A program made the translations under genes and the position numbers. The notes below the pieces were generated by a model, which saw only the letters and a list, made by a program, of their open reading frames with translations, did no database searches and was not told where the DNA came from. A stretch of DNA of 64,000 nt from a virus (Duplodnaviria > Caudoviricetes). Location: IMG/VR virus record IMGVR_UViG_3300007171_000004, positions 224,001 through 288,000 of that record; one strand, 5' to 3'. Position 1 is the first letter of the stretch, and the number at the start of each line of letters is the position of its first letter. Positions 1-64,000 of the stretch are shown here, one piece after another.

Positions 1-387
1 CCAATAAAATAATTCTTAAATTCTCCACTTCCACCGTATCTGGACACTTTTCTTAGATTTCTTGGCTGCCAATTAGAAAGTACATTACAAAAAATCTTCA
101 TATATTCAATCGAAAAATCATCATAAGAGTCATATAGATAATAATATTGATTGTACCATTCTTGAATATGTAAATTTGGTGGATAAATAGCACAAATCTT
201 ATTATAATACAAATCAATTGCTCTTTGATTATTTGTTTCAAGGGCTTTTTGATATCTTATAATTGCATCTTCTAACTGTGTCTGATATTCTTTAGACTTC
301 TTATCAACTTTGGGTGTTACTACTGACATAATTTTTTAATTTCAAATCTTTCGATCTGAAACTATTTTGCCATAATTATTTAAAAAG

Positions 388-2181
388 TCAAGCTGTTTTA
401 GATGGTTTGATGTCTTCTATGATAAGAGATATGTTTTTCCTACCATAAAATGAATCTTCAGACAATGTAAAAGCGACATCATAGAAATTTCCCTCAATAA
501 ATGTATCAAATAAATATCCTTTGCGCCACCCATTTGCATCAATAGTATTAGTTGATGATTTACTTGAGAATTTTAATTTAAGATGTTTATCATTTGACAT
601 AGTGCTTTTCTTGACTAACTTAAGATTAGAAATTGAAAATACAGGATTTAAGTTCATGGAGCCAAATGGAGAAAGTTTTGTTAATTCTTCATAAGTAAAA
701 CTAGAAACATCACTGAAACTCATTTTAGAATCAATCAAAATCACTTTATCTTCAAAAGAAACTCCAGGTTGATTTTTAGCATACTCATCTAAAGCTTTTT
801 GAAGTGGCTTTAAATTATCTTTATGTAACTCAAATCCTGCAGCAAAAGCATGACCTCCGCAAACAGTAGAACCATCAGCACGTTTCTTAAATAACGCCCA
901 AGCCTTTTCAGATTTTAGAGCATCAAGAATATTAAAATCCCTTACTGAACGACAAGAACCTTTTGCATATCCATCATCTTTTATCGTGCAGCATAAAGTT
1001 GGCTTGTTAAATTTTTCAGCAATCTTTCCAGCAATCAACCCAATTAAACCAGCATGCCAAGATTTAGACCAAACAACAAGAATATTCGTATTATCTAAAT
1101 CGTAATTATTCAATACAAAATTAATAGCATCTTCTGTAGCTTTTTCCTGATCAGTTTGTCGTTTCTTATTAGCATGGTCAAGTTGAGTAGCCAAGAAATT
1201 TGCTCTAACTTCATTCTTTTCCAATAATAAATCTAAAGCTGTTCCAGAATCCGCAAGTCTTCCTATAGCATTAATTCTTGGACCAATTTGAAAGCCAATA
1301 GTAGTTGTATTTACTTCTTTAGCACCAGCAACTTTTAATAAGGCTTTAACACCGGGCTTATTAGAATTTGAAAGTTTATCGCAGCCTAGATGAACTAAGA
1401 TTCTATTCTCGTCAATCATAGGAGCAACATCAGCAACAGTACCTAGAGCAACATATTCAATATTCTCCTCTACCATAGTTTTGATTGAAAATTTCCTAGA
1501 ATGCGCAAGGGCTAACATTACCTTAAAAGCAATGCCAACACCAGCTAAAGCATCAAAAGGATATCGCTTAAAGTCTTTGTTAGATTCATTAGAAAAAATA
1601 TGCCCAGGATAATGTGGATCATCTCTATTTGGATTAATGACAGCCAAACTACAAGGCAAGCTTCCATCTTCCGAGGGGTGGTGGTGATCTGTGATAATCA
1701 AATCTAGACCCTTTTGTTTCGCATATTCAGCAGTTTCAAAAGCAACAATCCCACAGTCAACAGATAGCATTAGGGTAGCATTACGTTTTATTGCTTCATC
1801 TACAGAATGCATTTTAATATCGTAACCATCTTCCATTCTGTGTGGAACTTTGTATTCGATGTTAGCACCAAGAAGATTTAGAGATGTGACAATAACAGCA
1901 GTCGCAGTAACGCCATCAACATCATAATCACCCCAGACAAAAATCTTTTCATTATTATCAATTGCTCTATTTAATCTATCAACTGCAATTCTGATGTCAG
2001 GCAAAAGAAAAGGATTGTGCATTTTTTTAATATTGACATCGAAATATTCATGAGCATCTTCTGGAGTATGAATATTTCTAGATGCCATGATGTTAGCTAC
2101 AGGCAAAGGAATCTCAAGTTCATCAGCCAAATTTGAGGCTATTTCTTTATCAAAATCAATATATTTCCAAACAGTATTCAT
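388..2181 (-). CDS. recJ: Single-stranded DNA 5'-3' exonuclease RecJ (DHH/DHHA1)
   Basis: GDYDVDG, SVDCGI, TDHH, GTVADV, PRINAIGR, GSCRS and GGHAFAAG motifs in RecJ order. Confidence 0.95.
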   Translation of the reverse strand: MNTVWKYIDFDKEIASNLADELEIPLPVANIMASRNIHTPEDAHEYFDVNIKKMHNPFLLPDIRIAVDRLNRAIDNNEKIFVWGDYDVDGVTATAVIVTSLNLLGANIEYKVPHRMEDGYDIKMHSVDEAIKRNATLMLSVDCGIVAFETAEYAKQKGLDLIITDHHHPSEDGSLPCSLAVINPNRDDPHYPGHIFSNESNKDFKRYPFDALAGVGIAFKVMLALAHSRKFSIKTMVEENIEYVALGTVADVAPMIDENRILVHLGCDKLSNSNKPGVKALLKVAGAKEVNTTTIGFQIGPRINAIGRLADSGTALDLLLEKNEVRANFLATQLDHANKKRQTDQEKATEDAINFVLNNYDLDNTNILVVWSKSWHAGLIGLIAGKIAEKFNKPTLCCTIKDDGYAKGSCRSVRDFNILDALKSEKAWALFKKRADGSTVCGGHAFAAGFELHKDNLKPLQKALDEYAKNQPGVSFEDKVILIDSKMSFSDVSSFTYEELTKLSPFGSMNLNPVFSISNLKLVKKSTMSNDKHLKLKFSSKSSTNTIDANGWRKGYLFDTFIEGNFYDVAFTLSEDSFYGRKNISLIIEDIKPSKTA

Positions 2182-2202
2182 ATCTTTATTCCTAAACCTA
2201 AA

Positions 2203-2952
2203 CTATGTAATTTTAACCTTTTTGTGGCCTTTTTCTAAACTATCAATTATCAAATTTTCAAGAAAGTCGCACCCATATTCAAGAGCAAATTCATCTGGAT
2301 CAAGATTCTCTGGTAGCAGTATATTGCAGTAATTCATTTTATGCTCTTCAATTTTCTTGATTTGTTTTTCAGAAGACATTATTCCAGCTTGATCAGAATC
2401 TAGCATTAATACTATATTTCTTGTGTAACGATAAATAAGAGCTAAATGAACTTCTGATAAATTTGTTCCACAGACAGCAACTACATTGTCAATACCTAAA
2501 GATGAAAGAATAATAGCGTCAAAATATCCTTCGACAACTACAACGTAATTTTTATTCTTTATTGAAGTTTTAGCATTATTAAGATTATATAGATGGTTTG
2601 ATTTAGAATAAGACTCATTTATCCATTTGCCTTTAAGCCATTTATTAACTCTATCTTCTTTCTTTTTTGGAGATAAATAAGGATCATTCCAAATTTCAGA
2701 AATCATGGCTTCTTTAAGTGGGTCAAAATGTCTTCCAGCAAAAGCTACATGTCTGTTGTGACAATCTTTGATAGATAAAACAATTCGACCCTTAATAAGA
2801 GGAAACCAGTGTTCATCCTGAGGATTGCATACACCAAGGTTAAACTTATGGAATAATTCTTTTTTTATTCCCCTAGATATTAAGTATTCAATAGCTTCTT
2901 TATTCATATCAAGATTGCTAGCAAATAGTTTATATTTATCTAAAATTTCCAT
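2203..2952 (-). CDS. dnaG: DNA primase catalytic (TOPRIM) domain lacking the N-terminal zinc-binding domain
   Basis: VAFAGR, HLYNL, VVEGYFD, VAVCGT, LMLDSDQAG and LDPDE motifs; no CHC2 zinc finger in this ORF. Confidence 0.9.
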   Translation of the reverse strand: MEILDKYKLFASNLDMNKEAIEYLISRGIKKELFHKFNLGVCNPQDEHWFPLIKGRIVLSIKDCHNRHVAFAGRHFDPLKEAMISEIWNDPYLSPKKKEDRVNKWLKGKWINESYSKSNHLYNLNNAKTSIKNKNYVVVVEGYFDAIILSSLGIDNVVAVCGTNLSEVHLALIYRYTRNIVLMLDSDQAGIMSSEKQIKKIEEHKMNYCNILLPENLDPDEFALEYGCDFLENLIIDSLEKGHKKVKIT

Positions 2953-2991
2953 CTATATAAATAGAAAATGCTCTCTTTCGAGAGCATCATC

Positions 2992-4158
2992 TTACTCCTC
3001 AGTCTGCTCTTCTTGCTCTGTAGGCCCTTCAAGCACGTCAGTAACAAGCTTTGCATAATTTGCCCCAGAGATTTTAATCCTACCACAAATGTACTCGAAT
3101 ACGGTAGCAGAATTATCGTTTCTCGTCTTATTAGACGGGGCTGGTTGGTCCATCAAAGCTTCTAGGAATTCATACTTATCCTTAGATTCAATTACTTCTC
3201 CTGTATCAGGATGAACATAACTGAACTTCTTTCTGACTTCTTTGATATATTCGAAGCCCTTAGACTTTGCCTTGAAAATAAATTCATCAATAAGATTTGG
3301 TGCTTCATCATCTCCAAAGAGAATTCTAAACTCACAAGAGACTCCAGGTTGAGAGTATCGAGCTTTCTCTACTCTACAAACAGATTTGCCACCAATTACT
3401 TCATCGACTCCATTTTCATCTTTACGAGTCACCTTACCAGCAGCTCCGTTAATTTTATTAATCCAGAGTCTTGCACTAGTGAAGTAACTCATAGCATTTC
3501 CACCAGAGGCTTGCTTTACCATAGAACCTGGCATTGCTCCTGAACCCATATAGAGTTGATTGATAATAATTGCCAAAGTATCAGTGGCATTACATTCTGC
3601 AACAAGTTTTTGGACAAAACGCTTTGTAAATCTTGCATGAGCTCCAATGGTAGCCACATCTTCAAGTGACTTATCATGTTCTACCGAAGGAATCATAGCT
3701 GTAATTGAGTCAATTACAATTACTCCTGCTTGACCACTATGAGCAATTTCAAGAGCAAGTTCACCATATAATTCAGCAGTTGCAACATTTTCAATCAGCA
3801 ATAAAGATTCAGTATCTACTCCGCACATTTTTGCTCTACGTGCCAAATATGAACCTTCTACATTTATAAAAACACATTGTTTTCCAAGCTTTTGTGCTTC
3901 TGCAATCACCTTATATGCTAACCAAGTTTTACCTGATTGAGTTTCTCCAGCAAATTCAACCACAATACCCTCAGGTAATCCCATTCCAGGAGCTAGAATT
4001 GCATCAATTTCAGGCACTCCTGTTGGAATATAATTTGGTTCAACTGTTTCACCGCTTGAGAGAGCCTTTTCATTAATCTTAAGAGCCTTCATTTTAGAAG
4101 CAATAAGATTCCTCAGGTCTTTGCCATTTGAATTATTATCTAATTTTACTTTTTCCAT
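2992..4158 (-). CDS. recA: RecA/UvsX-like recombinase
   Basis: IPTG..ID.IL..G.GLP.G, Walker A GETQSGKT, VIVIDSITAMIP, IIINQ, GGNAMSYFTSARL. Confidence 0.92.
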   Translation of the reverse strand: MEKVKLDNNSNGKDLRNLIASKMKALKINEKALSSGETVEPNYIPTGVPEIDAILAPGMGLPEGIVVEFAGETQSGKTWLAYKVIAEAQKLGKQCVFINVEGSYLARRAKMCGVDTESLLLIENVATAELYGELALEIAHSGQAGVIVIDSITAMIPSVEHDKSLEDVATIGAHARFTKRFVQKLVAECNATDTLAIIINQLYMGSGAMPGSMVKQASGGNAMSYFTSARLWINKINGAAGKVTRKDENGVDEVIGGKSVCRVEKARYSQPGVSCEFRILFGDDEAPNLIDEFIFKAKSKGFEYIKEVRKKFSYVHPDTGEVIESKDKYEFLEALMDQPAPSNKTRNDNSATVFEYICGRIKISGANYAKLVTDVLEGPTEQEEQTEE

Positions 4159-4171
4159 AATGTTTAAATCA

Positions 4172-4195
4172 AATTAGCCCCCTAAGGGGCTAATT
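4172..4195. terminator. Hairpin between ssb and recA (terminator or RNA processing site)
   Basis: AATTAGCCCC-CTAA-GGGGCTAATT perfect 10-bp inverted repeat; weak U-tract. Confidence 0.45.
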
Positions 4196-4196
4196 C

Positions 4197-5147
4197 TTAA
4201 TCCCACTCCATCCCTTCGTCAGAAATAGAATCAGTTTCCTCAACAGGTTGAGGCTTAGGCTTTGCCACTGGTTTCTCAACAACAACTTCTTCGACAACCT
4301 TAGTTGGCTTAGATGCTTCTGAGTTATAAGGCTCACGAACTGGAGCAGGTTCAGTCATGACAGGTGTAAACTTAAACATCTTGTCAAGTTGATATCCCCA
4401 TGCGAAATGCTCTTGCCACTCAGGAAGATAGGTGTTATGAGCACGATACTTATTGTACTCTGAACGGCGTTGAGCAACATCATCATCTGAAAGATTTGAA
4501 GCAGCCATCTTAAGTTCAGCCAGCATTTCCTGAGTAAGAGTCAAGTCCTTAGAATCAGCACTAACACTATATTCAATAGATTTTGGTCCAGTAAGACCTG
4601 TCTTACGAGCAGTGATGCGGAAGCATGGAGCACTATGACCACCTGCAAGGGTAGAAAAGTCTTCACGCTCATCCTCATCAAGTTCCATAGATTCATCATA
4701 ACGATTTACTTCCCACTCTGCAATTGGGCGAAAAACGCTCTTACCCTTAGTAAGGATTGCAAGTTCCCAAGTGCCATCTTCATTTCGGACGAAGCAGTTT
4801 TGTGCATACTTTTGAACGCCAACATATCCAAGCTTCTTCCATGGACACTGATTTGGGTCAGCGTGACCAATGCGAGTGATGCGATTGTTGAATTCAGCAT
4901 CTGGAAATGGAGCTAGAACAGTCTTGCCCTTCTCGGAGCCATCATACTTATATGAACCGTACTCTACGAAAGAATATGGAAGGCCTACGAGGCGAACCTT
5001 ATGAGTAATCTTAGACTCAGAGGTCTTTGAAAGTGAGAAGTTTACGAACGTGGCCTTCTTGTAAGTACCACCATTTGACGAGTTGTTGTACGTTTGTTGA
5101 GTGCGCTCTCCGATGATGTCTCGGGCAGAGCTGAAAGTATACGACAT
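4197..5147 (-). CDS. Putative single-stranded DNA-binding protein (T4 gp32-like)
   Basis: Lies between recA and dnaE; KVRLV and aromatic-rich core, Pro/Lys linker, acidic C-terminal tail EETDSISDEGMEWD. Confidence 0.6.
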   Translation of the reverse strand: MSYTFSSARDIIGERTQQTYNNSSNGGTYKKATFVNFSLSKTSESKITHKVRLVGLPYSFVEYGSYKYDGSEKGKTVLAPFPDAEFNNRITRIGHADPNQCPWKKLGYVGVQKYAQNCFVRNEDGTWELAILTKGKSVFRPIAEWEVNRYDESMELDEDEREDFSTLAGGHSAPCFRITARKTGLTGPKSIEYSVSADSKDLTLTQEMLAELKMAASNLSDDDVAQRRSEYNKYRAHNTYLPEWQEHFAWGYQLDKMFKFTPVMTEPAPVREPYNSEASKPTKVVEEVVVEKPVAKPKPQPVEETDSISDEGMEWD

Positions 5148-5226
5148 AATTTATTTTTCTCCTAATAATAAAAGCTAGGCTTTTTCACTAACGACTAATA
5201 ATACCACACTAATCAGAGACTGCAAG

Positions 5227-5967
5227 TTATTTTGAGTTATAATTGAAACTATTTATTCTCACTTCTCTACTAGGTGTTTTTGGAACATCAATTGACCTTG
5301 TTGAAGGGTCATAAGAAATGCTCGCACCTTCACTATACATGCCATTATTAATCTTTGCAATAGCTAATCTCTCTCGATATAACCGTTCCATTTGTAGTGA
5401 ATTAAATTCAATTGTTTTAACGGTGTAATCTAAAAATGTAGCTACTCTTTTTGCTTGGGCGATAGCAATGCTAAGTCTGTTTGTGTAAAAAGTACCAACA
5501 GCATCTTTATCATGCTTTGCGCCTTCTGCTAATTTGACAGTCATCTCTTTAATATTTTTTTGAGCGTTTGTCAAAATCTCTGTATGAGCATTAACGATAT
5601 CTACGAATGCTCTAATTCTATTTCTATATCTAACAAAGTTTGCATAAGTTACATAAATAGAATCCAAATTGTAATTATCTTGATGAGGTAAATCTAATTC
5701 CCAAGAATTGATTTCTTTGCGAATCTGCCCTTCATCAAAGCTAGGAAGCATTTTAATTGCATCAAACCAAGCTTGACATTCTTCCTTAAAATCTTCGACA
5801 GTAATTCCTCTAAGCTTATTACCAATTTCTTTTGAAAAATCCAGAGCAGAATAGTCGATAGTGGGCATATTTTCAGCCCACTCAAATTCAACTCCCTTTA
5901 AGATATCTTTTTTTGATAATAATTCTTGTTCAAAGTCGTTATCTAAATCGTTTTCAAAATCTTCCAT
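5227..5967 (-). CDS. Hypothetical helical protein
   Basis: 246-aa ORF tightly packed in the replication operon; no recognised motif. Confidence 0.8.
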   Translation of the reverse strand: MEDFENDLDNDFEQELLSKKDILKGVEFEWAENMPTIDYSALDFSKEIGNKLRGITVEDFKEECQAWFDAIKMLPSFDEGQIRKEINSWELDLPHQDNYNLDSIYVTYANFVRYRNRIRAFVDIVNAHTEILTNAQKNIKEMTVKLAEGAKHDKDAVGTFYTNRLSIAIAQAKRVATFLDYTVKTIEFNSLQMERLYRERLAIAKINNGMYSEGASISYDPSTRSIDVPKTPSREVRINSFNYNSK

Positions 5968-5975
5968 AATTTACC

Positions 5976-8900
5976 TCAATCAAATAAATCATCATCAAAA
6001 AGCTTAGAGGATGAATTCAGTTTTCTTTCAACTGGTTTCGATTGTCTTATAATCTTACCATCAGTTTTATCAGTTAGAATTTCCGGTGCTGCAGAAATAA
6101 ATTTCCTTTTAGCATCTCTTAATTTTTGCTTTTCTAATTCATTTCTTTTTTCAACAACATTATCCCAGAATTCTAAGAAACTATCTATATCATAAAACTT
6201 CTGGCCTTGCAACAAACAATCTAAAGCACCATTCTCCGCAAGTGCCTTAACCATTCCACGATTTGGTCGAGCTCTTGCAGCAAAATCTTCTAAATTGTCA
6301 AATGGTTGCAACTTAATAAGATCATCAACTCTTGTTCCAACACCCTTAATTGAAGTTAATGGAAGCATAATATCTCCCTTTGTATTAACTAATGTTGTTG
6401 TTCCAGATTCATTGATAGAAGGTTTAGAAATTTGAATGCCATCTAATGCACATTCTCTCCTATAAATAGCAAGCTTGTCCTCATCATCCTTTTCCACATG
6501 TATTGCTGAAGCCATCCATTCGTTAGGGTAATAGAGTCTAAGCCAAGCATTCCAGTAAGACAGAATAGCGTATGTGCAAGCATGGGATTTGTTAAAAGCA
6601 TAGCCCCCAAACTTTTCCATAAGAGACAAAACTTCATCTACAGCCTTCTCAGGTATTTCTCTTTGAATAGCTTTTGTTCTAAATAAATTACATGCATCAT
6701 CAAAATCTTTCCCTGACTTCTTAGAAATTGCTTTACGTAGTTTGTCCACCTCTAGCCAATTGAAACCAGCCATATCTCTTGCCATTTCCATTGCTTGTTC
6801 CTGGTAAACCATAATTCCATACGTTACAGATAAATGTTTTTCAATAATAGGATGAGCATATTTAATTTCATGAGGTCTAGATTTTCCTTGAGCATAAACA
6901 GGAATATAATCTTTAGGACCTGGGCGAAATAGAGCAACAACAGCAATAAGGTCATTCGTACAAGTAGGGTTGATTATTTTTAACGATTCTTGCATACCTT
7001 TAGAAGCACATTGGAATACTGATGAAGTTTTACCTTTAGCATAAATATTCTTAAAAACCATTGGATCTTCAAGAGGTATTTCATTTAAAGTAAGTTTTTT
7101 CCCATGACGTTCTTCTATCAATTTAAATGCATAATCAATCTGTCTTAAATTTGCCAAGCCAAGATAATCATATTTAACTAGACCAACTCTTTCGCAATGC
7201 TTCCACTCTAATGCAGAACAAATTGTGCCTTTAGAGTTTTCAATAGGAGTAGATTCAGAAATTCTATTCTTAGATATCAATACACCAGCAGCATGAATTC
7301 CAAAATTACTAATAGTGCCAACAAGTTCTTTAGCAGTATCAATTTCTTCTCGCCACACACTGTAATAATATTTAAACTCTGGTGATTCTAAAAGAGCTGA
7401 ATCAATGGTAGTATCGGGCATTTTAGGAATTGTGGCAGTAATTTTTAAAGCTTCTTGATGAACATTTGATCCATACTTGTTATTGAATCTTTCAGAAGTT
7501 TTTAAAGCACTTAATACAGCAGCTTTTGCCTTATAAGTACCCCAAGTTCCAATTTGAGCTACATTTTCCTCACCAAATCTATTCTTAGCCCAGTTAATAA
7601 TCCTATCTCTTTTAGAATCATCAACATCAGTATCTACATCGGGTAGTGGAGCAACTTTGGCGATTTTTAGATCTGCCTCAGGAGCTTGATTTGAAATACC
7701 AGAAGCAAGAGCCACCCATGATTGTGCAATATTGTCTTTAACTTCAATATTGTTATCTATCATCTCGCACATATAAGAAGATAAACCTTGATTCTCTAAA
7801 ACCCATAATTCTTTAGCAATTTCAGGCCCTTTATGTGCAAATTCTGGATGATCAAGAAGCCATTGATCAGTCATCTTTTTAAGTCGCAATGAGGCTAAAG
7901 ATTGATCAGCAATACCATGGTTCTTGATATATTCTTTAGATGAATACTCTTTAAAATCAATTTCATATTGTGTGCCACGACCAGGGTTAAGAAATCTTTC
8001 AAACAATAATCCCCATTTAATCGGGTCCACAGGGCAAACTTCTAGGCAAAAATTCACTAATGATCCAACACCAGATCCACGAATACCAAAAAGAATCTCA
8101 TCACCCTTCATAAATTCAACAAGTTCACGTTGAATTAAAAAGTAATCAGTTACACCCATATGCCAGATTTGCTTTAGTTCATATTTTAATCTATCTCTGT
8201 AAGTTGAATTCTTATCAAGCCCAGCACGTTTTAGCCCAGCAAGAGAAAGATATGCTAAATAAGCTTCATTGTCTTTGTGGTACGGAAGATTCTTAGCCTT
8301 AAAATTATTAAAAGCTTCGTTATTTTTAGGAATAATTGCTGAAGGAAGAAGATGAGGAACATCAATTTTAAAATAATCCTCAATAGAATCAGCTAAGTCC
8401 AATGTGTTATAAAGAGCTTCTGGTTTCTTATTGAAAATCATCATCATTTCATCAAAAGATTTTAAGAAGAATTGACGACTTCCATAGGCTTCTTTCTTAC
8501 CATTCTTTTTAGCTACACCAGAAGAAGCTTCACGAAGGTCTCTCATTTGGATCAAGATATCGTGAAGTTTCCAATCCTTAGCTTCTAAATAGTGAACATC
8601 ATTTGAAGCAACATACTTGACGTTATATTTATCCGCAAGTCTTATGAGTTTTGGGAGATTAGATTTCTGTTCTTCTATTTTATGATACTGAAGTTCTACA
8701 AAGTATCTATCGCCATATAGATTTTTGAATTTACTAACTACATTGTTTGCTTCTTCATCATCTTCTTTAATTAGAGCTTGAGATAGTTCACTAGCAAGAC
8801 AGCCAGATAAAGCAATTACGCCTTCTGAATGCTTTTCAAGAACACTCCAGTCAACTCTTGGAGAATAATAAAATGCATTAGGATCTGCCCCATATTCAGT

Positions 8901-9248
8901 GATTCTAAGGAGATTTTTATATCCAGTTTCATTTTGAGCAAGCAGAGTTAAATGGTTGAGTTTCTGCCTTCTATTGTCTTCAGTTCTGGATTTATCAAAG
9001 CGATCTGGACAAGTGTAAACCTCAATGCCAATGATAGGTTTAATAGTCGGATAATCTACAGAAGTTGTCCTACATCCGTCAACAAAATCACAAACACCAC
9101 CTAATTTGCCATGGTCTGTTATTGCCGTGGCCTTAAAACCCATTTCACGAGCTTTTATTGCATAAGCTTGAGGAGATGGCAAAGCATCTTGAATTGAAAA
9201 GTGAGTATGGGCATGTAAATGAACAAAATCTTGTTTACTGTTACACAT
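5976..9248 (-). CDS. dnaE: DNA polymerase III alpha subunit (PHP + Pol C-family domain) with a ~107-aa insertion
   Basis: FVHLHAHTHFS, AITDHG, GIRGSGVGS, FERFLNP, LPDVDTD, GIHAAGV, KYDYLGL, GIMVYQEQ, GYAFNKSH. Confidence 0.97.
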   Translation of the reverse strand: MCNSKQDFVHLHAHTHFSIQDALPSPQAYAIKAREMGFKATAITDHGKLGGVCDFVDGCRTTSVDYPTIKPIIGIEVYTCPDRFDKSRTEDNRRQKLNHLTLLAQNETGYKNLLRITEYGADPNAFYYSPRVDWSVLEKHSEGVIALSGCLASELSQALIKEDDEEANNVVSKFKNLYGDRYFVELQYHKIEEQKSNLPKLIRLADKYNVKYVASNDVHYLEAKDWKLHDILIQMRDLREASSGVAKKNGKKEAYGSRQFFLKSFDEMMMIFNKKPEALYNTLDLADSIEDYFKIDVPHLLPSAIIPKNNEAFNNFKAKNLPYHKDNEAYLAYLSLAGLKRAGLDKNSTYRDRLKYELKQIWHMGVTDYFLIQRELVEFMKGDEILFGIRGSGVGSLVNFCLEVCPVDPIKWGLLFERFLNPGRGTQYEIDFKEYSSKEYIKNHGIADQSLASLRLKKMTDQWLLDHPEFAHKGPEIAKELWVLENQGLSSYMCEMIDNNIEVKDNIAQSWVALASGISNQAPEADLKIAKVAPLPDVDTDVDDSKRDRIINWAKNRFGEENVAQIGTWGTYKAKAAVLSALKTSERFNNKYGSNVHQEALKITATIPKMPDTTIDSALLESPEFKYYYSVWREEIDTAKELVGTISNFGIHAAGVLISKNRISESTPIENSKGTICSALEWKHCERVGLVKYDYLGLANLRQIDYAFKLIEERHGKKLTLNEIPLEDPMVFKNIYAKGKTSSVFQCASKGMQESLKIINPTCTNDLIAVVALFRPGPKDYIPVYAQGKSRPHEIKYAHPIIEKHLSVTYGIMVYQEQAMEMARDMAGFNWLEVDKLRKAISKKSGKDFDDACNLFRTKAIQREIPEKAVDEVLSLMEKFGGYAFNKSHACTYAILSYWNAWLRLYYPNEWMASAIHVEKDDEDKLAIYRRECALDGIQISKPSINESGTTTLVNTKGDIMLPLTSIKGVGTRVDDLIKLQPFDNLEDFAARARPNRGMVKALAENGALDCLLQGQKFYDIDSFLEFWDNVVEKRNELEKQKLRDAKRKFISAAPEILTDKTDGKIIRQSKPVERKLNSSSKLFDDDLFD

Positions 9249-9309
9249 TATAAATTCCTTAGAGCGCCGTCAAAGACAGTCATACACTCATGATTAGTAT
9301 AGAGATAGT

Positions 9310-10050
9310 TTACTTAATTGTCAAGCTAAAATTTGGATTAAGCTTTTTCAATTCTTTTGGTCTAGTTTTAAGAGGTAAACGATATGCCTCTAAAAATTGA
9401 TAAGAATTTGGCAGTTGAGTAATAAGATTGCTGCCAGATAAATATGTTGCTTTATTTTCTGACCTTAGTGCTTGGTATGCTTCAGAAATAGGCTCAATTT
9501 TAATGTTTTTGAGTACTTTAACATGGGGACAATCTCTTAGTGCATTTCTTACAGTAGATTCAGATTGGCCTGTATTTTCACATAAAGATTTGATACTAAT
9601 AGGCCTCTCATCAACATATCTAGACGCAATAAGGCTGATCATAATATTCTTTACATCTTTAGTATTTTTGTAACCATGAGAATCAAACAGGTTTATAGGA
9701 ATTACAAATGGCTCAGATCTATTAATATTAAATTCAATTTTAAGACAAACTTTTTTCAAAGAAATTATATAAAATAGCTTTCTGTCTTTTTTAGATCTAT
9801 TCCAAAAAACATCTTCGCCTTTTTCGATTAGCTTGTAAATATGAGTAGATTGTAAGCCCAAATAATCTGCAGTTAAACTTTTTAATGTGCTAATATGAAA
9901 TTGGCCAGATGAAATGTCCATATTCCTTAGCATAGTCCATAATAGAAATTGAGATGTTAAATCAATCTTTATGAAATGAGAAACTAATTCAGGATTAAAG
10001 ATTAAATTATCAGTCTTGAATTTTTGACCAGATGTGAGATAGTTTTTCAA
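9310..10050 (-). CDS. Hypothetical protein with possible helix-turn-helix
   Basis: ISIKSLCENTGQSESTVRNAL resembles an HTH; basic protein in the replication operon. Confidence 0.55.
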   Translation of the reverse strand: MKNYLTSGQKFKTDNLIFNPELVSHFIKIDLTSQFLLWTMLRNMDISSGQFHISTLKSLTADYLGLQSTHIYKLIEKGEDVFWNRSKKDRKLFYIISLKKVCLKIEFNINRSEPFVIPINLFDSHGYKNTKDVKNIMISLIASRYVDERPISIKSLCENTGQSESTVRNALRDCPHVKVLKNIKIEPISEAYQALRSENKATYLSGSNLITQLPNSYQFLEAYRLPLKTRPKELKKLNPNFSLTIK

Positions 10051-10294
10051 TTTCTTTTTCTGCTCCCTGACGAACTAAATATGCAATAATTTCTTCTTCA
10101 CTATAATCTTTAAATACACTTGAAAGAAGAGTTTTAGCAAAATGAAATCTATGAGCTGATTTGCCTTTGAGTCTGATATTCATTTCAATATAGTCAGGTG
10201 GATTTTTGTATGCTTCTTTTATCTCATCAATATTTGGCATTTGAATATTATTATCCCATATGTCTTTTTGCATGTTCTTTAACTTTATCTCCAA
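10010..10294 (-). CDS. Small hypothetical protein
   Basis: 94-aa ORF overlapping both neighbours in the operon. Confidence 0.6.
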   Translation of the reverse strand: MEIKLKNMQKDIWDNNIQMPNIDEIKEAYKNPPDYIEMNIRLKGKSAHRFHFAKTLLSSVFKDYSEEEIIAYLVRQGAEKEIEKLSHIWSKIQD

Positions 10295-10856
10295 TTTTAT
10301 TCCATATCAAATTAAGTTTATTTGTGTCATTAATATTATATGCATCATCTACATCTAAATATACCCTTTCAAAAAAATCATCTAAAAAGGGATATTTGCT
10401 TTGATATTTATGAATTCTATCAGTTATAGCAAAAAGATATGTATTTTTATTTAAACCACCAATTAATCCACTAGTAAAGCTTCTATTCAAATAATCGTTG
10501 ATAGTACTTTTAATTTTATTTACTGTCAATGACATCTCATATTCTTCAGCTTGTGCAGAAACGCCAGCACAAATTGAAAGCTTTTGTATTGCAGCTGGAA
10601 AAGAGATAGATTCAATCTTTTGAACTAAATTAATTAAATTTCCAGTCTCACCACATCCAAAACAATTAAAATAATCAGATTCAAGATTATAACCAAAAGA
10701 TGGAGACCTGTCGTTATGATCTGGAAAAGGGCATGAACAATTAAGCCAGTTATTTCCAGACTCAACAAATTCTAAATCGTATTCATTTTCTAAAAAAGCC
10801 CTAGAGTCTAGAGCTTTTAGTATTTCTTTAATGTATTCTTGAGAGTATTGAATCAT
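10251..10856 (-). CDS. Stand-alone CHC2 zinc-finger (primase zinc-binding domain) protein
   Basis: CSCPFPDHNDRSPSF...FNCFGCG...GNLINLVQKIESISFPAAIQKL, the DnaG ZBD signature. Confidence 0.9.
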   Translation of the reverse strand: MIQYSQEYIKEILKALDSRAFLENEYDLEFVESGNNWLNCSCPFPDHNDRSPSFGYNLESDYFNCFGCGETGNLINLVQKIESISFPAAIQKLSICAGVSAQAEEYEMSLTVNKIKSTINDYLNRSFTSGLIGGLNKNTYLFAITDRIHKYQSKYPFLDDFFERVYLDVDDAYNINDTNKLNLIWNKIGDKVKEHAKRHMG

Positions 10857-12460
10857 TATAATTTCCAGCCAGATAAATCCATTGTATCGATAATAGAAGA
10901 TGTGTCAAGAGGAGCAAAGTCATCATCATCTTCATCTTTTGAACTTCCTATAATATTAGTTGCTTTAATTTCAGCAGTTGGTTTATCAGTTTTTTGCCCA
11001 TTAGATAGATCATGAAAAGCCATAATAGTTTCTTTCTCTCGTTCATCCATTTCTCTGATTTTATTATATTCTGGATCTAAAGAAATAGGGAATGGGAAGA
11101 AATATGCATCTCTCATTTTGACAGGATGGACAATACAATAATTCTTTTCACGATTGGGTTCAATGGCTACAGCATAGGTACAAAGGTGCAAAAGAGCTTG
11201 TCCTCCAGATGCAGCAGCCTGATCGTAAGACATGAATTTCTTATTTTCTTTTTGCTTTCTTGCATCACGAATTGTTTCTCTATTAATCTGTTGTGCTGTA
11301 ATGACTGGAATACTATATCGCTTTGCCATCTTAAATAATTCATTAACAGCCTTAGTTTGATTTTCCCAATCCTTGGAGCCATTAGGAGCATTTCTGACAG
11401 TCATATTTCCAATATAGTCAACAACAAGAAGATCTGGCTTGCCCTTGGTTTTTATAAGCTCTTTGATTCTAGAGTCAATATATTCTGGAGTAGGATCTTC
11501 CATGTTAACATCGTATTCAAAATATGGGCCATCTTTCATAGATTTTAGGCCATTTAATACTTTCTTTAGTTCTGCTGCATCAAGTTGTTGGTCTTTAACT
11601 TGTGCATAAGGAATTTCAAACTTCAATGAAATGTGCCTAAGTAAACAAAGCCAAGAATTCATTTCAAAGGACATGTACAGAACATTTTTCTTAGCAACTT
11701 CATTTGCATGTAAAGCTGCATTGAGCATAAATACACTCTTACCACCAGAAGATGGAGCCAAGAATACAATAATCTGTCCTGGAAGAAATCCAAAAGTTTT
11801 AGAATCAAGCTCTTTAATTCCACAAGTTATGCCCTTATATAACTCAGGGTTTTCAATTCTCTTTGTATATTCTTTTTCAAAATATTCTGAAGAATCAGCA
11901 ATATCCAAAGTATGGGCTTCTCCACCTCTGTCATGAAGTTCTTTATCTAATTGTTCGACTACTTCTGTAATTGATTTATAAGTTTCATCAAGATTCTTAC
12001 TTACAAGATTATTATGAGTATCATCCATAAGTTGTTTGATGATACGTAAAGCTTGTCGTTTTTTAAGTTCTTCAATTAATTGAGGAAGATCATCAGGATT
12101 AACGTCACAATCATTAATCTCAGACCACAAAAGCATGAATTTAGTGCGTTCAGCTTCACTAACTCCGCTAGAATTTAATTTATGCTGAAATACAAAATCA
12201 GTGTAAGAAGAAACATCATTCTTCTTATAATATGCACAAATCATATTATAAATAGCTCTTACAAATGATTTGTTACTTTCGACATCCATAGAATAGAAAT
12301 GCTTACTTGTAATTGCTTTTTCATTAAATTTATCATAAGTCTTAACGGTAGACTTCAGGTGTGCTAATGCTAGGATTTCAAGTTCAAGTTGGTCAAATTT
12401 ATTCATTTTTGTACGCTCGGCAATTTTATGTTCAAACATTCTTCTAACAGCGAAGTCCAT
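10856..12460 (-). CDS. dnaB: Replicative DNA helicase, DnaB family
   Basis: GITCGIKELD, Walker A APSSGGKS, LYMSFEM, LLVVDYIG, VITAQQINR. Confidence 0.92.
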   Translation of the reverse strand: MDFAVRRMFEHKIAERTKMNKFDQLELEILALAHLKSTVKTYDKFNEKAITSKHFYSMDVESNKSFVRAIYNMICAYYKKNDVSSYTDFVFQHKLNSSGVSEAERTKFMLLWSEINDCDVNPDDLPQLIEELKKRQALRIIKQLMDDTHNNLVSKNLDETYKSITEVVEQLDKELHDRGGEAHTLDIADSSEYFEKEYTKRIENPELYKGITCGIKELDSKTFGFLPGQIIVFLAPSSGGKSVFMLNAALHANEVAKKNVLYMSFEMNSWLCLLRHISLKFEIPYAQVKDQQLDAAELKKVLNGLKSMKDGPYFEYDVNMEDPTPEYIDSRIKELIKTKGKPDLLVVDYIGNMTVRNAPNGSKDWENQTKAVNELFKMAKRYSIPVITAQQINRETIRDARKQKENKKFMSYDQAAASGGQALLHLCTYAVAIEPNREKNYCIVHPVKMRDAYFFPFPISLDPEYNKIREMDEREKETIMAFHDLSNGQKTDKPTAEIKATNIIGSSKDEDDDDFAPLDTSSIIDTMDLSGWKL

Positions 12461-13203
12461 CCAGATACTTTTGAAATCTGGTCATGAGTTCCATTAGATG
12501 AAATTACAGTAGGATATCCAGAATTTAATCTAGCTTTACATATTCTATCCAAAGATTGATTAAAGAATGGATTGTTGTTTGAAATATGTTCTACTCCATC
12601 AATACATACTAACTCATAATTAGCAAAAATATCTTTAACCTCATCAATTTCAGATCTATTGTCAAAATCAGACATAAGACTAACTAAGTCAGACCATTCA
12701 TAGTACATTGTTGTCAAAGATTGATTGATAGCTGATTGTGCAATTACAGAATTAATAAAAGATTTTCCTGAACCTTGATTGCCAGTAAATAAAATAGAAT
12801 GAAGTTTGCTTTTTACATTGCCATCATGTTGTAAATAGATACTCTTGCCTTGAACAATAACTGATAAATTAGACGAATAAAATTTAACTAACTTCTTGAT
12901 ATTTGTACTTGTTATTTGTTGAGATCCTAATGAATTGCCACTAGAATCAGCATGAATATTCCAGTCTTCTATAGTTTTGTGCCAATATTTTCTAGGCAAG
13001 TTTGATTTGATGTAAATTTCTTTAAGCATCTTAGATTTAGCACAAGAGCATACAATAACTTGACCATCTGAATTAAGAGCATATCCACGGTAGCTGCATT
13101 CAACACAGCCCTTACCAGTTTTTTTACGTTCTTCTAAAGCTCTTGAATCAATTGAATCAACATCAACACCTAAAGATTTCAGAAAATTGGAATTAGCACT
13201 CAT
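12403..13203 (-). CDS. DnaC/DnaI-like helicase loader
   Basis: N-terminal CVEC...CSC zinc site, Walker A GNQGSGKS, degenerate Walker B VCIDG, PTVISSN; adjacent to dnaB. Confidence 0.75.
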   Translation of the reverse strand: MSANSNFLKSLGVDVDSIDSRALEERKKTGKGCVECSYRGYALNSDGQVIVCSCAKSKMLKEIYIKSNLPRKYWHKTIEDWNIHADSSGNSLGSQQITSTNIKKLVKFYSSNLSVIVQGKSIYLQHDGNVKSKLHSILFTGNQGSGKSFINSVIAQSAINQSLTTMYYEWSDLVSLMSDFDNRSEIDEVKDIFANYELVCIDGVEHISNNNPFFNQSLDRICKARLNSGYPTVISSNGTHDQISKVSGWTSLLEECLNIKLPSVQK

Positions 13204-13218
13204 GCATCTATTGTACCG

Positions 13219-14781
13219 TTAGAATTTCTGTGATGCATTCCTTGCTCTATTATTTGCCCATTTTCTTAAGGCATTTATTGATTCAGCCATAGTTTTGGAC
13301 AAAGGAACAGTTTCTTTGATAGCTTTTTCTAAATCACTATTATTTATTTCTCTAGAATAATAAAATGCTTCATACATAGCAGATACAATAGAAGCTTCAA
13401 TCTCAGCGCCAGTGAATCCATCAGTTTTTTCAACTAATCTAACAACATCGAAATTTTTTGGGTCTCTATTTCGTTTTTTAAGATGAATTTCAAAAATAAC
13501 TTGTCTTTCGTATGCATCAGGAAGATCTACAAAGAATATTTCGTCGAATCTACCCTTGCGTAAAAGTTCAGGAGGTAATTGAGAAACATCATTGGCAGTA
13601 GCAACAACAAATACAGGACTTTTCTTTTCTTGCATCCATGTTAGCCAAGATCCCATAACTCTTGAAGTTGTTCCACCATCAGTCATAGAAGAGCTTGAAG
13701 TGCCTGACATTCCCTTGTCAATTTCATCACACCATAAAATAGCTGGCGCAACACTTTCTGCAACTTTAAAAACTTGTCTCATGTTGCTTTCAGAGGAGCC
13801 TACTAGACCAGAAAAGATTTTGCCCATATCCAATCTTAGTAGGGGAAAATTCCAATAGTTTGCAACAGCCTTGGCACATAATGATTTACCAGCTCCCTGA
13901 ACTCCAACTAATAATATGCCCTTAGGATTTTCAGGTAAGCCAAATTCTACTGCTTCTTGTGTAAATGCTCGTTTTCTTGTATTAAGCCAGTTTTTGAGCT
14001 CATCTAAACCACCAACTGAATCTAAATCTGCATTTACATCAATCCAATCTAACAACCCTGACTTCCTAATAATATCTTTCTTTTGTTTGATAATTTCTTC
14101 AGGATTTAATTCATTGTTTTTGATAAAATTGTATGCACAAACTTGCTCACACTCAGTTAAAGTTAGTCCCTGAAATGAATCTACAATTTTCTCAAGTTCT
14201 TCTTTTGAATAATCTAATTTTAATTTTGTACTTTTTCTGGACTTAAGAGTTTCTAACATTTGTAGAATTTTTTCATTCAAATGTTCTTTTTCAGGAAGTG
14301 GCCAATCAATAATAGCTACATTTTTTTCTAATTCTTGTGGTAATTCAAGTTCAGGAGAAAGAATTATAAGAGCTTTATTCTTAGTGATGCAATTTATAGA
14401 TAGATTTCTCAAATGTCTTGTCAGAGAAATTTCAATTTGACCTTGTATAGATTTTAGACCAAAAAATTTATTAAAATCTTTCAATATTAAAATAAAAAAC
14501 TTATCTCTGGGAACTTCAAGATCATCGAACCATTGTAAAATTTCTACCTGATCCATTTTTCTTTGAGCTTTGTCAGGCAATAATTCATCTGAAGTTCCTG
14601 ATAAACCGCTAATAATATCCCAGAATCCAATATTAAATTCCATAGTTGCGTTTTTGAATAGATTCTTAATTGATTCTATCACTCGCATTTCTTCATGGGA
14701 TATTAAATAAATGATTGGCCTCTTAGATCTAAGATGCCAATCAAGTTCTTTCAATGCAATGTCGTGGTTAGAGTTATTCAT
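13219..14781 (-). CDS. AAA+ ATPase, Ycf46-like
   Basis: VGGLDELKNWL, GILLVGVQGAGKSLCAK, ILWCDEIDKG, VVATAND, LLRKGRFDEIFFVDLP, GFTGAEIE. Confidence 0.88.
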   Translation of the reverse strand: MNNSNHDIALKELDWHLRSKRPIIYLISHEEMRVIESIKNLFKNATMEFNIGFWDIISGLSGTSDELLPDKAQRKMDQVEILQWFDDLEVPRDKFFILILKDFNKFFGLKSIQGQIEISLTRHLRNLSINCITKNKALIILSPELELPQELEKNVAIIDWPLPEKEHLNEKILQMLETLKSRKSTKLKLDYSKEELEKIVDSFQGLTLTECEQVCAYNFIKNNELNPEEIIKQKKDIIRKSGLLDWIDVNADLDSVGGLDELKNWLNTRKRAFTQEAVEFGLPENPKGILLVGVQGAGKSLCAKAVANYWNFPLLRLDMGKIFSGLVGSSESNMRQVFKVAESVAPAILWCDEIDKGMSGTSSSSMTDGGTTSRVMGSWLTWMQEKKSPVFVVATANDVSQLPPELLRKGRFDEIFFVDLPDAYERQVIFEIHLKKRNRDPKNFDVVRLVEKTDGFTGAEIEASIVSAMYEAFYYSREINNSDLEKAIKETVPLSKTMAESINALRKWANNRARNASQKF

Positions 14782-15632
14782 AATTTGGTTAGCCTATTAT
14801 ATTCTTTTAGTGGCTTACCCTTATAATCCTCATCTCTCCACCATTTTTCATTATAATAGTCTTTGCAATATTTAGATAAAGACACTCTCCAGTCAAGCAT
14901 AGAAAAATTATCTGAATATGGAGAACGGAGAATTGATCTTTGGAATATTTGAGAAACCCTTAATTGAGATTGTATATCGCCTTGTCTAAGCTTTTCAATA
15001 TATGCAATTAGACCTTTAAATACAACATCATAAGAAACTCCCTTATACTGAACGAAATATGTTGCAGCTACGGGAATTCCAAATCTTGCAAAAATTTCAC
15101 TAACCTTGCCTTCTCGATCTGCTTCCTGAATCTCATCTAAAATATTCTCTTCTTGATGTGATCTGTCTATTTTATTATCTTCAACTTGTGGCAAAATTTC
15201 TTCTTGAAAAAAGTAATTAATCATTTTAAAGACAGCATTAGAATCAATAAATGAAGTATGTTTTAGAACTTCATCTGTGTTTTCAAATACCCAGTCGATT
15301 AATTTTTTAGTATAAATTCGTTTATTGACACCATTTGAAGCCATAAATCTCATGATATCGTTGAAAACTTTACCATCAGATCCATAGACTTTTCGGTATT
15401 TATTATTAAACTTCTTATAATACTCCAAAGAAAAATAGTCAACAAATGTTCTTGCAGTCCAATCTTTAACATCATGGGCAAGAAGATTTGGGGTTAATCT
15501 CTTATCTTCAGTTGATATTTTTCTAGTTCTTGTGATTTTGAAAGGGTTTGATAAACTTTCTTTTTCAGGAACAGGTGTAGCCATTATCTCTTTAACCATT
15601 TCTAACAATTCATCGCTCATCGATTGCTTCAA
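14778..15632 (-). CDS. Hypothetical protein
   Basis: 284-aa ORF coupled to neighbours. Confidence 0.8.
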   Translation of the reverse strand: MKQSMSDELLEMVKEIMATPVPEKESLSNPFKITRTRKISTEDKRLTPNLLAHDVKDWTARTFVDYFSLEYYKKFNNKYRKVYGSDGKVFNDIMRFMASNGVNKRIYTKKLIDWVFENTDEVLKHTSFIDSNAVFKMINYFFQEEILPQVEDNKIDRSHQEENILDEIQEADREGKVSEIFARFGIPVAATYFVQYKGVSYDVVFKGLIAYIEKLRQGDIQSQLRVSQIFQRSILRSPYSDNFSMLDWRVSLSKYCKDYYNEKWWRDEDYKGKPLKEYNRLTKL

Positions 15633-16347
15633 TATCCTCTGACAAATTCATTTCATCCATTAAATCATCATAATTCATTTCAACCACAAGAGCATGTTTT
15701 TCTTCGTTGTGTTTTACTTGAAATATTTGATTAGCTGGTTTGCCAAATACATCTACTCTATGAGATGTAAATATTAATTGTATGTTCTCTGACTCAGAAT
15801 ATTCTTTCAGAAAACTAGCTAATTTAATAATCTTGTCGTCAGCAGAAAGATGTTTTAAAGTCTCATCTAGTAATACAGGTCCTTGATATCCCTTAAACTT
15901 TAATAGAGCAAAACTAAATGCTAATCCAACAACTTCAATTAAACCACCGCCTCTAGAATTTACAACACCAGTCTCTAGAATTGAATCATTATAAACTGAT
16001 CTAATTCTAATCTCACATTTAAAATCATTTTTGCCTTTTTCTCTTTGTTCATCATGAGTATCAAAGAAAACAGCATAGTCTGAACCATAAATCTCTTGAA
16101 TAAAGGTAGTTGCAGTTACTTCAAGAAAATCAAAAAACTCTTTCTTTTTTTCAAGTGCGATTCTATTCAAAAGTGCTACAGATTTTACCAATTGATTTTT
16201 AAGAGCTTTATTGTCAGCTATTTTAGATTCTAGTGTTTCAATTCTTTGCTTTAAATCATCTCTAAGGTTGACCTGAGTATTCAAGTCAACCTTATAATTA
16301 TCTAAAAACTGTTTACATTCAAGCAGATTCATTTTCAATGTTCTCAA
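15610..16347 (-). CDS. sbcC: SbcC/Rad50-like ATPase, C-terminal half
   Basis: N-terminal coiled coil, then signature-like SRGGG, Walker B/D-loop VLLDETLKHL and H-loop IFTSH; no Walker A. Confidence 0.8.
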   Translation of the reverse strand: MRTLKMNLLECKQFLDNYKVDLNTQVNLRDDLKQRIETLESKIADNKALKNQLVKSVALLNRIALEKKKEFFDFLEVTATTFIQEIYGSDYAVFFDTHDEQREKGKNDFKCEIRIRSVYNDSILETGVVNSRGGGLIEVVGLAFSFALLKFKGYQGPVLLDETLKHLSADDKIIKLASFLKEYSESENIQLIFTSHRVDVFGKPANQIFQVKHNEEKHALVVEMNYDDLMDEMNLSEDIEAIDER

Positions 16348-16612
16348 TACTCTGATTCAACTTTGTGATTTCTTCCTCTAGCTCAATTGTAAGAGAGTCA
16401 ATCTTTTCTTTCAGCATCTTTGGAAGGCAATTATAAAGTTCTTGGCATTGAGTCTCAAGATCTGTCTTTTCCTTTAGCAATGTCTCATACTGCTCATTAA
16501 GGGTTTTCGTTGCTCCCTTGGCTTCTGAAATCTTGGTGTTAATCTTTTCAATTTCTTCAATATAATTCATCATTCTACTCCTGACTGTAAATAGTATCAC
16601 GCATTCTATCAA
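16319..16612 (-). CDS. Small coiled-coil protein, possibly a middle segment of split SbcC
   Basis: 97 aa with heptad-like charge pattern; lies between sbcD and the SbcC C-half. Confidence 0.6.
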   Translation of the reverse strand: MIECVILFTVRSRMMNYIEEIEKINTKISEAKGATKTLNEQYETLLKEKTDLETQCQELYNCLPKMLKEKIDSLTIELEEEITKLNQSIENIENESA

Positions 16613-17558
16613 CTGACAATGCTATTACATCTTCTTCAATGTTATTTTCTTTGCCATATTCTTTAATAAGTTGAATAGGATCATTAATAAGATTGAATTT
16701 CTTCATATCAATTTCAGAGAGCTTGCGAATATAAGCACTATTAGATTTGATTTCCTTTTTCTTAGTCTCTTTAGCTGAAAAATTAAAAATCATCTCTGCT
16801 GGTAAAGAACTTTCAAGCTTATGATATTCGACATTATAGATAGTACCCTCAAGATCATAAACAACAGATACTACATTAATATCCCTGCAAATAATTTCAG
16901 GTTGCATAGCGTATCTACCAACACTACCCGGATTTATAAACTGAACTCCATCTTCTCGCTTTTGTTGCATAGGAGAATGAATATGTCCACTTAAAACCAA
17001 TTTAGTTGATGGATGAAACTTAGTGTCCTTAAAAATTACACCCTCAAAATCTCTTGCTGGAACTGTCATTAAAGAAGCATGTAAAGCAAGGATAGGATAA
17101 TTTACGTTTTGAAGTTTACCAGCACGAATATCAGCATCAAGTTTAGGATAAAAATGTCCCAAATAGATTCCTAGATGATCTATGCTTTCACAATACTCCA
17201 ATAATCCGCTTGAAAACAATGTATTTAAACTAGACATTGGAAGATTAGACATGTTGTGACCAATATCATGATTGCCAATAACTGCGTAAGATTTAAATGG
17301 CCAAGGTTTACCAGTTTCATCACTTCTTAAAGCATGTAAAAGCTTAGATACAATTGTAGGCTGCACAACTGTTTTATCAAAAATATCTCCAAGAAAAACA
17401 ACAGCATCAACTTTCTGATCCCGCCCAATTTGAAGACACTCTAGAAATTCTTTAGCAGAAGTTTCACAATAATTATCTAATCTTCCCGGAGGTTGCTTTG
17501 ATGCGCAGTGATTATCTCCTACAAATAAAACCTTAAATTTACTCAACTTCTTCTCCAA
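16575..17558 (-). CDS. sbcD: SbcD/Mre11-like metallophosphoesterase nuclease
   Basis: VGDNH, FLGDIFD, IGNHD, LHA, LSGHIH, INPGSVGR motifs. Confidence 0.9.
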   Translation of the reverse strand: MEKKLSKFKVLFVGDNHCASKQPPGRLDNYCETSAKEFLECLQIGRDQKVDAVVFLGDIFDKTVVQPTIVSKLLHALRSDETGKPWPFKSYAVIGNHDIGHNMSNLPMSSLNTLFSSGLLEYCESIDHLGIYLGHFYPKLDADIRAGKLQNVNYPILALHASLMTVPARDFEGVIFKDTKFHPSTKLVLSGHIHSPMQQKREDGVQFINPGSVGRYAMQPEIICRDINVVSVVYDLEGTIYNVEYHKLESSLPAEMIFNFSAKETKKKEIKSNSAYIRKLSEIDMKKFNLINDPIQLIKEYGKENNIEEDVIALSVDRMRDTIYSQE

Positions 17559-18840
17559 TTAAGTTTACTGTACCACAACTTGAGCACTCAAAAGATTTCA
17601 TAGACTTAAGTTTTTCAAGTTGTTCGATCTGCCCATAAAAGAAATCTATCTCTTCCTGTTTTGCTTTTAATGAATTTTTAACTTCATTGTAAGATACGAT
17701 TTGGCTCTTACATGTTGAAAAGAAATTTTGCATATTAACCAAAGCTTCTTTCTTTTCATTGATGGATTTAATTTGAGCTACAATCTTTTTATCAGCTATC
17801 AGTTTACATCGTTCTAGCTCAGCCCTATTCTTATTAATTTTAAGGCTCAAATCTTCATGTTTTTTAACCATTTCCTTAGAAGATCTATATAATGACATTT
17901 TTGATTTAATAACTTCAAATTGTTCAATATTATCTTCTGACAAAATGCTATCATAAATCCGTTTCTTGTTTTTTAAATTGCTAATATTATCAGAGACTTT
18001 ATTATAATTTGATTGAAACGAGGCAAGAGATTGTATAGTCTTGTTGTTTTCTTTAATTAATTGAAAACTAGGCTCATGGTTAGCAATACTTTGATGATAT
18101 TCTAGGCTCTTCTTAGTATTTTTAATCTGCCTTATGTTGTTCAATGCAGTTTGGTAAAAATCACTTAAAATTTCAAGATTAGATTCTTTAACTGAGCAAT
18201 TTTCATAGATTAAAGACATTCTGTTAAGATCGATAAGTTTGTCATCCAAATTATCATAATCTTTCATCTTGTCATTTAATTCAGATAGAGTAGTTAAGTC
18301 GTCTTTAATTTTGCTTTCAACTTGATTGGCTTCAGAGTTCATCTTTTTACCACACGAATCAAAATAATCAAGTTTAATTAGTCTTGATATAAATCTTGGT
18401 AACTCTGTGGAAGATAAGCTAGTAAGACAGGGTGGCGTAAATTGTCCTAGATATGCTAAAGAACCTAAACCAGAATCATCAACTATATCACTGTTTCCAA
18501 GAAGCTTTTTAATTGCATCAGTGTATTTAGAGCCAAAGTTGTGAAATTCTTGAGGTTCTTCATCAGGTGCGTAGTAAGTAAATACATTCTTAGATGGTCC
18601 TTTAGATCTAACAAATTTACGACCATCTACAAGTTCTACTGTGACTGTTGTATATTGAGCGCCTAAAGTTACAAAGCCTTTATCAAACTCATCATGTAGG
18701 ACAAAATTCATAGCTCTATTAATAGCTGTTTTGCCTCCATTACTTGTACCCGTGATAAGGTTAATGTTGCTATCAAAATCAATAACAGTGTGGTGATGAT
18801 TTTGAAAGTTCTCTAATGTAAGTGTTTTAATTTTGTCCAT
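17539..18840 (-). CDS. sbcC: SbcC/Rad50-like ATPase, N-terminal half ending in a CxxC zinc hook
   Basis: LTLENFQNH, Walker A GTSNGGKT, Q-loop YLGQ, long coiled coil, C-terminal FECSSCG; no Walker B. Confidence 0.85.
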   Translation of the reverse strand: MDKIKTLTLENFQNHHHTVIDFDSNINLITGTSNGGKTAINRAMNFVLHDEFDKGFVTLGAQYTTVTVELVDGRKFVRSKGPSKNVFTYYAPDEEPQEFHNFGSKYTDAIKKLLGNSDIVDDSGLGSLAYLGQFTPPCLTSLSSTELPRFISRLIKLDYFDSCGKKMNSEANQVESKIKDDLTTLSELNDKMKDYDNLDDKLIDLNRMSLIYENCSVKESNLEILSDFYQTALNNIRQIKNTKKSLEYHQSIANHEPSFQLIKENNKTIQSLASFQSNYNKVSDNISNLKNKKRIYDSILSEDNIEQFEVIKSKMSLYRSSKEMVKKHEDLSLKINKNRAELERCKLIADKKIVAQIKSINEKKEALVNMQNFFSTCKSQIVSYNEVKNSLKAKQEEIDFFYGQIEQLEKLKSMKSFECSSCGTVNLIGEEVE

Positions 18841-18842
18841 AA

Positions 18843-19334
18843 TTAGTCCAGTAATATTTTATCCATAATAGTAGCAAAGTGCAATGAGATAAATTCTTCT
18901 TTTGGCTGATAATTCATAGATGGGGTTATTTTGTTATGTATCTCAATTCGGTCAATACTAGGATTTATTAATTGTATAGGACTATGAACCAATTCACAGC
19001 ACCTTTCTTGTGAATCACTTAAATTGTAATATCTCTTACAATGCAAACATTCAAAAGCAGATTTTTTGAAATATATAAGAAAACCAAGTTCATTTAGGTT
19101 CAAATCAGATTGAAATTCAAAAATCACTTTGTCATAATTTTTGTAGAATTTTTTAAGAAACCCAAGAGAATGATTTTTGTATATTATTCTTACTTGTTTT
19201 TGGCTGCTAATTGAAAAATTTTTAATATCAATAAGAAATCCACAAGTAGTGAGCATGTTGTTTTCAAAAAGTATCGCATGAAATTTATTAGAATCTTGAG
19301 TAAGAGATTCACGATTTAAAAGAGAGAGATTCAT
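18843..19334 (-). CDS. Hypothetical protein with CxxC...CC motif
   Basis: FECLHC...RCCE; first gene of the minus-strand operon. Confidence 0.6.
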   Translation of the reverse strand: MNLSLLNRESLTQDSNKFHAILFENNMLTTCGFLIDIKNFSISSQKQVRIIYKNHSLGFLKKFYKNYDKVIFEFQSDLNLNELGFLIYFKKSAFECLHCKRYYNLSDSQERCCELVHSPIQLINPSIDRIEIHNKITPSMNYQPKEEFISLHFATIMDKILLD

Positions 19335-19532
19335 ATGATTATTAAAATTGACAGAGATATGATTGTAACTGAATTATATCAACTTAGAGCTATTGTTACA
19401 AATATTTCCACTGACCCATTAGAAACAGAAGACGCTAGAAAAAAGATTGATGAATTAATCAATTTAATTTCTCTAGCGCCTCAAAGTGAAAACAATTCTA
19501 GCTTTCCGAAAATTTCAGTTAAAAGAGGTTAG
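19335..19532 (+). CDS. Small hypothetical protein (start uncertain)
   Basis: 65-aa helical ORF head-to-head with the neighbour with no intergenic space, so one start is probably mis-called. Confidence 0.4.
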   Translation: MIIKIDRDMIVTELYQLRAIVTNISTDPLETEDARKKIDELINLISLAPQSENNSSFPKISVKRG

Positions 19533-20251
19533 ATCTCCAAATCCGGTAATGAAATGTTTACATAAAAAGGCTCATCTGTCTCAACACTAGCGTATACAGA
19601 TGTGGAAATTCGATAAACATTTCTAGATCCTGTGTGCGGACATTCAATTTGCCAGCTGTTATCATCGCAAGGTATAATCTTTCCTCTCTTAAGAGATTTA
19701 GGATTATTGATAGCATATGATGTGGAAGAACTTACCTCTTCATTCCATTTAAAAATTCCGTTAGCTCTTAAACCTTCATCAGACATTTCTTCTTCCGTCA
19801 TATCGTCGAGTAAATCGAGCATATCAATAAGGAAATCTTGTCCATCTTCTGTGGTCACTGTCTCATAGTTAGCCATTGCATCAGAGTTTTCTTGAATTTC
19901 ATCATTGAACTTTGAATTGTCTACAGATGAAACTGAAGATTCTTTTGGAATAATTGAATTGTAAGAACCGCTTTGATAAGTTTTAAATACATCAAAGACA
20001 GAAACATTATTTTGCTTTTGTAATGTGTAAAGAACGCTGTATGCAAGCTTCTTAAATGATGGAGCGAAGCCATTCAGTTTTACAGTACAATTGTCGTCAT
20101 TAAATTCAAGCTTACCAACTTCCATAACACCAACATTGGGAGACAGCAAAGCAGTGAACAATTTCATTCCAGATTCATTTTCTGAGGTTGTCAAATCACT
20201 CATCAATGCTTCAAATCGTTCACGACCACGAGTAAGATTAAAGTTTTCCAT
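19529..20251 (-). CDS. Acidic hypothetical protein
   Basis: 240-aa ORF with typical composition. Confidence 0.75.
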   Translation of the reverse strand: MENFNLTRGRERFEALMSDLTTSENESGMKLFTALLSPNVGVMEVGKLEFNDDNCTVKLNGFAPSFKKLAYSVLYTLQKQNNVSVFDVFKTYQSGSYNSIIPKESSVSSVDNSKFNDEIQENSDAMANYETVTTEDGQDFLIDMLDLLDDMTEEEMSDEGLRANGIFKWNEEVSSSTSYAINNPKSLKRGKIIPCDDNSWQIECPHTGSRNVYRISTSVYASVETDEPFYVNISLPDLEI

Positions 20252-20252
20252 A

Positions 20253-21074
20253 TCAAACAGTATTATACTCAGAAGGCACTAATATGTCAAAGCGAATTTC
20301 AATCGGATAGTCAATTCCGCCAATAGGATAAAAAAAGAATTTATGATTTTCATTCTTTTGCACTTTAATATATAAAAAGTCATTTCTAGAATATGCTTTT
20401 TTAAATCCTGATTCATAAATTGTGTCTTTGTATTTGAAGATTATGTTGCCACTACCGCCTCTTGGACTGTATGACATTTTCAAAATACCTGATTTCTTTA
20501 TATCTACATTTAAACAAACTTCATACCCAAATTGACCATTTATATCATTGGGCGGATTTTCTCCAAGCCTGTGTATTGCGAAATTATCTAACTGATAATT
20601 ATAAACTTTTTTCCAATCATCATCAATAAGTAAGACGTGATTAATTTTTTTAGAAGAATTATCGAAAGAAATTTTAAATACAGAATTTTTTTTAAATTTG
20701 CCTTCTATTGCGCCTGATACGGTTTGATTAGGCTGCAAAATAATAGTTTTTTTAATTTGACCATCAATCTTATTATTTTTAAGAAACGAAACTGTAGCAT
20801 TAGAACCAGCTCTACCAGGATCTTTATCGACATTAAGGCCAAAAGATGCATTAGAAACAAAACTGGAATACAAATTAAATTTGATATTTCTATTTGTTTT
20901 GTTTATATAATGGAAGAAAAATTTATTTTTTGATTCTTCATTGAATCTATGTTCTATAATCGATCCACTTGAATAAATCTTCTCAGGATTATTCAAATAG
21001 ATAAATTTCCCAGGTTGAATCATATTCCAAACTACCAAAAAACAGTATAAAGATAACTTAGAATAATAAAACAT
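20253..21074 (-). CDS. Hypothetical beta-rich protein, possibly exported
   Basis: SD GGAGG upstream, hydrophobic N-terminus. Confidence 0.75.
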   Translation of the reverse strand: MFYYSKLSLYCFLVVWNMIQPGKFIYLNNPEKIYSSGSIIEHRFNEESKNKFFFHYINKTNRNIKFNLYSSFVSNASFGLNVDKDPGRAGSNATVSFLKNNKIDGQIKKTIILQPNQTVSGAIEGKFKKNSVFKISFDNSSKKINHVLLIDDDWKKVYNYQLDNFAIHRLGENPPNDINGQFGYEVCLNVDIKKSGILKMSYSPRGGSGNIIFKYKDTIYESGFKKAYSRNDFLYIKVQKNENHKFFFYPIGGIDYPIEIRFDILVPSEYNTV

Positions 21075-21179
21075 CTCAACCCCTCCAAGGAAAAGAAAGT
21101 CTGTAAGTTGTAATTAAAAAACAAATCACAGATAAAATACTTTTCTGAAAAATCTATTTTTTATCTTTTAGGTCAAGTC

Positions 21180-23501
21180 ATGAAATTCAATCTTTCGAAA
21201 TTAAAAACAGCAGCAAAGCCAACCGCACAAGATTTAGAGAATCAGCTTAGAGCAGAATTAGCACCTTTAGCAGAAATGTATCAACAAGGCAAGATTTCTC
21301 AAAAGGATATTTATAGACTCCTTGGTACTACAATCAAGAACTACCAAAATGAAATTATTGCTGAGGAACTTGAAAGATTTAGAAAGCCAGTTCAAGATTT
21401 AACAAGGCAAATTTCAAAACTTAAACCTGATTATGATCCTTCTGATATTTTATCTGAAGTTATGTCTAGCATTAATGTTGCAGTTATTCCTGAATTAAGA
21501 AGACTTTATATTTTAGCAAAGAAGAGAACAGAAGAATTATTTAAAGAAATTTCAATTACTACTGAACCAGAAAAACAAACCTGGGGCACATTTGTAGCAG
21601 ACGAAAAAACAAGAATTTTAGATGACACTAAAGCATCTTTTGAAGAGTTTGTAGATAAGATTTCTAGTATGTTCGGAAATATTTCTGAAGATGAAGCCAA
21701 AGTCTTAATTAGAAATATTCCTCAGCCAGCTAATATTGAAAAAAATCCTGAGTTGCTTGCAAATAGATTCAGTGGAATTGACTCTTATTTTTCAACAAAT
21801 ATTGTAGAGAAAAATCCACTTCCTCAATCCATGTCCAAATATGTAGAAGCCTCAAAAGCTGTGTTTTCATTTTTGACAGGTATCAGAAATAAGGCAAAAG
21901 AAACTTGGACCCAATATATGTCTGGAAGAGATCCAATGGCATTGGAACATTTGCCTAAGGTTGATATGCAAATTGATACAGACCCTTGGAATTTGTTAGA
22001 TCAAGCTGGTTATCAACTATCTGCTTTAATTGGCCCTATATCATATTGGAAAGTTGAAAATAAATCTGGCAATATTGAAAGCGATAGTAGTATAGATAGA
22101 TCATTCAATTCTGATGATGAAATTATTCGAAGAGTTCAAGAAACAGTAGCACAAGGTTATGATGACGATAGATTATTGTATATTTTAACAGATCCAAAAG
22201 AATTACAAGGCAACCCAATTTTAAATGATCCTAATTACAAAAGATTAAGAGCCTTGTTTACTGAAATTTTAAGAAGTAATCGATCTAGATTTAAAGACAT
22301 CTTGGTAAAAGCTGGTTTTCATGATCTTCCTGAAATTGTAGAAAGAGTAGATAAACTTCAAAAAGATCCTGTCTATGCAGATTTTAATCTTTATGTAAGG
22401 TCAAGACCAGAATCAAAACTATATAAAGTTTTAAGAGACGAATTTGACTTAAATCCATTGCCTTTTGAATCTAATATGAGAATGCCATCAGAATTTCCAT
22501 GGGGCAGTACAATTAAAACAGACTTTCTTTTACCAGCAGATGTCATTCAATATTCTGGTAGTGAATTGACAATTAAAAGACAAATTGTTTTCACTGGTGA
22601 ATATCTCGAAGGCCGAACAAAGTCTCAAGATCCTAAACAATTATATGGAGAAAAGCAATTCTTAGGTCCAGACGGTAAGCCTCATAAATTCAATATTAAT
22701 GTTGGTGGAATTTCAATCTCTAAAGAGATGAAGACTGGTGTTTCAGTAAAAGAACAAGATATTTATAATGCTACTGCTGATTGGAAAAAAGTCGCTCAAC
22801 CTGTTGTAGCATCTATGATTGGTTCAGCATCTCTCTACTTTACTGATGAAGATGCTAGACCTCCATATACTTCAGCTGCTAAAAAATTAGATCAACATTT
22901 TATTATTTACGATTTTGCTGGATGTAATGATGATACATGTGTAGCCATGAATTTACTCAAAAAAGTTGCTTCTGAAAATCCTAATAGTGAAGCTGCAAGA
23001 TATCTCGCTACACCAAGAGAATTTGATCAGAAGAAAAAACAACTTGATTATTTAGATGTTGTAAAGGCTAATTTTTTGATGTCTAAAGTATTTTCTGCTG
23101 CCATTGAGCGTTCATCTTCAAATAGTTTCACAGCAGAGTCCATGTATGCTCATTATGAATATTTGAAACAATTAAATCTTGACGAGCAAGATATTTTAAG
23201 AGAATATAGAAATACTCCAGATCAAAATGAAAAATTAAAACAAATTGCAGAATTAAAATTGTCTTTAAACAATTCACCTATGCAAGAATTTAAAGATAAT
23301 TTCGAAGAAGCTAAAAATCAAAAAAGATTTGCAAGAATTTTAGCTGGTTTTGATTACTTAAAAGAATTAGTAAGAAGCACAGATATATCCGATGTTGATC
23401 TTAGAGTTAAAACTAACGATTTACAAAGAGGCTTAAATATCATGGAGCTTAAAACCTCAGCTGAAAGAATTAAGTTAATTAGAAAATATGCCTCTTCTTA
23501 G
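21180..23501 (+). CDS. Large hypothetical protein, probably virion-associated
   Basis: 773 aa; N-terminus MKFNLSKLKTAA and C-terminus IRKYASS carry K-x-A motifs. Confidence 0.8.
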   Translation: MKFNLSKLKTAAKPTAQDLENQLRAELAPLAEMYQQGKISQKDIYRLLGTTIKNYQNEIIAEELERFRKPVQDLTRQISKLKPDYDPSDILSEVMSSINVAVIPELRRLYILAKKRTEELFKEISITTEPEKQTWGTFVADEKTRILDDTKASFEEFVDKISSMFGNISEDEAKVLIRNIPQPANIEKNPELLANRFSGIDSYFSTNIVEKNPLPQSMSKYVEASKAVFSFLTGIRNKAKETWTQYMSGRDPMALEHLPKVDMQIDTDPWNLLDQAGYQLSALIGPISYWKVENKSGNIESDSSIDRSFNSDDEIIRRVQETVAQGYDDDRLLYILTDPKELQGNPILNDPNYKRLRALFTEILRSNRSRFKDILVKAGFHDLPEIVERVDKLQKDPVYADFNLYVRSRPESKLYKVLRDEFDLNPLPFESNMRMPSEFPWGSTIKTDFLLPADVIQYSGSELTIKRQIVFTGEYLEGRTKSQDPKQLYGEKQFLGPDGKPHKFNINVGGISISKEMKTGVSVKEQDIYNATADWKKVAQPVVASMIGSASLYFTDEDARPPYTSAAKKLDQHFIIYDFAGCNDDTCVAMNLLKKVASENPNSEAARYLATPREFDQKKKQLDYLDVVKANFLMSKVFSAAIERSSSNSFTAESMYAHYEYLKQLNLDEQDILREYRNTPDQNEKLKQIAELKLSLNNSPMQEFKDNFEEAKNQKRFARILAGFDYLKELVRSTDISDVDLRVKTNDLQRGLNIMELKTSAERIKLIRKYASS

Positions 23502-24354
23502 TCCTGAATATATTTCTAAATGGTACTATTTAGAAGATTTAAACAATACAAATAATATTGTTTTAGTTCAGACCTGTAATCAAAATTTAGTAACTTCAGC
23601 AGAATCTAATCAATTAATGACTGGCCATGCTGGATCAATGTCTATAACTCCATCTCAATTTGACTGGAGTACATCTTTAAACAGCCCTATATTAGTAATT
23701 AATAATATAGTTCCAAGTGATTCAAGAATTCATAAAGATTTATTCACATTTGTTAAAGAAAAATATGATTATCTTTGTAATCATTTAAATTATGGCGGAG
23801 AACAATATCCATTAGACTCAAGTTATCTAATGAAAAAGTTCACAATAAAAATTGAAAATGATGTAGAAATAGATGCTGATTTAATTGGCAATATAGGAAG
23901 TTATTTTAAAAATACATTAGCCGTTGATAATGAAAATTATCAATTATCATCAAAAGACTTTATTGCTAGAACTATCAAATTCTATGACATTAATTTTTAT
24001 GTTAATGGAACTCAATTAAAATTGTTGACTGCAGATATTACTGCAAATTTTGATTATTCGAAAAATTATTTTATAAATTCAATGACTAGCATGCCATTTT
24101 ATGGTGTTAATTTTTTAAGAATCAATGGAAGAATAGAGTTCTTAATACCAGTAAGTGAATGGACAAGCTTTTCTGTCATAGAGCAGGAATACAACGCTTT
24201 ATTTACAGAACAAGCAAATGTATCGATACAAATACAAAATGAATATTTAAATCTAGGTCAAATTAATTTAAAAAATAGCCTTACGTTTAATTTAAATGGT
24301 TCATTAACTACAGTCTCCTTGACATTTGAAACGTATGCAAGATATCGAGAATAG
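23488..24354 (+). CDS. Putative tail-tube-like structural protein (paralog 1)
   Basis: Beta-rich, Asn/Thr-rich; paralogous to the next gene (MPLL.P..IS.WY, PILVIN, ARxxKFYD, FxTYxR). The CDS is solid; the function is a guess. Confidence 0.4.
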   Translation: MPLLSPEYISKWYYLEDLNNTNNIVLVQTCNQNLVTSAESNQLMTGHAGSMSITPSQFDWSTSLNSPILVINNIVPSDSRIHKDLFTFVKEKYDYLCNHLNYGGEQYPLDSSYLMKKFTIKIENDVEIDADLIGNIGSYFKNTLAVDNENYQLSSKDFIARTIKFYDINFYVNGTQLKLLTADITANFDYSKNYFINSMTSMPFYGVNFLRINGRIEFLIPVSEWTSFSVIEQEYNALFTEQANVSIQIQNEYLNLGQINLKNSLTFNLNGSLTTVSLTFETYARYRE

Positions 24355-24362
24355 GATCTTTT

Positions 24363-25373
24363 ATGCCACTTCTAGCCCCACAGCTTATTTCTACATGGTA
24401 TTTGTTTCAGCAAAATCTCAATAATCAAAGCCTTATTCGTATTGTTGAAGATTGGACAGAACAACAAACCCAAGATTTAAATGAAAAGAAATTAATACAG
24501 GGTTCAAACGGAACTCATGTAATGGATGTTGGTGGTATTATTTGGGAAAATACAGTTAGAGCACCAGTTTTAATTATTAATCAAGCTACTGGTTATTCTA
24601 GTAGATATACAGACATTTTTGATCTATTATCTTATTCTTTCAATGCAACAAGATCCCCGTTTTTAGATCCTACATTAACTTTTTTAATGAAAAGTGCTGA
24701 TATAACAGTTGATCAATCTGGTGGTAGATGTGATATATCTTATTTATCTCCTATTCCAATGTCAAGAACACTAAATGCAGAAACTTATAAGACTATTGAT
24801 GGAAATGGAAATTATATAAATGTTTCTCCTCCATTTTTAAGAGTTTATGCACCTGAAAATTATAATGTATTGCCAGACTTTATTGGAAGAGTTGCTAGAT
24901 TCTATGATTTTTATGTTTCGTTTTTTGATACTGCAACACAATCATATACATCTTTCCCAGTATTGAATGCAAAGATTAATTTTACTTGTAATATTCAAAA
25001 GAATTATTTTATTGGTTTTTACTCTCAAACTCCATTTTTGTCTGTTCAAGATTATTCTATTTCTGGAACTATGACAATTATGGCAGCTCCAGCAAGTTTT
25101 AGATCTTTTGAAATTGATCCGCAAGTTGGGTATAACTCTGAAGAAAATTCATTTACGGGACCTGGTGTTCTTACTCCTATCAATGTTCAAATGGCAATAG
25201 GAGTAGCTGGTACTGCTTCAGATAGTTCAACAATTAGATCCCCTCAAAGAGAAATTTATTTAGGTTCAGCATCAATGAGATCTAATGTAACAAGAAATAT
25301 GTCTCCTAACGAGATTACAAAGATTACTATAGACTTCAAGACATATACAAGACCATCTACTTCTGTATCTTAA
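24363..25373 (+). CDS. Putative tail-tube-like structural protein (paralog 2)
   Basis: Shares MPLLAPQLISTWY, APVLIIN, ARFYDF, FKTYTR with 23488..24354. Confidence 0.4.
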   Translation: MPLLAPQLISTWYLFQQNLNNQSLIRIVEDWTEQQTQDLNEKKLIQGSNGTHVMDVGGIIWENTVRAPVLIINQATGYSSRYTDIFDLLSYSFNATRSPFLDPTLTFLMKSADITVDQSGGRCDISYLSPIPMSRTLNAETYKTIDGNGNYINVSPPFLRVYAPENYNVLPDFIGRVARFYDFYVSFFDTATQSYTSFPVLNAKINFTCNIQKNYFIGFYSQTPFLSVQDYSISGTMTIMAAPASFRSFEIDPQVGYNSEENSFTGPGVLTPINVQMAIGVAGTASDSSTIRSPQREIYLGSASMRSNVTRNMSPNEITKITIDFKTYTRPSTSVS

Positions 25374-25390
25374 ACTGTACAAAATAATTA

Positions 25391-25876
25391 ATGTGTACTT
25401 ATGAGAGTCTTGAAAATTATCAAGAAATTTTAACCTTTACTATTCCAGGTCGTCCAGCTACTAAAAAAACTTCTCAAAGAGTTGTAAGAATTGGAAGGAT
25501 GACTAAAGTTCTTCCTTCTGTGACTTATGAAAAATACGAGAAGAATTGTAGAGAGCATTGCGAAAACATCTGGAAAAATGCTGGAAATGATCCAATTGAT
25601 TGTGGTATTGGAATTTATTATAAGGTTTATCTAGATTCTTATATCATTGGAGACTCTACAGGATATTTTCAAGCTATTGGTGATATTCTAGAAAAATTTG
25701 GAGTGATTGCTAACGATATGTGGATTCATTGGCTTTCTGATGATACACATGCAATTGCCATAGATAAAGCTAATCCAAGATGTGAAATCAAAATTGTAAG
25801 ATATAAACATCCTTATGAAGCATATAGGATGGAAAAGATTGCTAAAGAAAATAAGAAAAATAAAACCCCAGTTTAA
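25391..25876 (+). CDS. rusA: RusA-like Holliday junction resolvase (divergent)
   Basis: FTIPGRPATKK start, GDSTGYFQAIGDIL (variant of D..N..K...D.L), IANDMW, C-terminal DKANPRCEIKI. Confidence 0.65.
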   Translation: MCTYESLENYQEILTFTIPGRPATKKTSQRVVRIGRMTKVLPSVTYEKYEKNCREHCENIWKNAGNDPIDCGIGIYYKVYLDSYIIGDSTGYFQAIGDILEKFGVIANDMWIHWLSDDTHAIAIDKANPRCEIKIVRYKHPYEAYRMEKIAKENKKNKTPV

Positions 25877-25887
25877 CCTGGGGTTTT
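25862..25887. terminator. Bidirectional intrinsic terminator
   Basis: AAAACCCCAG-TTTAAC-CTGGGGTTTT between convergent genes. Confidence 0.75.
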
Positions 25888-25889
25888 AT

Positions 25890-26225
25890 TTACTCTGCAG
25901 CTGGTTCTTCAACAACTGGAGGAGGAGCTACAGGACGAACATAGTGTGGTTCGGTATCTGTAATACTAAACTCACCTTCAACACCAAGAGGCTCAATTAC
26001 TGTCTTAAATGATTCTTGAAGATCATCTTGTGCCTTCATGATATCGTTGTCGAGAGTTGCCTTTCGCTCCTTGGCTTGCTCATACTGCTTCAAATTCTCT
26101 TCAAAACTCATGAGCCAATCAAGAATGTCCGACTTCTGTGCCTTAAGCTCCAATACAACTTGACGCTTTGCAACGAGCATCAAATAATCATCATGCGAAA
26201 TCTGTGGATCTGTATTTTCTTCCAT
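25890..26225 (-). CDS. Small acidic coiled-coil hypothetical protein
   Basis: 111-aa ORF, SD-like AGG upstream. Confidence 0.75.
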   Translation of the reverse strand: MEENTDPQISHDDYLMLVAKRQVVLELKAQKSDILDWLMSFEENLKQYEQAKERKATLDNDIMKAQDDLQESFKTVIEPLGVEGEFSITDTEPHYVRPVAPPPVVEEPAAE

Positions 26226-26286
26226 AATTTTCCTACCCTTATTAACTAGGTACTTGTATTATACCCAAAATCAGATAGAATAAGAC

Positions 26287-26958
26287 ATGATTATTTACAT
26301 TAGTCCATCTGATTTTGCATTTCTTTATAAGCAATCAAAATGGGGATTTCATCAAAAGTGTATGAAGAATATTCGTAGACCTTTTCTTCCAATGCCAGGT
26401 ATTTTTAATGTTATTGATGCTGGAATGAAAGAATATCTCAAGAGTACTAAAAAACCTAATATTAAAAATACAGATATCTTTAATGATTTTGAATTTAAAT
26501 TTGAAGACGCTGCTGTTTGTTCACGTCCTATTGTAAATTCAGATTTTCCAGATGTTCAAGTATGTCTTCGTGGAAAGCTAGATGGTATTTACACTAATGG
26601 ATCTCAAAACTATTTAATCGACTTAAAGACAAGTTTTACAGACCCTGATTCTCTTAAAAAATACAATTTACAACTTAATTCATATGCTTTTGCTCTTCAA
26701 AATCCTTATGATGAATTTTGTGTAACCATGGACATTTATAAAGCTGGATTAATTGTGTATGAACCAGAGTCTTTTAATGAATTGGGCTTGATGGGCGGAA
26801 TGGCATGGCATGAGACAAAACTGAATTTAAATGCTTTTGAAAAATATATTCAAGATACAATTATTCCATTTTTAGCTGGACCAGAACCTAATGCAGAAGA
26901 ATCAGATCCTTTTTATGATTATTTATATAAATTAGGCTTTAGAAACTCAGAAAGCTAA
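26287..26958 (+). CDS. PD-(D/E)XK nuclease (RecB/Cas4-like superfamily)
   Basis: LRGKLDGI...YLIDLKTS...YNLQLNSYAFAL. Confidence 0.8.
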   Translation: MIIYISPSDFAFLYKQSKWGFHQKCMKNIRRPFLPMPGIFNVIDAGMKEYLKSTKKPNIKNTDIFNDFEFKFEDAAVCSRPIVNSDFPDVQVCLRGKLDGIYTNGSQNYLIDLKTSFTDPDSLKKYNLQLNSYAFALQNPYDEFCVTMDIYKAGLIVYEPESFNELGLMGGMAWHETKLNLNAFEKYIQDTIIPFLAGPEPNAEESDPFYDYLYKLGFRNSES

Positions 26959-26972
26959 AAGGAATTTATGTT

Positions 26973-27003
26973 GACACTCCTGTAAAATAACTTCAGGAGT
27001 GTC
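26973..27003 (+). promoter_or_regulatory. 10-bp hairpin sequestering the SD of the downstream gene (or terminator)
   Basis: GACACTCCTG-TAAAATAACTT-CAGGAGTGTC; SD CAGGAG lies in the 3' arm, ATG at 27011. Confidence 0.55.
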
Positions 27004-27010
27004 TTTTATT

Positions 27011-27979
27011 ATGCCAAAGTTTGTGGATGATTTTGTTTCCGAAAGATTAAAAGATAAATCGTTCTATCCTGAGCTAAGTGAAAAAGAACGCAAGTCTATT
27101 GCATTCGCAATAGCATATAAAACATTAAATGAAAAAAAGCAAAAGAAAAATAAAAAGAAAAGCTTTTTTATTGGTGTTAATACAAGATACTCCGAACTCT
27201 TAAGATTATGTCGTCATTTAGATCATAAAGGTCAATATCGTACTGCTGATAAAATTGTAGAGGCTTTAAACCGTGGAGAATTCTGGATTGAGGATGATGG
27301 CTCCACTATATATGCAGATGGTGATGTTGGTGATTTGAATCATGCAATGGTAGCTGAACAAGAAATGATATCTAGGTTGGGTATTTATTTCGAAGATGAA
27401 ATCTACTCTATCGAAAATGCTAGAGAATTGTTTTATCAATCTATTAATGACGAAGGTGCTTATGGCCCTGATGGTATAGAAGATTATATTCAAGATCTTA
27501 AATCTGATTATGGAGATGATTGGGTTGATGAAGCTTCATTTGATCATTTTATTGTGTGGAATTCTACAAAACAAGCCCATAATCATCCTGCAATGTTAAT
27601 AGAGAGCCAAAAAACTTTAGAAGGATTTAAAGATCCTGTAACTTTTGCAATTGAAAACTATGGATGGATTAGAGCTGAGATTAATAGAAATTATGCAGCA
27701 TTTCAAACTAAAAATTTGAACAAGATGAATTTTGATAAAATCTTAGCATGTCTTCTTGGAGATTATCCTGAAGAGTCTAATATACAGCCAGATTATAAAA
27801 TTTCATTAGAAGTACAATCTCCAGTGGTTACATCTTTAAAATTTAATTATGATGAATTTAATTGGGATCATGTATGGGAAGAATTTAAAAGCTCTATTGG
27901 ATTAAAAGAGCCTGTTTCTGAACCTAATTTAGCTACTCCAAATATGCCTGAGTATTATCAAGGAAGAGAAGGCGATTAA
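27011..27979 (+). CDS. Hypothetical protein with internal LD..G.Y..AD.I helix and C-terminal YQGREGD
   Basis: Start moved to ATG 27011 after SD; LLRLCRHLDHKGQYRTADKI. Confidence 0.8.
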   Translation: MPKFVDDFVSERLKDKSFYPELSEKERKSIAFAIAYKTLNEKKQKKNKKKSFFIGVNTRYSELLRLCRHLDHKGQYRTADKIVEALNRGEFWIEDDGSTIYADGDVGDLNHAMVAEQEMISRLGIYFEDEIYSIENARELFYQSINDEGAYGPDGIEDYIQDLKSDYGDDWVDEASFDHFIVWNSTKQAHNHPAMLIESQKTLEGFKDPVTFAIENYGWIRAEINRNYAAFQTKNLNKMNFDKILACLLGDYPEESNIQPDYKISLEVQSPVVTSLKFNYDEFNWDHVWEEFKSSIGLKEPVSEPNLATPNMPEYYQGREGD

Positions 27980-29448
27980 TGACTAATTCCTTAGAACTAT
28001 TAAAACTTGCGGATTCATTAGATCGTCAAGGCTTTTATAGATTAGCACAAGAAGCCGAAGAATCAGCACAAGAACAAGCAACATCTCAACAAGAATTACA
28101 ACAAAATAATATTAATTTTTATGAAATGACTGGAAATACAGCTGAGTTATACAGTGCATATAATTATTTAAGACAACTTATTGGGCTTGGTCTTAATTCT
28201 AGATATTTTCAACAACTTATAACAACTTATAAATTAAATAATATTGATCAGATGATTGGTGTTTTTGCTAGATTAGGGAATACAAAAGCTGCTGATCTCT
28301 TAAAATCAATAAGTAATAATAAATTTTTAGCAGCTAGACAAAACAAATTATTTACTTATTTGAAAACATTTGAACCAGGAGCGCTTTTTACAGCTGATGA
28401 ATTGAAAATTCTTCAGAATGCTACAAAATATAATGCTCCTGCAATTGGGTCTGGTTTAAATACTATTGAAAGATTTAAAAATCTTTCTGGTATTTCACAA
28501 GAAGTTATTAACGCAAATCCAACTAAATTCAGAGATGTTTTAAGATTTATTGGAAATGGCCAAATCGAAGAAGCAGCAAATATTTTAAAAAGCATCGAAG
28601 GTTTAAATTCAAGTCAAGTGGATGCAATCTTATTTAATTCAAAAGCTATTCAAAGTGAAATAAAAGCTGCTGAAAATGTTTTAAAATTTGATCAAGTAGC
28701 CCTTCAAAAGGGTAATTCTGTATTCACAGCTTTAAGAGCTATGGCAGCAGAAATTCCCGTCATTGGTAAAGTAATTCAAGTTCTAGAATGGGGTATGTCA
28801 AAAGGACTTCCTATTCTTGGTATTATTGCTGGAGCTGTAGAAGTGGTTGCATATTCAAACCAACTTAAAAGTGCTCCAGAAGAAGAAAAAGCAGATATTA
28901 GAATGGACATTGCACAGGGAGTAATTAATATAATTGGTAATATTTTAATGCTTGTCCCAAATCCAATAGCACAATCAGCAGGTGGCATAATTCTTGGTTT
29001 AAATTTAGCTGCAGATGTAGTACAAGGTAAATCAAAAGATTGGATGGCACAAGCTGAAGGTTTCGATAATGCAGAGCAGATGAAACAAACAAAGCAAATT
29101 GCCGAACAAGATCTTTCTGTTGTTTCAAGCAATCCTGAAGTAACAAAAGCAATGGATTATCTAATCAAAAAAAATTGGGTGTATTTTGAATCCCCAGCTA
29201 GATATAAAAATGAAATTTCTCAAAAGTTAATGCCAAACAATGCTCTTGCAGATGTTGGTGGACTTTATGGTAGTGATAGAAATGCAAACTTTTGGAAGTG
29301 GTCTGGAAATACAAATTCTCCTGAATATTTAGAATTTGTTCAATCTCTGACTCAGTTGAAAAAGAAACTCTTTGATAGTTTTAGGCAACCTAGACAAATG
29401 ACTCAAAGAACTTCATGTAGAGCTAAAATTAAGCTAAAATATGCTTAA
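27979..29448 (+). CDS. Leader-bearing protein with hydrophobic helical hairpin (candidate ejection/membrane-inserting protein)
   Basis: N-terminal LLKLADSLDRQGFYRLAQ; hydrophobic GLPILGIIAGAVEVV and GVINIIGNILMLV..AGGIILGLNLAA. Confidence 0.6.
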   Translation: MTNSLELLKLADSLDRQGFYRLAQEAEESAQEQATSQQELQQNNINFYEMTGNTAELYSAYNYLRQLIGLGLNSRYFQQLITTYKLNNIDQMIGVFARLGNTKAADLLKSISNNKFLAARQNKLFTYLKTFEPGALFTADELKILQNATKYNAPAIGSGLNTIERFKNLSGISQEVINANPTKFRDVLRFIGNGQIEEAANILKSIEGLNSSQVDAILFNSKAIQSEIKAAENVLKFDQVALQKGNSVFTALRAMAAEIPVIGKVIQVLEWGMSKGLPILGIIAGAVEVVAYSNQLKSAPEEEKADIRMDIAQGVINIIGNILMLVPNPIAQSAGGIILGLNLAADVVQGKSKDWMAQAEGFDNAEQMKQTKQIAEQDLSVVSSNPEVTKAMDYLIKKNWVYFESPARYKNEISQKLMPNNALADVGGLYGSDRNANFWKWSGNTNSPEYLEFVQSLTQLKKKLFDSFRQPRQMTQRTSCRAKIKLKYA

Positions 29449-29485
29449 AATTGTATAAATAAAAATAAAAAAAGGAATTGATATT

Positions 29486-29737
29486 ATGGACAGAACATTT
29501 GTAATTTTTGATGTAACAGAAGTTGATAAGGTTGACTTCACCCAAGTACTTGAAACATCTGCAGATACTTTGAGAAAGAGTGTTGATGGAACTAAGACTT
29601 TCGTTAAGTGGGAAAGTGCAGAACCTACATTCTTAGCAGATCTTGAAACAAAGAGTGATCTTTATTCTTATGAAGAAATTCTTGCAATTCTTCAAACTCC
29701 AGAATGGACTGCACCAATGGATATGCCTACTCCTTAG
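29486..29737 (+). CDS. Small conserved-looking phage protein
   Basis: SD AAGG; VDFTQVLETSADTLRKSVDGTKTFVKW resembles a small protein type recalled from aquatic tailed phages (not verified). Confidence 0.7.
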   Translation: MDRTFVIFDVTEVDKVDFTQVLETSADTLRKSVDGTKTFVKWESAEPTFLADLETKSDLYSYEEILAILQTPEWTAPMDMPTP

Positions 29738-29915
29738 TCTTTTTCTTTCCTAAGGTTTTTAAATAAGCCTCAAGATTCTGACATATTTCTTGTTGAGATA
29801 ATTCAGTTTCTTGAGGCTTTGGTTTATAATTTATTAAAAAACCAATTAATATTCCACAAAAGAAAAAGAATATTAGGATTTTAAATTGCGAGATAATATT
29901 TCCAGTTTTCATCAA
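29727..29915 (-). CDS. Possible small membrane protein
   Basis: Single hydrophobic stretch ILIFFFFCGILIGFLI. Confidence 0.4.
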   Translation of the reverse strand: MMKTGNIISQFKILIFFFFCGILIGFLINYKPKPQETELSQQEICQNLEAYLKTLGKKKTKE

Positions 29916-30387
29916 TTGAATCTTTATGTTTACTTAAAATAGTACTAAATGAATATCGGGGTACTTTTGGACTAGACAAAAGCTTCATTCCAGATTTTTC
30001 TAAAGTTTTGCCAGCCTTTTTATAATTACATTTCTTGCAGCTTGTTACTAAATTTTGCCAAGATGTAATTCCACCTAAATGTCTTGGATAAACATGATCA
30101 AGAGTCAAATCAATATGTTTTTGACCACAATATTGACATGTAAAATTATCTCTTGCATAAACACCATAACGAGAAACTTTAAATTCAGTTCTAAACTTTC
30201 TCTTAGCCTTATAATTTAATCTAATAACAGAGGGAATTTCAAAACTTAATCCTCCACCTGAAACAAAAGTATCACCACTATAATGAAGAACATCAGCTTT
30301 ATTAAGAATAATTAATTTAATCGCTTTGTGAAGGGTGCAAATATTCAAAGGCTCATAATCTGAATTAAGCAAAAGAACTCTAGACAT
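29881..30387 (-). CDS. HNH endonuclease (McrA-like with Zn ribbons)
   Basis: VLLLNSDYEPL, PSVIRL, RDNFTCQYCG, TLDHVYPRHLGG, NLVTSCKKCN. Confidence 0.92.
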   Translation of the reverse strand: MSRVLLLNSDYEPLNICTLHKAIKLIILNKADVLHYSGDTFVSGGGLSFEIPSVIRLNYKAKRKFRTEFKVSRYGVYARDNFTCQYCGQKHIDLTLDHVYPRHLGGITSWQNLVTSCKKCNYKKAGKTLEKSGMKLLSSPKVPRYSFSTILSKHKDSIDENWKYYLAI

Positions 30388-30420
30388 GTTTTATTCTACC
30401 ATCTATTATGATCATCTACA

Positions 30421-30456
30421 AAAAAATTACCCCAGCTTTTTTGCCGGGGTAATTTT
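30421..30456 (-). terminator. Intrinsic terminator downstream of dnaK
   Basis: AAAATTACCCC...GGGGTAATTTT with A-run on the plus strand (U-tract on minus). Confidence 0.75.
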
Positions 30457-30470
30457 CTTTCCGATGATTT

Positions 30471-32291
<1,821 letters not shown>

Positions 32292-32462
32292 TTACCTCTC
32301 ATTTAAAATATATTGTAAATTATACAAAGTTCCGAAAAATCATGAACTTTCTTTACAGATTTTAAGCAACCTAATTATACCACATTAGGCCAAAAAAGGA
32401 AATCTGAACCGAAACTTTATAACATCATAAGTAAGAAAAAAGTTTCTAAGGATTTTTTTAAT

Positions 32463-33788
32463 ATGAGAGAAGTTTTTGCTAGTATCAATTATGTAATCAA
32501 CAAACTTGAAGAAAAGAATTTATTCAAGATTGCACAAGAAGGACATGATATCTTTGCAGCCGTTTATAGATTTGTTGGACAAGATGGCGAATTAGTAAGA
32601 CCTGATGATGATAAATCTGAGCAGTATTATGAGTCTGCAGTCCCTAGTAATATGTTTGAAAATGATCTATATAGCCCTATGGATAAAAATAAGCAAAGAA
32701 AGTGGCGTGTAAAGAGTGAAGTTCCTAGTGAATACGGAACAGCACCAGCATCTCCTGCATCTCCAAACGCAACAGAAACTCCAAGCGCAGAAACATTTAC
32801 TCCAGAAGCTCCAAGTGCAGGGCCATCAGTAGCTCCAGAAAGTGCATTGGTTACAATTACTGCACCTTCTTATAATGGTGGATCTGCAGGGACATCTTCT
32901 GAATCATCTTCTGACAATAGCGAAATCCGGGATCTCCAACATCATGAGTATTTTGATCCTCAAGAGGGAATTCCTATGATTGGAGAAAGATCCGAAGAAA
33001 GTAATTTTGGAACAAGTTCTTACGAGCCAACAAGTACTGGATTATTTGGTGAAAGCTCAAGTCCAAAAATGTTAGAAGAGCGTAGTATTTTTGATCGTGA
33101 AGAGAATGATGAAAATTATACAAACGAAGAAAAAATTGCCGAATTAGTATTTAAAAGATTGAAAGAAAAGAATTATAAAATTCTTTCAAATCCCACAGTA
33201 ATTGAAATGGCAAAAGATCCTAACTCAGGGTTAAAAGATCAATTAGCACACAATGGTTATTATTTAATTATTCCCGAAGGTGATGTAATCAATCTTGGTG
33301 TTTCAACAGATAGAAATACATATTTAAATAAAAAGAATGTCCTTCATAAAGCCAGGGGTAGATCTTCTGCATCTGCAAAAGAAGTTCTTTCTATGACCAA
33401 TACATTCATTACAAATCTTGAGAATTATGGTTTAAAGAGAGAAGCTGAAGCTATGCATGATGTATTTGTAAAAATTGCCAATGCATATGATCTTGTTAAT
33501 AGACCTGGCGTTTCTGTTCAAGCAAAGAAGTGGATTCAAGATAATGTAGCAAATATTGATGCTATGACAAATTTGCAACTTGTTAATATGATGGCAAATC
33601 TTCCATTAAATGTGCAAACAGAACTTAAGCAGATTATCACTAATTATAAGAATACACAAGGTTATAAGCAAAACAAGCCTATGGGATATCAACAACCTAA
33701 TCAGCAAATGTATCAACAGGGATATCAACAAGGTTATCAACAACAGAACATGTATCAAAATCAAGGCGGTATGGTTAGACCGCAATAA
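32463..33788 (+). CDS. Largely disordered protein with two leader-like helices and a Q/Y/G-rich tail
   Basis: VFASINYVINKLEEKNLFKIAQE and ITNLENYGLKREAEAMHDVFVKIA; P/S/E/T-rich middle; YQQG repeats. Confidence 0.8.
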   Translation: MREVFASINYVINKLEEKNLFKIAQEGHDIFAAVYRFVGQDGELVRPDDDKSEQYYESAVPSNMFENDLYSPMDKNKQRKWRVKSEVPSEYGTAPASPASPNATETPSAETFTPEAPSAGPSVAPESALVTITAPSYNGGSAGTSSESSSDNSEIRDLQHHEYFDPQEGIPMIGERSEESNFGTSSYEPTSTGLFGESSSPKMLEERSIFDREENDENYTNEEKIAELVFKRLKEKNYKILSNPTVIEMAKDPNSGLKDQLAHNGYYLIIPEGDVINLGVSTDRNTYLNKKNVLHKARGRSSASAKEVLSMTNTFITNLENYGLKREAEAMHDVFVKIANAYDLVNRPGVSVQAKKWIQDNVANIDAMTNLQLVNMMANLPLNVQTELKQIITNYKNTQGYKQNKPMGYQQPNQQMYQQGYQQGYQQQNMYQNQGGMVRPQ

Positions 33789-33789
33789 C

Positions 33790-33820
33790 AAAAAAGGGGA
33801 GATTCATTCTCCCCTTTTTT
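33790..33820. terminator. Bidirectional intrinsic terminator
   Basis: AAAAAAGGGGAGA-TTCAT-TCTCCCCTTTTTT between convergent genes. Confidence 0.8.
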
Positions 33821-35147
33821 ATAATCCATAACGGGATTTTGTTAAGTTGTAATAAGCTAGAATTTCTGATGATGATAAAGCTCGGTTATAAATTCTTAAT
33901 TGCGATATGTTTCCTGCAAAAGTTTCTGAAATGTAACTATTACCGCCAACAAAAACATTATTTGTTGTGACTGGATTCGAATTTAAACTTGAAAGATTTT
34001 CAGTTGTAGAAGAATTATTTAGACTAAATGTTATTACTGGATTTGAAATTGTACCAGATACACTTATAGCTGCAAAATTCCATGTATTATTTGTTATAGA
34101 ACCCAAATTTTTATTTTGATAACTTCCAGCAGATAAACTAGTATAATAAGTTACTATATTATTATCAACTCTAAATAGAGAAATCAAATATCCTCCACCA
34201 GTACTAGAATAATTTGCATATAGTGTTGAATATTGTTTTGTTGAAGTTTGATAAAACCAACAAATTATAGTAACATTTATTTGAAGAGTTCTTAAATATG
34301 TATTGTTACCTAGACTTATATAATCATTTGTTCCATCAAAAACCCATGTTCCGCCGTTGCTTGAACTAAAAGATACACCGTTTGTTAAAGCTCCATTATT
34401 ATTATAAATTGAAAGATCATTTGCTAAAGTCGAAGAGGGCTCACTAAAACTATAAGGATTACCAGCATCTAGAACTAGTACAGCAGAATCGTTAGAGAAT
34501 GGGTAGCTATAAGTTACTTGTTTAAAATGAAGAAGATTTGTGGAAGATATAAATTTCTCTACAACGCCAACAATTAAAATTTCTTGAGCAATGGAATTAA
34601 CATTAACTTTAACCAATTTTCCAGCATTGACACCAGAACCGAAAGTGAGTAAATCTCCAGAATTAAAATCTATTTGTGTAGTGTAATCTAAACCATAATC
34701 ACCATGCAAAACTCTAACAAACTGATCTGTAATGAAAATATTGTTAGGTTGATTATAAACAGCCAATCCTCTACGTGAAATAACCATGTTTTCTGATGGA
34801 TTATAGGGCTTATTCAAAGATTCATTAAGATTATCATTCAAAGCTCTTTTTGTTGTTAAAACTTCATTATTTTCAGTGCGTATAAAACTGTAAGAGCTAT
34901 CAATATAACTTGAACCAATAACATCTGGAACTATTATTGTGTTTGCAGCAGAAGAATGATCAGATGTAGCAAAACCTAAGAACTTTCCAATTTTTTGAGA
35001 TAATGTTTTTTGGAATATTAAAGAATTATCAGCTTTAACCACTCTTCCATTATCATCTCTCATAAGTGCCATTCCAGCTTTAAAATCAACATCAACAAAG
35101 ATATCAACATTTTCTACTGCATTTGAAGTTACTGTAAAGATTGCCAT
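33819..35147 (-). CDS. LamG/concanavalin A-like lectin-domain virion protein, paralog 5
   Basis: Conserved ~210-aa N-domain plus LDAGNP...FDGTNDY...WNFAAIS...F.GNISQLRIYNRALS. Confidence 0.85.
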   Translation of the reverse strand: MAIFTVTSNAVENVDIFVDVDFKAGMALMRDDNGRVVKADNSLIFQKTLSQKIGKFLGFATSDHSSAANTIIVPDVIGSSYIDSSYSFIRTENNEVLTTKRALNDNLNESLNKPYNPSENMVISRRGLAVYNQPNNIFITDQFVRVLHGDYGLDYTTQIDFNSGDLLTFGSGVNAGKLVKVNVNSIAQEILIVGVVEKFISSTNLLHFKQVTYSYPFSNDSAVLVLDAGNPYSFSEPSSTLANDLSIYNNNGALTNGVSFSSSNGGTWVFDGTNDYISLGNNTYLRTLQINVTIICWFYQTSTKQYSTLYANYSSTGGGYLISLFRVDNNIVTYYTSLSAGSYQNKNLGSITNNTWNFAAISVSGTISNPVITFSLNNSSTTENLSSLNSNPVTTNNVFVGGNSYISETFAGNISQLRIYNRALSSSEILAYYNLTKSRYGL

Positions 35148-36445
35148 TATAAACCATACCTAGATTTTGTTAAGTTGTAATATGCCGAAATTTGATCGAG
35201 TGTAAGAGCCGTAAAGTAAATTCTCATTTCAGATAAATACATTCGAGCGTAAGAATGCGGGCTTGTTTTAACACTTCTAGCACCAATTCCAAGATCTTCA
35301 TTGTTTGAACCCATATCCCCAGTAGTTGCAACTATATTTGTCAAAGAGTTATTTATATAAGCCTTTTGATTTGTTTTATCATATGTTACAGTAATTAGTT
35401 TCCAAGCTGAAGAATCCATAGGCGCAATACTTCTCCATTGCCAAGCTGGAAGATAAGCATAATCGAATGAATTACTATAATATCCAGTTTCATATATATT
35501 TTCTTTATTTAGGATAATATTTCCACCTAAAGAATCAGTAGGAAATCCATCAATTTTCACCCATGTCATTGTAGTAAGTTGTCTTGTTCCTGGATTTAAG
35601 CTTGGGCTGTCTAAGACTCTTATGTAATCATTTGTTCCATCAAAATAAAAAGAACCGCCTCCAAAACTACTATAAGATACTCCATTATATAAAACTCCAT
35701 TGTTATTATTTGGGGTTAAATCATATACAGTGTTTCCAGAAATGTATGAATAAGGATTTGCAGCATCTATGGCAAATTGTAAGTTATTAGATTGAAATGT
35801 TACTAAATATGGGGCCTGTCTAAAATGAAGAAGATTAGAAGTTGAGATAAATTTTTCTACAATGCCAACAATTAAAACATCTGGGCCAATAGAATTCACA
35901 TTTATCTTTACAAGTTTTCCAGCATTTATTCCAGATCCAAAAGTTAGCAAATCTCCAGCATTAAAATCTATTTGTGCTGTTGAGTCTACTCCAAAATCTC
36001 CATGTAATACTCTTGAAAATTGATCCGTTATGAAGATGTTGTTTGGTTGATTGTATACTGCTAATCCTCTTCTAGATGTTGTTAATGTTTCTGAAGGATT
36101 ATAGATTTTGATGTTAGTTTCATCTTGGTTATCATTTAAGGCTCTTTTTGCTAATATTACTTCATTATTTTCAGTTCTAATATAATTGTAAGAATTGTCA
36201 ATATAACTAGATCCAATTATATCTGGAACAATGATTGTATTTGAAGCTGAGGAATGATCACTGGAAGCAAAACCCAAGAACTTGCCGATTTTTTGTTCAT
36301 TTGTTTTATAGAGTAGTAAACTATTATCAGCAGGAACAGCTCTACCGTTATCATCTCTCATTAACGCCATACCAGACTTGAAAGATGATGAATAGAATAT
36401 ATCTACATTTAATACTTCGTTAGATGTTACGGTGAAAATAGCCAT
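35147..36445 (-). CDS. LamG lectin-domain virion protein, paralog 4
   Basis: Same N-domain; IDAANP...FDGTNDY...WKLITVTYD...MRIYFTALT. Confidence 0.85.
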   Translation of the reverse strand: MAIFTVTSNEVLNVDIFYSSSFKSGMALMRDDNGRAVPADNSLLLYKTNEQKIGKFLGFASSDHSSASNTIIVPDIIGSSYIDNSYNYIRTENNEVILAKRALNDNQDETNIKIYNPSETLTTSRRGLAVYNQPNNIFITDQFSRVLHGDFGVDSTAQIDFNAGDLLTFGSGINAGKLVKINVNSIGPDVLIVGIVEKFISTSNLLHFRQAPYLVTFQSNNLQFAIDAANPYSYISGNTVYDLTPNNNNGVLYNGVSYSSFGGGSFYFDGTNDYIRVLDSPSLNPGTRQLTTMTWVKIDGFPTDSLGGNIILNKENIYETGYYSNSFDYAYLPAWQWRSIAPMDSSAWKLITVTYDKTNQKAYINNSLTNIVATTGDMGSNNEDLGIGARSVKTSPHSYARMYLSEMRIYFTALTLDQISAYYNLTKSRYGL

Positions 36446-37734
36446 TATAAACCATATCGGGATTTGTTAAGGTTGTATTGATTTAAAACTTCTTGAGATG
36501 ATAATACTTTAGTATAAATTTTTAAGTATCCAAAAGAAGATCTTGTTCTTTCATTATTAAATTGATTCGTAGCAGATGCTAAAGCGAACGCTGTCAGTGT
36601 ATTATTTACTAATGATGAAGAATAAATGGAGACTCCATTTACAAAAATTTGATGTGCTGCAGCATTTTTTACCAATGTAATATGCGTATATTGTCCCAAT
36701 AATAAAGTGTATGATGTATTGATCCAACCTGATCCTTGCACATATAAATGTATATTATTTAAAGGATAAACTCCACCTGTCCCAAGAGCTATGATTGCTG
36801 AATTTCCGTCTCCATCAAATATCCTGTTAAGTGCTAGTTGCCCAGTAAGTTGATATACATTTACAAACATTTCTAAAGTATAATTAGAAATAGAAAATCC
36901 AGAAGAAGAACTAGAGTCATCAGCACCATCAAAAACAATTTCACCATTATAAGCGCTTGTATATGAGACTCCATTCAAAAGAGTCATATTGTAGTTATTT
37001 GAAGCTAAATTATACCAAGTACTCCCTGTTTTTGGATATGATAAGAGATTAGCAGCATCATAGTTTAATAAAGTAAAATTTCCAAAGCTTAAGCTAAAAC
37101 TTACTTGTCTAAAATGTAATAGATTTGTTGATGATACATATTTTTCAACAATACCCACAATCAATAATTCAGGGCCAAAAGAATTAACATTTACCTTAAC
37201 AAGTTTCCCGGCATTAACTCCACCACCAAAAGTAAGTAAATCACCAGGGTTTAATGCAACAGTGTCTAATCCATCAAGGCCATAATCTCCATGTAAAACA
37301 GGCTTAAATTGATCTGTTATGAAGATATTATTAGGTTGGTTATATACTGCAAGGCCACGTCTCGAAATTATATTTTTATCAGATGGATTATATAAATTTG
37401 GAATTCCCTCATTTAAATTATCAACTAGCCCTCTCTTAGAAATTACAACCTCATTATTTTCAGTTCTTATGTAGTTGTAAGAATTATCAATATAACTTGA
37501 TCCAATGACATCTGGAATAATTATAGTGTTTGAATAAGCTGAATGATCGCTTGTTGCAAAACCTAAGAATTTACCAACTTTTTGTTCGAGAGTTTTAAAT
37601 ACTAACAATTGACTATCTGCTGGAACTCCTCTACCATTATCATCCCTCATTAAAGCCATACCAGCCTTAAATGATGTAGAAATCATGATGTCTACATTTT
37701 CAACAGCATTAGAAGTTACAGTAAATATAGCCAT
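36445..37734 (-). CDS. LamG lectin-domain virion protein, paralog 3
   Basis: Same N-domain; YDAAN..SYP..GSTWYNL...FDGADD...YTHITLV...LKIYTKVLS. Confidence 0.85.
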   Translation of the reverse strand: MAIFTVTSNAVENVDIMISTSFKAGMALMRDDNGRGVPADSQLLVFKTLEQKVGKFLGFATSDHSAYSNTIIIPDVIGSSYIDNSYNYIRTENNEVVISKRGLVDNLNEGIPNLYNPSDKNIISRRGLAVYNQPNNIFITDQFKPVLHGDYGLDGLDTVALNPGDLLTFGGGVNAGKLVKVNVNSFGPELLIVGIVEKYVSSTNLLHFRQVSFSLSFGNFTLLNYDAANLLSYPKTGSTWYNLASNNYNMTLLNGVSYTSAYNGEIVFDGADDSSSSSGFSISNYTLEMFVNVYQLTGQLALNRIFDGDGNSAIIALGTGGVYPLNNIHLYVQGSGWINTSYTLLLGQYTHITLVKNAAAHQIFVNGVSIYSSSLVNNTLTAFALASATNQFNNERTRSSFGYLKIYTKVLSSQEVLNQYNLNKSRYGL

Positions 37735-39044
37735 TAAGATACAAGCCTTGGATAAATAGCATTATGATTTCTTTGAGCTTGTTCTGCTGTAAATCCAGTG
37801 TTATAGAATCTTACTGCAGCGATTTTTCCAGCTGTTTGCCAAGATGCCCATACAGTAATTTGAATTTCATGAGTATTTGTATAGTTATTTGGGTTATATA
37901 TAGAATCATCAAAAATACCATTAATATAAGATGTCATTACGCCAGCAGTTCTTGTAAATATGATAGAATACCAAGTGTTAATATATACAGGTCTTTTTCC
38001 TCTTAAGAAAATTCCACTTGGTGTTGTCAGTGGGTTCCAGAAAATCGGATTACCTGCGAACCATGATCCAATTACCCAAGAGTTTCCAGAAGGTACGCCA
38101 CCAGTATTTGCCTTAGCTAAAATACCAGTAAGAAAACCCTCTAATGCATAAAAAACAATTTCAACTGTAAAATCTCCTGAAAAATCCATAATTGCATTGT
38201 GTGGAATTGTCAAACGGTCATCAATTGTATCAAGAACAATTACTCCCCCGTTTTCAGCCGACCAAAAAGCTCCATTATTCATAGAACCATTTAAGTTATT
38301 TCCACTCAAGTCATACCAAGTTGTGCCAGTTCCAGGATAAGATACTGGACTGGAAGCATCTAAATTCAAATAAAGCCCTGTTGTAGCAATCGAAACTGTA
38401 TTACTATAAGTTTCTAAAATATGCCTAAAATAAAGAACTTTTGAGGCAGAATCATGCTTTTCTACAGAGCCTATAATAATTACTGAAGGACCATTGCCAG
38501 ATAAATCAGCTTTTACTAATTTACCAGCATTAACACCAGCTCCAAATGTTAAAAGATCTCCTGGAGAAAGAATTACATCTACATTTGAATCTTCTGCAAC
38601 AGCCATGGCTAATTTTGTTGCAAATTGGTCTGTGATATAAATTTCTCCTTGGAGATTATATACGCCAGTACCCCTTATGGTTTCTGGATTGTTATTGGAT
38701 ATTTGATAAAAATTATTTACATTCTCATCTCTGTAATCTAAAATAGATCTTTTAGGAGCAGCATAAGGAGCATTTGTATTATCGTAAAATGCTGAATCAA
38801 TATTGTAATTACTGCCTACTGGATCGTTATTAATAATTGTGCTAGTAGTTGAGTGATCATTAGAAGAAAATCCAATAAATTTGCTTCTTTGTTCTGCTAA
38901 GCTATCAAAACTGAAAGAAGCTCTATCAGCTAAAACAGCTCGTCCATTATTATCAAACATAAGAGCAGAACCAGCTTTAAAGTCAGTTGAAATTGACACT
39001 GGAATATTTACTACGTACTTATTGAAAAGAGGAAAGATTGCCAT
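37734..39044 (-). CDS. LamG lectin-domain virion protein, paralog 2
   Basis: MAIFPL subtype N-domain; LDASSP.SYPGTGTTWYDLSGN...WYSIIFTR...VRFYN. Confidence 0.85.
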   Translation of the reverse strand: MAIFPLFNKYVVNIPVSISTDFKAGSALMFDNNGRAVLADRASFSFDSLAEQRSKFIGFSSNDHSTTSTIINNDPVGSNYNIDSAFYDNTNAPYAAPKRSILDYRDENVNNFYQISNNNPETIRGTGVYNLQGEIYITDQFATKLAMAVAEDSNVDVILSPGDLLTFGAGVNAGKLVKADLSGNGPSVIIIGSVEKHDSASKVLYFRHILETYSNTVSIATTGLYLNLDASSPVSYPGTGTTWYDLSGNNLNGSMNNGAFWSAENGGVIVLDTIDDRLTIPHNAIMDFSGDFTVEIVFYALEGFLTGILAKANTGGVPSGNSWVIGSWFAGNPIFWNPLTTPSGIFLRGKRPVYINTWYSIIFTRTAGVMTSYINGIFDDSIYNPNNYTNTHEIQITVWASWQTAGKIAAVRFYNTGFTAEQAQRNHNAIYPRLVS

Positions 39045-40342
39045 TAAATTAATTTACCCATACTTGCATTATAATTTTGTCTTACTTGTTCTGCTGTCAT
39101 ACCTTGGGAATATAAGCGTACAAATGGAGTTTTCAATTTTGACCATAAACCATAAGAGTCCCAAGATCCAATAACAAAACCAGTGGAAGTATTTAAGCTT
39201 AAACTGTTATTAAAAGAAAATCTCAAAGTACCATTATAATAACAATTGATAACACCACTATTACGAGTTACAATTACATGGTTATACTTAGTAAAAGAAT
39301 TTTCTCCACCCCATTGATCTAAAGCTGGGGGATACCAAGATCCACTATATCTGATTAAAAACCACATAGAATTGCCACCAGTTGCAGACAATACCCAGTT
39401 AGCCTCTGCGTCTGAACTTCTTCTATGTAACCAACCTCCGCCTCCAACTTGTTTAATCAATGCTCCTTCAATGGTAAAATCTCCAGGAAAATCTAATAGT
39501 GAATTATCTGCTACAAGGGCTTGGTCATTAGTCCCGTCAAATGTCATTACACCACCATTTTCGCTTGACCAAAGTACACCATTCTGGAGTTCAGCATTCA
39601 ATCCATTACCACTCAAATCATACCAAGTAGTTCCTGACCCTGAATATGATGTAGGATTGCTTGCGTCTAAATGAACTGTGATACCTGTTGTAAATAACGA
39701 CACTGTATTATTGTAACTTTCTAATACATGTCTAAAATACAATAAATTACTGGCTGCATCAAACTTCTCAACTACTCCAATAATCAATACAGAAGGACTA
39801 ATAGCTGAAGTATCTGCCTTTACTAATTTTCCAGCATTGATTCCAGCTCCATAAGTAAGTAAATCACCAACATTAAAATCTACTTGAGCTGTACCATCAG
39901 AATCAATAAATAAACTTGCAACTCTTGAAAATTGGTCTGTAATATAAATTTCGCCTTGAAGATTGTAAATTCCAATGCCTCTTTTAGAATATTCGGAAAA
40001 TAATACTCCAGAAACTGATTCGTCTCTAAATTCATAAATAGATCTTTTACTTGCAGAATAATGAGAATTAACATTATCTACAAATTTATTATCAGATGAA
40101 ATATAATTACTGCCTACAGGATCAGACATTAAAATAGAAGATAAATTAGTGTGATCTCCTGAAGCAAAACCTAGAAATTTACCAGATCCTTCAACGATTG
40201 AATTATAACTAATATTACTTCTGTCCGCTTTAACAGCATTACCATTTGAATCAATAACAAGCGCCATACCAGAAGTAAAGCTCTCATTAGCAATTACTGG
40301 GAAATTTACTGCATGTTTATTATATAGAGGAAAAATTGCCAT
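39044..40342 (-). CDS. LamG lectin-domain virion protein, paralog 1
   Basis: MAIFPL subtype N-domain; LDASNP.SYSGSGTTWYDLSGN...FDGTND...NHVIVTR...VRLY. Confidence 0.85.
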   Translation of the reverse strand: MAIFPLYNKHAVNFPVIANESFTSGMALVIDSNGNAVKADRSNISYNSIVEGSGKFLGFASGDHTNLSSILMSDPVGSNYISSDNKFVDNVNSHYSASKRSIYEFRDESVSGVLFSEYSKRGIGIYNLQGEIYITDQFSRVASLFIDSDGTAQVDFNVGDLLTYGAGINAGKLVKADTSAISPSVLIIGVVEKFDAASNLLYFRHVLESYNNTVSLFTTGITVHLDASNPTSYSGSGTTWYDLSGNGLNAELQNGVLWSSENGGVMTFDGTNDQALVADNSLLDFPGDFTIEGALIKQVGGGGWLHRRSSDAEANWVLSATGGNSMWFLIRYSGSWYPPALDQWGGENSFTKYNHVIVTRNSGVINCYYNGTLRFSFNNSLSLNTSTGFVIGSWDSYGLWSKLKTPFVRLYSQGMTAEQVRQNYNASMGKLI

Positions 40343-40439
40343 AGTTATATATTTTGTCCAAAGCCCGGTGAAATCCTAGTAGGGCTAAACATAAAAGAGC
40401 TTGTAAAATATATTTAGATTATAAAGAGGAAAGTAAATT

Positions 40440-43400
40440 TTGAAAAGATTATCACAAGAAGAAGAAATTCAAGTGCCACCACAAGAAGTTCAAATTACTC
40501 CAGAAGAAAGAGAAGCCTGGTTTCAAAATTCTATACCTCTATTAGAAAAGTATCAAGTTCCACAAGAATATTATCCATATTATAGACAACTAGCTAATAT
40601 TTCAGCATCAGAAAGACTTTATACGATTGCTGTTAATAATTGGGGTAAATATATTGATCAAATCAAAAATGGTTTAGATACTCCAGAAGATTATCAAGCA
40701 ATACAAATATTAAGAAAAAATCCAGGATTCAATAATTTTCCCCAAGAGAGAATTAAAGATTACATTAGATTTCTTCAAAATTATCCAGATCTATATGAAA
40801 AATATAACTGGTCTTTTTATCAGTCAATCATGGAGAATCCAAATTTTTTCCAAGATGACAATAAACAGCTATTACTTAGTAGGTTCTTTTACTTTGGTTC
40901 ATCTCATCCTAAAAAACAAATTGATGATGCAATAAATTTTATCGAAAGAATATCTGCATACCCAGAGATATTTAATTATCTTGTAGATGAATCAAATGAA
41001 AAATATGAAATTACAAAAACTTATTTAGATTTTTGTAATAAGTATCCAGATCAAGTAGATTTTTTCGCACAAGGTCTTAGAAGATTTAAGTTTATAAACT
41101 CTTTTTATAATTTTATTAACCAATTTGCTGAAAATAATTCAATTAATTTCAAAGAAGCAAGAGAAGCTTTTGAATTAATTGATAATGAAACTTCAAAACT
41201 AACCGCATATAATATTAAAAAGGTAAAAGAAAATCTTAAAACTCCTGAAGATATAGAAACTTTTAATAAAGTTACTAGAAGATTTTTTGACGGCACTTTA
41301 GCTACCCCATATGAACGTGACTTGAGAGAATCTAGCAGTAAAGAAGAGTATGGCTTTTTTAGTAATGTAGATCAACATAGAGAAATTGATTCATTAATTT
41401 TTCTTGCTAAAACCACAATTGGTAAAGGAGCTGCAAATCTGCCCGATGGTAAACTATATATTTATTTAGGCGGAATGTACAAAGATGCTTTAAATCAATT
41501 AATTAAAGTTTATTATTTCTATAAAAATAATGGAAATCTGTCAGATGAAGAAATAATTGAAAAATGCAATGATTTAAAATTATTTGATGAATCAGGTGCA
41601 TCTAATATTAGCATACAAAAAGTTTTATCTAATAATCAAGATTATCAAAATATTGTACTTCAAAAATCAGGATTATCACACTTAAAAAACGACGGCAACT
41701 TGGATTTTTTGAAAGATTTTTATTATATATTTACTTATTTAAATCAAGATACTATTCAAAAAATTCTTCAAGAAATCTCTCATAAATTAAATATAACTCT
41801 AACTAGTGATAATGTCGAACTTATCAAAAGCCAGTTTAATTTAATTCAACCAAGAATCATATCGCTTTTGCAAGCAAAAGATACATTATCAAGAACATTT
41901 ATTCCAAATAGCTTCATCAAAGATTTTCTGAATTTCTTTTTTAACAAATATCCATATCATTATAGTAATATTCTTAAAAGTTTAATTGATAATATTCAAC
42001 AAATTCCTACTGAAAAATTTTCACCACGTTATTTTGATGAATTAGTTATTAAATATATCAAATCAGATCTTAAATATTCAAGATTTGACGACTTTGAAGG
42101 TGATATATTAGATTATGTTTCTTTATATGAAACAGGAAATACTTACTTAAATAAACTTGATTTATCTGATGAGCAAATTGAAAAAATCAAGCAATTATAT
42201 GATCAATATTCTAAAGAATTTAGATTTCCAAAATCAACTCTTATCAATTTAGCAATATTAGAAGTTACACAAGGAGTTGAATTATCAGGTGAGTTTGCAA
42301 AAAATTTTAAAAACCATGATTTGCTTGATAAAATTTCTGACACAATATTTGAATCAAAAAATAAAAATCCTAAAGATATAGAATTTATCTTAAATAAATT
42401 TTCAAATTTAGTTACACCATATTTTCTTGTAGCAATTGCAAATTCTTTAAAATATAAGACACAAAGATTTATTGAACAAATAAAATCATTACCTCTTGAA
42501 ATTATGTTATGTTTGATTTTGGATGGGGATGATGTTGAGCTTTTTGAACTAGATGATTCAGAAGCTAGAGATTATATAAACAAATTTGATAGACAATATA
42601 GAAATTTACATAAAAATACAAGAGAATATTTTGTAGTTTTATGTTTCACAATTACATATAAAAATTTATTTGGAATGCCATCAAATTTAATGATTTCTGG
42701 AATAAATAATGATATTGATAAAGATGGAAGTTATGAAGTCATTGAACAAAGTACAGATGCTTATTCATTTTTATTATTAATTTTTGGAAAAAACATTACC
42801 AATTGGCTTAGAAAATTTAATGATCCACATGATGCTGTTCAAGGTTTTAATATAGATTTTAATTGGCCAAGAAGTGAAAAAGCATTTGGTGATTATTTAT
42901 TGAAAGCGACTTTGGGATATAAAAATCTTTCTACTTTTCCAACTCAAAAAATTAAAATGATCCAAAATTATTGGCTCGAATTGACTGAAGAAGAAAAACA
43001 ACTTCCATTTGCTCAATTATATAGCGTTTGTGATGTCAAAAATTTCAAAAAAATTCATAGTGAATATGATGTAAAAAGTGATAAATTCGCTTCTGAGTAT
43101 CAATCAGCAGCCATGAAATCTGGTTTTGAACCACTTCAAGAACATTATTTAAATTCTTTGAATGTACCGCTTCCAAGTTGGTCTAATGTCGTAATTAGTA
43201 AAGGTGGATATACAGGAAGATTTTTGCCAAGAAGTGACGCAAGAGGTATTTTTTTAGGCAAGCACACAGATTGCTGTCAATCCCCTGGCGATGCAGGAGA
43301 AGGAGCAGCTCTTTATGGGCAAATTGAACCTACTTCTGCTTTCTTTGTTGTTGAAAATAAAAAAGGTCAGATTATAGCTCAATCTTGGGTTTGGGAAGAT

Positions 43401-43769
43401 GTTTCTAAAAAAATCATTGTATTTGACAATATTGAGGGAAAAGGATTAGGATACAATGATGATGACACTGATGAAGAAAGACTGCAGAAATTAAAAAGAC
43501 AAAAACAAATATTTGAACTTTACACTGCATTCTCAAATATGATGCCAGATGAGTATTCTGTTTATGTTGGTGGTGGATATTCCAAAGTTGATCTTGAAGA
43601 ATTAGCTGATGAAGATAAAGTAGAGCAAGAATTTGATTATAAAGCGTCAATACCTAGAAAAAATTATGTATTAGACACTGATAGAAATCGTATAATAATT
43701 GACGACGATAAAATTTATTCTGATGCATATAAGCAATTTAGAATTTTAAGGAGTAATAATAGTGAATAA
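40440..43769 (+). CDS. Large hypothetical protein with conserved-looking C-terminal domain (LG..TDCCQ...AQSWVW...VFDNIE)
   Basis: 1109 aa, TTG start after SD GAGG; MKRLSQ N-terminus; helical body; function not established. Confidence 0.8.
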   Translation: MKRLSQEEEIQVPPQEVQITPEEREAWFQNSIPLLEKYQVPQEYYPYYRQLANISASERLYTIAVNNWGKYIDQIKNGLDTPEDYQAIQILRKNPGFNNFPQERIKDYIRFLQNYPDLYEKYNWSFYQSIMENPNFFQDDNKQLLLSRFFYFGSSHPKKQIDDAINFIERISAYPEIFNYLVDESNEKYEITKTYLDFCNKYPDQVDFFAQGLRRFKFINSFYNFINQFAENNSINFKEAREAFELIDNETSKLTAYNIKKVKENLKTPEDIETFNKVTRRFFDGTLATPYERDLRESSSKEEYGFFSNVDQHREIDSLIFLAKTTIGKGAANLPDGKLYIYLGGMYKDALNQLIKVYYFYKNNGNLSDEEIIEKCNDLKLFDESGASNISIQKVLSNNQDYQNIVLQKSGLSHLKNDGNLDFLKDFYYIFTYLNQDTIQKILQEISHKLNITLTSDNVELIKSQFNLIQPRIISLLQAKDTLSRTFIPNSFIKDFLNFFFNKYPYHYSNILKSLIDNIQQIPTEKFSPRYFDELVIKYIKSDLKYSRFDDFEGDILDYVSLYETGNTYLNKLDLSDEQIEKIKQLYDQYSKEFRFPKSTLINLAILEVTQGVELSGEFAKNFKNHDLLDKISDTIFESKNKNPKDIEFILNKFSNLVTPYFLVAIANSLKYKTQRFIEQIKSLPLEIMLCLILDGDDVELFELDDSEARDYINKFDRQYRNLHKNTREYFVVLCFTITYKNLFGMPSNLMISGINNDIDKDGSYEVIEQSTDAYSFLLLIFGKNITNWLRKFNDPHDAVQGFNIDFNWPRSEKAFGDYLLKATLGYKNLSTFPTQKIKMIQNYWLELTEEEKQLPFAQLYSVCDVKNFKKIHSEYDVKSDKFASEYQSAAMKSGFEPLQEHYLNSLNVPLPSWSNVVISKGGYTGRFLPRSDARGIFLGKHTDCCQSPGDAGEGAALYGQIEPTSAFFVVENKKGQIIAQSWVWEDVSKKIIVFDNIEGKGLGYNDDDTDEERLQKLKRQKQIFELYTAFSNMMPDEYSVYVGGGYSKVDLEELADEDKVEQEFDYKASIPRKNYVLDTDRNRIIIDDDKIYSDAYKQFRILRSNNSE

Positions 43770-44121
43770 AAAAATAATGATTCTATTATCTGTAAGTTTC
43801 TTGTTAATGGGAAGTTATGTAGAAAAAACAAAATCTTTGGAATTTAGTGGACAACGATATTTTAAGATTGTTGATACTAATGGAAGATTCGATAAAGTAC
43901 AAGAACGATTCAATGCCTTATGTTTGAGATATGGTGTTAAAAGCTCTGATGTTTCTGAAGCAAAAGTAAATGGAAATTGGTGTGTAGTTGTTGGAGATAA
44001 AGTTCTTGTAACTGTAACAAATGCAGATTCCAAACTACATAAAACTTCACATGAAAAATTAGCTAAAATATGGGCAAAAAACGTAGCAAAACATATTGAA
44101 TCTGTAACACCATTAAATTAA
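43762..44121 (+). CDS. Small exported protein
   Basis: Signal-peptide-like MNKKIMILLSVSFLLMG; LVTVTNAD...LAKIWA. Confidence 0.75.
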   Translation: MNKKIMILLSVSFLLMGSYVEKTKSLEFSGQRYFKIVDTNGRFDKVQERFNALCLRYGVKSSDVSEAKVNGNWCVVVGDKVLVTVTNADSKLHKTSHEKLAKIWAKNVAKHIESVTPLN

Positions 44122-44142
44122 TTTTTAACTTGATATTTAATT

Positions 44143-44171
44143 AAAAAGGAGCCTATTTCTAGGCTCCTTTT
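44143..44171. terminator. Bidirectional intrinsic terminator
   Basis: AAAAAGGAGCCT-ATTTCT-AGGCTCCTTTT between convergent genes. Confidence 0.8.
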
Positions 44172-44176
44172 ATTTG

Positions 44177-45145
44177 TTATCTTACTGGAAAACCAGCCTG
44201 GTCTAGAATCTGTTGTCCTGTTGGGTAATAACTCTTACCCCAGAGGAAGTTGTTTGGATTAATAGTTGCTTCAAAACGATGAAACTTTGCATGTCCATCA
44301 GCAAATACATAATTAGAACCACCTGTATGACGACCTGGCTCCATGAACCGAATATGCAGTCCGCCATCAGCTGCAACGGATCTACATCCACCAGTACCAT
44401 TTTGTGCACTAGAATCAGATGGTCCACCCCAGCCCTCAGCTCCTTCTGCAGCAGCCTTAGTAATAGCAAAGATTGATCCTGACGCATCCGCAAAACTTTG
44501 TCCTGCCCATTGACCGCCAGAAACTGTACGCATTATGGCATTTGTTGGTCGGTGAGACTTGTTTCTTCGTTCAGTATTGAGTTGGCCAGTTGAACCTAAA
44601 AAGATACAATTTAAGTGATTAGTTGCTTCTGCAATGGCAATAACATCAGCTGGAGCATCAATTGCAGCGATAGGAACAACGTTTGGAGCATCTTGAGGGC
44701 CACGCTTACGAGGAAGAACAGCCGAATTAGGAACATAGGAAAGACGAGGAACCTGAGCTTCGCATCCAAGGGTATTTACATCTGTCCAAGGCATACAAGG
44801 AGGATTGTCTGGACCTACTCCACCGTTCTTATCAGATGGACATACCCAAACTTTGTCACTCTTGATATATGGCTGTACCATTGCAGAATAATGAATATAT
44901 CCACCAGCTGATCCGCCATTAGTCGTTGCGGTGTTGTTCTTGTACATGTATGCAGTCGGATAGGTTTCATCATAATCCTGAGTGTACATCATAAGACCAA
45001 TTCCAATTTGCTTCTCATTCGACAAACAACTTGCCGATCGGGCCTTCTCACGAGCCTGGGCAAACACTGGGAAGAGGATAGCTGCCAAAATCGCAATAAT
45101 AGCAATGACAACTAAGAGTTCAATTAAAGTAAAAGCTTTTTTCAT
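44177..45145 (-). CDS. Prepilin-type N-terminal cleavage/methylation protein with DUF1559 and H-X9-DG C-terminal motif
   Basis: [42 protein letters not shown]...MYTQDYDE; C-terminal [16 protein letters not shown]. Confidence 0.93.
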
Positions 45146-45268
45146 ATTTTTTGACCTTTCGCTTTGCGCTAATATAATATTCCACGTAAATAATCATAAA
45201 ATATTAAGTGATTGTTAAGAAACTTATTTTTGCAAGAACTATTCAAAAATTTCTTAAAAATTATAACT

Positions 45269-45877
45269 ATGTGGCATATAATCGACTATATTCAATTAAA
45301 ACTAAAAGGCTATAAAGCTATCGGCCATGTTAGATATAAAAATGAATCTATGGCCCCAAATGAATGGAAAAGATCATTATGGGATAGGTTAAAACACAAT
45401 GATCTTTTTTCTCCAATAAATATAAATTCAGAAGAGCATAAGAAAGAATTTAGAGTATTTATTCAAGGCAAAGTTATTATAGTTGCAGTTAACATTTTTC
45501 TTTTCTCTTTCATATACTCGTTTGCAAAAGACTCATATACAATCTTAAAAGCTAAATATAACCTCTATAAAATCGAAAGTATAGATTTTAATAAAGAAAT
45601 TCCAAAAGATTTAGCAACATCATATAACTGGAAAAAATTTAAAAGAGATCAATATTTAAAATCTAATGAAATAGATAAATATACACAATCAAATAAAGAG
45701 ATAATTGAAATAGATAGATGGATAGAATATTCCAGAGAGAAATCTAAAAAAGATTATTTTGAATACAATTATGATCTAATAAAAAGCAATTTGTTTTCTT
45801 TTGGTAATAATCTACTTATAATATATATGATTTCTAAATATTACTGGAAAAGAAATAAAAAGCGAAATACAGAATAA
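45269..45877 (+). CDS. Membrane protein with two hydrophobic segments
   Basis: VIIVAVNIFLFSFIYSF and C-terminal LLIIYMIS; start placed at MWHIIDY. Confidence 0.7.
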   Translation: MWHIIDYIQLKLKGYKAIGHVRYKNESMAPNEWKRSLWDRLKHNDLFSPININSEEHKKEFRVFIQGKVIIVAVNIFLFSFIYSFAKDSYTILKAKYNLYKIESIDFNKEIPKDLATSYNWKKFKRDQYLKSNEIDKYTQSNKEIIEIDRWIEYSREKSKKDYFEYNYDLIKSNLFSFGNNLLIIYMISKYYWKRNKKRNTE

Positions 45878-45884
45878 AAACATT

Positions 45885-46244
45885 ATGAAAAGATATGCTG
45901 ACAAATTTCAAGATCAATTGCAAAATATGATCAATATTCTCGACCAATTCAATTCTCTTTATTCTGAAACAAGTAGATATGGAAATAAAGATGTTTCTGC
46001 ATTAGATGCTCAAGCAGAAATGTTACAATCTGAATTTTCAAGATTAATGAGATTATATATTGAAAGCAAATCTGGAGAAGTTACAAGAAGATATTTAGAT
46101 AGAGTAGATAGAGCTGATACACCAGGGCAATTAGATAGAATTAAAAGAAAAATGCAAACTGAAAAATTCCCTGTAGATCAAGAAGCTGTATTAAATGCCA
46201 TATCTGAAAAACTTAAATCAAGAGGATATGATGATGTGGTATAA
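45885..46244 (+). CDS. Hypothetical helical protein (MKRYA N-terminus)
   Basis: 119-aa ORF; its stop overlaps the next start (ATGTGGTATAA). Confidence 0.75.
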   Translation: MKRYADKFQDQLQNMINILDQFNSLYSETSRYGNKDVSALDAQAEMLQSEFSRLMRLYIESKSGEVTRRYLDRVDRADTPGQLDRIKRKMQTEKFPVDQEAVLNAISEKLKSRGYDDVV

Positions 46245-46797
46245 ACTTGCTGCTATAAGAGTCAATGACCAAGAAGTTCCAGAAGAAGATTTCCTTAAAA
46301 AATTTATCAATGTTGCTACTAATGTTAATAAACAACATTATTGGATAGTTAATGGCGAAAAGTATGCTCCACCAGAAAACTATGGACATAACTACACTGC
46401 CATGATGCTTAAATTACAACATGGTGTCTATCCAAATGATCCAGATTTTAATGAAACACCTATTGAATTTGTTGGAAGAGGAATTGGGAGCATGGCTAAT
46501 GGCGGAACAATAAGAGTTAGCCAGATGTTAGATGATGCTGATCTTTCTATATATGGACCTGTCAGCGATAATACTCTTGAAAACATACTAAAATTTATAT
46601 CCCCAGACTGTATAGGTCAATGGGAAATTCTTAATGTTGCTGGAAACCCAAATGGAAGAGGATTTGATTCTCTTAAACAAACAATCCAGAATCTTACATT
46701 AGGACTTAATCAAAACACAAAAGAAGAAATTGACACTGCTCCTATCAAAAGAGTTGACAACACTCCATCATTTTATAAAGGCAGATCTGGAGACTAA
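46234..46797 (+). CDS. MWYK-leader protein with C-terminal YKGRSGD
   Basis: MWYKLAA start after GAGG; ends TPSFYKGRSGD. Confidence 0.8.
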   Translation: MWYKLAAIRVNDQEVPEEDFLKKFINVATNVNKQHYWIVNGEKYAPPENYGHNYTAMMLKLQHGVYPNDPDFNETPIEFVGRGIGSMANGGTIRVSQMLDDADLSIYGPVSDNTLENILKFISPDCIGQWEILNVAGNPNGRGFDSLKQTIQNLTLGLNQNTKEEIDTAPIKRVDNTPSFYKGRSGD

Positions 46798-46821
46798 TTT
46801 TAGCCTCAAAATCATCTAATT

Positions 46822-47190
46822 TCACTCAGTTACACAATAAGATATACAAACAGTTGGCTCCCAGAAAGATTGCAAATATCGTACCTTTACAGAATTAACA
46901 TATCTAGTAGTGTCATTAGGAACAATTTTTGCTCTTACTAATAAATCTACAATAGGTTTTATCAAATTGTCAGAGTCGTGTTTCATCTTCCAATTCATAT
47001 CTGCCATAACTAAAATTTCTACATCAACTGGAAATGAATCAGCTGGCAACATAGATTCAACAATTATTGGTAAATTCTTATCTATCCATTCTCTATATTT
47101 TTTACTTTTAATTAATTTGCCATAAGCTACTGGAGTGTACATCTTATTTGCTGAAAATGGATGTGTAATAGTACAATACTTCTTAAGCAT
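46822..47190 (-). CDS. rusA: RusA-family Holliday junction resolvase
   Basis: PFSANKMY, SKKYREW, KHDSDNLIKPIVDLL, IVPNDT. Confidence 0.8.
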   Translation of the reverse strand: MLKKYCTITHPFSANKMYTPVAYGKLIKSKKYREWIDKNLPIIVESMLPADSFPVDVEILVMADMNWKMKHDSDNLIKPIVDLLVRAKIVPNDTTRYVNSVKVRYLQSFWEPTVCISYCVTE

Positions 47191-47238
47191 ATATTTCTTT
47201 TACAGGGATATAGGAGTAAAATCGGTAAAATTAAAATC

Positions 47239-48924
47239 ATGTGGTATCGAATATCTAATCAATTACAATTACCTGAAACTGATGTCCCTCAAAATCCTGT
47301 AGAACCAGAAGTCCAGGAAGAAGAGCAAGAGCAACCTCAGCTTTTAGAAACAGAAAAACCAACGCAAAGCTTATTTTTTAGTGAATGGGCTAAGGATCAT
47401 TATGTTCCAACTCAACCTGTTTATCATGGGACGACTCACGACTTTGACGAATTTCAAATTATCAACACTGGAGATAATTCTTTAGGTGATGGTTTCTATT
47501 TCACTAGTGAAGACAAAGAAGCTGAAAAATTCTATACAGGAAAAGGCGGAGATCAACTGCGACAAATTGATCGAATCGCCACAGATTTTGCTGATTCATA
47601 TTATGGCAACGATGATGAACTATTTGAATTGTTTGGTGATAAATATCCAGAATGTTTCCAAGATGGCGAAGTTAAAGATGCTTATGAATTAGGTGAAAAA
47701 ATTGGATCTGATCGAATTCTTGGAGGAAAACCTAAAGTAATTCCAGCTCATATTAGAATGAAAAATCCATTTGTCTTAACTCAAATGAATCCTAACTTTC
47801 CTTACAGCCCAACTATGTTTTATGATGATTTCCAAGAAGAAGAAATTCCAGAAGCTGATGGGGATGATGGATATGACCCTGAAAATAATGAATCGCCAGA
47901 AAAATTAATTATTGAAAAAGATGGAGAGAAAAAATATTCTTTCAAAACATTAATTCACAAACTCTATGATATTTTATTAGAATATTATGAAGATTATAAT
48001 GCTTATGAATTTATTAACCAAGTAATATTAGATAATGCAAACCCTGGTGCAGATATCAACGCAATGCATATTTTCCAATCTATAACAAATCAAACTGAAT
48101 ATTTCAAACATCAATATGAAGATGATTACCATAGCGAAATAGTAAAAAAACTTATGGAATCTTTAGGTTTTGACAGCATTATCCAAGACCCAAAGGCATT
48201 CTGGCCATCTAATGAATATGAACCAGGAACACAACATTATTTCTTATGGAAGCCTGAGAACATTAAACACGCTAGAGAAAATATTGAATTTAATCCTGAT
48301 AGCAGAAAAATTTATTCAGCCTATATGTTTAATCCAGAAGGTCAAGGTGTTTTAGATTTAGGCATCAAGCTAAAATATGACCCATCTAATTATGAAGCTA
48401 GAATTGAGAAAGAAAGAAATGACAAGAATTCTCACATGCTAGATATTGGAGCTTATATTAAAGGTACAAATATCAAACTAGGACAGATTGATTTATTTTG
48501 TGATAAATCAGTTCCACCTGAAGAAAGATATGTAGATGTTGAATTAGTTTTAGTCTATGATAATAATAAAAGTTTTAAACAACAACTAAGACAACAATAT
48601 AATCCACTTGAAATAGATGAATTTAGTGGATCAAGAGTTAAATGGGGTATTGGAGAATTTCTTTATAACGCTGCAAGAAAATTGATCCAAGAAAAAATGC
48701 CTGAAGTGAAATATATTGCTGGTAATATTCATAGTAAAGAAGCATTCAAAGCAAGAAATAAAGCGTTCGGTGATCCTTTAGAAATAAAAGATGTTAATAC
48801 AGACACTAATGTTTCTCAATTAGATGCTCAAAAACAAATTCCATATATGGTTTTTGATGAATATACAGAACAACCAGAATTTCGAACAGATGACGCATTT
48901 TGGGTAAAACATAATGTGGTATAA
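47239..48924 (+). CDS. MWYR-leader polyvalent protein: ADP-ribosyltransferase-like domain plus possible C-terminal GNAT
   Basis: PVYHGTTHDFDEF, LGDGFYFTS..EA..FY, VIPAHIRMKNPF, LGFDSII; C-terminal RVKWGIGEFLYNAA. Confidence 0.65.
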   Translation: MWYRISNQLQLPETDVPQNPVEPEVQEEEQEQPQLLETEKPTQSLFFSEWAKDHYVPTQPVYHGTTHDFDEFQIINTGDNSLGDGFYFTSEDKEAEKFYTGKGGDQLRQIDRIATDFADSYYGNDDELFELFGDKYPECFQDGEVKDAYELGEKIGSDRILGGKPKVIPAHIRMKNPFVLTQMNPNFPYSPTMFYDDFQEEEIPEADGDDGYDPENNESPEKLIIEKDGEKKYSFKTLIHKLYDILLEYYEDYNAYEFINQVILDNANPGADINAMHIFQSITNQTEYFKHQYEDDYHSEIVKKLMESLGFDSIIQDPKAFWPSNEYEPGTQHYFLWKPENIKHARENIEFNPDSRKIYSAYMFNPEGQGVLDLGIKLKYDPSNYEARIEKERNDKNSHMLDIGAYIKGTNIKLGQIDLFCDKSVPPEERYVDVELVLVYDNNKSFKQQLRQQYNPLEIDEFSGSRVKWGIGEFLYNAARKLIQEKMPEVKYIAGNIHSKEAFKARNKAFGDPLEIKDVNTDTNVSQLDAQKQIPYMVFDEYTEQPEFRTDDAFWVKHNVV

Positions 48925-49816
48925 ATTCGCTGCTCAAGGAATAATTCAACACCAAGTATCTGACCAAGAAATAGATGCGCTTGTAGATAGATCTCTTATT
49001 GACACTGGATCAACATATTTAATCAATCAATTCTCCCTAAGAGATGGATTGCTGGATTTATTCCCAAGCCTTAATAATGTCAAATTTCAAAGCCTACCTG
49101 ATGAATTTGGACTCTATAATATCACAACTCAAGAATTAATATTAGAAGATGAAATTGCAAAAGAAGATTTAGGCCTTTTTAAAACCAATTTACATCACGA
49201 ACTTCAACATGTAGCAGATCCAAATCTTAAAAGAAATCATGAATATATTAATAAAATAGCTGATGATGCAACTTTAGCTCTTATTATTGATATTCCTGAA
49301 GTTGATGAAGATACAGTTTTCCCAACATATGAAGAGACTGTAAACAAAATTTTCCTCAAATACATGAATAGAAAACCAACAGAATATGACACTCCATTCT
49401 TAGACAAAATTAAAAATAAATATTCAGAAGAACAATTCAATGATGTTATTAATAGAATTAAATCTGGAGATCATCCCTATTATAATTCTCCTATTGAAAA
49501 AGCAGCAAATTTAAAAGATTTCACAAGAATTTTCTCTGTAAGCAATCTATTAGGAATAAAAGATTTAATTTCTAAAAAACCATCATATACAATGGAAAAA
49601 CATATCAAGGTTATTAGCGATATCTTAAGATCTCCATCCTCAGATAAATTTAAAGCTGTACTTGGATTGTTAGAAATAAAATATCCAGAAGCTGAACAAA
49701 CTATTGACCCTCTGTTTATCTTAAATGCCAACACAAGCCCAAAATATGAAAAGCAATTTAAAAAACAATTGGGAAATATTATCAACGAATTACAAGAATT
49801 ATTAAAAGAGAACTAA
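48914..49816 (+). CDS. MWYK-leader protein with HExxH zinc metallopeptidase motif
   Basis: GLYN...LIL..., NLHHELQHVAD, later YYNSPIEK.A. Confidence 0.65.
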   Translation: MWYKFAAQGIIQHQVSDQEIDALVDRSLIDTGSTYLINQFSLRDGLLDLFPSLNNVKFQSLPDEFGLYNITTQELILEDEIAKEDLGLFKTNLHHELQHVADPNLKRNHEYINKIADDATLALIIDIPEVDEDTVFPTYEETVNKIFLKYMNRKPTEYDTPFLDKIKNKYSEEQFNDVINRIKSGDHPYYNSPIEKAANLKDFTRIFSVSNLLGIKDLISKKPSYTMEKHIKVISDILRSPSSDKFKAVLGLLEIKYPEAEQTIDPLFILNANTSPKYEKQFKKQLGNIINELQELLKEN

Positions 49817-49817
49817 C

Positions 49818-50327
49818 ATGTGGTACAAAAAAGCAATTCTTCTTACAGATATTGAAATCGAAATGGAACTTCTTCATAATGCAAAAACCACTGAAGATAT
49901 ACATAAGAATTACAGAAATCTATCTAAAAGACACCACCCTGATGTAAATCCTGATCCAGACTCTACTAAAAATTTTCAAAACATTCAAAATATTTATGAT
50001 GAAGTGAAAGATCAACCACTCTACTCAACTGAAGATTTTACAAGCAGAGAAATGACAGAAGATGATGTTAGAGATAATATAGAACTTCAAGATAATTTTC
50101 TAAATACAGATGAAGAAGCACTTAAAATGGGCATACTTCAATCTGTAGAAACATACTTCAATAATAATGTTCCAGATAATTATGACACACCTGATTTTGA
50201 AATGTATGAATCTTTAACCGAACAAATTTATAATCAAGTTAAAGATATTCAGCCAACACCATATGAAACAATTGCAAATCTAATTAATAATATGGCTGGA
50301 AACTACATTAGAGAAAATTATAGCTAA
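49818..50327 (+). CDS. MWYK-leader J-domain (DnaJ type III) protein
   Basis: EDIHKNYRNLSKRHHPDVNP...FQNIQNIYDEV with intact HPD (49935-49943). Confidence 0.85.
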   Translation: MWYKKAILLTDIEIEMELLHNAKTTEDIHKNYRNLSKRHHPDVNPDPDSTKNFQNIQNIYDEVKDQPLYSTEDFTSREMTEDDVRDNIELQDNFLNTDEEALKMGILQSVETYFNNNVPDNYDTPDFEMYESLTEQIYNQVKDIQPTPYETIANLINNMAGNYIRENYS

Positions 50328-50545
50328 TTCTTCTTCAAACTCTTAGCATATTTTAACATACTATCCACCTGAGCTTTTGATGGAATTTCAGGACTGTCTC
50401 TTCTATACATGTCATAAATTGTTTTCCGAAGATCTTTTGTTTTAGGATTTTTAAACAATATTGCAGCAGGTTCGTGGCATCCAATACAACGTTCCTTATA
50501 TTCAATCTTAGGATCTATTAACATTAAAAATAATATTAACTCCAC
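50324..50545 (-). CDS. Putative miniature c-type cytochrome
   Basis: Short hydrophobic N-terminus, CIGCH haem-attachment motif, candidate Met ligand (TIYDMY), C-terminal helix AQVDSMLKYAKSL. Confidence 0.5.
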   Translation of the reverse strand: MELILFLMLIDPKIEYKERCIGCHEPAAILFKNPKTKDLRKTIYDMYRRDSPEIPSKAQVDSMLKYAKSLKKN

Positions 50546-51141
50546 TGAACATCACACTCTTCTCTAATACAAAAATCTGCCAAAGCTTCTAACTGTAATA
50601 ACTTACCCTCAATATAATTTACATCAATTCCGCCACCGTATGTTCTGGGGCCGTCTTCATCAGGTCTAGTGAATTCTTCTAATATCCTAGAACCTTTAAC
50701 ACTTTCAATTTTCCTCAGTAATGCTAAAGGCGAAATAGAACCCACATCATCACTATTATCTATATTCAACAACTGGAAAATTGTGCGGGCATTCATATTT
50801 GACAATTGAACAGTATAAGAATCAGAAGGCATATGGGCAATACAACTTAAACTCATTACAACTTTACCATTTTTAACAATATTAAATTCTGGAAAAGCAC
50901 CACCCTCATCCATTACCAGATTACCAAACTGCCTGTACTCAGAAATCCAAAATGATAAAGGCTGATAACCATTCTTCTGTACATATTTATAAAAATAATA
51001 AGCCATATCATCATCATATTTATCAGCTAAGATTTTTCTTAAAGAACCATCAGGATCTTCATAAATACGTTCATGACAAAATTCATACAGGGTGTCATCA
51101 TTAACTTCTTTGCGCAAATTAGCACTAAATTCAATACTCAT
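50536..51141 (-). CDS. Hypothetical protein
   Basis: 201-aa acidic ORF. Confidence 0.75.
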   Translation of the reverse strand: MSIEFSANLRKEVNDDTLYEFCHERIYEDPDGSLRKILADKYDDDMAYYFYKYVQKNGYQPLSFWISEYRQFGNLVMDEGGAFPEFNIVKNGKVVMSLSCIAHMPSDSYTVQLSNMNARTIFQLLNIDNSDDVGSISPLALLRKIESVKGSRILEEFTRPDEDGPRTYGGGIDVNYIEGKLLQLEALADFCIREECDVQWS

Positions 51142-51239
51142 AATACTTTTTTTATAAAATTAATGTTAAAAATACCTTCAAGAGGATTTTTTAAAGATAT
51201 TCAGTAAAAATATGTTAATACCTCAAAAAGTAAAACATT

Positions 51240-51917
51240 ATGAATAAAAGACAAATCCTAGCATCATTAAATAATATAGCTTCCACACTTGATAAATTAA
51301 ATTTATTTCAAGAAGCTGATTCAATCACTCTAGTAATGAATAGATTGGCATCATCTGAATCAGATTATGATCAAAGGAGAAAGTATCAAGAACTTTTTGA
51401 TCAAAAATCTTTGTCAGAATTATTAAATGACTTAAAAAAAGTAATAGATGACATTAATATCAAATTAGAAAATGATGCAAAGACAAATTTAGAAAATAAA
51501 TTCAAAAAATTTAAATTAAATAATCCTGAAGCTACATATGAAGATTTTCAAAAAGCAAGTGTATTTAATAGACCAAGAATAGAATATAAAAATCCTATTG
51601 ATGAACTTGTAGCAAAATACGATATAAATGATAACTCAAGCGTAAATCAATTTAATCAATTTGAAAGCGAATTAATGAAAGAAATTGGTAGAGGCTTTTA
51701 TAGCTTTCCTTTTGAAGTTGATGGCCTGAGTTTTGATGGTACTAAATATAATTTAACTTTTCTATTTGACATGATTAGAAAAAAATTAAGAAATAATCCT
51801 GAAGTATTACCATTCAATAATGTACCTCTTCCGCCAACTGAAGGAGAAGATTCAGAAGAAGATGTTTCGAATTTATTAGAATGGGCTAGAAATCCTTATG
51901 AAAAGAGAACATTATGA
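51240..51917 (+). CDS. MNKRQI-leader hypothetical protein
   Basis: MNKRQILASLNNIASTLDKLNLFQEADSITLVMNRLA leader plus unique body. Confidence 0.8.
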   Translation: MNKRQILASLNNIASTLDKLNLFQEADSITLVMNRLASSESDYDQRRKYQELFDQKSLSELLNDLKKVIDDINIKLENDAKTNLENKFKKFKLNNPEATYEDFQKASVFNRPRIEYKNPIDELVAKYDINDNSSVNQFNQFESELMKEIGRGFYSFPFEVDGLSFDGTKYNLTFLFDMIRKKLRNNPEVLPFNNVPLPPTEGEDSEEDVSNLLEWARNPYEKRTL

Positions 51918-52435
51918 ATAAAAGACAAATTATTGCTTCATTAAATAATATTGCTAATGAACTGGATAATAATTATTTATATAAAGAAGCTAACACTCTC
52001 ACTAATATTATGATTAAAGTGGCAGATGAATTTAATATCGAACCAAATTCTCAACCTGTAAACAATTCGCCAGAACAATCAAATAATATTCAACAAAATC
52101 AACCTCAGCCTTTTATTAAATTTGATCTTCTTACAACAAAAGGAAATAGTCAATCCTTTACTAAAACAGAGGGATTTACGATTGGAAGACAGGGCGATAT
52201 AGTAACTCCACCCGAAATCAATACAGTTTCAAGACAACATTGTCACATAACAAGAAATAGATATGGGAAATGGGCAGTATATGACCTTGGTAGTAAAGCT
52301 GGCACAAAACTTAATAGAAATCAATTATCACCAAGGGTAGGGCAAGAATTAGAAATTCATGATGGTATATTTCTAGATCCTTGGGTTGTAATTGAAATCA
52401 TGGATATGTATCCTCTTCCAAGTGAAAAAGAATAA
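51914..52435 (+). CDS. MNKRQI-leader FHA-domain protein
   Basis: FTIGRQGD...TVSRQHCHI...VYDLGSKAGTKLN (G-R, S-R-x-H and D-x-x-S-x-x-G-T of FHA). Confidence 0.85.
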   Translation: MNKRQIIASLNNIANELDNNYLYKEANTLTNIMIKVADEFNIEPNSQPVNNSPEQSNNIQQNQPQPFIKFDLLTTKGNSQSFTKTEGFTIGRQGDIVTPPEINTVSRQHCHITRNRYGKWAVYDLGSKAGTKLNRNQLSPRVGQELEIHDGIFLDPWVVIEIMDMYPLPSEKE

Positions 52436-52451
52436 TAAAGAAAGAAAGCAA

Positions 52452-53012
52452 ATGAATAAAAGACAAATTTTAGCATCCCTTAATAAGATTGCAAATACAT
52501 TAGATAATACTGGAATGTATGTTGAAGCTAATTCTGTAACTAAAGTAATGACAAGATTAGCAGATGAATTTAATATCGAAACCCCAGCTGATGAAAGAGA
52601 AAATAAGAGACAAAGAATTATCACTGAAGCTTTAAATACTCAAGTCAGAAAAGATAATTTGCCTAAAACAATGCAATATTATATACCTGGTGGACCTTTA
52701 CTTACTATGAAAGAAATTGCAGATGCTATAATTGAGAAGGCAGATAGAGATGCAGATGCTCTTATTGCTATGCTTAATCGAGGAAAAATGGGTACTGAAG
52801 TAATTGTGCAAAATTCTTTAAAAATGTTGAGTAGTTTCAAAGAGCAATTATTAGATGTATTTAAAATGTATGGTATTCCTTCTGCTCCAGTTTTTTATTA
52901 TATTGACCAAGCACATAAACCAATTATTGCAAAGTTAAATCAAAAAATCAAAGAATACAACGAATACCATGATGAAGATTTGTTTAAAGATGAAGAAAAT
53001 AATCCTACCTAA
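52452..53012 (+). CDS. MNKRQI-leader hypothetical protein
   Basis: MNKRQILASLNKIANTLDNTGMYVEANSVTKVMTRLADEF; start moved to 52452. Confidence 0.8.
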   Translation: MNKRQILASLNKIANTLDNTGMYVEANSVTKVMTRLADEFNIETPADERENKRQRIITEALNTQVRKDNLPKTMQYYIPGGPLLTMKEIADAIIEKADRDADALIAMLNRGKMGTEVIVQNSLKMLSSFKEQLLDVFKMYGIPSAPVFYYIDQAHKPIIAKLNQKIKEYNEYHDEDLFKDEENNPT

Positions 53013-53244
53013 GATTATTCATAAAAGCATCCAATAATCTACAAATCATAATAAAACTAAACATAATATTAGAAAGATATAACCAAGCTAATTTATAACT
53101 CTTGCGATTCTCAATATGATATCGCCAGAAATAATAACCACAAATCCATAAACAAATTAAATACAATAATAATGATAAACCAAACTCAGATGTATAAGCA
53201 AAAAAAGAAAAAGCTAACATCTGAAAAATAAATATTAAAGACAT
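53005..53244 (-). CDS. Small multi-pass membrane protein
   Basis: Three hydrophobic stretches in 79 aa. Confidence 0.6.
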   Translation of the reverse strand: MSLIFIFQMLAFSFFAYTSEFGLSLLLYLICLWICGYYFWRYHIENRKSYKLAWLYLSNIMFSFIMICRLLDAFMNNLR

Positions 53245-53263
53245 ACAAATATTATAAAAGAAG

Positions 53264-53291
53264 AAAGAGAGATCTAAAGATCTCTCTTTTT
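53264..53291. terminator. Hairpin terminator
   Basis: AAAGAGAGATC-TAAA-GATCTCTCTTTT. Confidence 0.6.
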
Positions 53292-53306
53292 ATTTATTAA
53301 CCTAAA

Positions 53307-54323
53307 TTACACATGAGGAAACATTAACAATAACTTGCTTAAATTAAATGCTGCTCTATTTATTTTCATTTGGATCATTGTGGAATTATTTAAAAATTCC
53401 ATCATACTATCATAATATTCTTTACTAATTCTTTTACCTTTAAGAGCTGGAATAAGATCATGAGGATCAGTGTAAAGATTATCCACAATGTGTACTATAT
53501 CAATATAAGAAAACTTACCACCAGGAAGTGATTTGAATTTACTTTTCTTTTCATCCCTTAAGAAAAATTTTAAAGCATTTTCTCTAACTTCTTCATGACT
53601 TGCATCTGGATGGTCTTTAATATATTTCTCTACAAAATTCACTACAATTTTATTCTTTGGATTTTTCTTTATCAAAAATTCTATATGAGGATTTACAACT
53701 TTTGTTTTTAATAAGTTTACACCCGACTTATGCTCATCTTCTCTTGATTCTTCTAAAAAATACTCTACAGCAGATACACCCATGGATAAAGAAGGAATAT
53801 CAATATGACTACGAAGATCTATATGCATTAAAAAATTCAACATTTTAGAAATTGAATTAAATACTGCAAATAAATGAGTAGCTACACCATGCATACCACC
53901 AGAAGCTTTAAAATGCTCTTTAAATATTTTGACACGTAAAGACGAATCCTCAATACCCTCAAGCTGCTTACATACTTCCAATAAATTATATATGTCAGTA
54001 ATTATACCCATTAAACTAAATTGCTTCTTGATTAACAATTGAAGAGGCTTTTGTTGCTCAAAAATTTTAACAACATTAGATAAAATAGGAACTAATTCAT
54101 GAGAAACTTTCAATATCGAATTAGAGAGATTTTTAAATTTTTCAGAATCAGGATCTAAACCACCAAAATGATAAAGTTCATCTAATTTTTCTTTGCTGCC
54201 TTCTAAACCGGATAATAGTTTTTCAGGAACAATTTTAATTCTACCATCCCTTGACTCAACATCAGTCTCAGTAGAATTAAATCCAGATAAGTTTGATAAA
54301 TTTATTGCAATTCTATACCACAT
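53307..54323 (-). CDS. MWYR-leader hypothetical protein
   Basis: MWYRIAIN start; helical body with central hydrophobic segment. Confidence 0.8.
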   Translation of the reverse strand: MWYRIAINLSNLSGFNSTETDVESRDGRIKIVPEKLLSGLEGSKEKLDELYHFGGLDPDSEKFKNLSNSILKVSHELVPILSNVVKIFEQQKPLQLLIKKQFSLMGIITDIYNLLEVCKQLEGIEDSSLRVKIFKEHFKASGGMHGVATHLFAVFNSISKMLNFLMHIDLRSHIDIPSLSMGVSAVEYFLEESREDEHKSGVNLLKTKVVNPHIEFLIKKNPKNKIVVNFVEKYIKDHPDASHEEVRENALKFFLRDEKKSKFKSLPGGKFSYIDIVHIVDNLYTDPHDLIPALKGKRISKEYYDSMMEFLNNSTMIQMKINRAAFNLSKLLLMFPHV

Positions 54324-54431
54324 AAATACATAATTCTATATATTAAATATCAATCCCTAAATAATAAGATAAAAGGACTTAAATGCTTATAAAAGAATTA
54401 ATATAATAAGATCTACATAGGGATTAACAAT

Positions 54432-55100
54432 ATGAATAAAAAACAAATATTAGCTTCTTTGAATAATATAGCTAATAGACTTGATCAAAAATCTGAATAT
54501 GAACAGGCTGATAAGATTACTGGTTTAATGGTGAAAATATCCCAAATGCCCATCAAACAAGCTGGATTCATGGACGTTCTATCAACTATCGGAAGTGGAC
54601 TATATGAAGCTGGCGGAAGTGCTTTACAAGGATTTCAGGGAATTGGCTCAGCATTAGTATCAAACGCAGGAGGAATAGGAGGGGTATTAGCAGGGGGAAT
54701 AACAGGAGGACTAGGAGGAGCAGCAGGAACAGGAGCAGTTGTAAACAATTACCTAAATTCCAAAAACTATCAAAATCACCTTAAAGACAAAGCATACAGA
54801 GAAAAAGATAAAATGCGAGTATATGTTGAAGCTGAAACTCAAAAAATTATTACAGAAATAACAAACCTTATCAAAAATAACAAAAACATAACTCCAGAAG
54901 CTGCAAAACAACAAGCCATAAATAAAGCTCAATCTCATCCATATTTTCAACAAATTAACGCCTACTGCACAACTTATAATAAAATGAGCTTTACTGATAT
55001 TATTGCCACAAAATTCGATTCCTATGTTGCTAAATTATTACCACAGAAAAATATAGCAGTGAAACCTAATGTTTGGGTCCCACCTGTCGAAAAATATTAA
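54432..55100 (+). CDS. MNKKQI-leader protein with glycine-zipper-like hydrophobic segment
   Basis: MNKKQILASLNNIANRLDQKSEYEQADKITGLMVKISQ; GGIGGVLAGGITGGLGGAAGTGAVV. Confidence 0.75.
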   Translation: MNKKQILASLNNIANRLDQKSEYEQADKITGLMVKISQMPIKQAGFMDVLSTIGSGLYEAGGSALQGFQGIGSALVSNAGGIGGVLAGGITGGLGGAAGTGAVVNNYLNSKNYQNHLKDKAYREKDKMRVYVEAETQKIITEITNLIKNNKNITPEAAKQQAINKAQSHPYFQQINAYCTTYNKMSFTDIIATKFDSYVAKLLPQKNIAVKPNVWVPPVEKY

Positions 55101-55102
55101 TC

Positions 55103-55618
55103 TTAACATCTATCCCAAACAACACCACACCCAACTTCATCACAATAAGAACACAATCTATCTAAACATAATAAAACAGACAATGTATCAGAATCATTCC
55201 CCATCTTAATTAATTCTAAAACCCTATCAGACAAATTATTAAAATCTCCCAATAAACTAAATATCTCATCACTTACAATAACATCATGATTATCCCTGAC
55301 AAAATCTACAGGAATCATATCTATAGAAAGTAATAATCTACCATTCAAAAATAAATTCATACCACCATCAAAAAATACAACATCACCAAACTTACTAAAT
55401 TGACTCTTTAAACTACTAACCCTGGCAAACTTAAATAAATCAAAATCGCCAGGCTCATAAAACACAAGATCATCACGCAAAGATTCCAATATTCCACAAA
55501 CATCATCCCCACTACTAAGAGAATATAATGTAGAAGAATTTATCCTAATAACATGATCCGCACGAAATAAATACAATCTATATCTCCAATAAATAATAAA
55601 CACGCAAAGACAAAACAT
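55103..55618 (-). CDS. Hypothetical protein with extreme G/T-skewed coding strand
   Basis: Open frame in a region where the plus strand has almost no G; rich in D/V/L/F/G/S/C. Confidence 0.5.
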   Translation of the reverse strand: MFCLCVFIIYWRYRLYLFRADHVIRINSSTLYSLSSGDDVCGILESLRDDLVFYEPGDFDLFKFARVSSLKSQFSKFGDVVFFDGGMNLFLNGRLLLSIDMIPVDFVRDNHDVIVSDEIFSLLGDFNNLSDRVLELIKMGNDSDTLSVLLCLDRLCSYCDEVGCGVVWDRC

Positions 55619-55799
55619 TACGCATCAACATACCATAATGATCCCCAACAACATCATACACACATAACTTATAAATACCAGATTCATAACTCAAACTATA
55701 ATCATAATCTGTATCACCAAAATTAAACTCCCCTAGAGAAAAATCTAAACCCAATACATAATCAGAATAATTAACCCTAAATATTTCCACATCATTCAT
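55578..55799 (-). CDS. Small hypothetical protein, G/T-skewed
   Basis: MNDVEIFRVNY start; same skew as neighbour. Confidence 0.5.
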   Translation of the reverse strand: MNDVEIFRVNYSDYVLGLDFSLGEFNFGDTDYDYSLSYESGIYKLCVYDVVGDHYGMLMRNVLSLRVYYLLEI

Positions 55800-55800
55800 A

Positions 55801-55970
55801 ATATATACCAAAAGAAAAAGGATGGTTAAATTCTCCAGAAAACAAGAAAATTTTACCACCCCCCCTATAACTCTACAAAAGAACACATCCCATAAAAATT
55901 ATATATATACCGGAAACAAAAGGGATGGTTAAAATTCTAGGAAAACGAAAAAAATATAAGCCCCCCCTAT
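55801..55970. repeat. Imperfect ~68-bp direct repeat, period ~102 bp
   Basis: ATATATACC...GGATGGTTAAA.TTCT..GAAAAC...CCCCCCCTAT at 55801-55868 and 55903-55970. Confidence 0.75.
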
Positions 55971-56219
55971 CGTTCCCCCAGATTCTTGACATGCATATAA
56001 GTGAAAACAATTGTCCATAATAAAAACACAAAGAATAATCCAGACAACAAGATCTTAAAAATAATACTCATAAATAAATTCCCCCAATATGTTTAATAAT
56101 AACACCAAAACAAAAGGCTCCAAATTCTCTGTAAACGATAGGCGGATTTTTAAGGGGGTCGAAAAAAATTGACGGGGGGTGGAACTATTCCTTGGGACTC
56201 CTAAATGTTAAAGTACCCC

Positions 56220-56579
56220 CTAGGTGTTTTTATATATATCCCCTATGAGGTTTATATTATAACATACTAATTGATAGGTTGCAAGGGTAGTTCCATTATC
56301 ATCTTTTAAAAATCCATGACCTAGATAAACATAATTATACTTTCCTAAAGACCAAAGATACTTAGCAACTTCCTCCGACACAATTATTATATCAGACTCC
56401 TCAACATCTGCAAGGTTTTCAACATAATTTATTTCACATTGACGAAATATAATTCCACCAATAGTTTTGTCATTTTTGTTTAAGTTTAATGATGCTTTTT
56501 TGCCAACAGATGGAAATGTTACAAACTGCCCATTTATATTAATAGCAACAGTCTTACCAGTTTTATTTATTATATTCAT
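56220..56579 (-). CDS. Hypothetical phage protein
   Basis: 119-aa ORF, MNIINKTGKTVAI..G..V.FPS.G..A. Confidence 0.7.
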   Translation of the reverse strand: MNIINKTGKTVAININGQFVTFPSVGKKASLNLNKNDKTIGGIIFRQCEINYVENLADVEESDIIIVSEEVAKYLWSLGKYNYVYLGHGFLKDDNGTTLATYQLVCYNINLIGDIYKNT

Positions 56580-56756
56580 TTACCAGTTAACTTTTCAAAA
56601 AATTCTAGGGTCTTTTTATTTTGTGACAGGAGACCAATTAAAAAATATATCATGGCACAAATAAAGAAAACAGCAGTGCATTTAAATAACATAATCATAC
56701 CAGTCCCCCAAATAAATTATATCATACTTATTCGGGGGATTTAACTTTCCTTCTTT

Positions 56757-57062
56757 TTAGATTTCCAGTTTTTTAAGCCTACTGTAACTTGCCTTGGATA
56801 TATTAAGATTAGCAGGTATATCTTTTTCCGAAATTCCCTGTTCTTTCAAATTCTTAACCCTATTCAAAAGGTCTGTGTAATCTTTCTTTGGACGACCTAA
56901 TTGTTTTGTTGAAAATTCTCCACGGTCGATAATTCTAACAGTAGCAACCAGATTATCTTCTTCGTCGTAATAATGCTTAATCTTATCAATATTTGTAACA
57001 TCTGAAAGAATCAATTGGAAGATATCGTTCTCTAAGGCAGATGTTTCAATTTTATACTTCAT
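56757..57062 (-). CDS. Putative DNA-binding protein (GRPK motif plus C-terminal HTH)
   Basis: SD GGAGG(A)AA; LGRPKK, then LKEQGISEKDIPANLNISKASYSRLKK. Confidence 0.65.
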   Translation of the reverse strand: MKYKIETSALENDIFQLILSDVTNIDKIKHYYDEEDNLVATVRIIDRGEFSTKQLGRPKKDYTDLLNRVKNLKEQGISEKDIPANLNISKASYSRLKKLEI

Positions 57063-57140
57063 GACTTTCCTCCCATAAATTATATCAGAAAAGAATACGA
57101 GAGGCAAAAAAATAACCCCTATATTTCAAGGGGCTATGTT

Positions 57141-57410
57141 TTAATCCAATATGTTAGCGAGGCGGTCTTCTTTAGTTTTTACATGACCAGAGAACCAGCC
57201 TGTCCTTCTTGGTTCACTACTTTCAGACAATTCAAGAACCTTAAGCAGATTCTTGTAAGTTTCTTCTTCTCTTTCAATCTGGTATGAAATCTTTGTTGCA
57301 ACGTCAGGATTGGATTTCAACAGGTCGATTTGAATATCCTTAAGTGCAACAATCTGATGACGCTTCGCTACCAGAATCTCTTTCAAACGGTCAGAATTTT
57401 TTGTCTTCAT
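57141..57410 (-). CDS. Small coiled-coil hypothetical protein
   Basis: SD AAGGAG; terminator-like hairpin downstream at about 57108-57137. Confidence 0.75.
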   Translation of the reverse strand: MKTKNSDRLKEILVAKRHQIVALKDIQIDLLKSNPDVATKISYQIEREEETYKNLLKVLELSESSEPRRTGWFSGHVKTKEDRLANILD

Positions 57411-57447
57411 TCTTAACTCCTTGTATGTATCTTATCACAAATATTAA

Positions 57448-57915
57448 ATGACGCAAGCAGAAATAATATCTTTGTTTCCAGATATTATTCATGATACTAT
57501 AAGCCATCACACGAAAGGTTTAGGGGAGATGGTTTTCTACAATAAGGAATGGGAGAATCCACTTTATTGGTTTGACAAGTTGTTGAAATATTCCAATCAT
57601 GCTGAGTTACGTAGTTATGAGCGTGATTTGCCATTAATAGATTTCTTGCCAATAGATTCAAAATTTCTATACAGCACTAGGAAAATAGATGTATATTCTA
57701 TGACTTTTGAAACAACTATTAAAGGCAAGAGGGTGGAAATCGCAATCAACTCTTTAGGTGCTGTAATGACTGTGTATCCTATCATCAACACCATAGCAGA
57801 TAAGTTTCAGTTCAAATATAAGCGGTATCTTGGTGCATTTAAACAGCCTGATGATTATATTCCACCAATCATTACAGAATATGATTTAAACGATGTAGAC
57901 ATGGAGTATTTATAA
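57448..57915 (+). CDS. Hypothetical protein
   Basis: 155-aa ORF followed by a terminator. Confidence 0.7.
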   Translation: MTQAEIISLFPDIIHDTISHHTKGLGEMVFYNKEWENPLYWFDKLLKYSNHAELRSYERDLPLIDFLPIDSKFLYSTRKIDVYSMTFETTIKGKRVEIAINSLGAVMTVYPIINTIADKFQFKYKRYLGAFKQPDDYIPPIITEYDLNDVDMEYL

Positions 57916-57924
57916 GGTAATTTC

Positions 57925-57951
57925 AAAGCAGGGTTTTTACTCTGCTTTTTT
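57925..57951 (+). terminator. Intrinsic terminator
   Basis: AAAGCAG...CTGCTTT followed by a T-run. Confidence 0.65.
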
Positions 57952-57991
57952 ATTTATATAAGAGCAAAAGTTTCCAATTGATGGCAAAGAC

Positions 57992-58028
57992 AAAAAAAAT
58001 CCCCTAGAGTTTTTAAGGCTCTAGGGGA
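57992..58028 (-). terminator. Intrinsic terminator ending the candidate ncRNA transcript
   Basis: Minus strand TCCCCTAGAG-CCTTAAAAA-CTCTAGGGGA-TTTTTTTT. Confidence 0.8.
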
Positions 58029-58072
58029 TAAAGGAGTTACACATGAAACACAAACAGAAACAGGTTTTGAAA

Positions 58073-58346
58073 TGTGGTTGGCTGGAGTTCAACCAGTACG
58101 GAACACAAGGGCAGTTCTTTCGATGGTCTCTGCCTCCGATGGTATTCTTGTCTCATATGAGAGCATAATACCCAACCACATATTATATGCCTTGACATAA
58201 CTGTTTGCGTCAGTCCCTGCCAAGGACAGTAAGAACTTGTGGCTTTTTGACCACCCCAAGGTTGCTACCCTTATTTGAATCTCGCAATAGATTCTAGCCG
58301 TTCTGGATTCTTACTGGTTGAGGGAGGTTCTAGACTCCATCCCTAC
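58073..58346 (-). ncRNA. Candidate structured ncRNA (~275 nt) with tRNA-like 3' domain
   Basis: No ORF of 60 aa or more; own sigma70-type promoter and terminator; many hairpins including 9-bp CAGTAAGAA/TTCTTACTG, 10-bp ATGTGGTTGG/CCAACCACAT, T-arm-like CTGG-TTGAACT-CCAG and a GAAA tetraloop. Confidence 0.6.
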
Positions 58347-58352
58347 ACCAAT

Positions 58353-58381
58353 ATATTACGCCATCTCTAAGTAATCTGCAA
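58353..58381 (-). promoter_or_regulatory. Sigma70-type promoter for the candidate ncRNA
   Basis: TTGCAG-N17-TAATAT. Confidence 0.6.
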
Positions 58382-58403
58382 GGGCTATTTTCATCTATTT
58401 TTT

Positions 58404-58459
58404 GTTATTTGGATCATTCTGTCGGGGGGTTAACCCCCCGAGGACTTGTTTTAAATAAT
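58404..58459. repeat. Symmetric element copy 1
   Basis: GTTATTT-N12-CGGGGGGTTAACCCCCCG(58423-58440)-N12-AAATAAT. Confidence 0.95.
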
Positions 58460-58480
58460 ATTTTTTAGTATAGAATTTGC

Positions 58481-58515
58481 AAAAAAAATCCCCTTCAAGA
58501 TTTAACAAGAAGGGG
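58481..58515 (-). terminator. Intrinsic terminator
   Basis: CCCCTTC...GAAGGGG with A8 run on the plus strand. Confidence 0.7.
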
Positions 58516-58540
58516 TTGGAGGTGAACACCACATTCACAG

Positions 58541-58990
58541 TTATAGTTTACAGGCAATATCTTCTGTTGTCAAGGTGTATTCTGGAAGAAATTCCTTAAC
58601 AAGTTTCCATCCATCTTTTTCGTAAACATTGTAAACTTGCCAGACATTATTAACATACAGATAAAAGTAATCTACACTGGAAGAATATATGTTGTGTAAT
58701 TCATCCATTGAGGTAATTACAGCATCTACGCCATCTTCCCCACGGTCTCTGTTATAGAATACTGTTACACCCTCTTCTGGGTTATCAAAAGTATGTTCAC
58801 CTTCAGGATGTAATTCAGATGTAAGATAACTCATATCACCAAAACTAAGCAATTCATTGATGCTATCTACTGTATTGTAATTTGCAACCAGAGTTTGACC
58901 TACACCATCAGGATATCCATCAAAGTGACAATAAGAATGCTTGATTGTTCCATCATAAAGCATAATACCGATTCTAGCGTGAGTTGACAT
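58541..58990 (-). CDS. Conserved-type phage hypothetical protein (YCHxDGYP motif)
   Basis: MSTHARIGI..DG....YCHFDGYPDGVG..L; SD AAGGAG. Confidence 0.85.
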   Translation of the reverse strand: MSTHARIGIMLYDGTIKHSYCHFDGYPDGVGQTLVANYNTVDSINELLSFGDMSYLTSELHPEGEHTFDNPEEGVTVFYNRDRGEDGVDAVITSMDELHNIYSSSVDYFYLYVNNVWQVYNVYEKDGWKLVKEFLPEYTLTTEDIACKL

Positions 58991-59027
58991 ATTTATCTCC
59001 TTGGATTAAGTATATCACAATTTAAAT

Positions 59028-59348
59028 TTACAGAATGATATATTTAAATTGCTCTTTGCCTTGCCATGCCCGTGAAAGTCCTGCCAATGTCATCCAAACT
59101 AAAGACAAGAAACTAACACCACAGACACAACCTACAAATGTCATAGTATTGTGAATGTTGCCAATCAAAATGTATTCAATCAAACAAGCAATTGGCATTA
59201 CACAAGCAACAGCAAATGATAATAGTACAGAGTATTCAAGCATATTATGAAACACTTTTGGCATATGCTTTGTAATCTGCCAAAATGCGACAAAACCGCC
59301 TGTGTAAAGAAAAACCTGCATTGTTCTATTAATAATCTCTTCGTTCAT
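59028..59348 (-). CDS. Membrane protein with about three TM segments
   Basis: Three hydrophobic stretches; coupled to the upstream gene. Confidence 0.7.
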   Translation of the reverse strand: MNEEIINRTMQVFLYTGGFVAFWQITKHMPKVFHNMLEYSVLLSFAVACVMPIACLIEYILIGNIHNTMTFVGCVCGVSFLSLVWMTLAGLSRAWQGKEQFKYIIL

Positions 59349-59566
59349 CCTGCTATCTCCCATTGTTCAGAAAGTATATCTTCTGCTGTAAACCTATAAC
59401 AAGCCCAGAAACTCATTTCTTCTCCAGTAGACCAAATACATTTAAATCTTAGTTTTGATTCTTCCATCTTAACTAAAATAACAGTAGTGGATTTTGGATT
59501 CCATTTCTTGCTTCTGGTGATTGTTTTACCATCACGCATAAAGGGCAATACTTGTTCAAGTTTCAT
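59345..59566 (-). CDS. Small phage protein (DUF2829-like)
   Basis: MKLEQVL..MRDGK.ITR..W...EDILSEQWEI pattern. Confidence 0.65.
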   Translation of the reverse strand: MKLEQVLPFMRDGKTITRSKKWNPKSTTVILVKMEESKLRFKCIWSTGEEMSFWACYRFTAEDILSEQWEIAG

Positions 59567-59572
59567 ACACCT

Positions 59573-59600
59573 ATATTATCATAAAATATTACTGCGTCAA
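59573..59600 (-). promoter_or_regulatory. Sigma70-type promoter
   Basis: TTGACG-N16-TAATAT with TG just upstream of the -10. Confidence 0.65.
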
Positions 59601-59611
59601 GGATAAAAAAC

Positions 59612-59667
59612 ATTATTTGTTTCCACCTGTCGGGGGGTTAACCCCCCGAAGACTGGAGTTAAATAAT
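59612..59667. repeat. Symmetric element copy 2 (between divergent promoters)
   Basis: ATTATTT-N12-CGGGGGGTTAACCCCCCG(59631-59648)-N12-AAATAAT. Confidence 0.95.
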
Positions 59668-59678
59668 AAAAAAAAGAT

Positions 59679-59706
59679 TTGCATCATATATTATTTTTGA
59701 TATAAT
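59679..59706 (+). promoter_or_regulatory. Sigma70-type promoter with extended -10
   Basis: TTGCAT-N16-TATAAT, TGaTATAAT. Confidence 0.7.
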
Positions 59707-59766
59707 GTATGCATCGTTGAGGTTTAGAACCCTCCTGCGGGGTGAATCGCAGGGCTGGAGGCTGAT

Positions 59767-60147
59767 ATGCGTAACTTGTATGACAAGATGTGTTGCTGGT
59801 GCAAGGGTCACGTTCGTGCGGGCGAGGGTCAGGCTTGGAACTATCGTGGGCGATGGTATGCGGGATGCCCTACCTGCCTTGAGGAGCGTAAAGGTTCTAA
59901 GGCTAAGGCGGATATTCGCATTGAGTATCCATGCGTGATGGCAACGTCCAGTACCAATGTATACGGCGTGTTCAAGTATGACACATACCCTGCAAGTTCG
60001 GTTCTGGCAGGTGCGGAACGGCGTACGTGGCTTGATGAGTTTGCAACGCTTGAGGAGGCTATTAAGGCTTACCCTAAGGCAACCAAGCACTGTGGTCCCG
60101 GCTACCATGAAGACAACTACGAGTGGCTCTCTGAGGAGGAGGACTAA
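59767..60147 (+). CDS. GC-rich hypothetical protein with CxxC...CxxC zinc-ribbon-like N-terminus
   Basis: SD GGAGG; CCWC...CPTC; 30/60 and 37/60 G+C in 59761-59880. Confidence 0.8.
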   Translation: MRNLYDKMCCWCKGHVRAGEGQAWNYRGRWYAGCPTCLEERKGSKAKADIRIEYPCVMATSSTNVYGVFKYDTYPASSVLAGAERRTWLDEFATLEEAIKAYPKATKHCGPGYHEDNYEWLSEEED

Positions 60148-60153
60148 AGCCTT

Positions 60154-60178
60154 GACCCCTTCGGGGGTCTTTTTTTTT
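60154..60178 (+). terminator. Intrinsic terminator with cUUCGg loop
   Basis: GACCCC-TTCG-GGGGTC-T9. Confidence 0.9.
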
Positions 60179-60199
60179 ATCTATAGCAATCTAAAATTT

Positions 60200-60257
60200 A
60201 TTATTTAACTCAAGTCTTCGGGGGGTTAACCCCCCCCGACAGAAAGATACAAATAAT
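60200..60257. repeat. Symmetric element copy 3 (inverted flanks, two extra C)
   Basis: ATTATTT-N12-CGGGGGGTTAACCCCCCCCG(60219-60238)-N12-AAATAAT. Confidence 0.93.
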
Positions 60258-60268
60258 AAAAAATAGTC

Positions 60269-60296
60269 TTGCATCAGTTATTATTTTTGATATAAT
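60269..60296 (+). promoter_or_regulatory. Sigma70-type promoter with extended -10
   Basis: TTGCAT-N16-TATAAT, nearly identical to 59679-59706. Confidence 0.7.
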
Positions 60297-60316
60297 AAGA
60301 GCATAAGGAGTTTGGA

Positions 60317-60589
60317 ATGAAAGTTAACTTGAAAGAGTATGGTCTCTGTGACGTTGTAAAGAACGAGTATCCTAACGGTAATCTCGCATTGTCCCTCAAG
60401 GATGCGTACGGTTCTCCAATCGCTAGCGTTAGCACAAACATCATCCCCCTGTTCGACAATGAGTTTGTTCTTGATGTAAACAACCTGTCTCTTATCCTTG
60501 ATGAGATTCTTGAATCCGGGTTGTTTCAGGACACGGGAGACAAGGTGCAATCAGGGTTTGTAGAATATCCAATCTACAGGTTGGTATAA
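60317..60589 (+). CDS. DUF4313-like protein
   Basis: YPNGNLAL.L.....PIA.VSTN.....FVLDVNN...DTG..VQSGFVEYPIY; SD AAGGAG. Confidence 0.7.
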   Translation: MKVNLKEYGLCDVVKNEYPNGNLALSLKDAYGSPIASVSTNIIPLFDNEFVLDVNNLSLILDEILESGLFQDTGDKVQSGFVEYPIYRLV

Positions 60590-60590
60590 G

Positions 60591-60622
60591 ATAGGGGGCT
60601 TGAAAAAGCCCCCTATTGTTTT
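60591..60622 (+). terminator. Intrinsic terminator
   Basis: ATAGGGGGCT-TGAAAA-AGCCCCCTAT then TGTTTT. Confidence 0.7.
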
Positions 60623-60685
60623 ATCTAGGCTTGCTAAAAAACCTTATTTGAAAAAAGTTGTCGTATAAGATATTTGAGGTGAAAA

Positions 60686-61072
60686 ATGGAACAAGCTGTA
60701 ATGATTGGTTTGGTATCGGTTTTATTTTGTTTCAATGTCTGGTTAATTGGTGCAAATGAATCAATCAAGAATCAAAATGAAACTCTAAAGAATCTTAACA
60801 ACAATTTGAATAAAGATTTAGAAGAATTAAAGAGTAAAAATTCTTCTCTTTGGCATGAAACATTAGAATTAAAAGAACACATTGAATCTTATAAATTTCC
60901 TGTAGGTTCTAAGGTTAAGTGGTTAGATCGCACAGGAGAAGAAGAATTTGGAATTGTCTATGATGATTATGAGATTCTAGATAAGCATTATGTTGTTATT
61001 AAAAGATTGAAAGATGACAAATTAATTGGCTCTCCACTTTCAATTAAGGCAGAAAAATTAACAGTATTATAA
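60686..61072 (+). CDS. Membrane-anchored coiled-coil protein with SH3-like C-terminus
   Basis: SD GAGGTG; N-terminal TM, heptad region, FPVGSKVKW...GIV. Confidence 0.75.
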   Translation: MEQAVMIGLVSVLFCFNVWLIGANESIKNQNETLKNLNNNLNKDLEELKSKNSSLWHETLELKEHIESYKFPVGSKVKWLDRTGEEEFGIVYDDYEILDKHYVVIKRLKDDKLIGSPLSIKAEKLTVL

Positions 61073-61109
61073 AAAAAAATCCCCCTTGAATAATCTTGGG
61101 GGATAACTT

Positions 61110-61313
61110 TTACTTTACGGAATATTGGGTATAAAATCTGCTACCGTCATTTAATACCCATTCTGTTTTATATTTCCTAGCACACGTTTCACCTAACTCT
61201 TGTGCATTAGACCCAGAAGCCAAAAGCAATCCATTCCTAAACGCAGAAAACTTAAGTCTAGGAAAGTTAGTTACAAAACGAACCTCAATCTTATCTTGCA
61301 AATCCATGTCCAT
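61110..61313 (-). CDS. Small hypothetical protein
   Basis: SD AAGGAG; terminator at about 61073-61105. Confidence 0.7.
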   Translation of the reverse strand: MDMDLQDKIEVRFVTNFPRLKFSAFRNGLLLASGSNAQELGETCARKYKTEWVLNDGSRFYTQYSVK

Positions 61314-61340
61314 CTCCTTACAAAAATAGTATATCAGAAA

Positions 61341-61838
61341 TCATTTAAGAGTCAAGAGTTTACTGCTTAAATAAGGGTCATTTTTAAATCTTTTTAGCCC
61401 CATCTTTGTATATCCCAATGCATTTAATCTATCACCATTTTTAATACAAAGACTAACAAGAGAGTGAAAAGTAGTGGCGGGACAATCTTTAAAACGGATA
61501 GCACTTTCATAATAACGGATTGATAATTGTTCATCTTTCTTCATCGACCTATAAAACATACCAGTAAATTCATAAGACCTATATCCATTAGGCATTAGGG
61601 ACAAATATCTCTTAGTAAAAATTTCAGCATCATTTAACCAGCTTGAATCTTTACTATTAATACTCATAGACCACATAAGCCAAATCATATTCTCCCAAGC
61701 ATCACGGTCTTTGTAATCTATCTTAAGCACTTCTTTGTATAGATTAATAATTTTGGGATAGTCACCAGTTTTAGTATCTGTGCCATGCCAAAGAGTTTCA
61801 ATAGTTTTCTTTAAATATTCTAGTTTACGAGTTTGCAC
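61341..61838 (-). CDS. TPR-like helical repeat protein
   Basis: GDYPKIINLY..VL..D.....AW...IWLMWS; ..YYESAIRF; helical repeats. Confidence 0.6.
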   Translation of the reverse strand: MQTRKLEYLKKTIETLWHGTDTKTGDYPKIINLYKEVLKIDYKDRDAWENMIWLMWSMSINSKDSSWLNDAEIFTKRYLSLMPNGYRSYEFTGMFYRSMKKDEQLSIRYYESAIRFKDCPATTFHSLVSLCIKNGDRLNALGYTKMGLKRFKNDPYLSSKLLTLK

Positions 61839-62160
61839 TTGCTTCTAACTCCAATTCTTCTGCATCATAAGTATTTAAAATATGATTACTAACATTCTGC
61901 GGTAATTCTACATTCTTCATAAAACCTAAAAGAATAATTTTCTTCTTAAAATTTTCGTAAACAGTTTTTCTTTTACGTTGAGAATTATCCCACTCATATG
62001 TAAATAAATTCATATCATTTAAAATTGAAGAGTGACTAAATTCAATAAGATAAGTACCATCCATATGAATAAAAGAATCAAAACCGGAAATTATATCATC
62101 TCCCTTTAATTCATATCCTGTGCCAGTTTTAGAAAAATATATCCAGACTTTTGTTTCCAT
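61825..62160 (-). CDS. Hypothetical protein (possibly leaderless transcript)
   Basis: ATG 62160 lies 5 nt below the -10 box TAAAAT; no SD. Confidence 0.7.
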   Translation of the reverse strand: METKVWIYFSKTGTGYELKGDDIISGFDSFIHMDGTYLIEFSHSSILNDMNLFTYEWDNSQRKRKTVYENFKKKIILLGFMKNVELPQNVSNHILNTYDAEELELEASANS

Positions 62161-62165
62161 GTCAA

Positions 62166-62194
62166 ATTTTACCATATATATTTAATGTCTGCAA
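62166..62194 (-). promoter_or_regulatory. Sigma70-type promoter
   Basis: TTGCAG-N17-TAAAAT, with TG before the -10. Confidence 0.6.
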
Positions 62195-62207
62195 TTATCT
62201 AAAAAAG

Positions 62208-62263
62208 ATTATTTGAAACATTCTGTCGGGGGGTTAACCCCCCGAGGACTTGAAACAAATAAT
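62208..62263. repeat. Symmetric element copy 4
   Basis: ATTATTT-N12-CGGGGGGTTAACCCCCCG(62227-62244)-N12-AAATAAT. Confidence 0.95.
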
Positions 62264-62284
62264 AAAAAATAGTTCATCTGAGAC

Positions 62285-62312
62285 AAAAAAAGACCCCGTT
62301 TCAGGGGTCTTT
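62285..62312 (-). terminator. Intrinsic terminator
   Basis: A7-GACCCC-GTTTCA-GGGGTC. Confidence 0.8.
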
Positions 62313-62315
62313 AGA

Positions 62316-62576
62316 TTACAGTTCGATATTGATGTAAGATACACCGATTAAGTTATGGATAGAATATTCTTTCCAGTTCTTAAGAAGGGTCTCTGCAAAC
62401 TCATGTCCTTCCAGAGCCTTTTTGATAGCATCTGAGAACTTGTTCGTCCTTACCAGAGTATAAGTGGTTTTATCATCACCGTATGTAAACTCATCAAGGA
62501 CATCGTTGCAAACATCTGTGTCAAGTTCCAGAGTGTAAAAGATGTCTGATGCATCTGCGAATGTTACCTGTCTCAT
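62316..62576 (-). CDS. Small hypothetical protein
   Basis: SD AAGGAGGT; flanked by its own promoter and terminator. Confidence 0.8.
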   Translation of the reverse strand: MRQVTFADASDIFYTLELDTDVCNDVLDEFTYGDDKTTYTLVRTNKFSDAIKKALEGHEFAETLLKNWKEYSIHNLIGVSYINIEL

Positions 62577-62600
62577 GTCAACCTCCTTGGTTACAGGTTA

Positions 62601-62628
62601 ATAATATCATAAATGATTTGTGATGCAA
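62601..62628 (-). promoter_or_regulatory. Sigma70-type promoter
   Basis: TTGCAT-N16-TATTAT, TGaTATTAT. Confidence 0.65.
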
Positions 62629-62650
62629 TGGGTATTTTAAACTATTTTTT

Positions 62651-62706
62651 ATTATTTAAATCATTCCTTCGGGGGGTTAACCCCCCGACGACTGGAAACA
62701 AATAAT
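62651..62706. repeat. Symmetric element copy 5
   Basis: ATTATTT-N12-CGGGGGGTTAACCCCCCG(62670-62687)-N12-AAATAAT. Confidence 0.95.
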
Positions 62707-62727
62707 AAATTTTAGATTGACAAAAGC

Positions 62728-62757
62728 AAAAAAAAGCCCCCGTTTCAGGGGGGGCTT
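62728..62757 (-). terminator. Intrinsic terminator homologous to 62285-62312
   Basis: A8-GCCCCC-GTTTCA(G)-GGGGGGC. Confidence 0.75.
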
Positions 62758-62758
62758 G

Positions 62759-63478
62759 CTACGCCATCGGCAGAATCTTTAATGCCTTTTTAATCTTTTT
62801 ATCTGTTCCAGTATCAGGGGCGAACAGAATCACAAGTTTACGGCGGTGGAGGTGCTTATCCTGCATACAAAGCCCGCAGGACTTGCAAGAGTCGGTTTTC
62901 TTGACCTGATAGGGACAAGGGATACCAGTAAAGCCGTTTCCAAGGTTCACAGGGCGATGTGATTCGTGTTTAGTAGGAACGACCAGACTACAGGCATAAC
63001 CACGGTCATGCTCTACTTGTAACTGTTCCACGGATTCGCACGAACGCAGAATACTAACATCGCCCCAAACATTACGGGGAACATCCAATGCATGGGTGTA
63101 TGTCCAAACCCGTTTGCCGGAACGCTTTATATAAGCATTATACGCTTCTGATACAATCCGGGCGGCTTCCACGGTTTTACAATCACCGACAACATGACCC
63201 CGCAGGTCATACTTGCCTTTAAGACGGTTCACGGCATCCGCTTCAAAACGGGCTATCTGTTCCGGTGTAAACATTCCAATGGACTGTGCTAGGTTCAATC
63301 GTTTTGTTGTAATACCTGCATGACCTGTTTCGGCATAACATCCTGCATTATAGAAGGAACAGTTAGATGGGCATGAACCTTGACTTGCCCAAGTAGCGGA
63401 CACCGTTTTGTCGGTGGAAAGTTTACGGTCGGCAGACCGCTCTACGGCAATGGCTGGGGCTGTGTATGTGTAACTCAT
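62759..63478 (-). CDS. Cysteine-rich phage protein (Gp88-like)
   Basis: SCPSNCSF...GCYA..G, R.HVVGD, WTYTH, C-terminal CP......CKSCGLC; GC-rich codons. Confidence 0.55.
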   Translation of the reverse strand: MSYTYTAPAIAVERSADRKLSTDKTVSATWASQGSCPSNCSFYNAGCYAETGHAGITTKRLNLAQSIGMFTPEQIARFEADAVNRLKGKYDLRGHVVGDCKTVEAARIVSEAYNAYIKRSGKRVWTYTHALDVPRNVWGDVSILRSCESVEQLQVEHDRGYACSLVVPTKHESHRPVNLGNGFTGIPCPYQVKKTDSCKSCGLCMQDKHLHRRKLVILFAPDTGTDKKIKKALKILPMA

Positions 63479-63484
63479 GACATC

Positions 63485-63512
63485 ATTATATCGACATTAT
63501 ATAAAAATACAA
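63485..63512 (-). promoter_or_regulatory. Sigma70-type promoter
   Basis: TTGTAT-N16-TATAAT. Confidence 0.65.
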
Positions 63513-63533
63513 TGGCATTTTGAACTATTTTTT

Positions 63534-63589
63534 ATTATTTAAAACATTCCTTCGGGGGGTTAACCCCCCGACGACTGGAAACAAATAAT
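63534..63589. repeat. Symmetric element copy 6
   Basis: ATTATTT-N12-CGGGGGGTTAACCCCCCG(63553-63570)-N12-AAATAAT. Confidence 0.95.
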
Positions 63590-63651
63590 GTTTTTCAGAT
63601 TGACAAATGCCAAAAAATGCCCCCCATTTCTGGAGGGCTGGTTGGTTGATT

Positions 63652-63969
63652 TTAGAACAACCGGGAATATGGTTTGGTTGCCAATGCACCGTCTGGTATG
63701 GCAATGCTGTAGTGGTTGCTAAGTTTACCGAACAGGTTTGGGAGGCTCTTGTGGAGGTGTGCAAAGGCGAATGTCTTGCCCTTGGAGGTTACCTTCATCG
63801 ATACGTGAACACGGTTCAGAGCGTCAACGTAAAGGTGAACATCGACCTCAGAAGAGCGGAAAACGACATATTCGTTGCTGTCCACCTTCTCAGATACACG
63901 CTCATAGGACGCAGGGAGAGACTCTGCAAGCGTATTAATGAAGGCATCCAAAGCACGGGGCATGGACAC
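63652..63969 (-). CDS. GC-rich hypothetical protein (start uncertain, near window edge)
   Basis: About 50% GC ORF followed by a terminator-like hairpin at about 63612-63637. Confidence 0.65.
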   Translation of the reverse strand: MSMPRALDAFINTLAESLPASYERVSEKVDSNEYVVFRSSEVDVHLYVDALNRVHVSMKVTSKGKTFAFAHLHKSLPNLFGKLSNHYSIAIPDGALATKPYSRLF

Positions 63970-64000
63970 AGGGGCGACATTGAGGAATGGTTCGGAGACA

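Follow-up and report, generated by a model that had tools for sequence, protein, structure and literature searches.

A candidate PeSL-like junction module in the gene-cassette array of an uncultured freshwater phage

Introduction

Promoter-early stem-loops (PeSLs) have been described in the T4-like phages RB49/phi1, T4/PST, and KVP40/nt-1. A PeSL brings together a promoter of the sigma-70 type, the AT-rich tract that lies upstream of it, and a stem-loop, often of polyG and polyC; "half" PeSLs retain only the −35 box, and PeSLs are found at indels (PMC2839356, PMC4122927).

Here, we describe an element that recurs in a 64,000-nucleotide stretch of phage DNA (the window) and that resembles PeSLs in several ways. 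It forms repeated intergenic modules in a hyperplastic region of small ORFan or accessory genes; the associated promoter is of the sigma-70 type and has an AT-rich tract upstream; the stem-loop pairs a G run with a C run; there are degraded copies with the −35 box alone; and it is sited at insertions, deletions, and replacements between close relatives. Also, a protein that recognizes GGGG...CCCC was suspected by the PeSL authors too. However, the phage that carries the element is not T4-like (it has a DnaE-type polymerase). The PeSL stem-loop is a terminator, whereas the stem-loop of this element lacks a U tract and there are separate terminators instead. The position of the PeSL stem-loop relative to the promoter varies (there are five subclasses, mostly within or overlapping the promoter), whereas the core of this element is fixed upstream. 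Finally, unlike in PeSLs, the core has invariant arms on both sides, at an invariant distance of 13 nt, and the module, as a directional pseudo-palindrome, is able to serve promoters to its left and to its right.

Results

A preliminary description of the window reported six copies of the element, all of them intergenic, and both points held up. A search of the window found the 18-nt core at all six positions (58423, 59631, 60219, 62227, 62670, and 63553; the core at 60219 has one mismatch, from two extra C), and the positions of the ORFs place every copy between genes (Table 1). There were no matches to the core in 100 shuffles of the sequence. Counting copies genome-wide and in related phages had also been proposed. 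The 129,429-base virus record contains nine copies, all between genome 92.8 and 100.9 kb (within 8 kb); three of these lie just past the window (genome 98888, 99343, and 100884), and none was found elsewhere in the 129 kb. Another 52 copies are in 12 related metagenome contigs (76–96% identity), for a total of 61 with the record.

The element is restricted to one lineage. A 316-kb relative has no copy at all, and there were 0 matches in 185,579 prokaryote genomes; given the latter result, it is not a host REP or IS end. The phage is an uncultured freshwater jumbo (giant) phage with a probable genome size of ~350 kb, and the record represents only about 36% of it. Its polymerase is of the DnaE type, and no phage in the collection matches it at more than 35% identity.

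The elements separate self-contained gene cassettes, each with its own promoter and its own terminator. Of the 8 inter-element segments, 4 are foreign in composition (GC of 0.47–0.51, vs. 0.33 for the genome). In another freshwater phage, which has a homolog of the DUF7227 gene, a different module of stem-loop plus promoter occurs in 15 copies. The phage described here has recombination genes for RecA (window 2992–4158) and a RecJ-like exonuclease, and a gene for an SMC/AAA_23 ATPase adjoins a gene for a Metallophos nuclease.

Table 1. Copies of the element, flanking signals, and selected cassette genes, in window coordinates.
Feature	Position	Strand	Details
Copy 1, GTTATTT-N12-core-N12-AAATAAT	58404..58459		X half left, toward ncRNA promoter; Y/Z half right, toward terminator of 149-aa gene
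Copy 2	59612..59667		Between divergent promoters; Y half left, Z half right; transcribed from neither promoter
Copy 3, C run of 8	60200..60257		Z half left, toward terminator of 126-aa gene; X-like half right, toward DUF4313 gene promoter
Copy 4	62208..62263		X half left, toward promoter of 116-aa gene; Y half right, toward terminator of 86-aa gene
Copy 5	62651..62706		X half left, toward promoter of 86-aa gene; Y half right with orphan TTGACA, toward DUF7227 gene terminator
Copy 6	63534..63589		X half left, toward DUF7227 gene promoter; Y half right with orphan TTGACA, toward next cassette's terminator
Promoter TTGCAG-N17-TAATAT	58353..58381	-	41 nt from core 1; drives structured ncRNA; conserved in relatives
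Promoter TTGACG-N16-TAATAT with TG	59573..59600	-	30 nt from core 2; drives Tad2-like operon
Promoter (T)TTGCA(T)-N16/17-TATAAT with TG	59678..59706	+	30 nt from core 2; drives 126-aa zinc-ribbon-like gene
Promoter TTGCAT-N16-TATAAT with TG	60269..60296	+	30 nt from core 3; drives DUF4313 gene
Promoter TTGCAG-N17-TAAAAT	62166..62194	-	32 nt from core 4
Promoter TTGCAT-N16-TATTAT with TG	62601..62628	-	41 nt from core 5
Promoter TTGTAT-N16-TATAAT	63485..63512	-	40 nt from core 6; overlapping alternative exists
Orphan TTGACA box	62717..62722	+	29 nt from core 5; followed by converging gene's terminator, no −10 box
Orphan TTGACA box	63600..63605	+	29 nt from core 6
Orphan −35-like TTGCTA box	60184..60189	-	29 nt from core 3
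Terminator of 149-aa gene	58481..58515	-	Hairpin plus T8; beside copy 1
Terminator of 126-aa gene	60154..60178	+	Hairpin plus T9; beside copy 3
Terminator of 86-aa gene	62281..62312	-	Beside copy 4
Terminator of DUF7227 gene	62726..62757	-	Beside copy 5
Terminator of 121-aa gene	63611..63638	-	Beside copy 6
Tad2-like (Thoeris anti-defence 2-like) gene, 73 aa	59345..59566	-	PF11195, 33.3 bits (cut-off 25)
126-aa gene, no family	59767..60147	+	Inter-element segment GC 0.51 vs. genome 0.33
DUF7227 gene, 239 aa	62759..63478	-	Segment GC 0.47

The preliminary description presented a symmetric element of 56 bp. The element is real, but it spans about 74–90 bp and it is not symmetric. Conserved blocks (G6-loop-C6 flanked by TC/GA, one G in the spacer, AAATAAT, TAG, and often a TTGACA box) are interspersed with stretches whose sequence varies but whose length is fixed, and conservation reaches outward to W6-TAG, plus the TTGACA box on many sides. 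The TTATTT/AAATAA arm lies 13 nt (12 plus the flanking C/G) from the G or C run in all 61 copies (one seeming exception is an artefact of the arm look-up), and the arm-to-arm length of 40 to 44 bp differs through changes in run length. The constant length of the 12-nt spacers had been recognized correctly, but their sequences are not simply variable: there is a promoter-side type (X) and there are terminator-side types (Y/Z). Within an element, the two spacers form 3.87 complementary pairs, vs. 6.29 ± 0.35 for randomly paired halves. Because the two spacers are less complementary than under random pairing, the element is directional, not symmetric. Each module is a directional pseudo-palindrome, with one half toward a promoter and the other half toward the previous gene's terminator.

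Comparison of orthologous copies shows which parts of the element are maintained. The arms are identical at 112 of 112 positions in each of two related contigs, L094 and L099, while spacer identity is 72% and 58%, respectively, and identity in the next 30 nt is 72% and 57%. Across the related contigs, there is essentially no variation in the arms or in the G/C runs. Among the 61 copies, no spacer has gained or lost a base and no stem contains an alternative Watson-Crick pair; the stem-loop varies only in run length (5–8), in the loop (TTAA, TAAA, TTTA, and others), and by one uncompensated G-to-T change. There is purifying selection on discrete blocks (the G/C runs, the single G, AAATAAT, and TAG) at fixed spacing, and the spacers between them diverge freely.

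Discussion

We favor, with moderate confidence, the view that the element is a PeSL-like module, specific to one lineage, at the junctions between autonomous gene cassettes that are arrayed head to tail in the accessory region of the phage. The element had been called undescribed, which is correct for the sequence family but not for the kind, as this is the published PeSL kind (PMC2839356, PMC4122927). A cassette comprises a promoter, one to three small genes, and a terminator. The terminator-side half (Y/Z) of the module closes the upstream cassette and bears its own TTGACA box, and from the promoter-side half (X) an A-tract region leads to the next cassette's −35 and −10 boxes. Between divergent cassettes (copy 2), each half has a built-in −35 box that is completed by a −10 box. 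Conserved blocks at fixed spacing fit the earlier idea of recognition by a protein, and judging from this pattern the core and arms are probably bound by one. The blocks appear to recur about once per helical turn (at about +6.5, +17, +25, and +36 from the center) on both sides, and a protein may read them along one face of the DNA; the element would not then be merely an RNA hairpin.

A second view, the main idea of the preliminary description, is that the palindrome is an operator to which a dimeric regulator, encoded by the phage or by the host, would bind so as to activate or repress the flanking promoters by contacting RNA polymerase. Known upstream activator or architectural sites include CAP class I sites, the phi29 p4 site (near −82), and KorB operators, which act at a distance. 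As in these systems, the center of the palindrome precedes the transcription start by about 74 or 85 bp, and the main distance classes from the core to the −35 box (29–30 and 40–41 nt) are one helical turn apart. Also, both halves hold conserved blocks at fixed spacing, there are no compensatory changes in the stem, and copy 2, which lies untranscribed between divergent promoters, is still conserved in all lineages. Nevertheless, we consider an operator possible but doubtful. The distances in the preliminary description are correct for the window (30, 30, 30, and 32 nt and 40–41 nt, with orphan TTGACA boxes at 29 nt), but across the family −35-like boxes are also found at 32, 35–37, 47–48, and 60 nt, and each of the two distance classes derives from one homologous half-module, which leaves about two independent data points. 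Because of these other distances and the single half-module per class, phasing is not established as selected. Furthermore, a terminator rather than a promoter flanks about half of the element sides, and in ten related phage contigs the orthologous ncRNA promoter is not preceded by such an element. Control of the promoters through helical phasing, as originally claimed, is therefore unsupported. The absence of the element from the 316-kb relative also argues against an operator, no regulator was found near the array, and no element-binding protein was identified in this analysis. Finally, 40 to 44 bp between the arms would be awkward for a rigid dimer.

Third, the element could act at the RNA level. 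If transcription reads through a terminator, then the hairpin might be a back-up terminator, a roadblock, or a 3' stabilizer that insulates cassettes from either direction, a role already proposed for the stem-loops of PeSLs. The hairpin is stable on either strand (the 8-bp GC hairpin has −17 kcal/mol, and the fold of the whole element has z of about −4.2 to −4.6), it lies between a terminator and the next promoter, and its stem is kept while the loop sequence varies. The RB49 PeSL stem-loop terminated as well as rrnB T1 (PMC2839356). However, as noted in the preliminary description, the core is not followed by a U tract and separate terminators are nearby: canonical hairpin-plus-T terminators adjoin the elements, every cassette already has one, and only copy 1 was flagged as terminator-like, marginally. 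This explanation seems unlikely given 0 stem-pair replacements in 61 copies, despite spacer identities down to 58%. It also leaves the invariant arms 13 nt away unexplained, and it does not suit copy 2, between its divergent promoters.

Fourth, the core could be the crossover site of a dedicated recombinase (like attC, loxP, or hix), with cassettes moving as circles. The core is an inverted repeat with a short AT spacer and accessory arms. Like integron attC sites, the elements are imperfect palindromes that bound gene cassettes, and each is a hybrid site, with one half of the end-of-cassette kind and the other of the start-of-cassette kind. Between lineages, cassettes have been reordered, inverted, or lost, with junctions inside modules. 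Contig L093 has the DUF932 cassette, the 86-aa cassette, the 104+121-aa cassette, and then the 126-aa cassette inverted, with all junctions within 76 bp of an element center; in L094, a 440-bp inversion splits core 1 next to its loop (each of these rearrangements is from one metagenome contig, and assemblers can misjoin at repeats). L099 lacks genome 98924–99323, which is exactly the interval between copies 7 and 8. There are also solo half-elements at genome 104128 and 104165, and spacer subtypes differ at orthologous junctions.

These rearrangements tie the element to recombination, as had been suggested, but not as a recombinase target, which we consider quite improbable. About 12 of 18 breakpoints are within 100 bp of an element center, vs. 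19% of the sequence, but this enrichment is confounded: a breakpoint is viable only in intergenic DNA, most of which is taken up by the elements. Some breakpoints are at gene boundaries distant from any element. The mosaic junctions, including those of L093, are in a T-run, an AT tract, or a promoter and not in the core; their positions fit general homologous recombination and leave the invariant core with no demonstrated role in exchange. Only one end of the L094 inversion is at an element; the other has none, a pattern suggestive of illegitimate joining and not of a site-specific event. Within the 129-kb record, which covers about 36% of the genome, we found no integrase and no other recombinase of the tyrosine or serine type. 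Unlike integron cassettes, these cassettes have their own promoters and terminators, and unlike attC, the element has no R/L box organization or extrahelical bases.

Correia elements and other MITEs or IS ends are short palindromic repeats with outward-facing promoter boxes. A miniature mobile element of this type (about 88 bp long, with inverted repeats at its ends and −35 boxes that face outward, spread in permissive intergenic sites of one lineage and making hybrid promoters where a −10 box is at hand) would fit a lineage-specific palindrome that is absent from a relative with a 62% identical DnaE, that is multi-copy with TTGACA at both ends, that would form a hairpin if transcribed, and whose TTGACA boxes are predicted to function only where a −10 box follows, but it is very unlikely: copies are found only at cassette junctions in one 8-kb array rather than dispersed in the 129 kb, orthologous junctions all keep their copy even in lineages of only 76% identity, we saw no site at which the element by itself was polymorphic for presence or absence, and no transposase was found or target-site duplication recognized.

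Returning to the PeSL-like junction module, the cassette rearrangements described above speak for this reading; the confounded breakpoint enrichment, the breakpoints distant from any element, the two rearrangements known from single contigs, the mosaic junctions outside the core, the stem-loop that is not a terminator, and the lack of an identified binding protein speak against it. The module's repeated copies and fragile GC palindrome would amount to portable homology. The RecA-like, RecJ-like, and SbcCD/Mre11-Rad50-like enzymes of the phage may exploit this homology to exchange, delete, or invert cassettes, and such exchanges would leave the transcription of neighboring cassettes undisturbed. 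By analogy, it seems fairly likely that the element would serve the same principle as the PeSLs of T4-like phages; this phage is unrelated to those, and its module has another, much more rigid architecture. The module carries promoter parts and marks the points at which related phages swap genes.

Nine copies in a single region

The window contains six occurrences of the 18-nt core CGGGGGGTTAACCCCCCG, one of them with two extra C, at the coordinates reported in the preliminary description, as compared to none in 100 shuffles. The window corresponds to bases 34399-98398 of a 129,429-bp IMG/VR virus record with a CheckV completeness of 36%. Counting over the whole record, as had been suggested, gave nine copies, all at 92.8-100.9 kb: three lie just past the end of the window and there are none elsewhere in the record. 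All of the copies lie between ORFs, as first described. The repeated 13-mers of the record are concentrated in this array region, and a survey of them found no second large intergenic repeat family in the 129 kb. A count in related phages (a scan for core plus arm) found the element in 12 metagenome contigs that are 76-96% identical to the genome, for a total of 61 copies across the genome and these contigs. Metagenomes of drinking water, reservoirs, lakes, and estuaries, produced by 11 studies, contain DNA from the region.

A look-up by sequence in other genomes found nothing that resembles the element. In particular, the match to a host REP or IS-end family that the preliminary description had raised is absent, as core plus arm has 0 matches in 185,579 prokaryote species genomes. 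The exact core has four single matches in IMG/VR, all of them unrelated, and arm plus half-core has 83 chance matches there, none with the architecture of the element. A literature search for the core sequence turned up only an unrelated oligonucleotide, and none of 50,697 phage records matched the region by megablast.

Coordinates of the elements and of other features (window, 129,429-bp record, and L005, the genome stretch around the array)
Feature	Window	Genome	L005	Strand
Copy 1	58423			
Copy 2	59631			
Copy 3	60219			
Copy 4	62227			
Copy 5	62670			
Copy 6	63553			
Copy 7		98888		
Copy 8		99343		
Copy 9		100884		
Promoter-like match in copy 1	58430-58459			
Structured ncRNA	about 58070-58346		2469-2745	minus
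97-aa cassette missing from L099		98924-99323		
Other end of L094 inversion		92384/5		
Ends of X2/X18 join		92412, 101940	2413, 11941	
Five-tRNA cluster		101.6-103.4 kb	11560-13444	minus
Segment replaced or lost in L091 and L097		102420-103370		
Tandem solo half-elements		104128 and 104165 (104128-104180)	about 4129-4181	
RecJ-like exonuclease	388-2181			
RecA-like protein	2992-4158			
SMC/AAA_23 ATPase and Metallophos nuclease	16575-18840			
Hsp70	30471-32288			
Six tandem paralogues	33819-40342			minus
Prepilin-type motif plus DUF1559	44177-45145			minus
DnaJ-domain protein	49818-50327			

A directional module of about 74 bp

To describe the element, we built a half-site profile from 121 half-elements (84 unique) from this record and the 12 related contigs, each read from the centre outward. 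The order is half of the loop, C6, GA, six variable bases, G, four variable bases, AAATAAT, one base plus five A/T, and TAG; on many sides, TTGACA follows 1-2 bases beyond TAG. The G within the spacer carries 1.7 bits of information, and AAATAAT carries 2 bits at 6 of its 7 positions. Conservation therefore extends over about 74 bp (about 88 bp if the TTGACA boxes are counted), and not just the 56 bp of the preliminary description. By our reading of the profile, conserved blocks fall near +6.5, +17, +25, and +36 from the centre, a spacing of roughly one helical turn.

The spacers had been described as variable in sequence and constant in length. The length is indeed fixed (13 nt from arm to G/C run everywhere), but the sequence is not free: there is an X type on the promoter side (e.g., aaggaatgtttt) and a Y/Z type on the terminator side (e.g., acgactggaaac), and almost every element joins an X half to a Y/Z half. 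Because of this joining, the two spacers of an element are less complementary than expected (3.87 Watson-Crick pairs vs. 6.29 ± 0.35 for randomly paired halves; 2000 of 2000 shuffles were higher). So, the element is not symmetric, as first proposed, but a directional pseudo-palindrome that is present in both orientations. A long perfect hairpin with co-variation between the spacers can be rejected on the same data.

The core hairpin (TCG6-TTAA-C6GA) has a predicted energy of −17 kcal/mol as RNA and −9.4 as DNA, and the fold of the whole element has a z score of about −4.2 to −4.6, with the AT arms contributing most. A stem of 8 bp is short for spontaneous cruciform extrusion, and AT-rich flanks favour extrusion. 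A promoter scan also picked out TTAACC-N18-AATAAT in every element, on either strand, with 9 of 12 positions matching. Loop and arm could form a weak divergent promoter pair; the loop variants TAAA and TTTA weaken the match.

Conservation across relatives

On every side of the 61 copies, 13 nt separate the arm from the G/C run, while the run varies from 5 to 8 in length. The loop is TTAA in 44 copies, TAAA in 9, TTTA in 6, and ATAAA and TTTTA in one each. One copy of the 61 has an uncompensated G-to-T change, and none has one stem pair replaced by another pair. When orthologous copies are compared with the genome, the arms are identical (112 of 112 in the related contig L094, and likewise in L099), while the spacers are 72% (L094) and 58% (L099) identical and the next 30 nt are 72% and 57% identical.

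Gene conversion alone could not produce diverging stretches of fixed length between discrete invariant blocks, nor is this the pattern that a mere RNA hairpin would need. Invariant blocks amid such stretches instead point to purifying selection on what would be sequence-specific recognition, in both halves and whether or not there is a promoter on that side.

Cassettes between the elements

Each segment between two elements is a self-contained cassette, with a sigma-70-type promoter, one to three small genes, and a canonical hairpin-plus-T terminator. On 7 element sides in the window, an A/T tract leads into the promoter (TTGNNN-N16/17-TAnnnT, in most cases with an extended TG). The X half faces a downstream gene in every case. 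The Y/Z half is turned towards the terminator of the preceding gene, where its TTGACA box is an orphan. Copy 2 lies between two diverging cassettes, and here −10 boxes complete the −35 boxes of both halves. GC content reaches 0.47-0.51 in 4 of the 8 inter-element segments, as compared to 0.33 for the genome. The cassettes encode Tad2-like, DUF4313, DUF7227, and DUF932 proteins, and their other genes have no family; overall, most have none or a DUF family only.

The element itself is unlikely to be the terminator. The preliminary description noted separate terminators nearby and no U tract after the core. A canonical terminator precedes each element, and the core is generally followed by GA and a purine-rich spacer instead of the U tract that follows the hairpin of an intrinsic (rho-independent) terminator. 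The exception is copy 1, which a terminator scan flagged marginally.

The copy-1 promoter is directly followed by a structured ncRNA (about 285 nt) that is shared with ten further IMG/VR viral contigs, one of them a 316-kb record. Its consensus fold from 11 sequences has 81 pairs, with compensatory changes at 23. ARAGORN found no tRNA there and Rfam gave no credible match. In one metatranscriptome, a 215-nt contig with adapter letters at both ends lies on it at a depth of 618 (vs. 1-3 for its neighbours); at about 94% identity, this contig may derive from a relative. The depth of DNA contigs at the ncRNA is 10-25 times that of their neighbours.

Distances to promoters

The distances from core to −35 box in the window are as the preliminary description had them. 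The helical phasing that it proposed is not established, for three reasons. First, other distances occur in the family: among unique halves, boxes that match TTGACA at 5 or more of its 6 positions lie at 28-30 nt in 33 cases, 35-37 nt in 6, and 47-48 nt in 12, and scored promoters lie 28-30, 32, 40, or 60-61 nt from the core. Second, the 29-30-nt class arises because the box belongs to the conserved half-element, and the 40-41-nt class is a single homologous family with an 11-12-nt A-tract insert. One half-element origin and one homologous family make about two independent observations, which are consistent with phasing and do not demonstrate it. Third, ten related viral contigs conserve the ncRNA promoter found beside copy 1 and lack an element upstream of it, so this type of promoter does not need the element. 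The centre of the element is about 74 and 85 bp upstream in the two classes, which would fit a class I-type activator operator, with other distances also occurring; no cognate protein for such an operator was found.

Rearrangements at the elements

The proposed link to recombination fared better: it is shown by comparing three related contigs (L093, L094, and L099) with the genome, using synteny chains and junction alignments. Each rearrangement is from a single contig. First, L093 has the order DUF932 cassette, 86-aa cassette, 104+121-aa cassette, and inverted 126-aa cassette, so that both order and orientation differ from the genome, and all of its junctions are within 76 bp of an element centre. 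Second, L099 (from a 38-kb contig) lacks the 97-aa cassette, exactly between copies 7 and 8. Third, in L094 the ncRNA unit is inverted (440 bp) and core 1 is split beside the loop into two half-elements; there is no element at the other end of this inversion. Misassembly of L093 or L094 is unlikely, given that each junction sequence is unique and that the flanks come from distinct lineages. Overall, about 12 of 18 breakpoints are within 100 bp of an element centre, although such windows are 19% of the region (binomial P about 1e-5), but this enrichment is confounded because viable breakpoints must be intergenic.

The genome also contains two tandem solo half-elements without a partner half, each with a short C run or none, G, the 12-nt spacer, AAATAAC/T, W6, and TAG. 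Both seem to be left over from breakage within a core. Together with the break in the core in L094, they look like illegitimate joining at a fragile palindrome. In L093, the parental switch points fall in a terminator T-run, AT tract, or promoter, and not in the core, which would be the pattern expected from general homologous recombination between repeated linkers.

Contigs from public runs gave additional joints. An "opposite strands" joint between copies 6 and 8 was not counted because it has 39 letters on one side and is inside a palindromic repeat. Contigs from a DNA run (X2, depth 31.5) and an RNA run (X18) join the two sides of the array with 21 other letters between, so some co-occurring genomes may lack the whole 9.5-kb array and all nine elements. 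The left end of this join and the second L094 inversion breakpoint are 28 bp apart. Just beyond the array is a five-tRNA cluster; a segment there is replaced or lost in two other related contigs (L091 and L097), with no element at the breakpoints.

Comparison with known systems

The element most resembles the promoter-early stem-loops (PeSLs) of T4-like phages. PeSLs are repeated modules that combine a sigma-70-type promoter and an AT-rich tract with a stem-loop, in many cases polyG-polyC; they are found in hyperplastic regions and at indels between close relatives, and degraded copies retain the −35 box alone (PMC2839356, PMC4122927). Here, a sigma-70-type promoter with an upstream AT-rich tract is found on the 7 element sides and is adjacent to a stable polyG-polyC stem-loop. 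The nine intergenic copies in 8 kb are in an ORFan-rich hyperplastic region, and they lie at insertions, deletions, and replacements between relatives (in single contigs, with intergenic location as a confound). In contrast to PeSLs, which were described in T4-like myoviruses, the element is in a phage from another group with a DnaE-type polymerase. Also, its stem-loop is probably not the terminator, its core is at a fixed upstream position, and it has invariant arms at fixed spacing on both sides, giving a module with a built-in direction.

Second, its inverted ends and outward TTGACA boxes would fit a MITE or Correia-like element; its copies are not dispersed, and no empty orthologous site was seen among the related contigs. 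Third, it differs from integron attC sites in that every cassette has its own promoter, and we found no tyrosine (PF00589) or serine (PF00239) recombinase in the 129-kb record (about 36% of the genome; controls were positive).

An unrelated freshwater phage contig with a DUF7227 homologue (L103, positions 1-9253) has 15 copies of its own module, which is unrelated to the present element: a GC-rich stem-loop, TTTATATTAAAA, 13 variable bases, and then CTATATAGTATG. This is probably a promoter that is not of the sigma-70 type. Thus, lineage-specific junction modules seem to be common.

The phage and its genes

The replicative polymerase has the PHP, Pol III alpha, and finger domains of the DnaE type, which rules out a family A polymerase, and it is 31-35% identical to those of the nearest phage records. 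A search of IMG/VR with the DnaE protein found no close relative. The closest that we found is the uncultured 316-kb virus record (88% complete; DnaE 62% identical), which has 0 copies of the core. The phage has its own recombination genes, for a RecA-like protein, a RecJ-like exonuclease, and an SMC/AAA_23 ATPase that adjoins a Metallophos nuclease; these last two are an SbcCD or Mre11-Rad50-like pair. A 605-aa protein with a weak match to a "partition" PHROG was considered as a ParB/KorB-like binder, but it is an Hsp70 (full-length, 821 bits); a DnaJ-domain protein is encoded as well. One gene (GC 0.44) combines a prepilin-type N-terminal methylation motif with DUF1559, which we take to be typical of Planctomycetota and Verrucomicrobiota and so a possible clue to the host. 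Six tandem paralogues of 429-442 aa match a virion structural protein PHROG weakly.

Possible roles of the element

We favour, with some confidence, the explanation that the element is a lineage-specific PeSL-like junction module. Its core and arms are probably bound by a protein, and it would supply the upstream parts of promoters, portable homology, and a fragile site for cassette exchange. The operator and the recombinase target of the preliminary description are less likely alternatives. A further possibility, which we think is unlikely, is that a putative lineage-specific protein assembles on the 74-bp module. From one face of the DNA, in both halves, it would recognise the G/C runs, the spacer G, AAATAAT, and TAG, and it would link the insulation or activation of promoters to a targeted breaking and rejoining of cassettes. 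If so, the phage would have a dedicated cassette-exchange system that dispenses with an integrase of the integron type, and this would also be the protein that has long been suspected for PeSL stem-loops.

The phage is uncultured, which limits immediate experiments. Nevertheless, an invariant 74-bp site that is under purifying selection and has nine copies per genome is a clean experimental substrate, and nature has provided variants (loop changes, run-length changes, and split halves). If a protein does bind the element, this would answer a question from 2010, namely whether exchange of the PeSL type is targeted or a side effect of general recombination. More broadly, accessory early regions are where phages keep their anti-defence and host-takeover genes (here, Tad2-like, DUF932, DUF7227, and DUF4313), and our findings extend the principle of the promoter/stem-loop cassette from T4-like phages to freshwater jumbo phages of an unrelated family.
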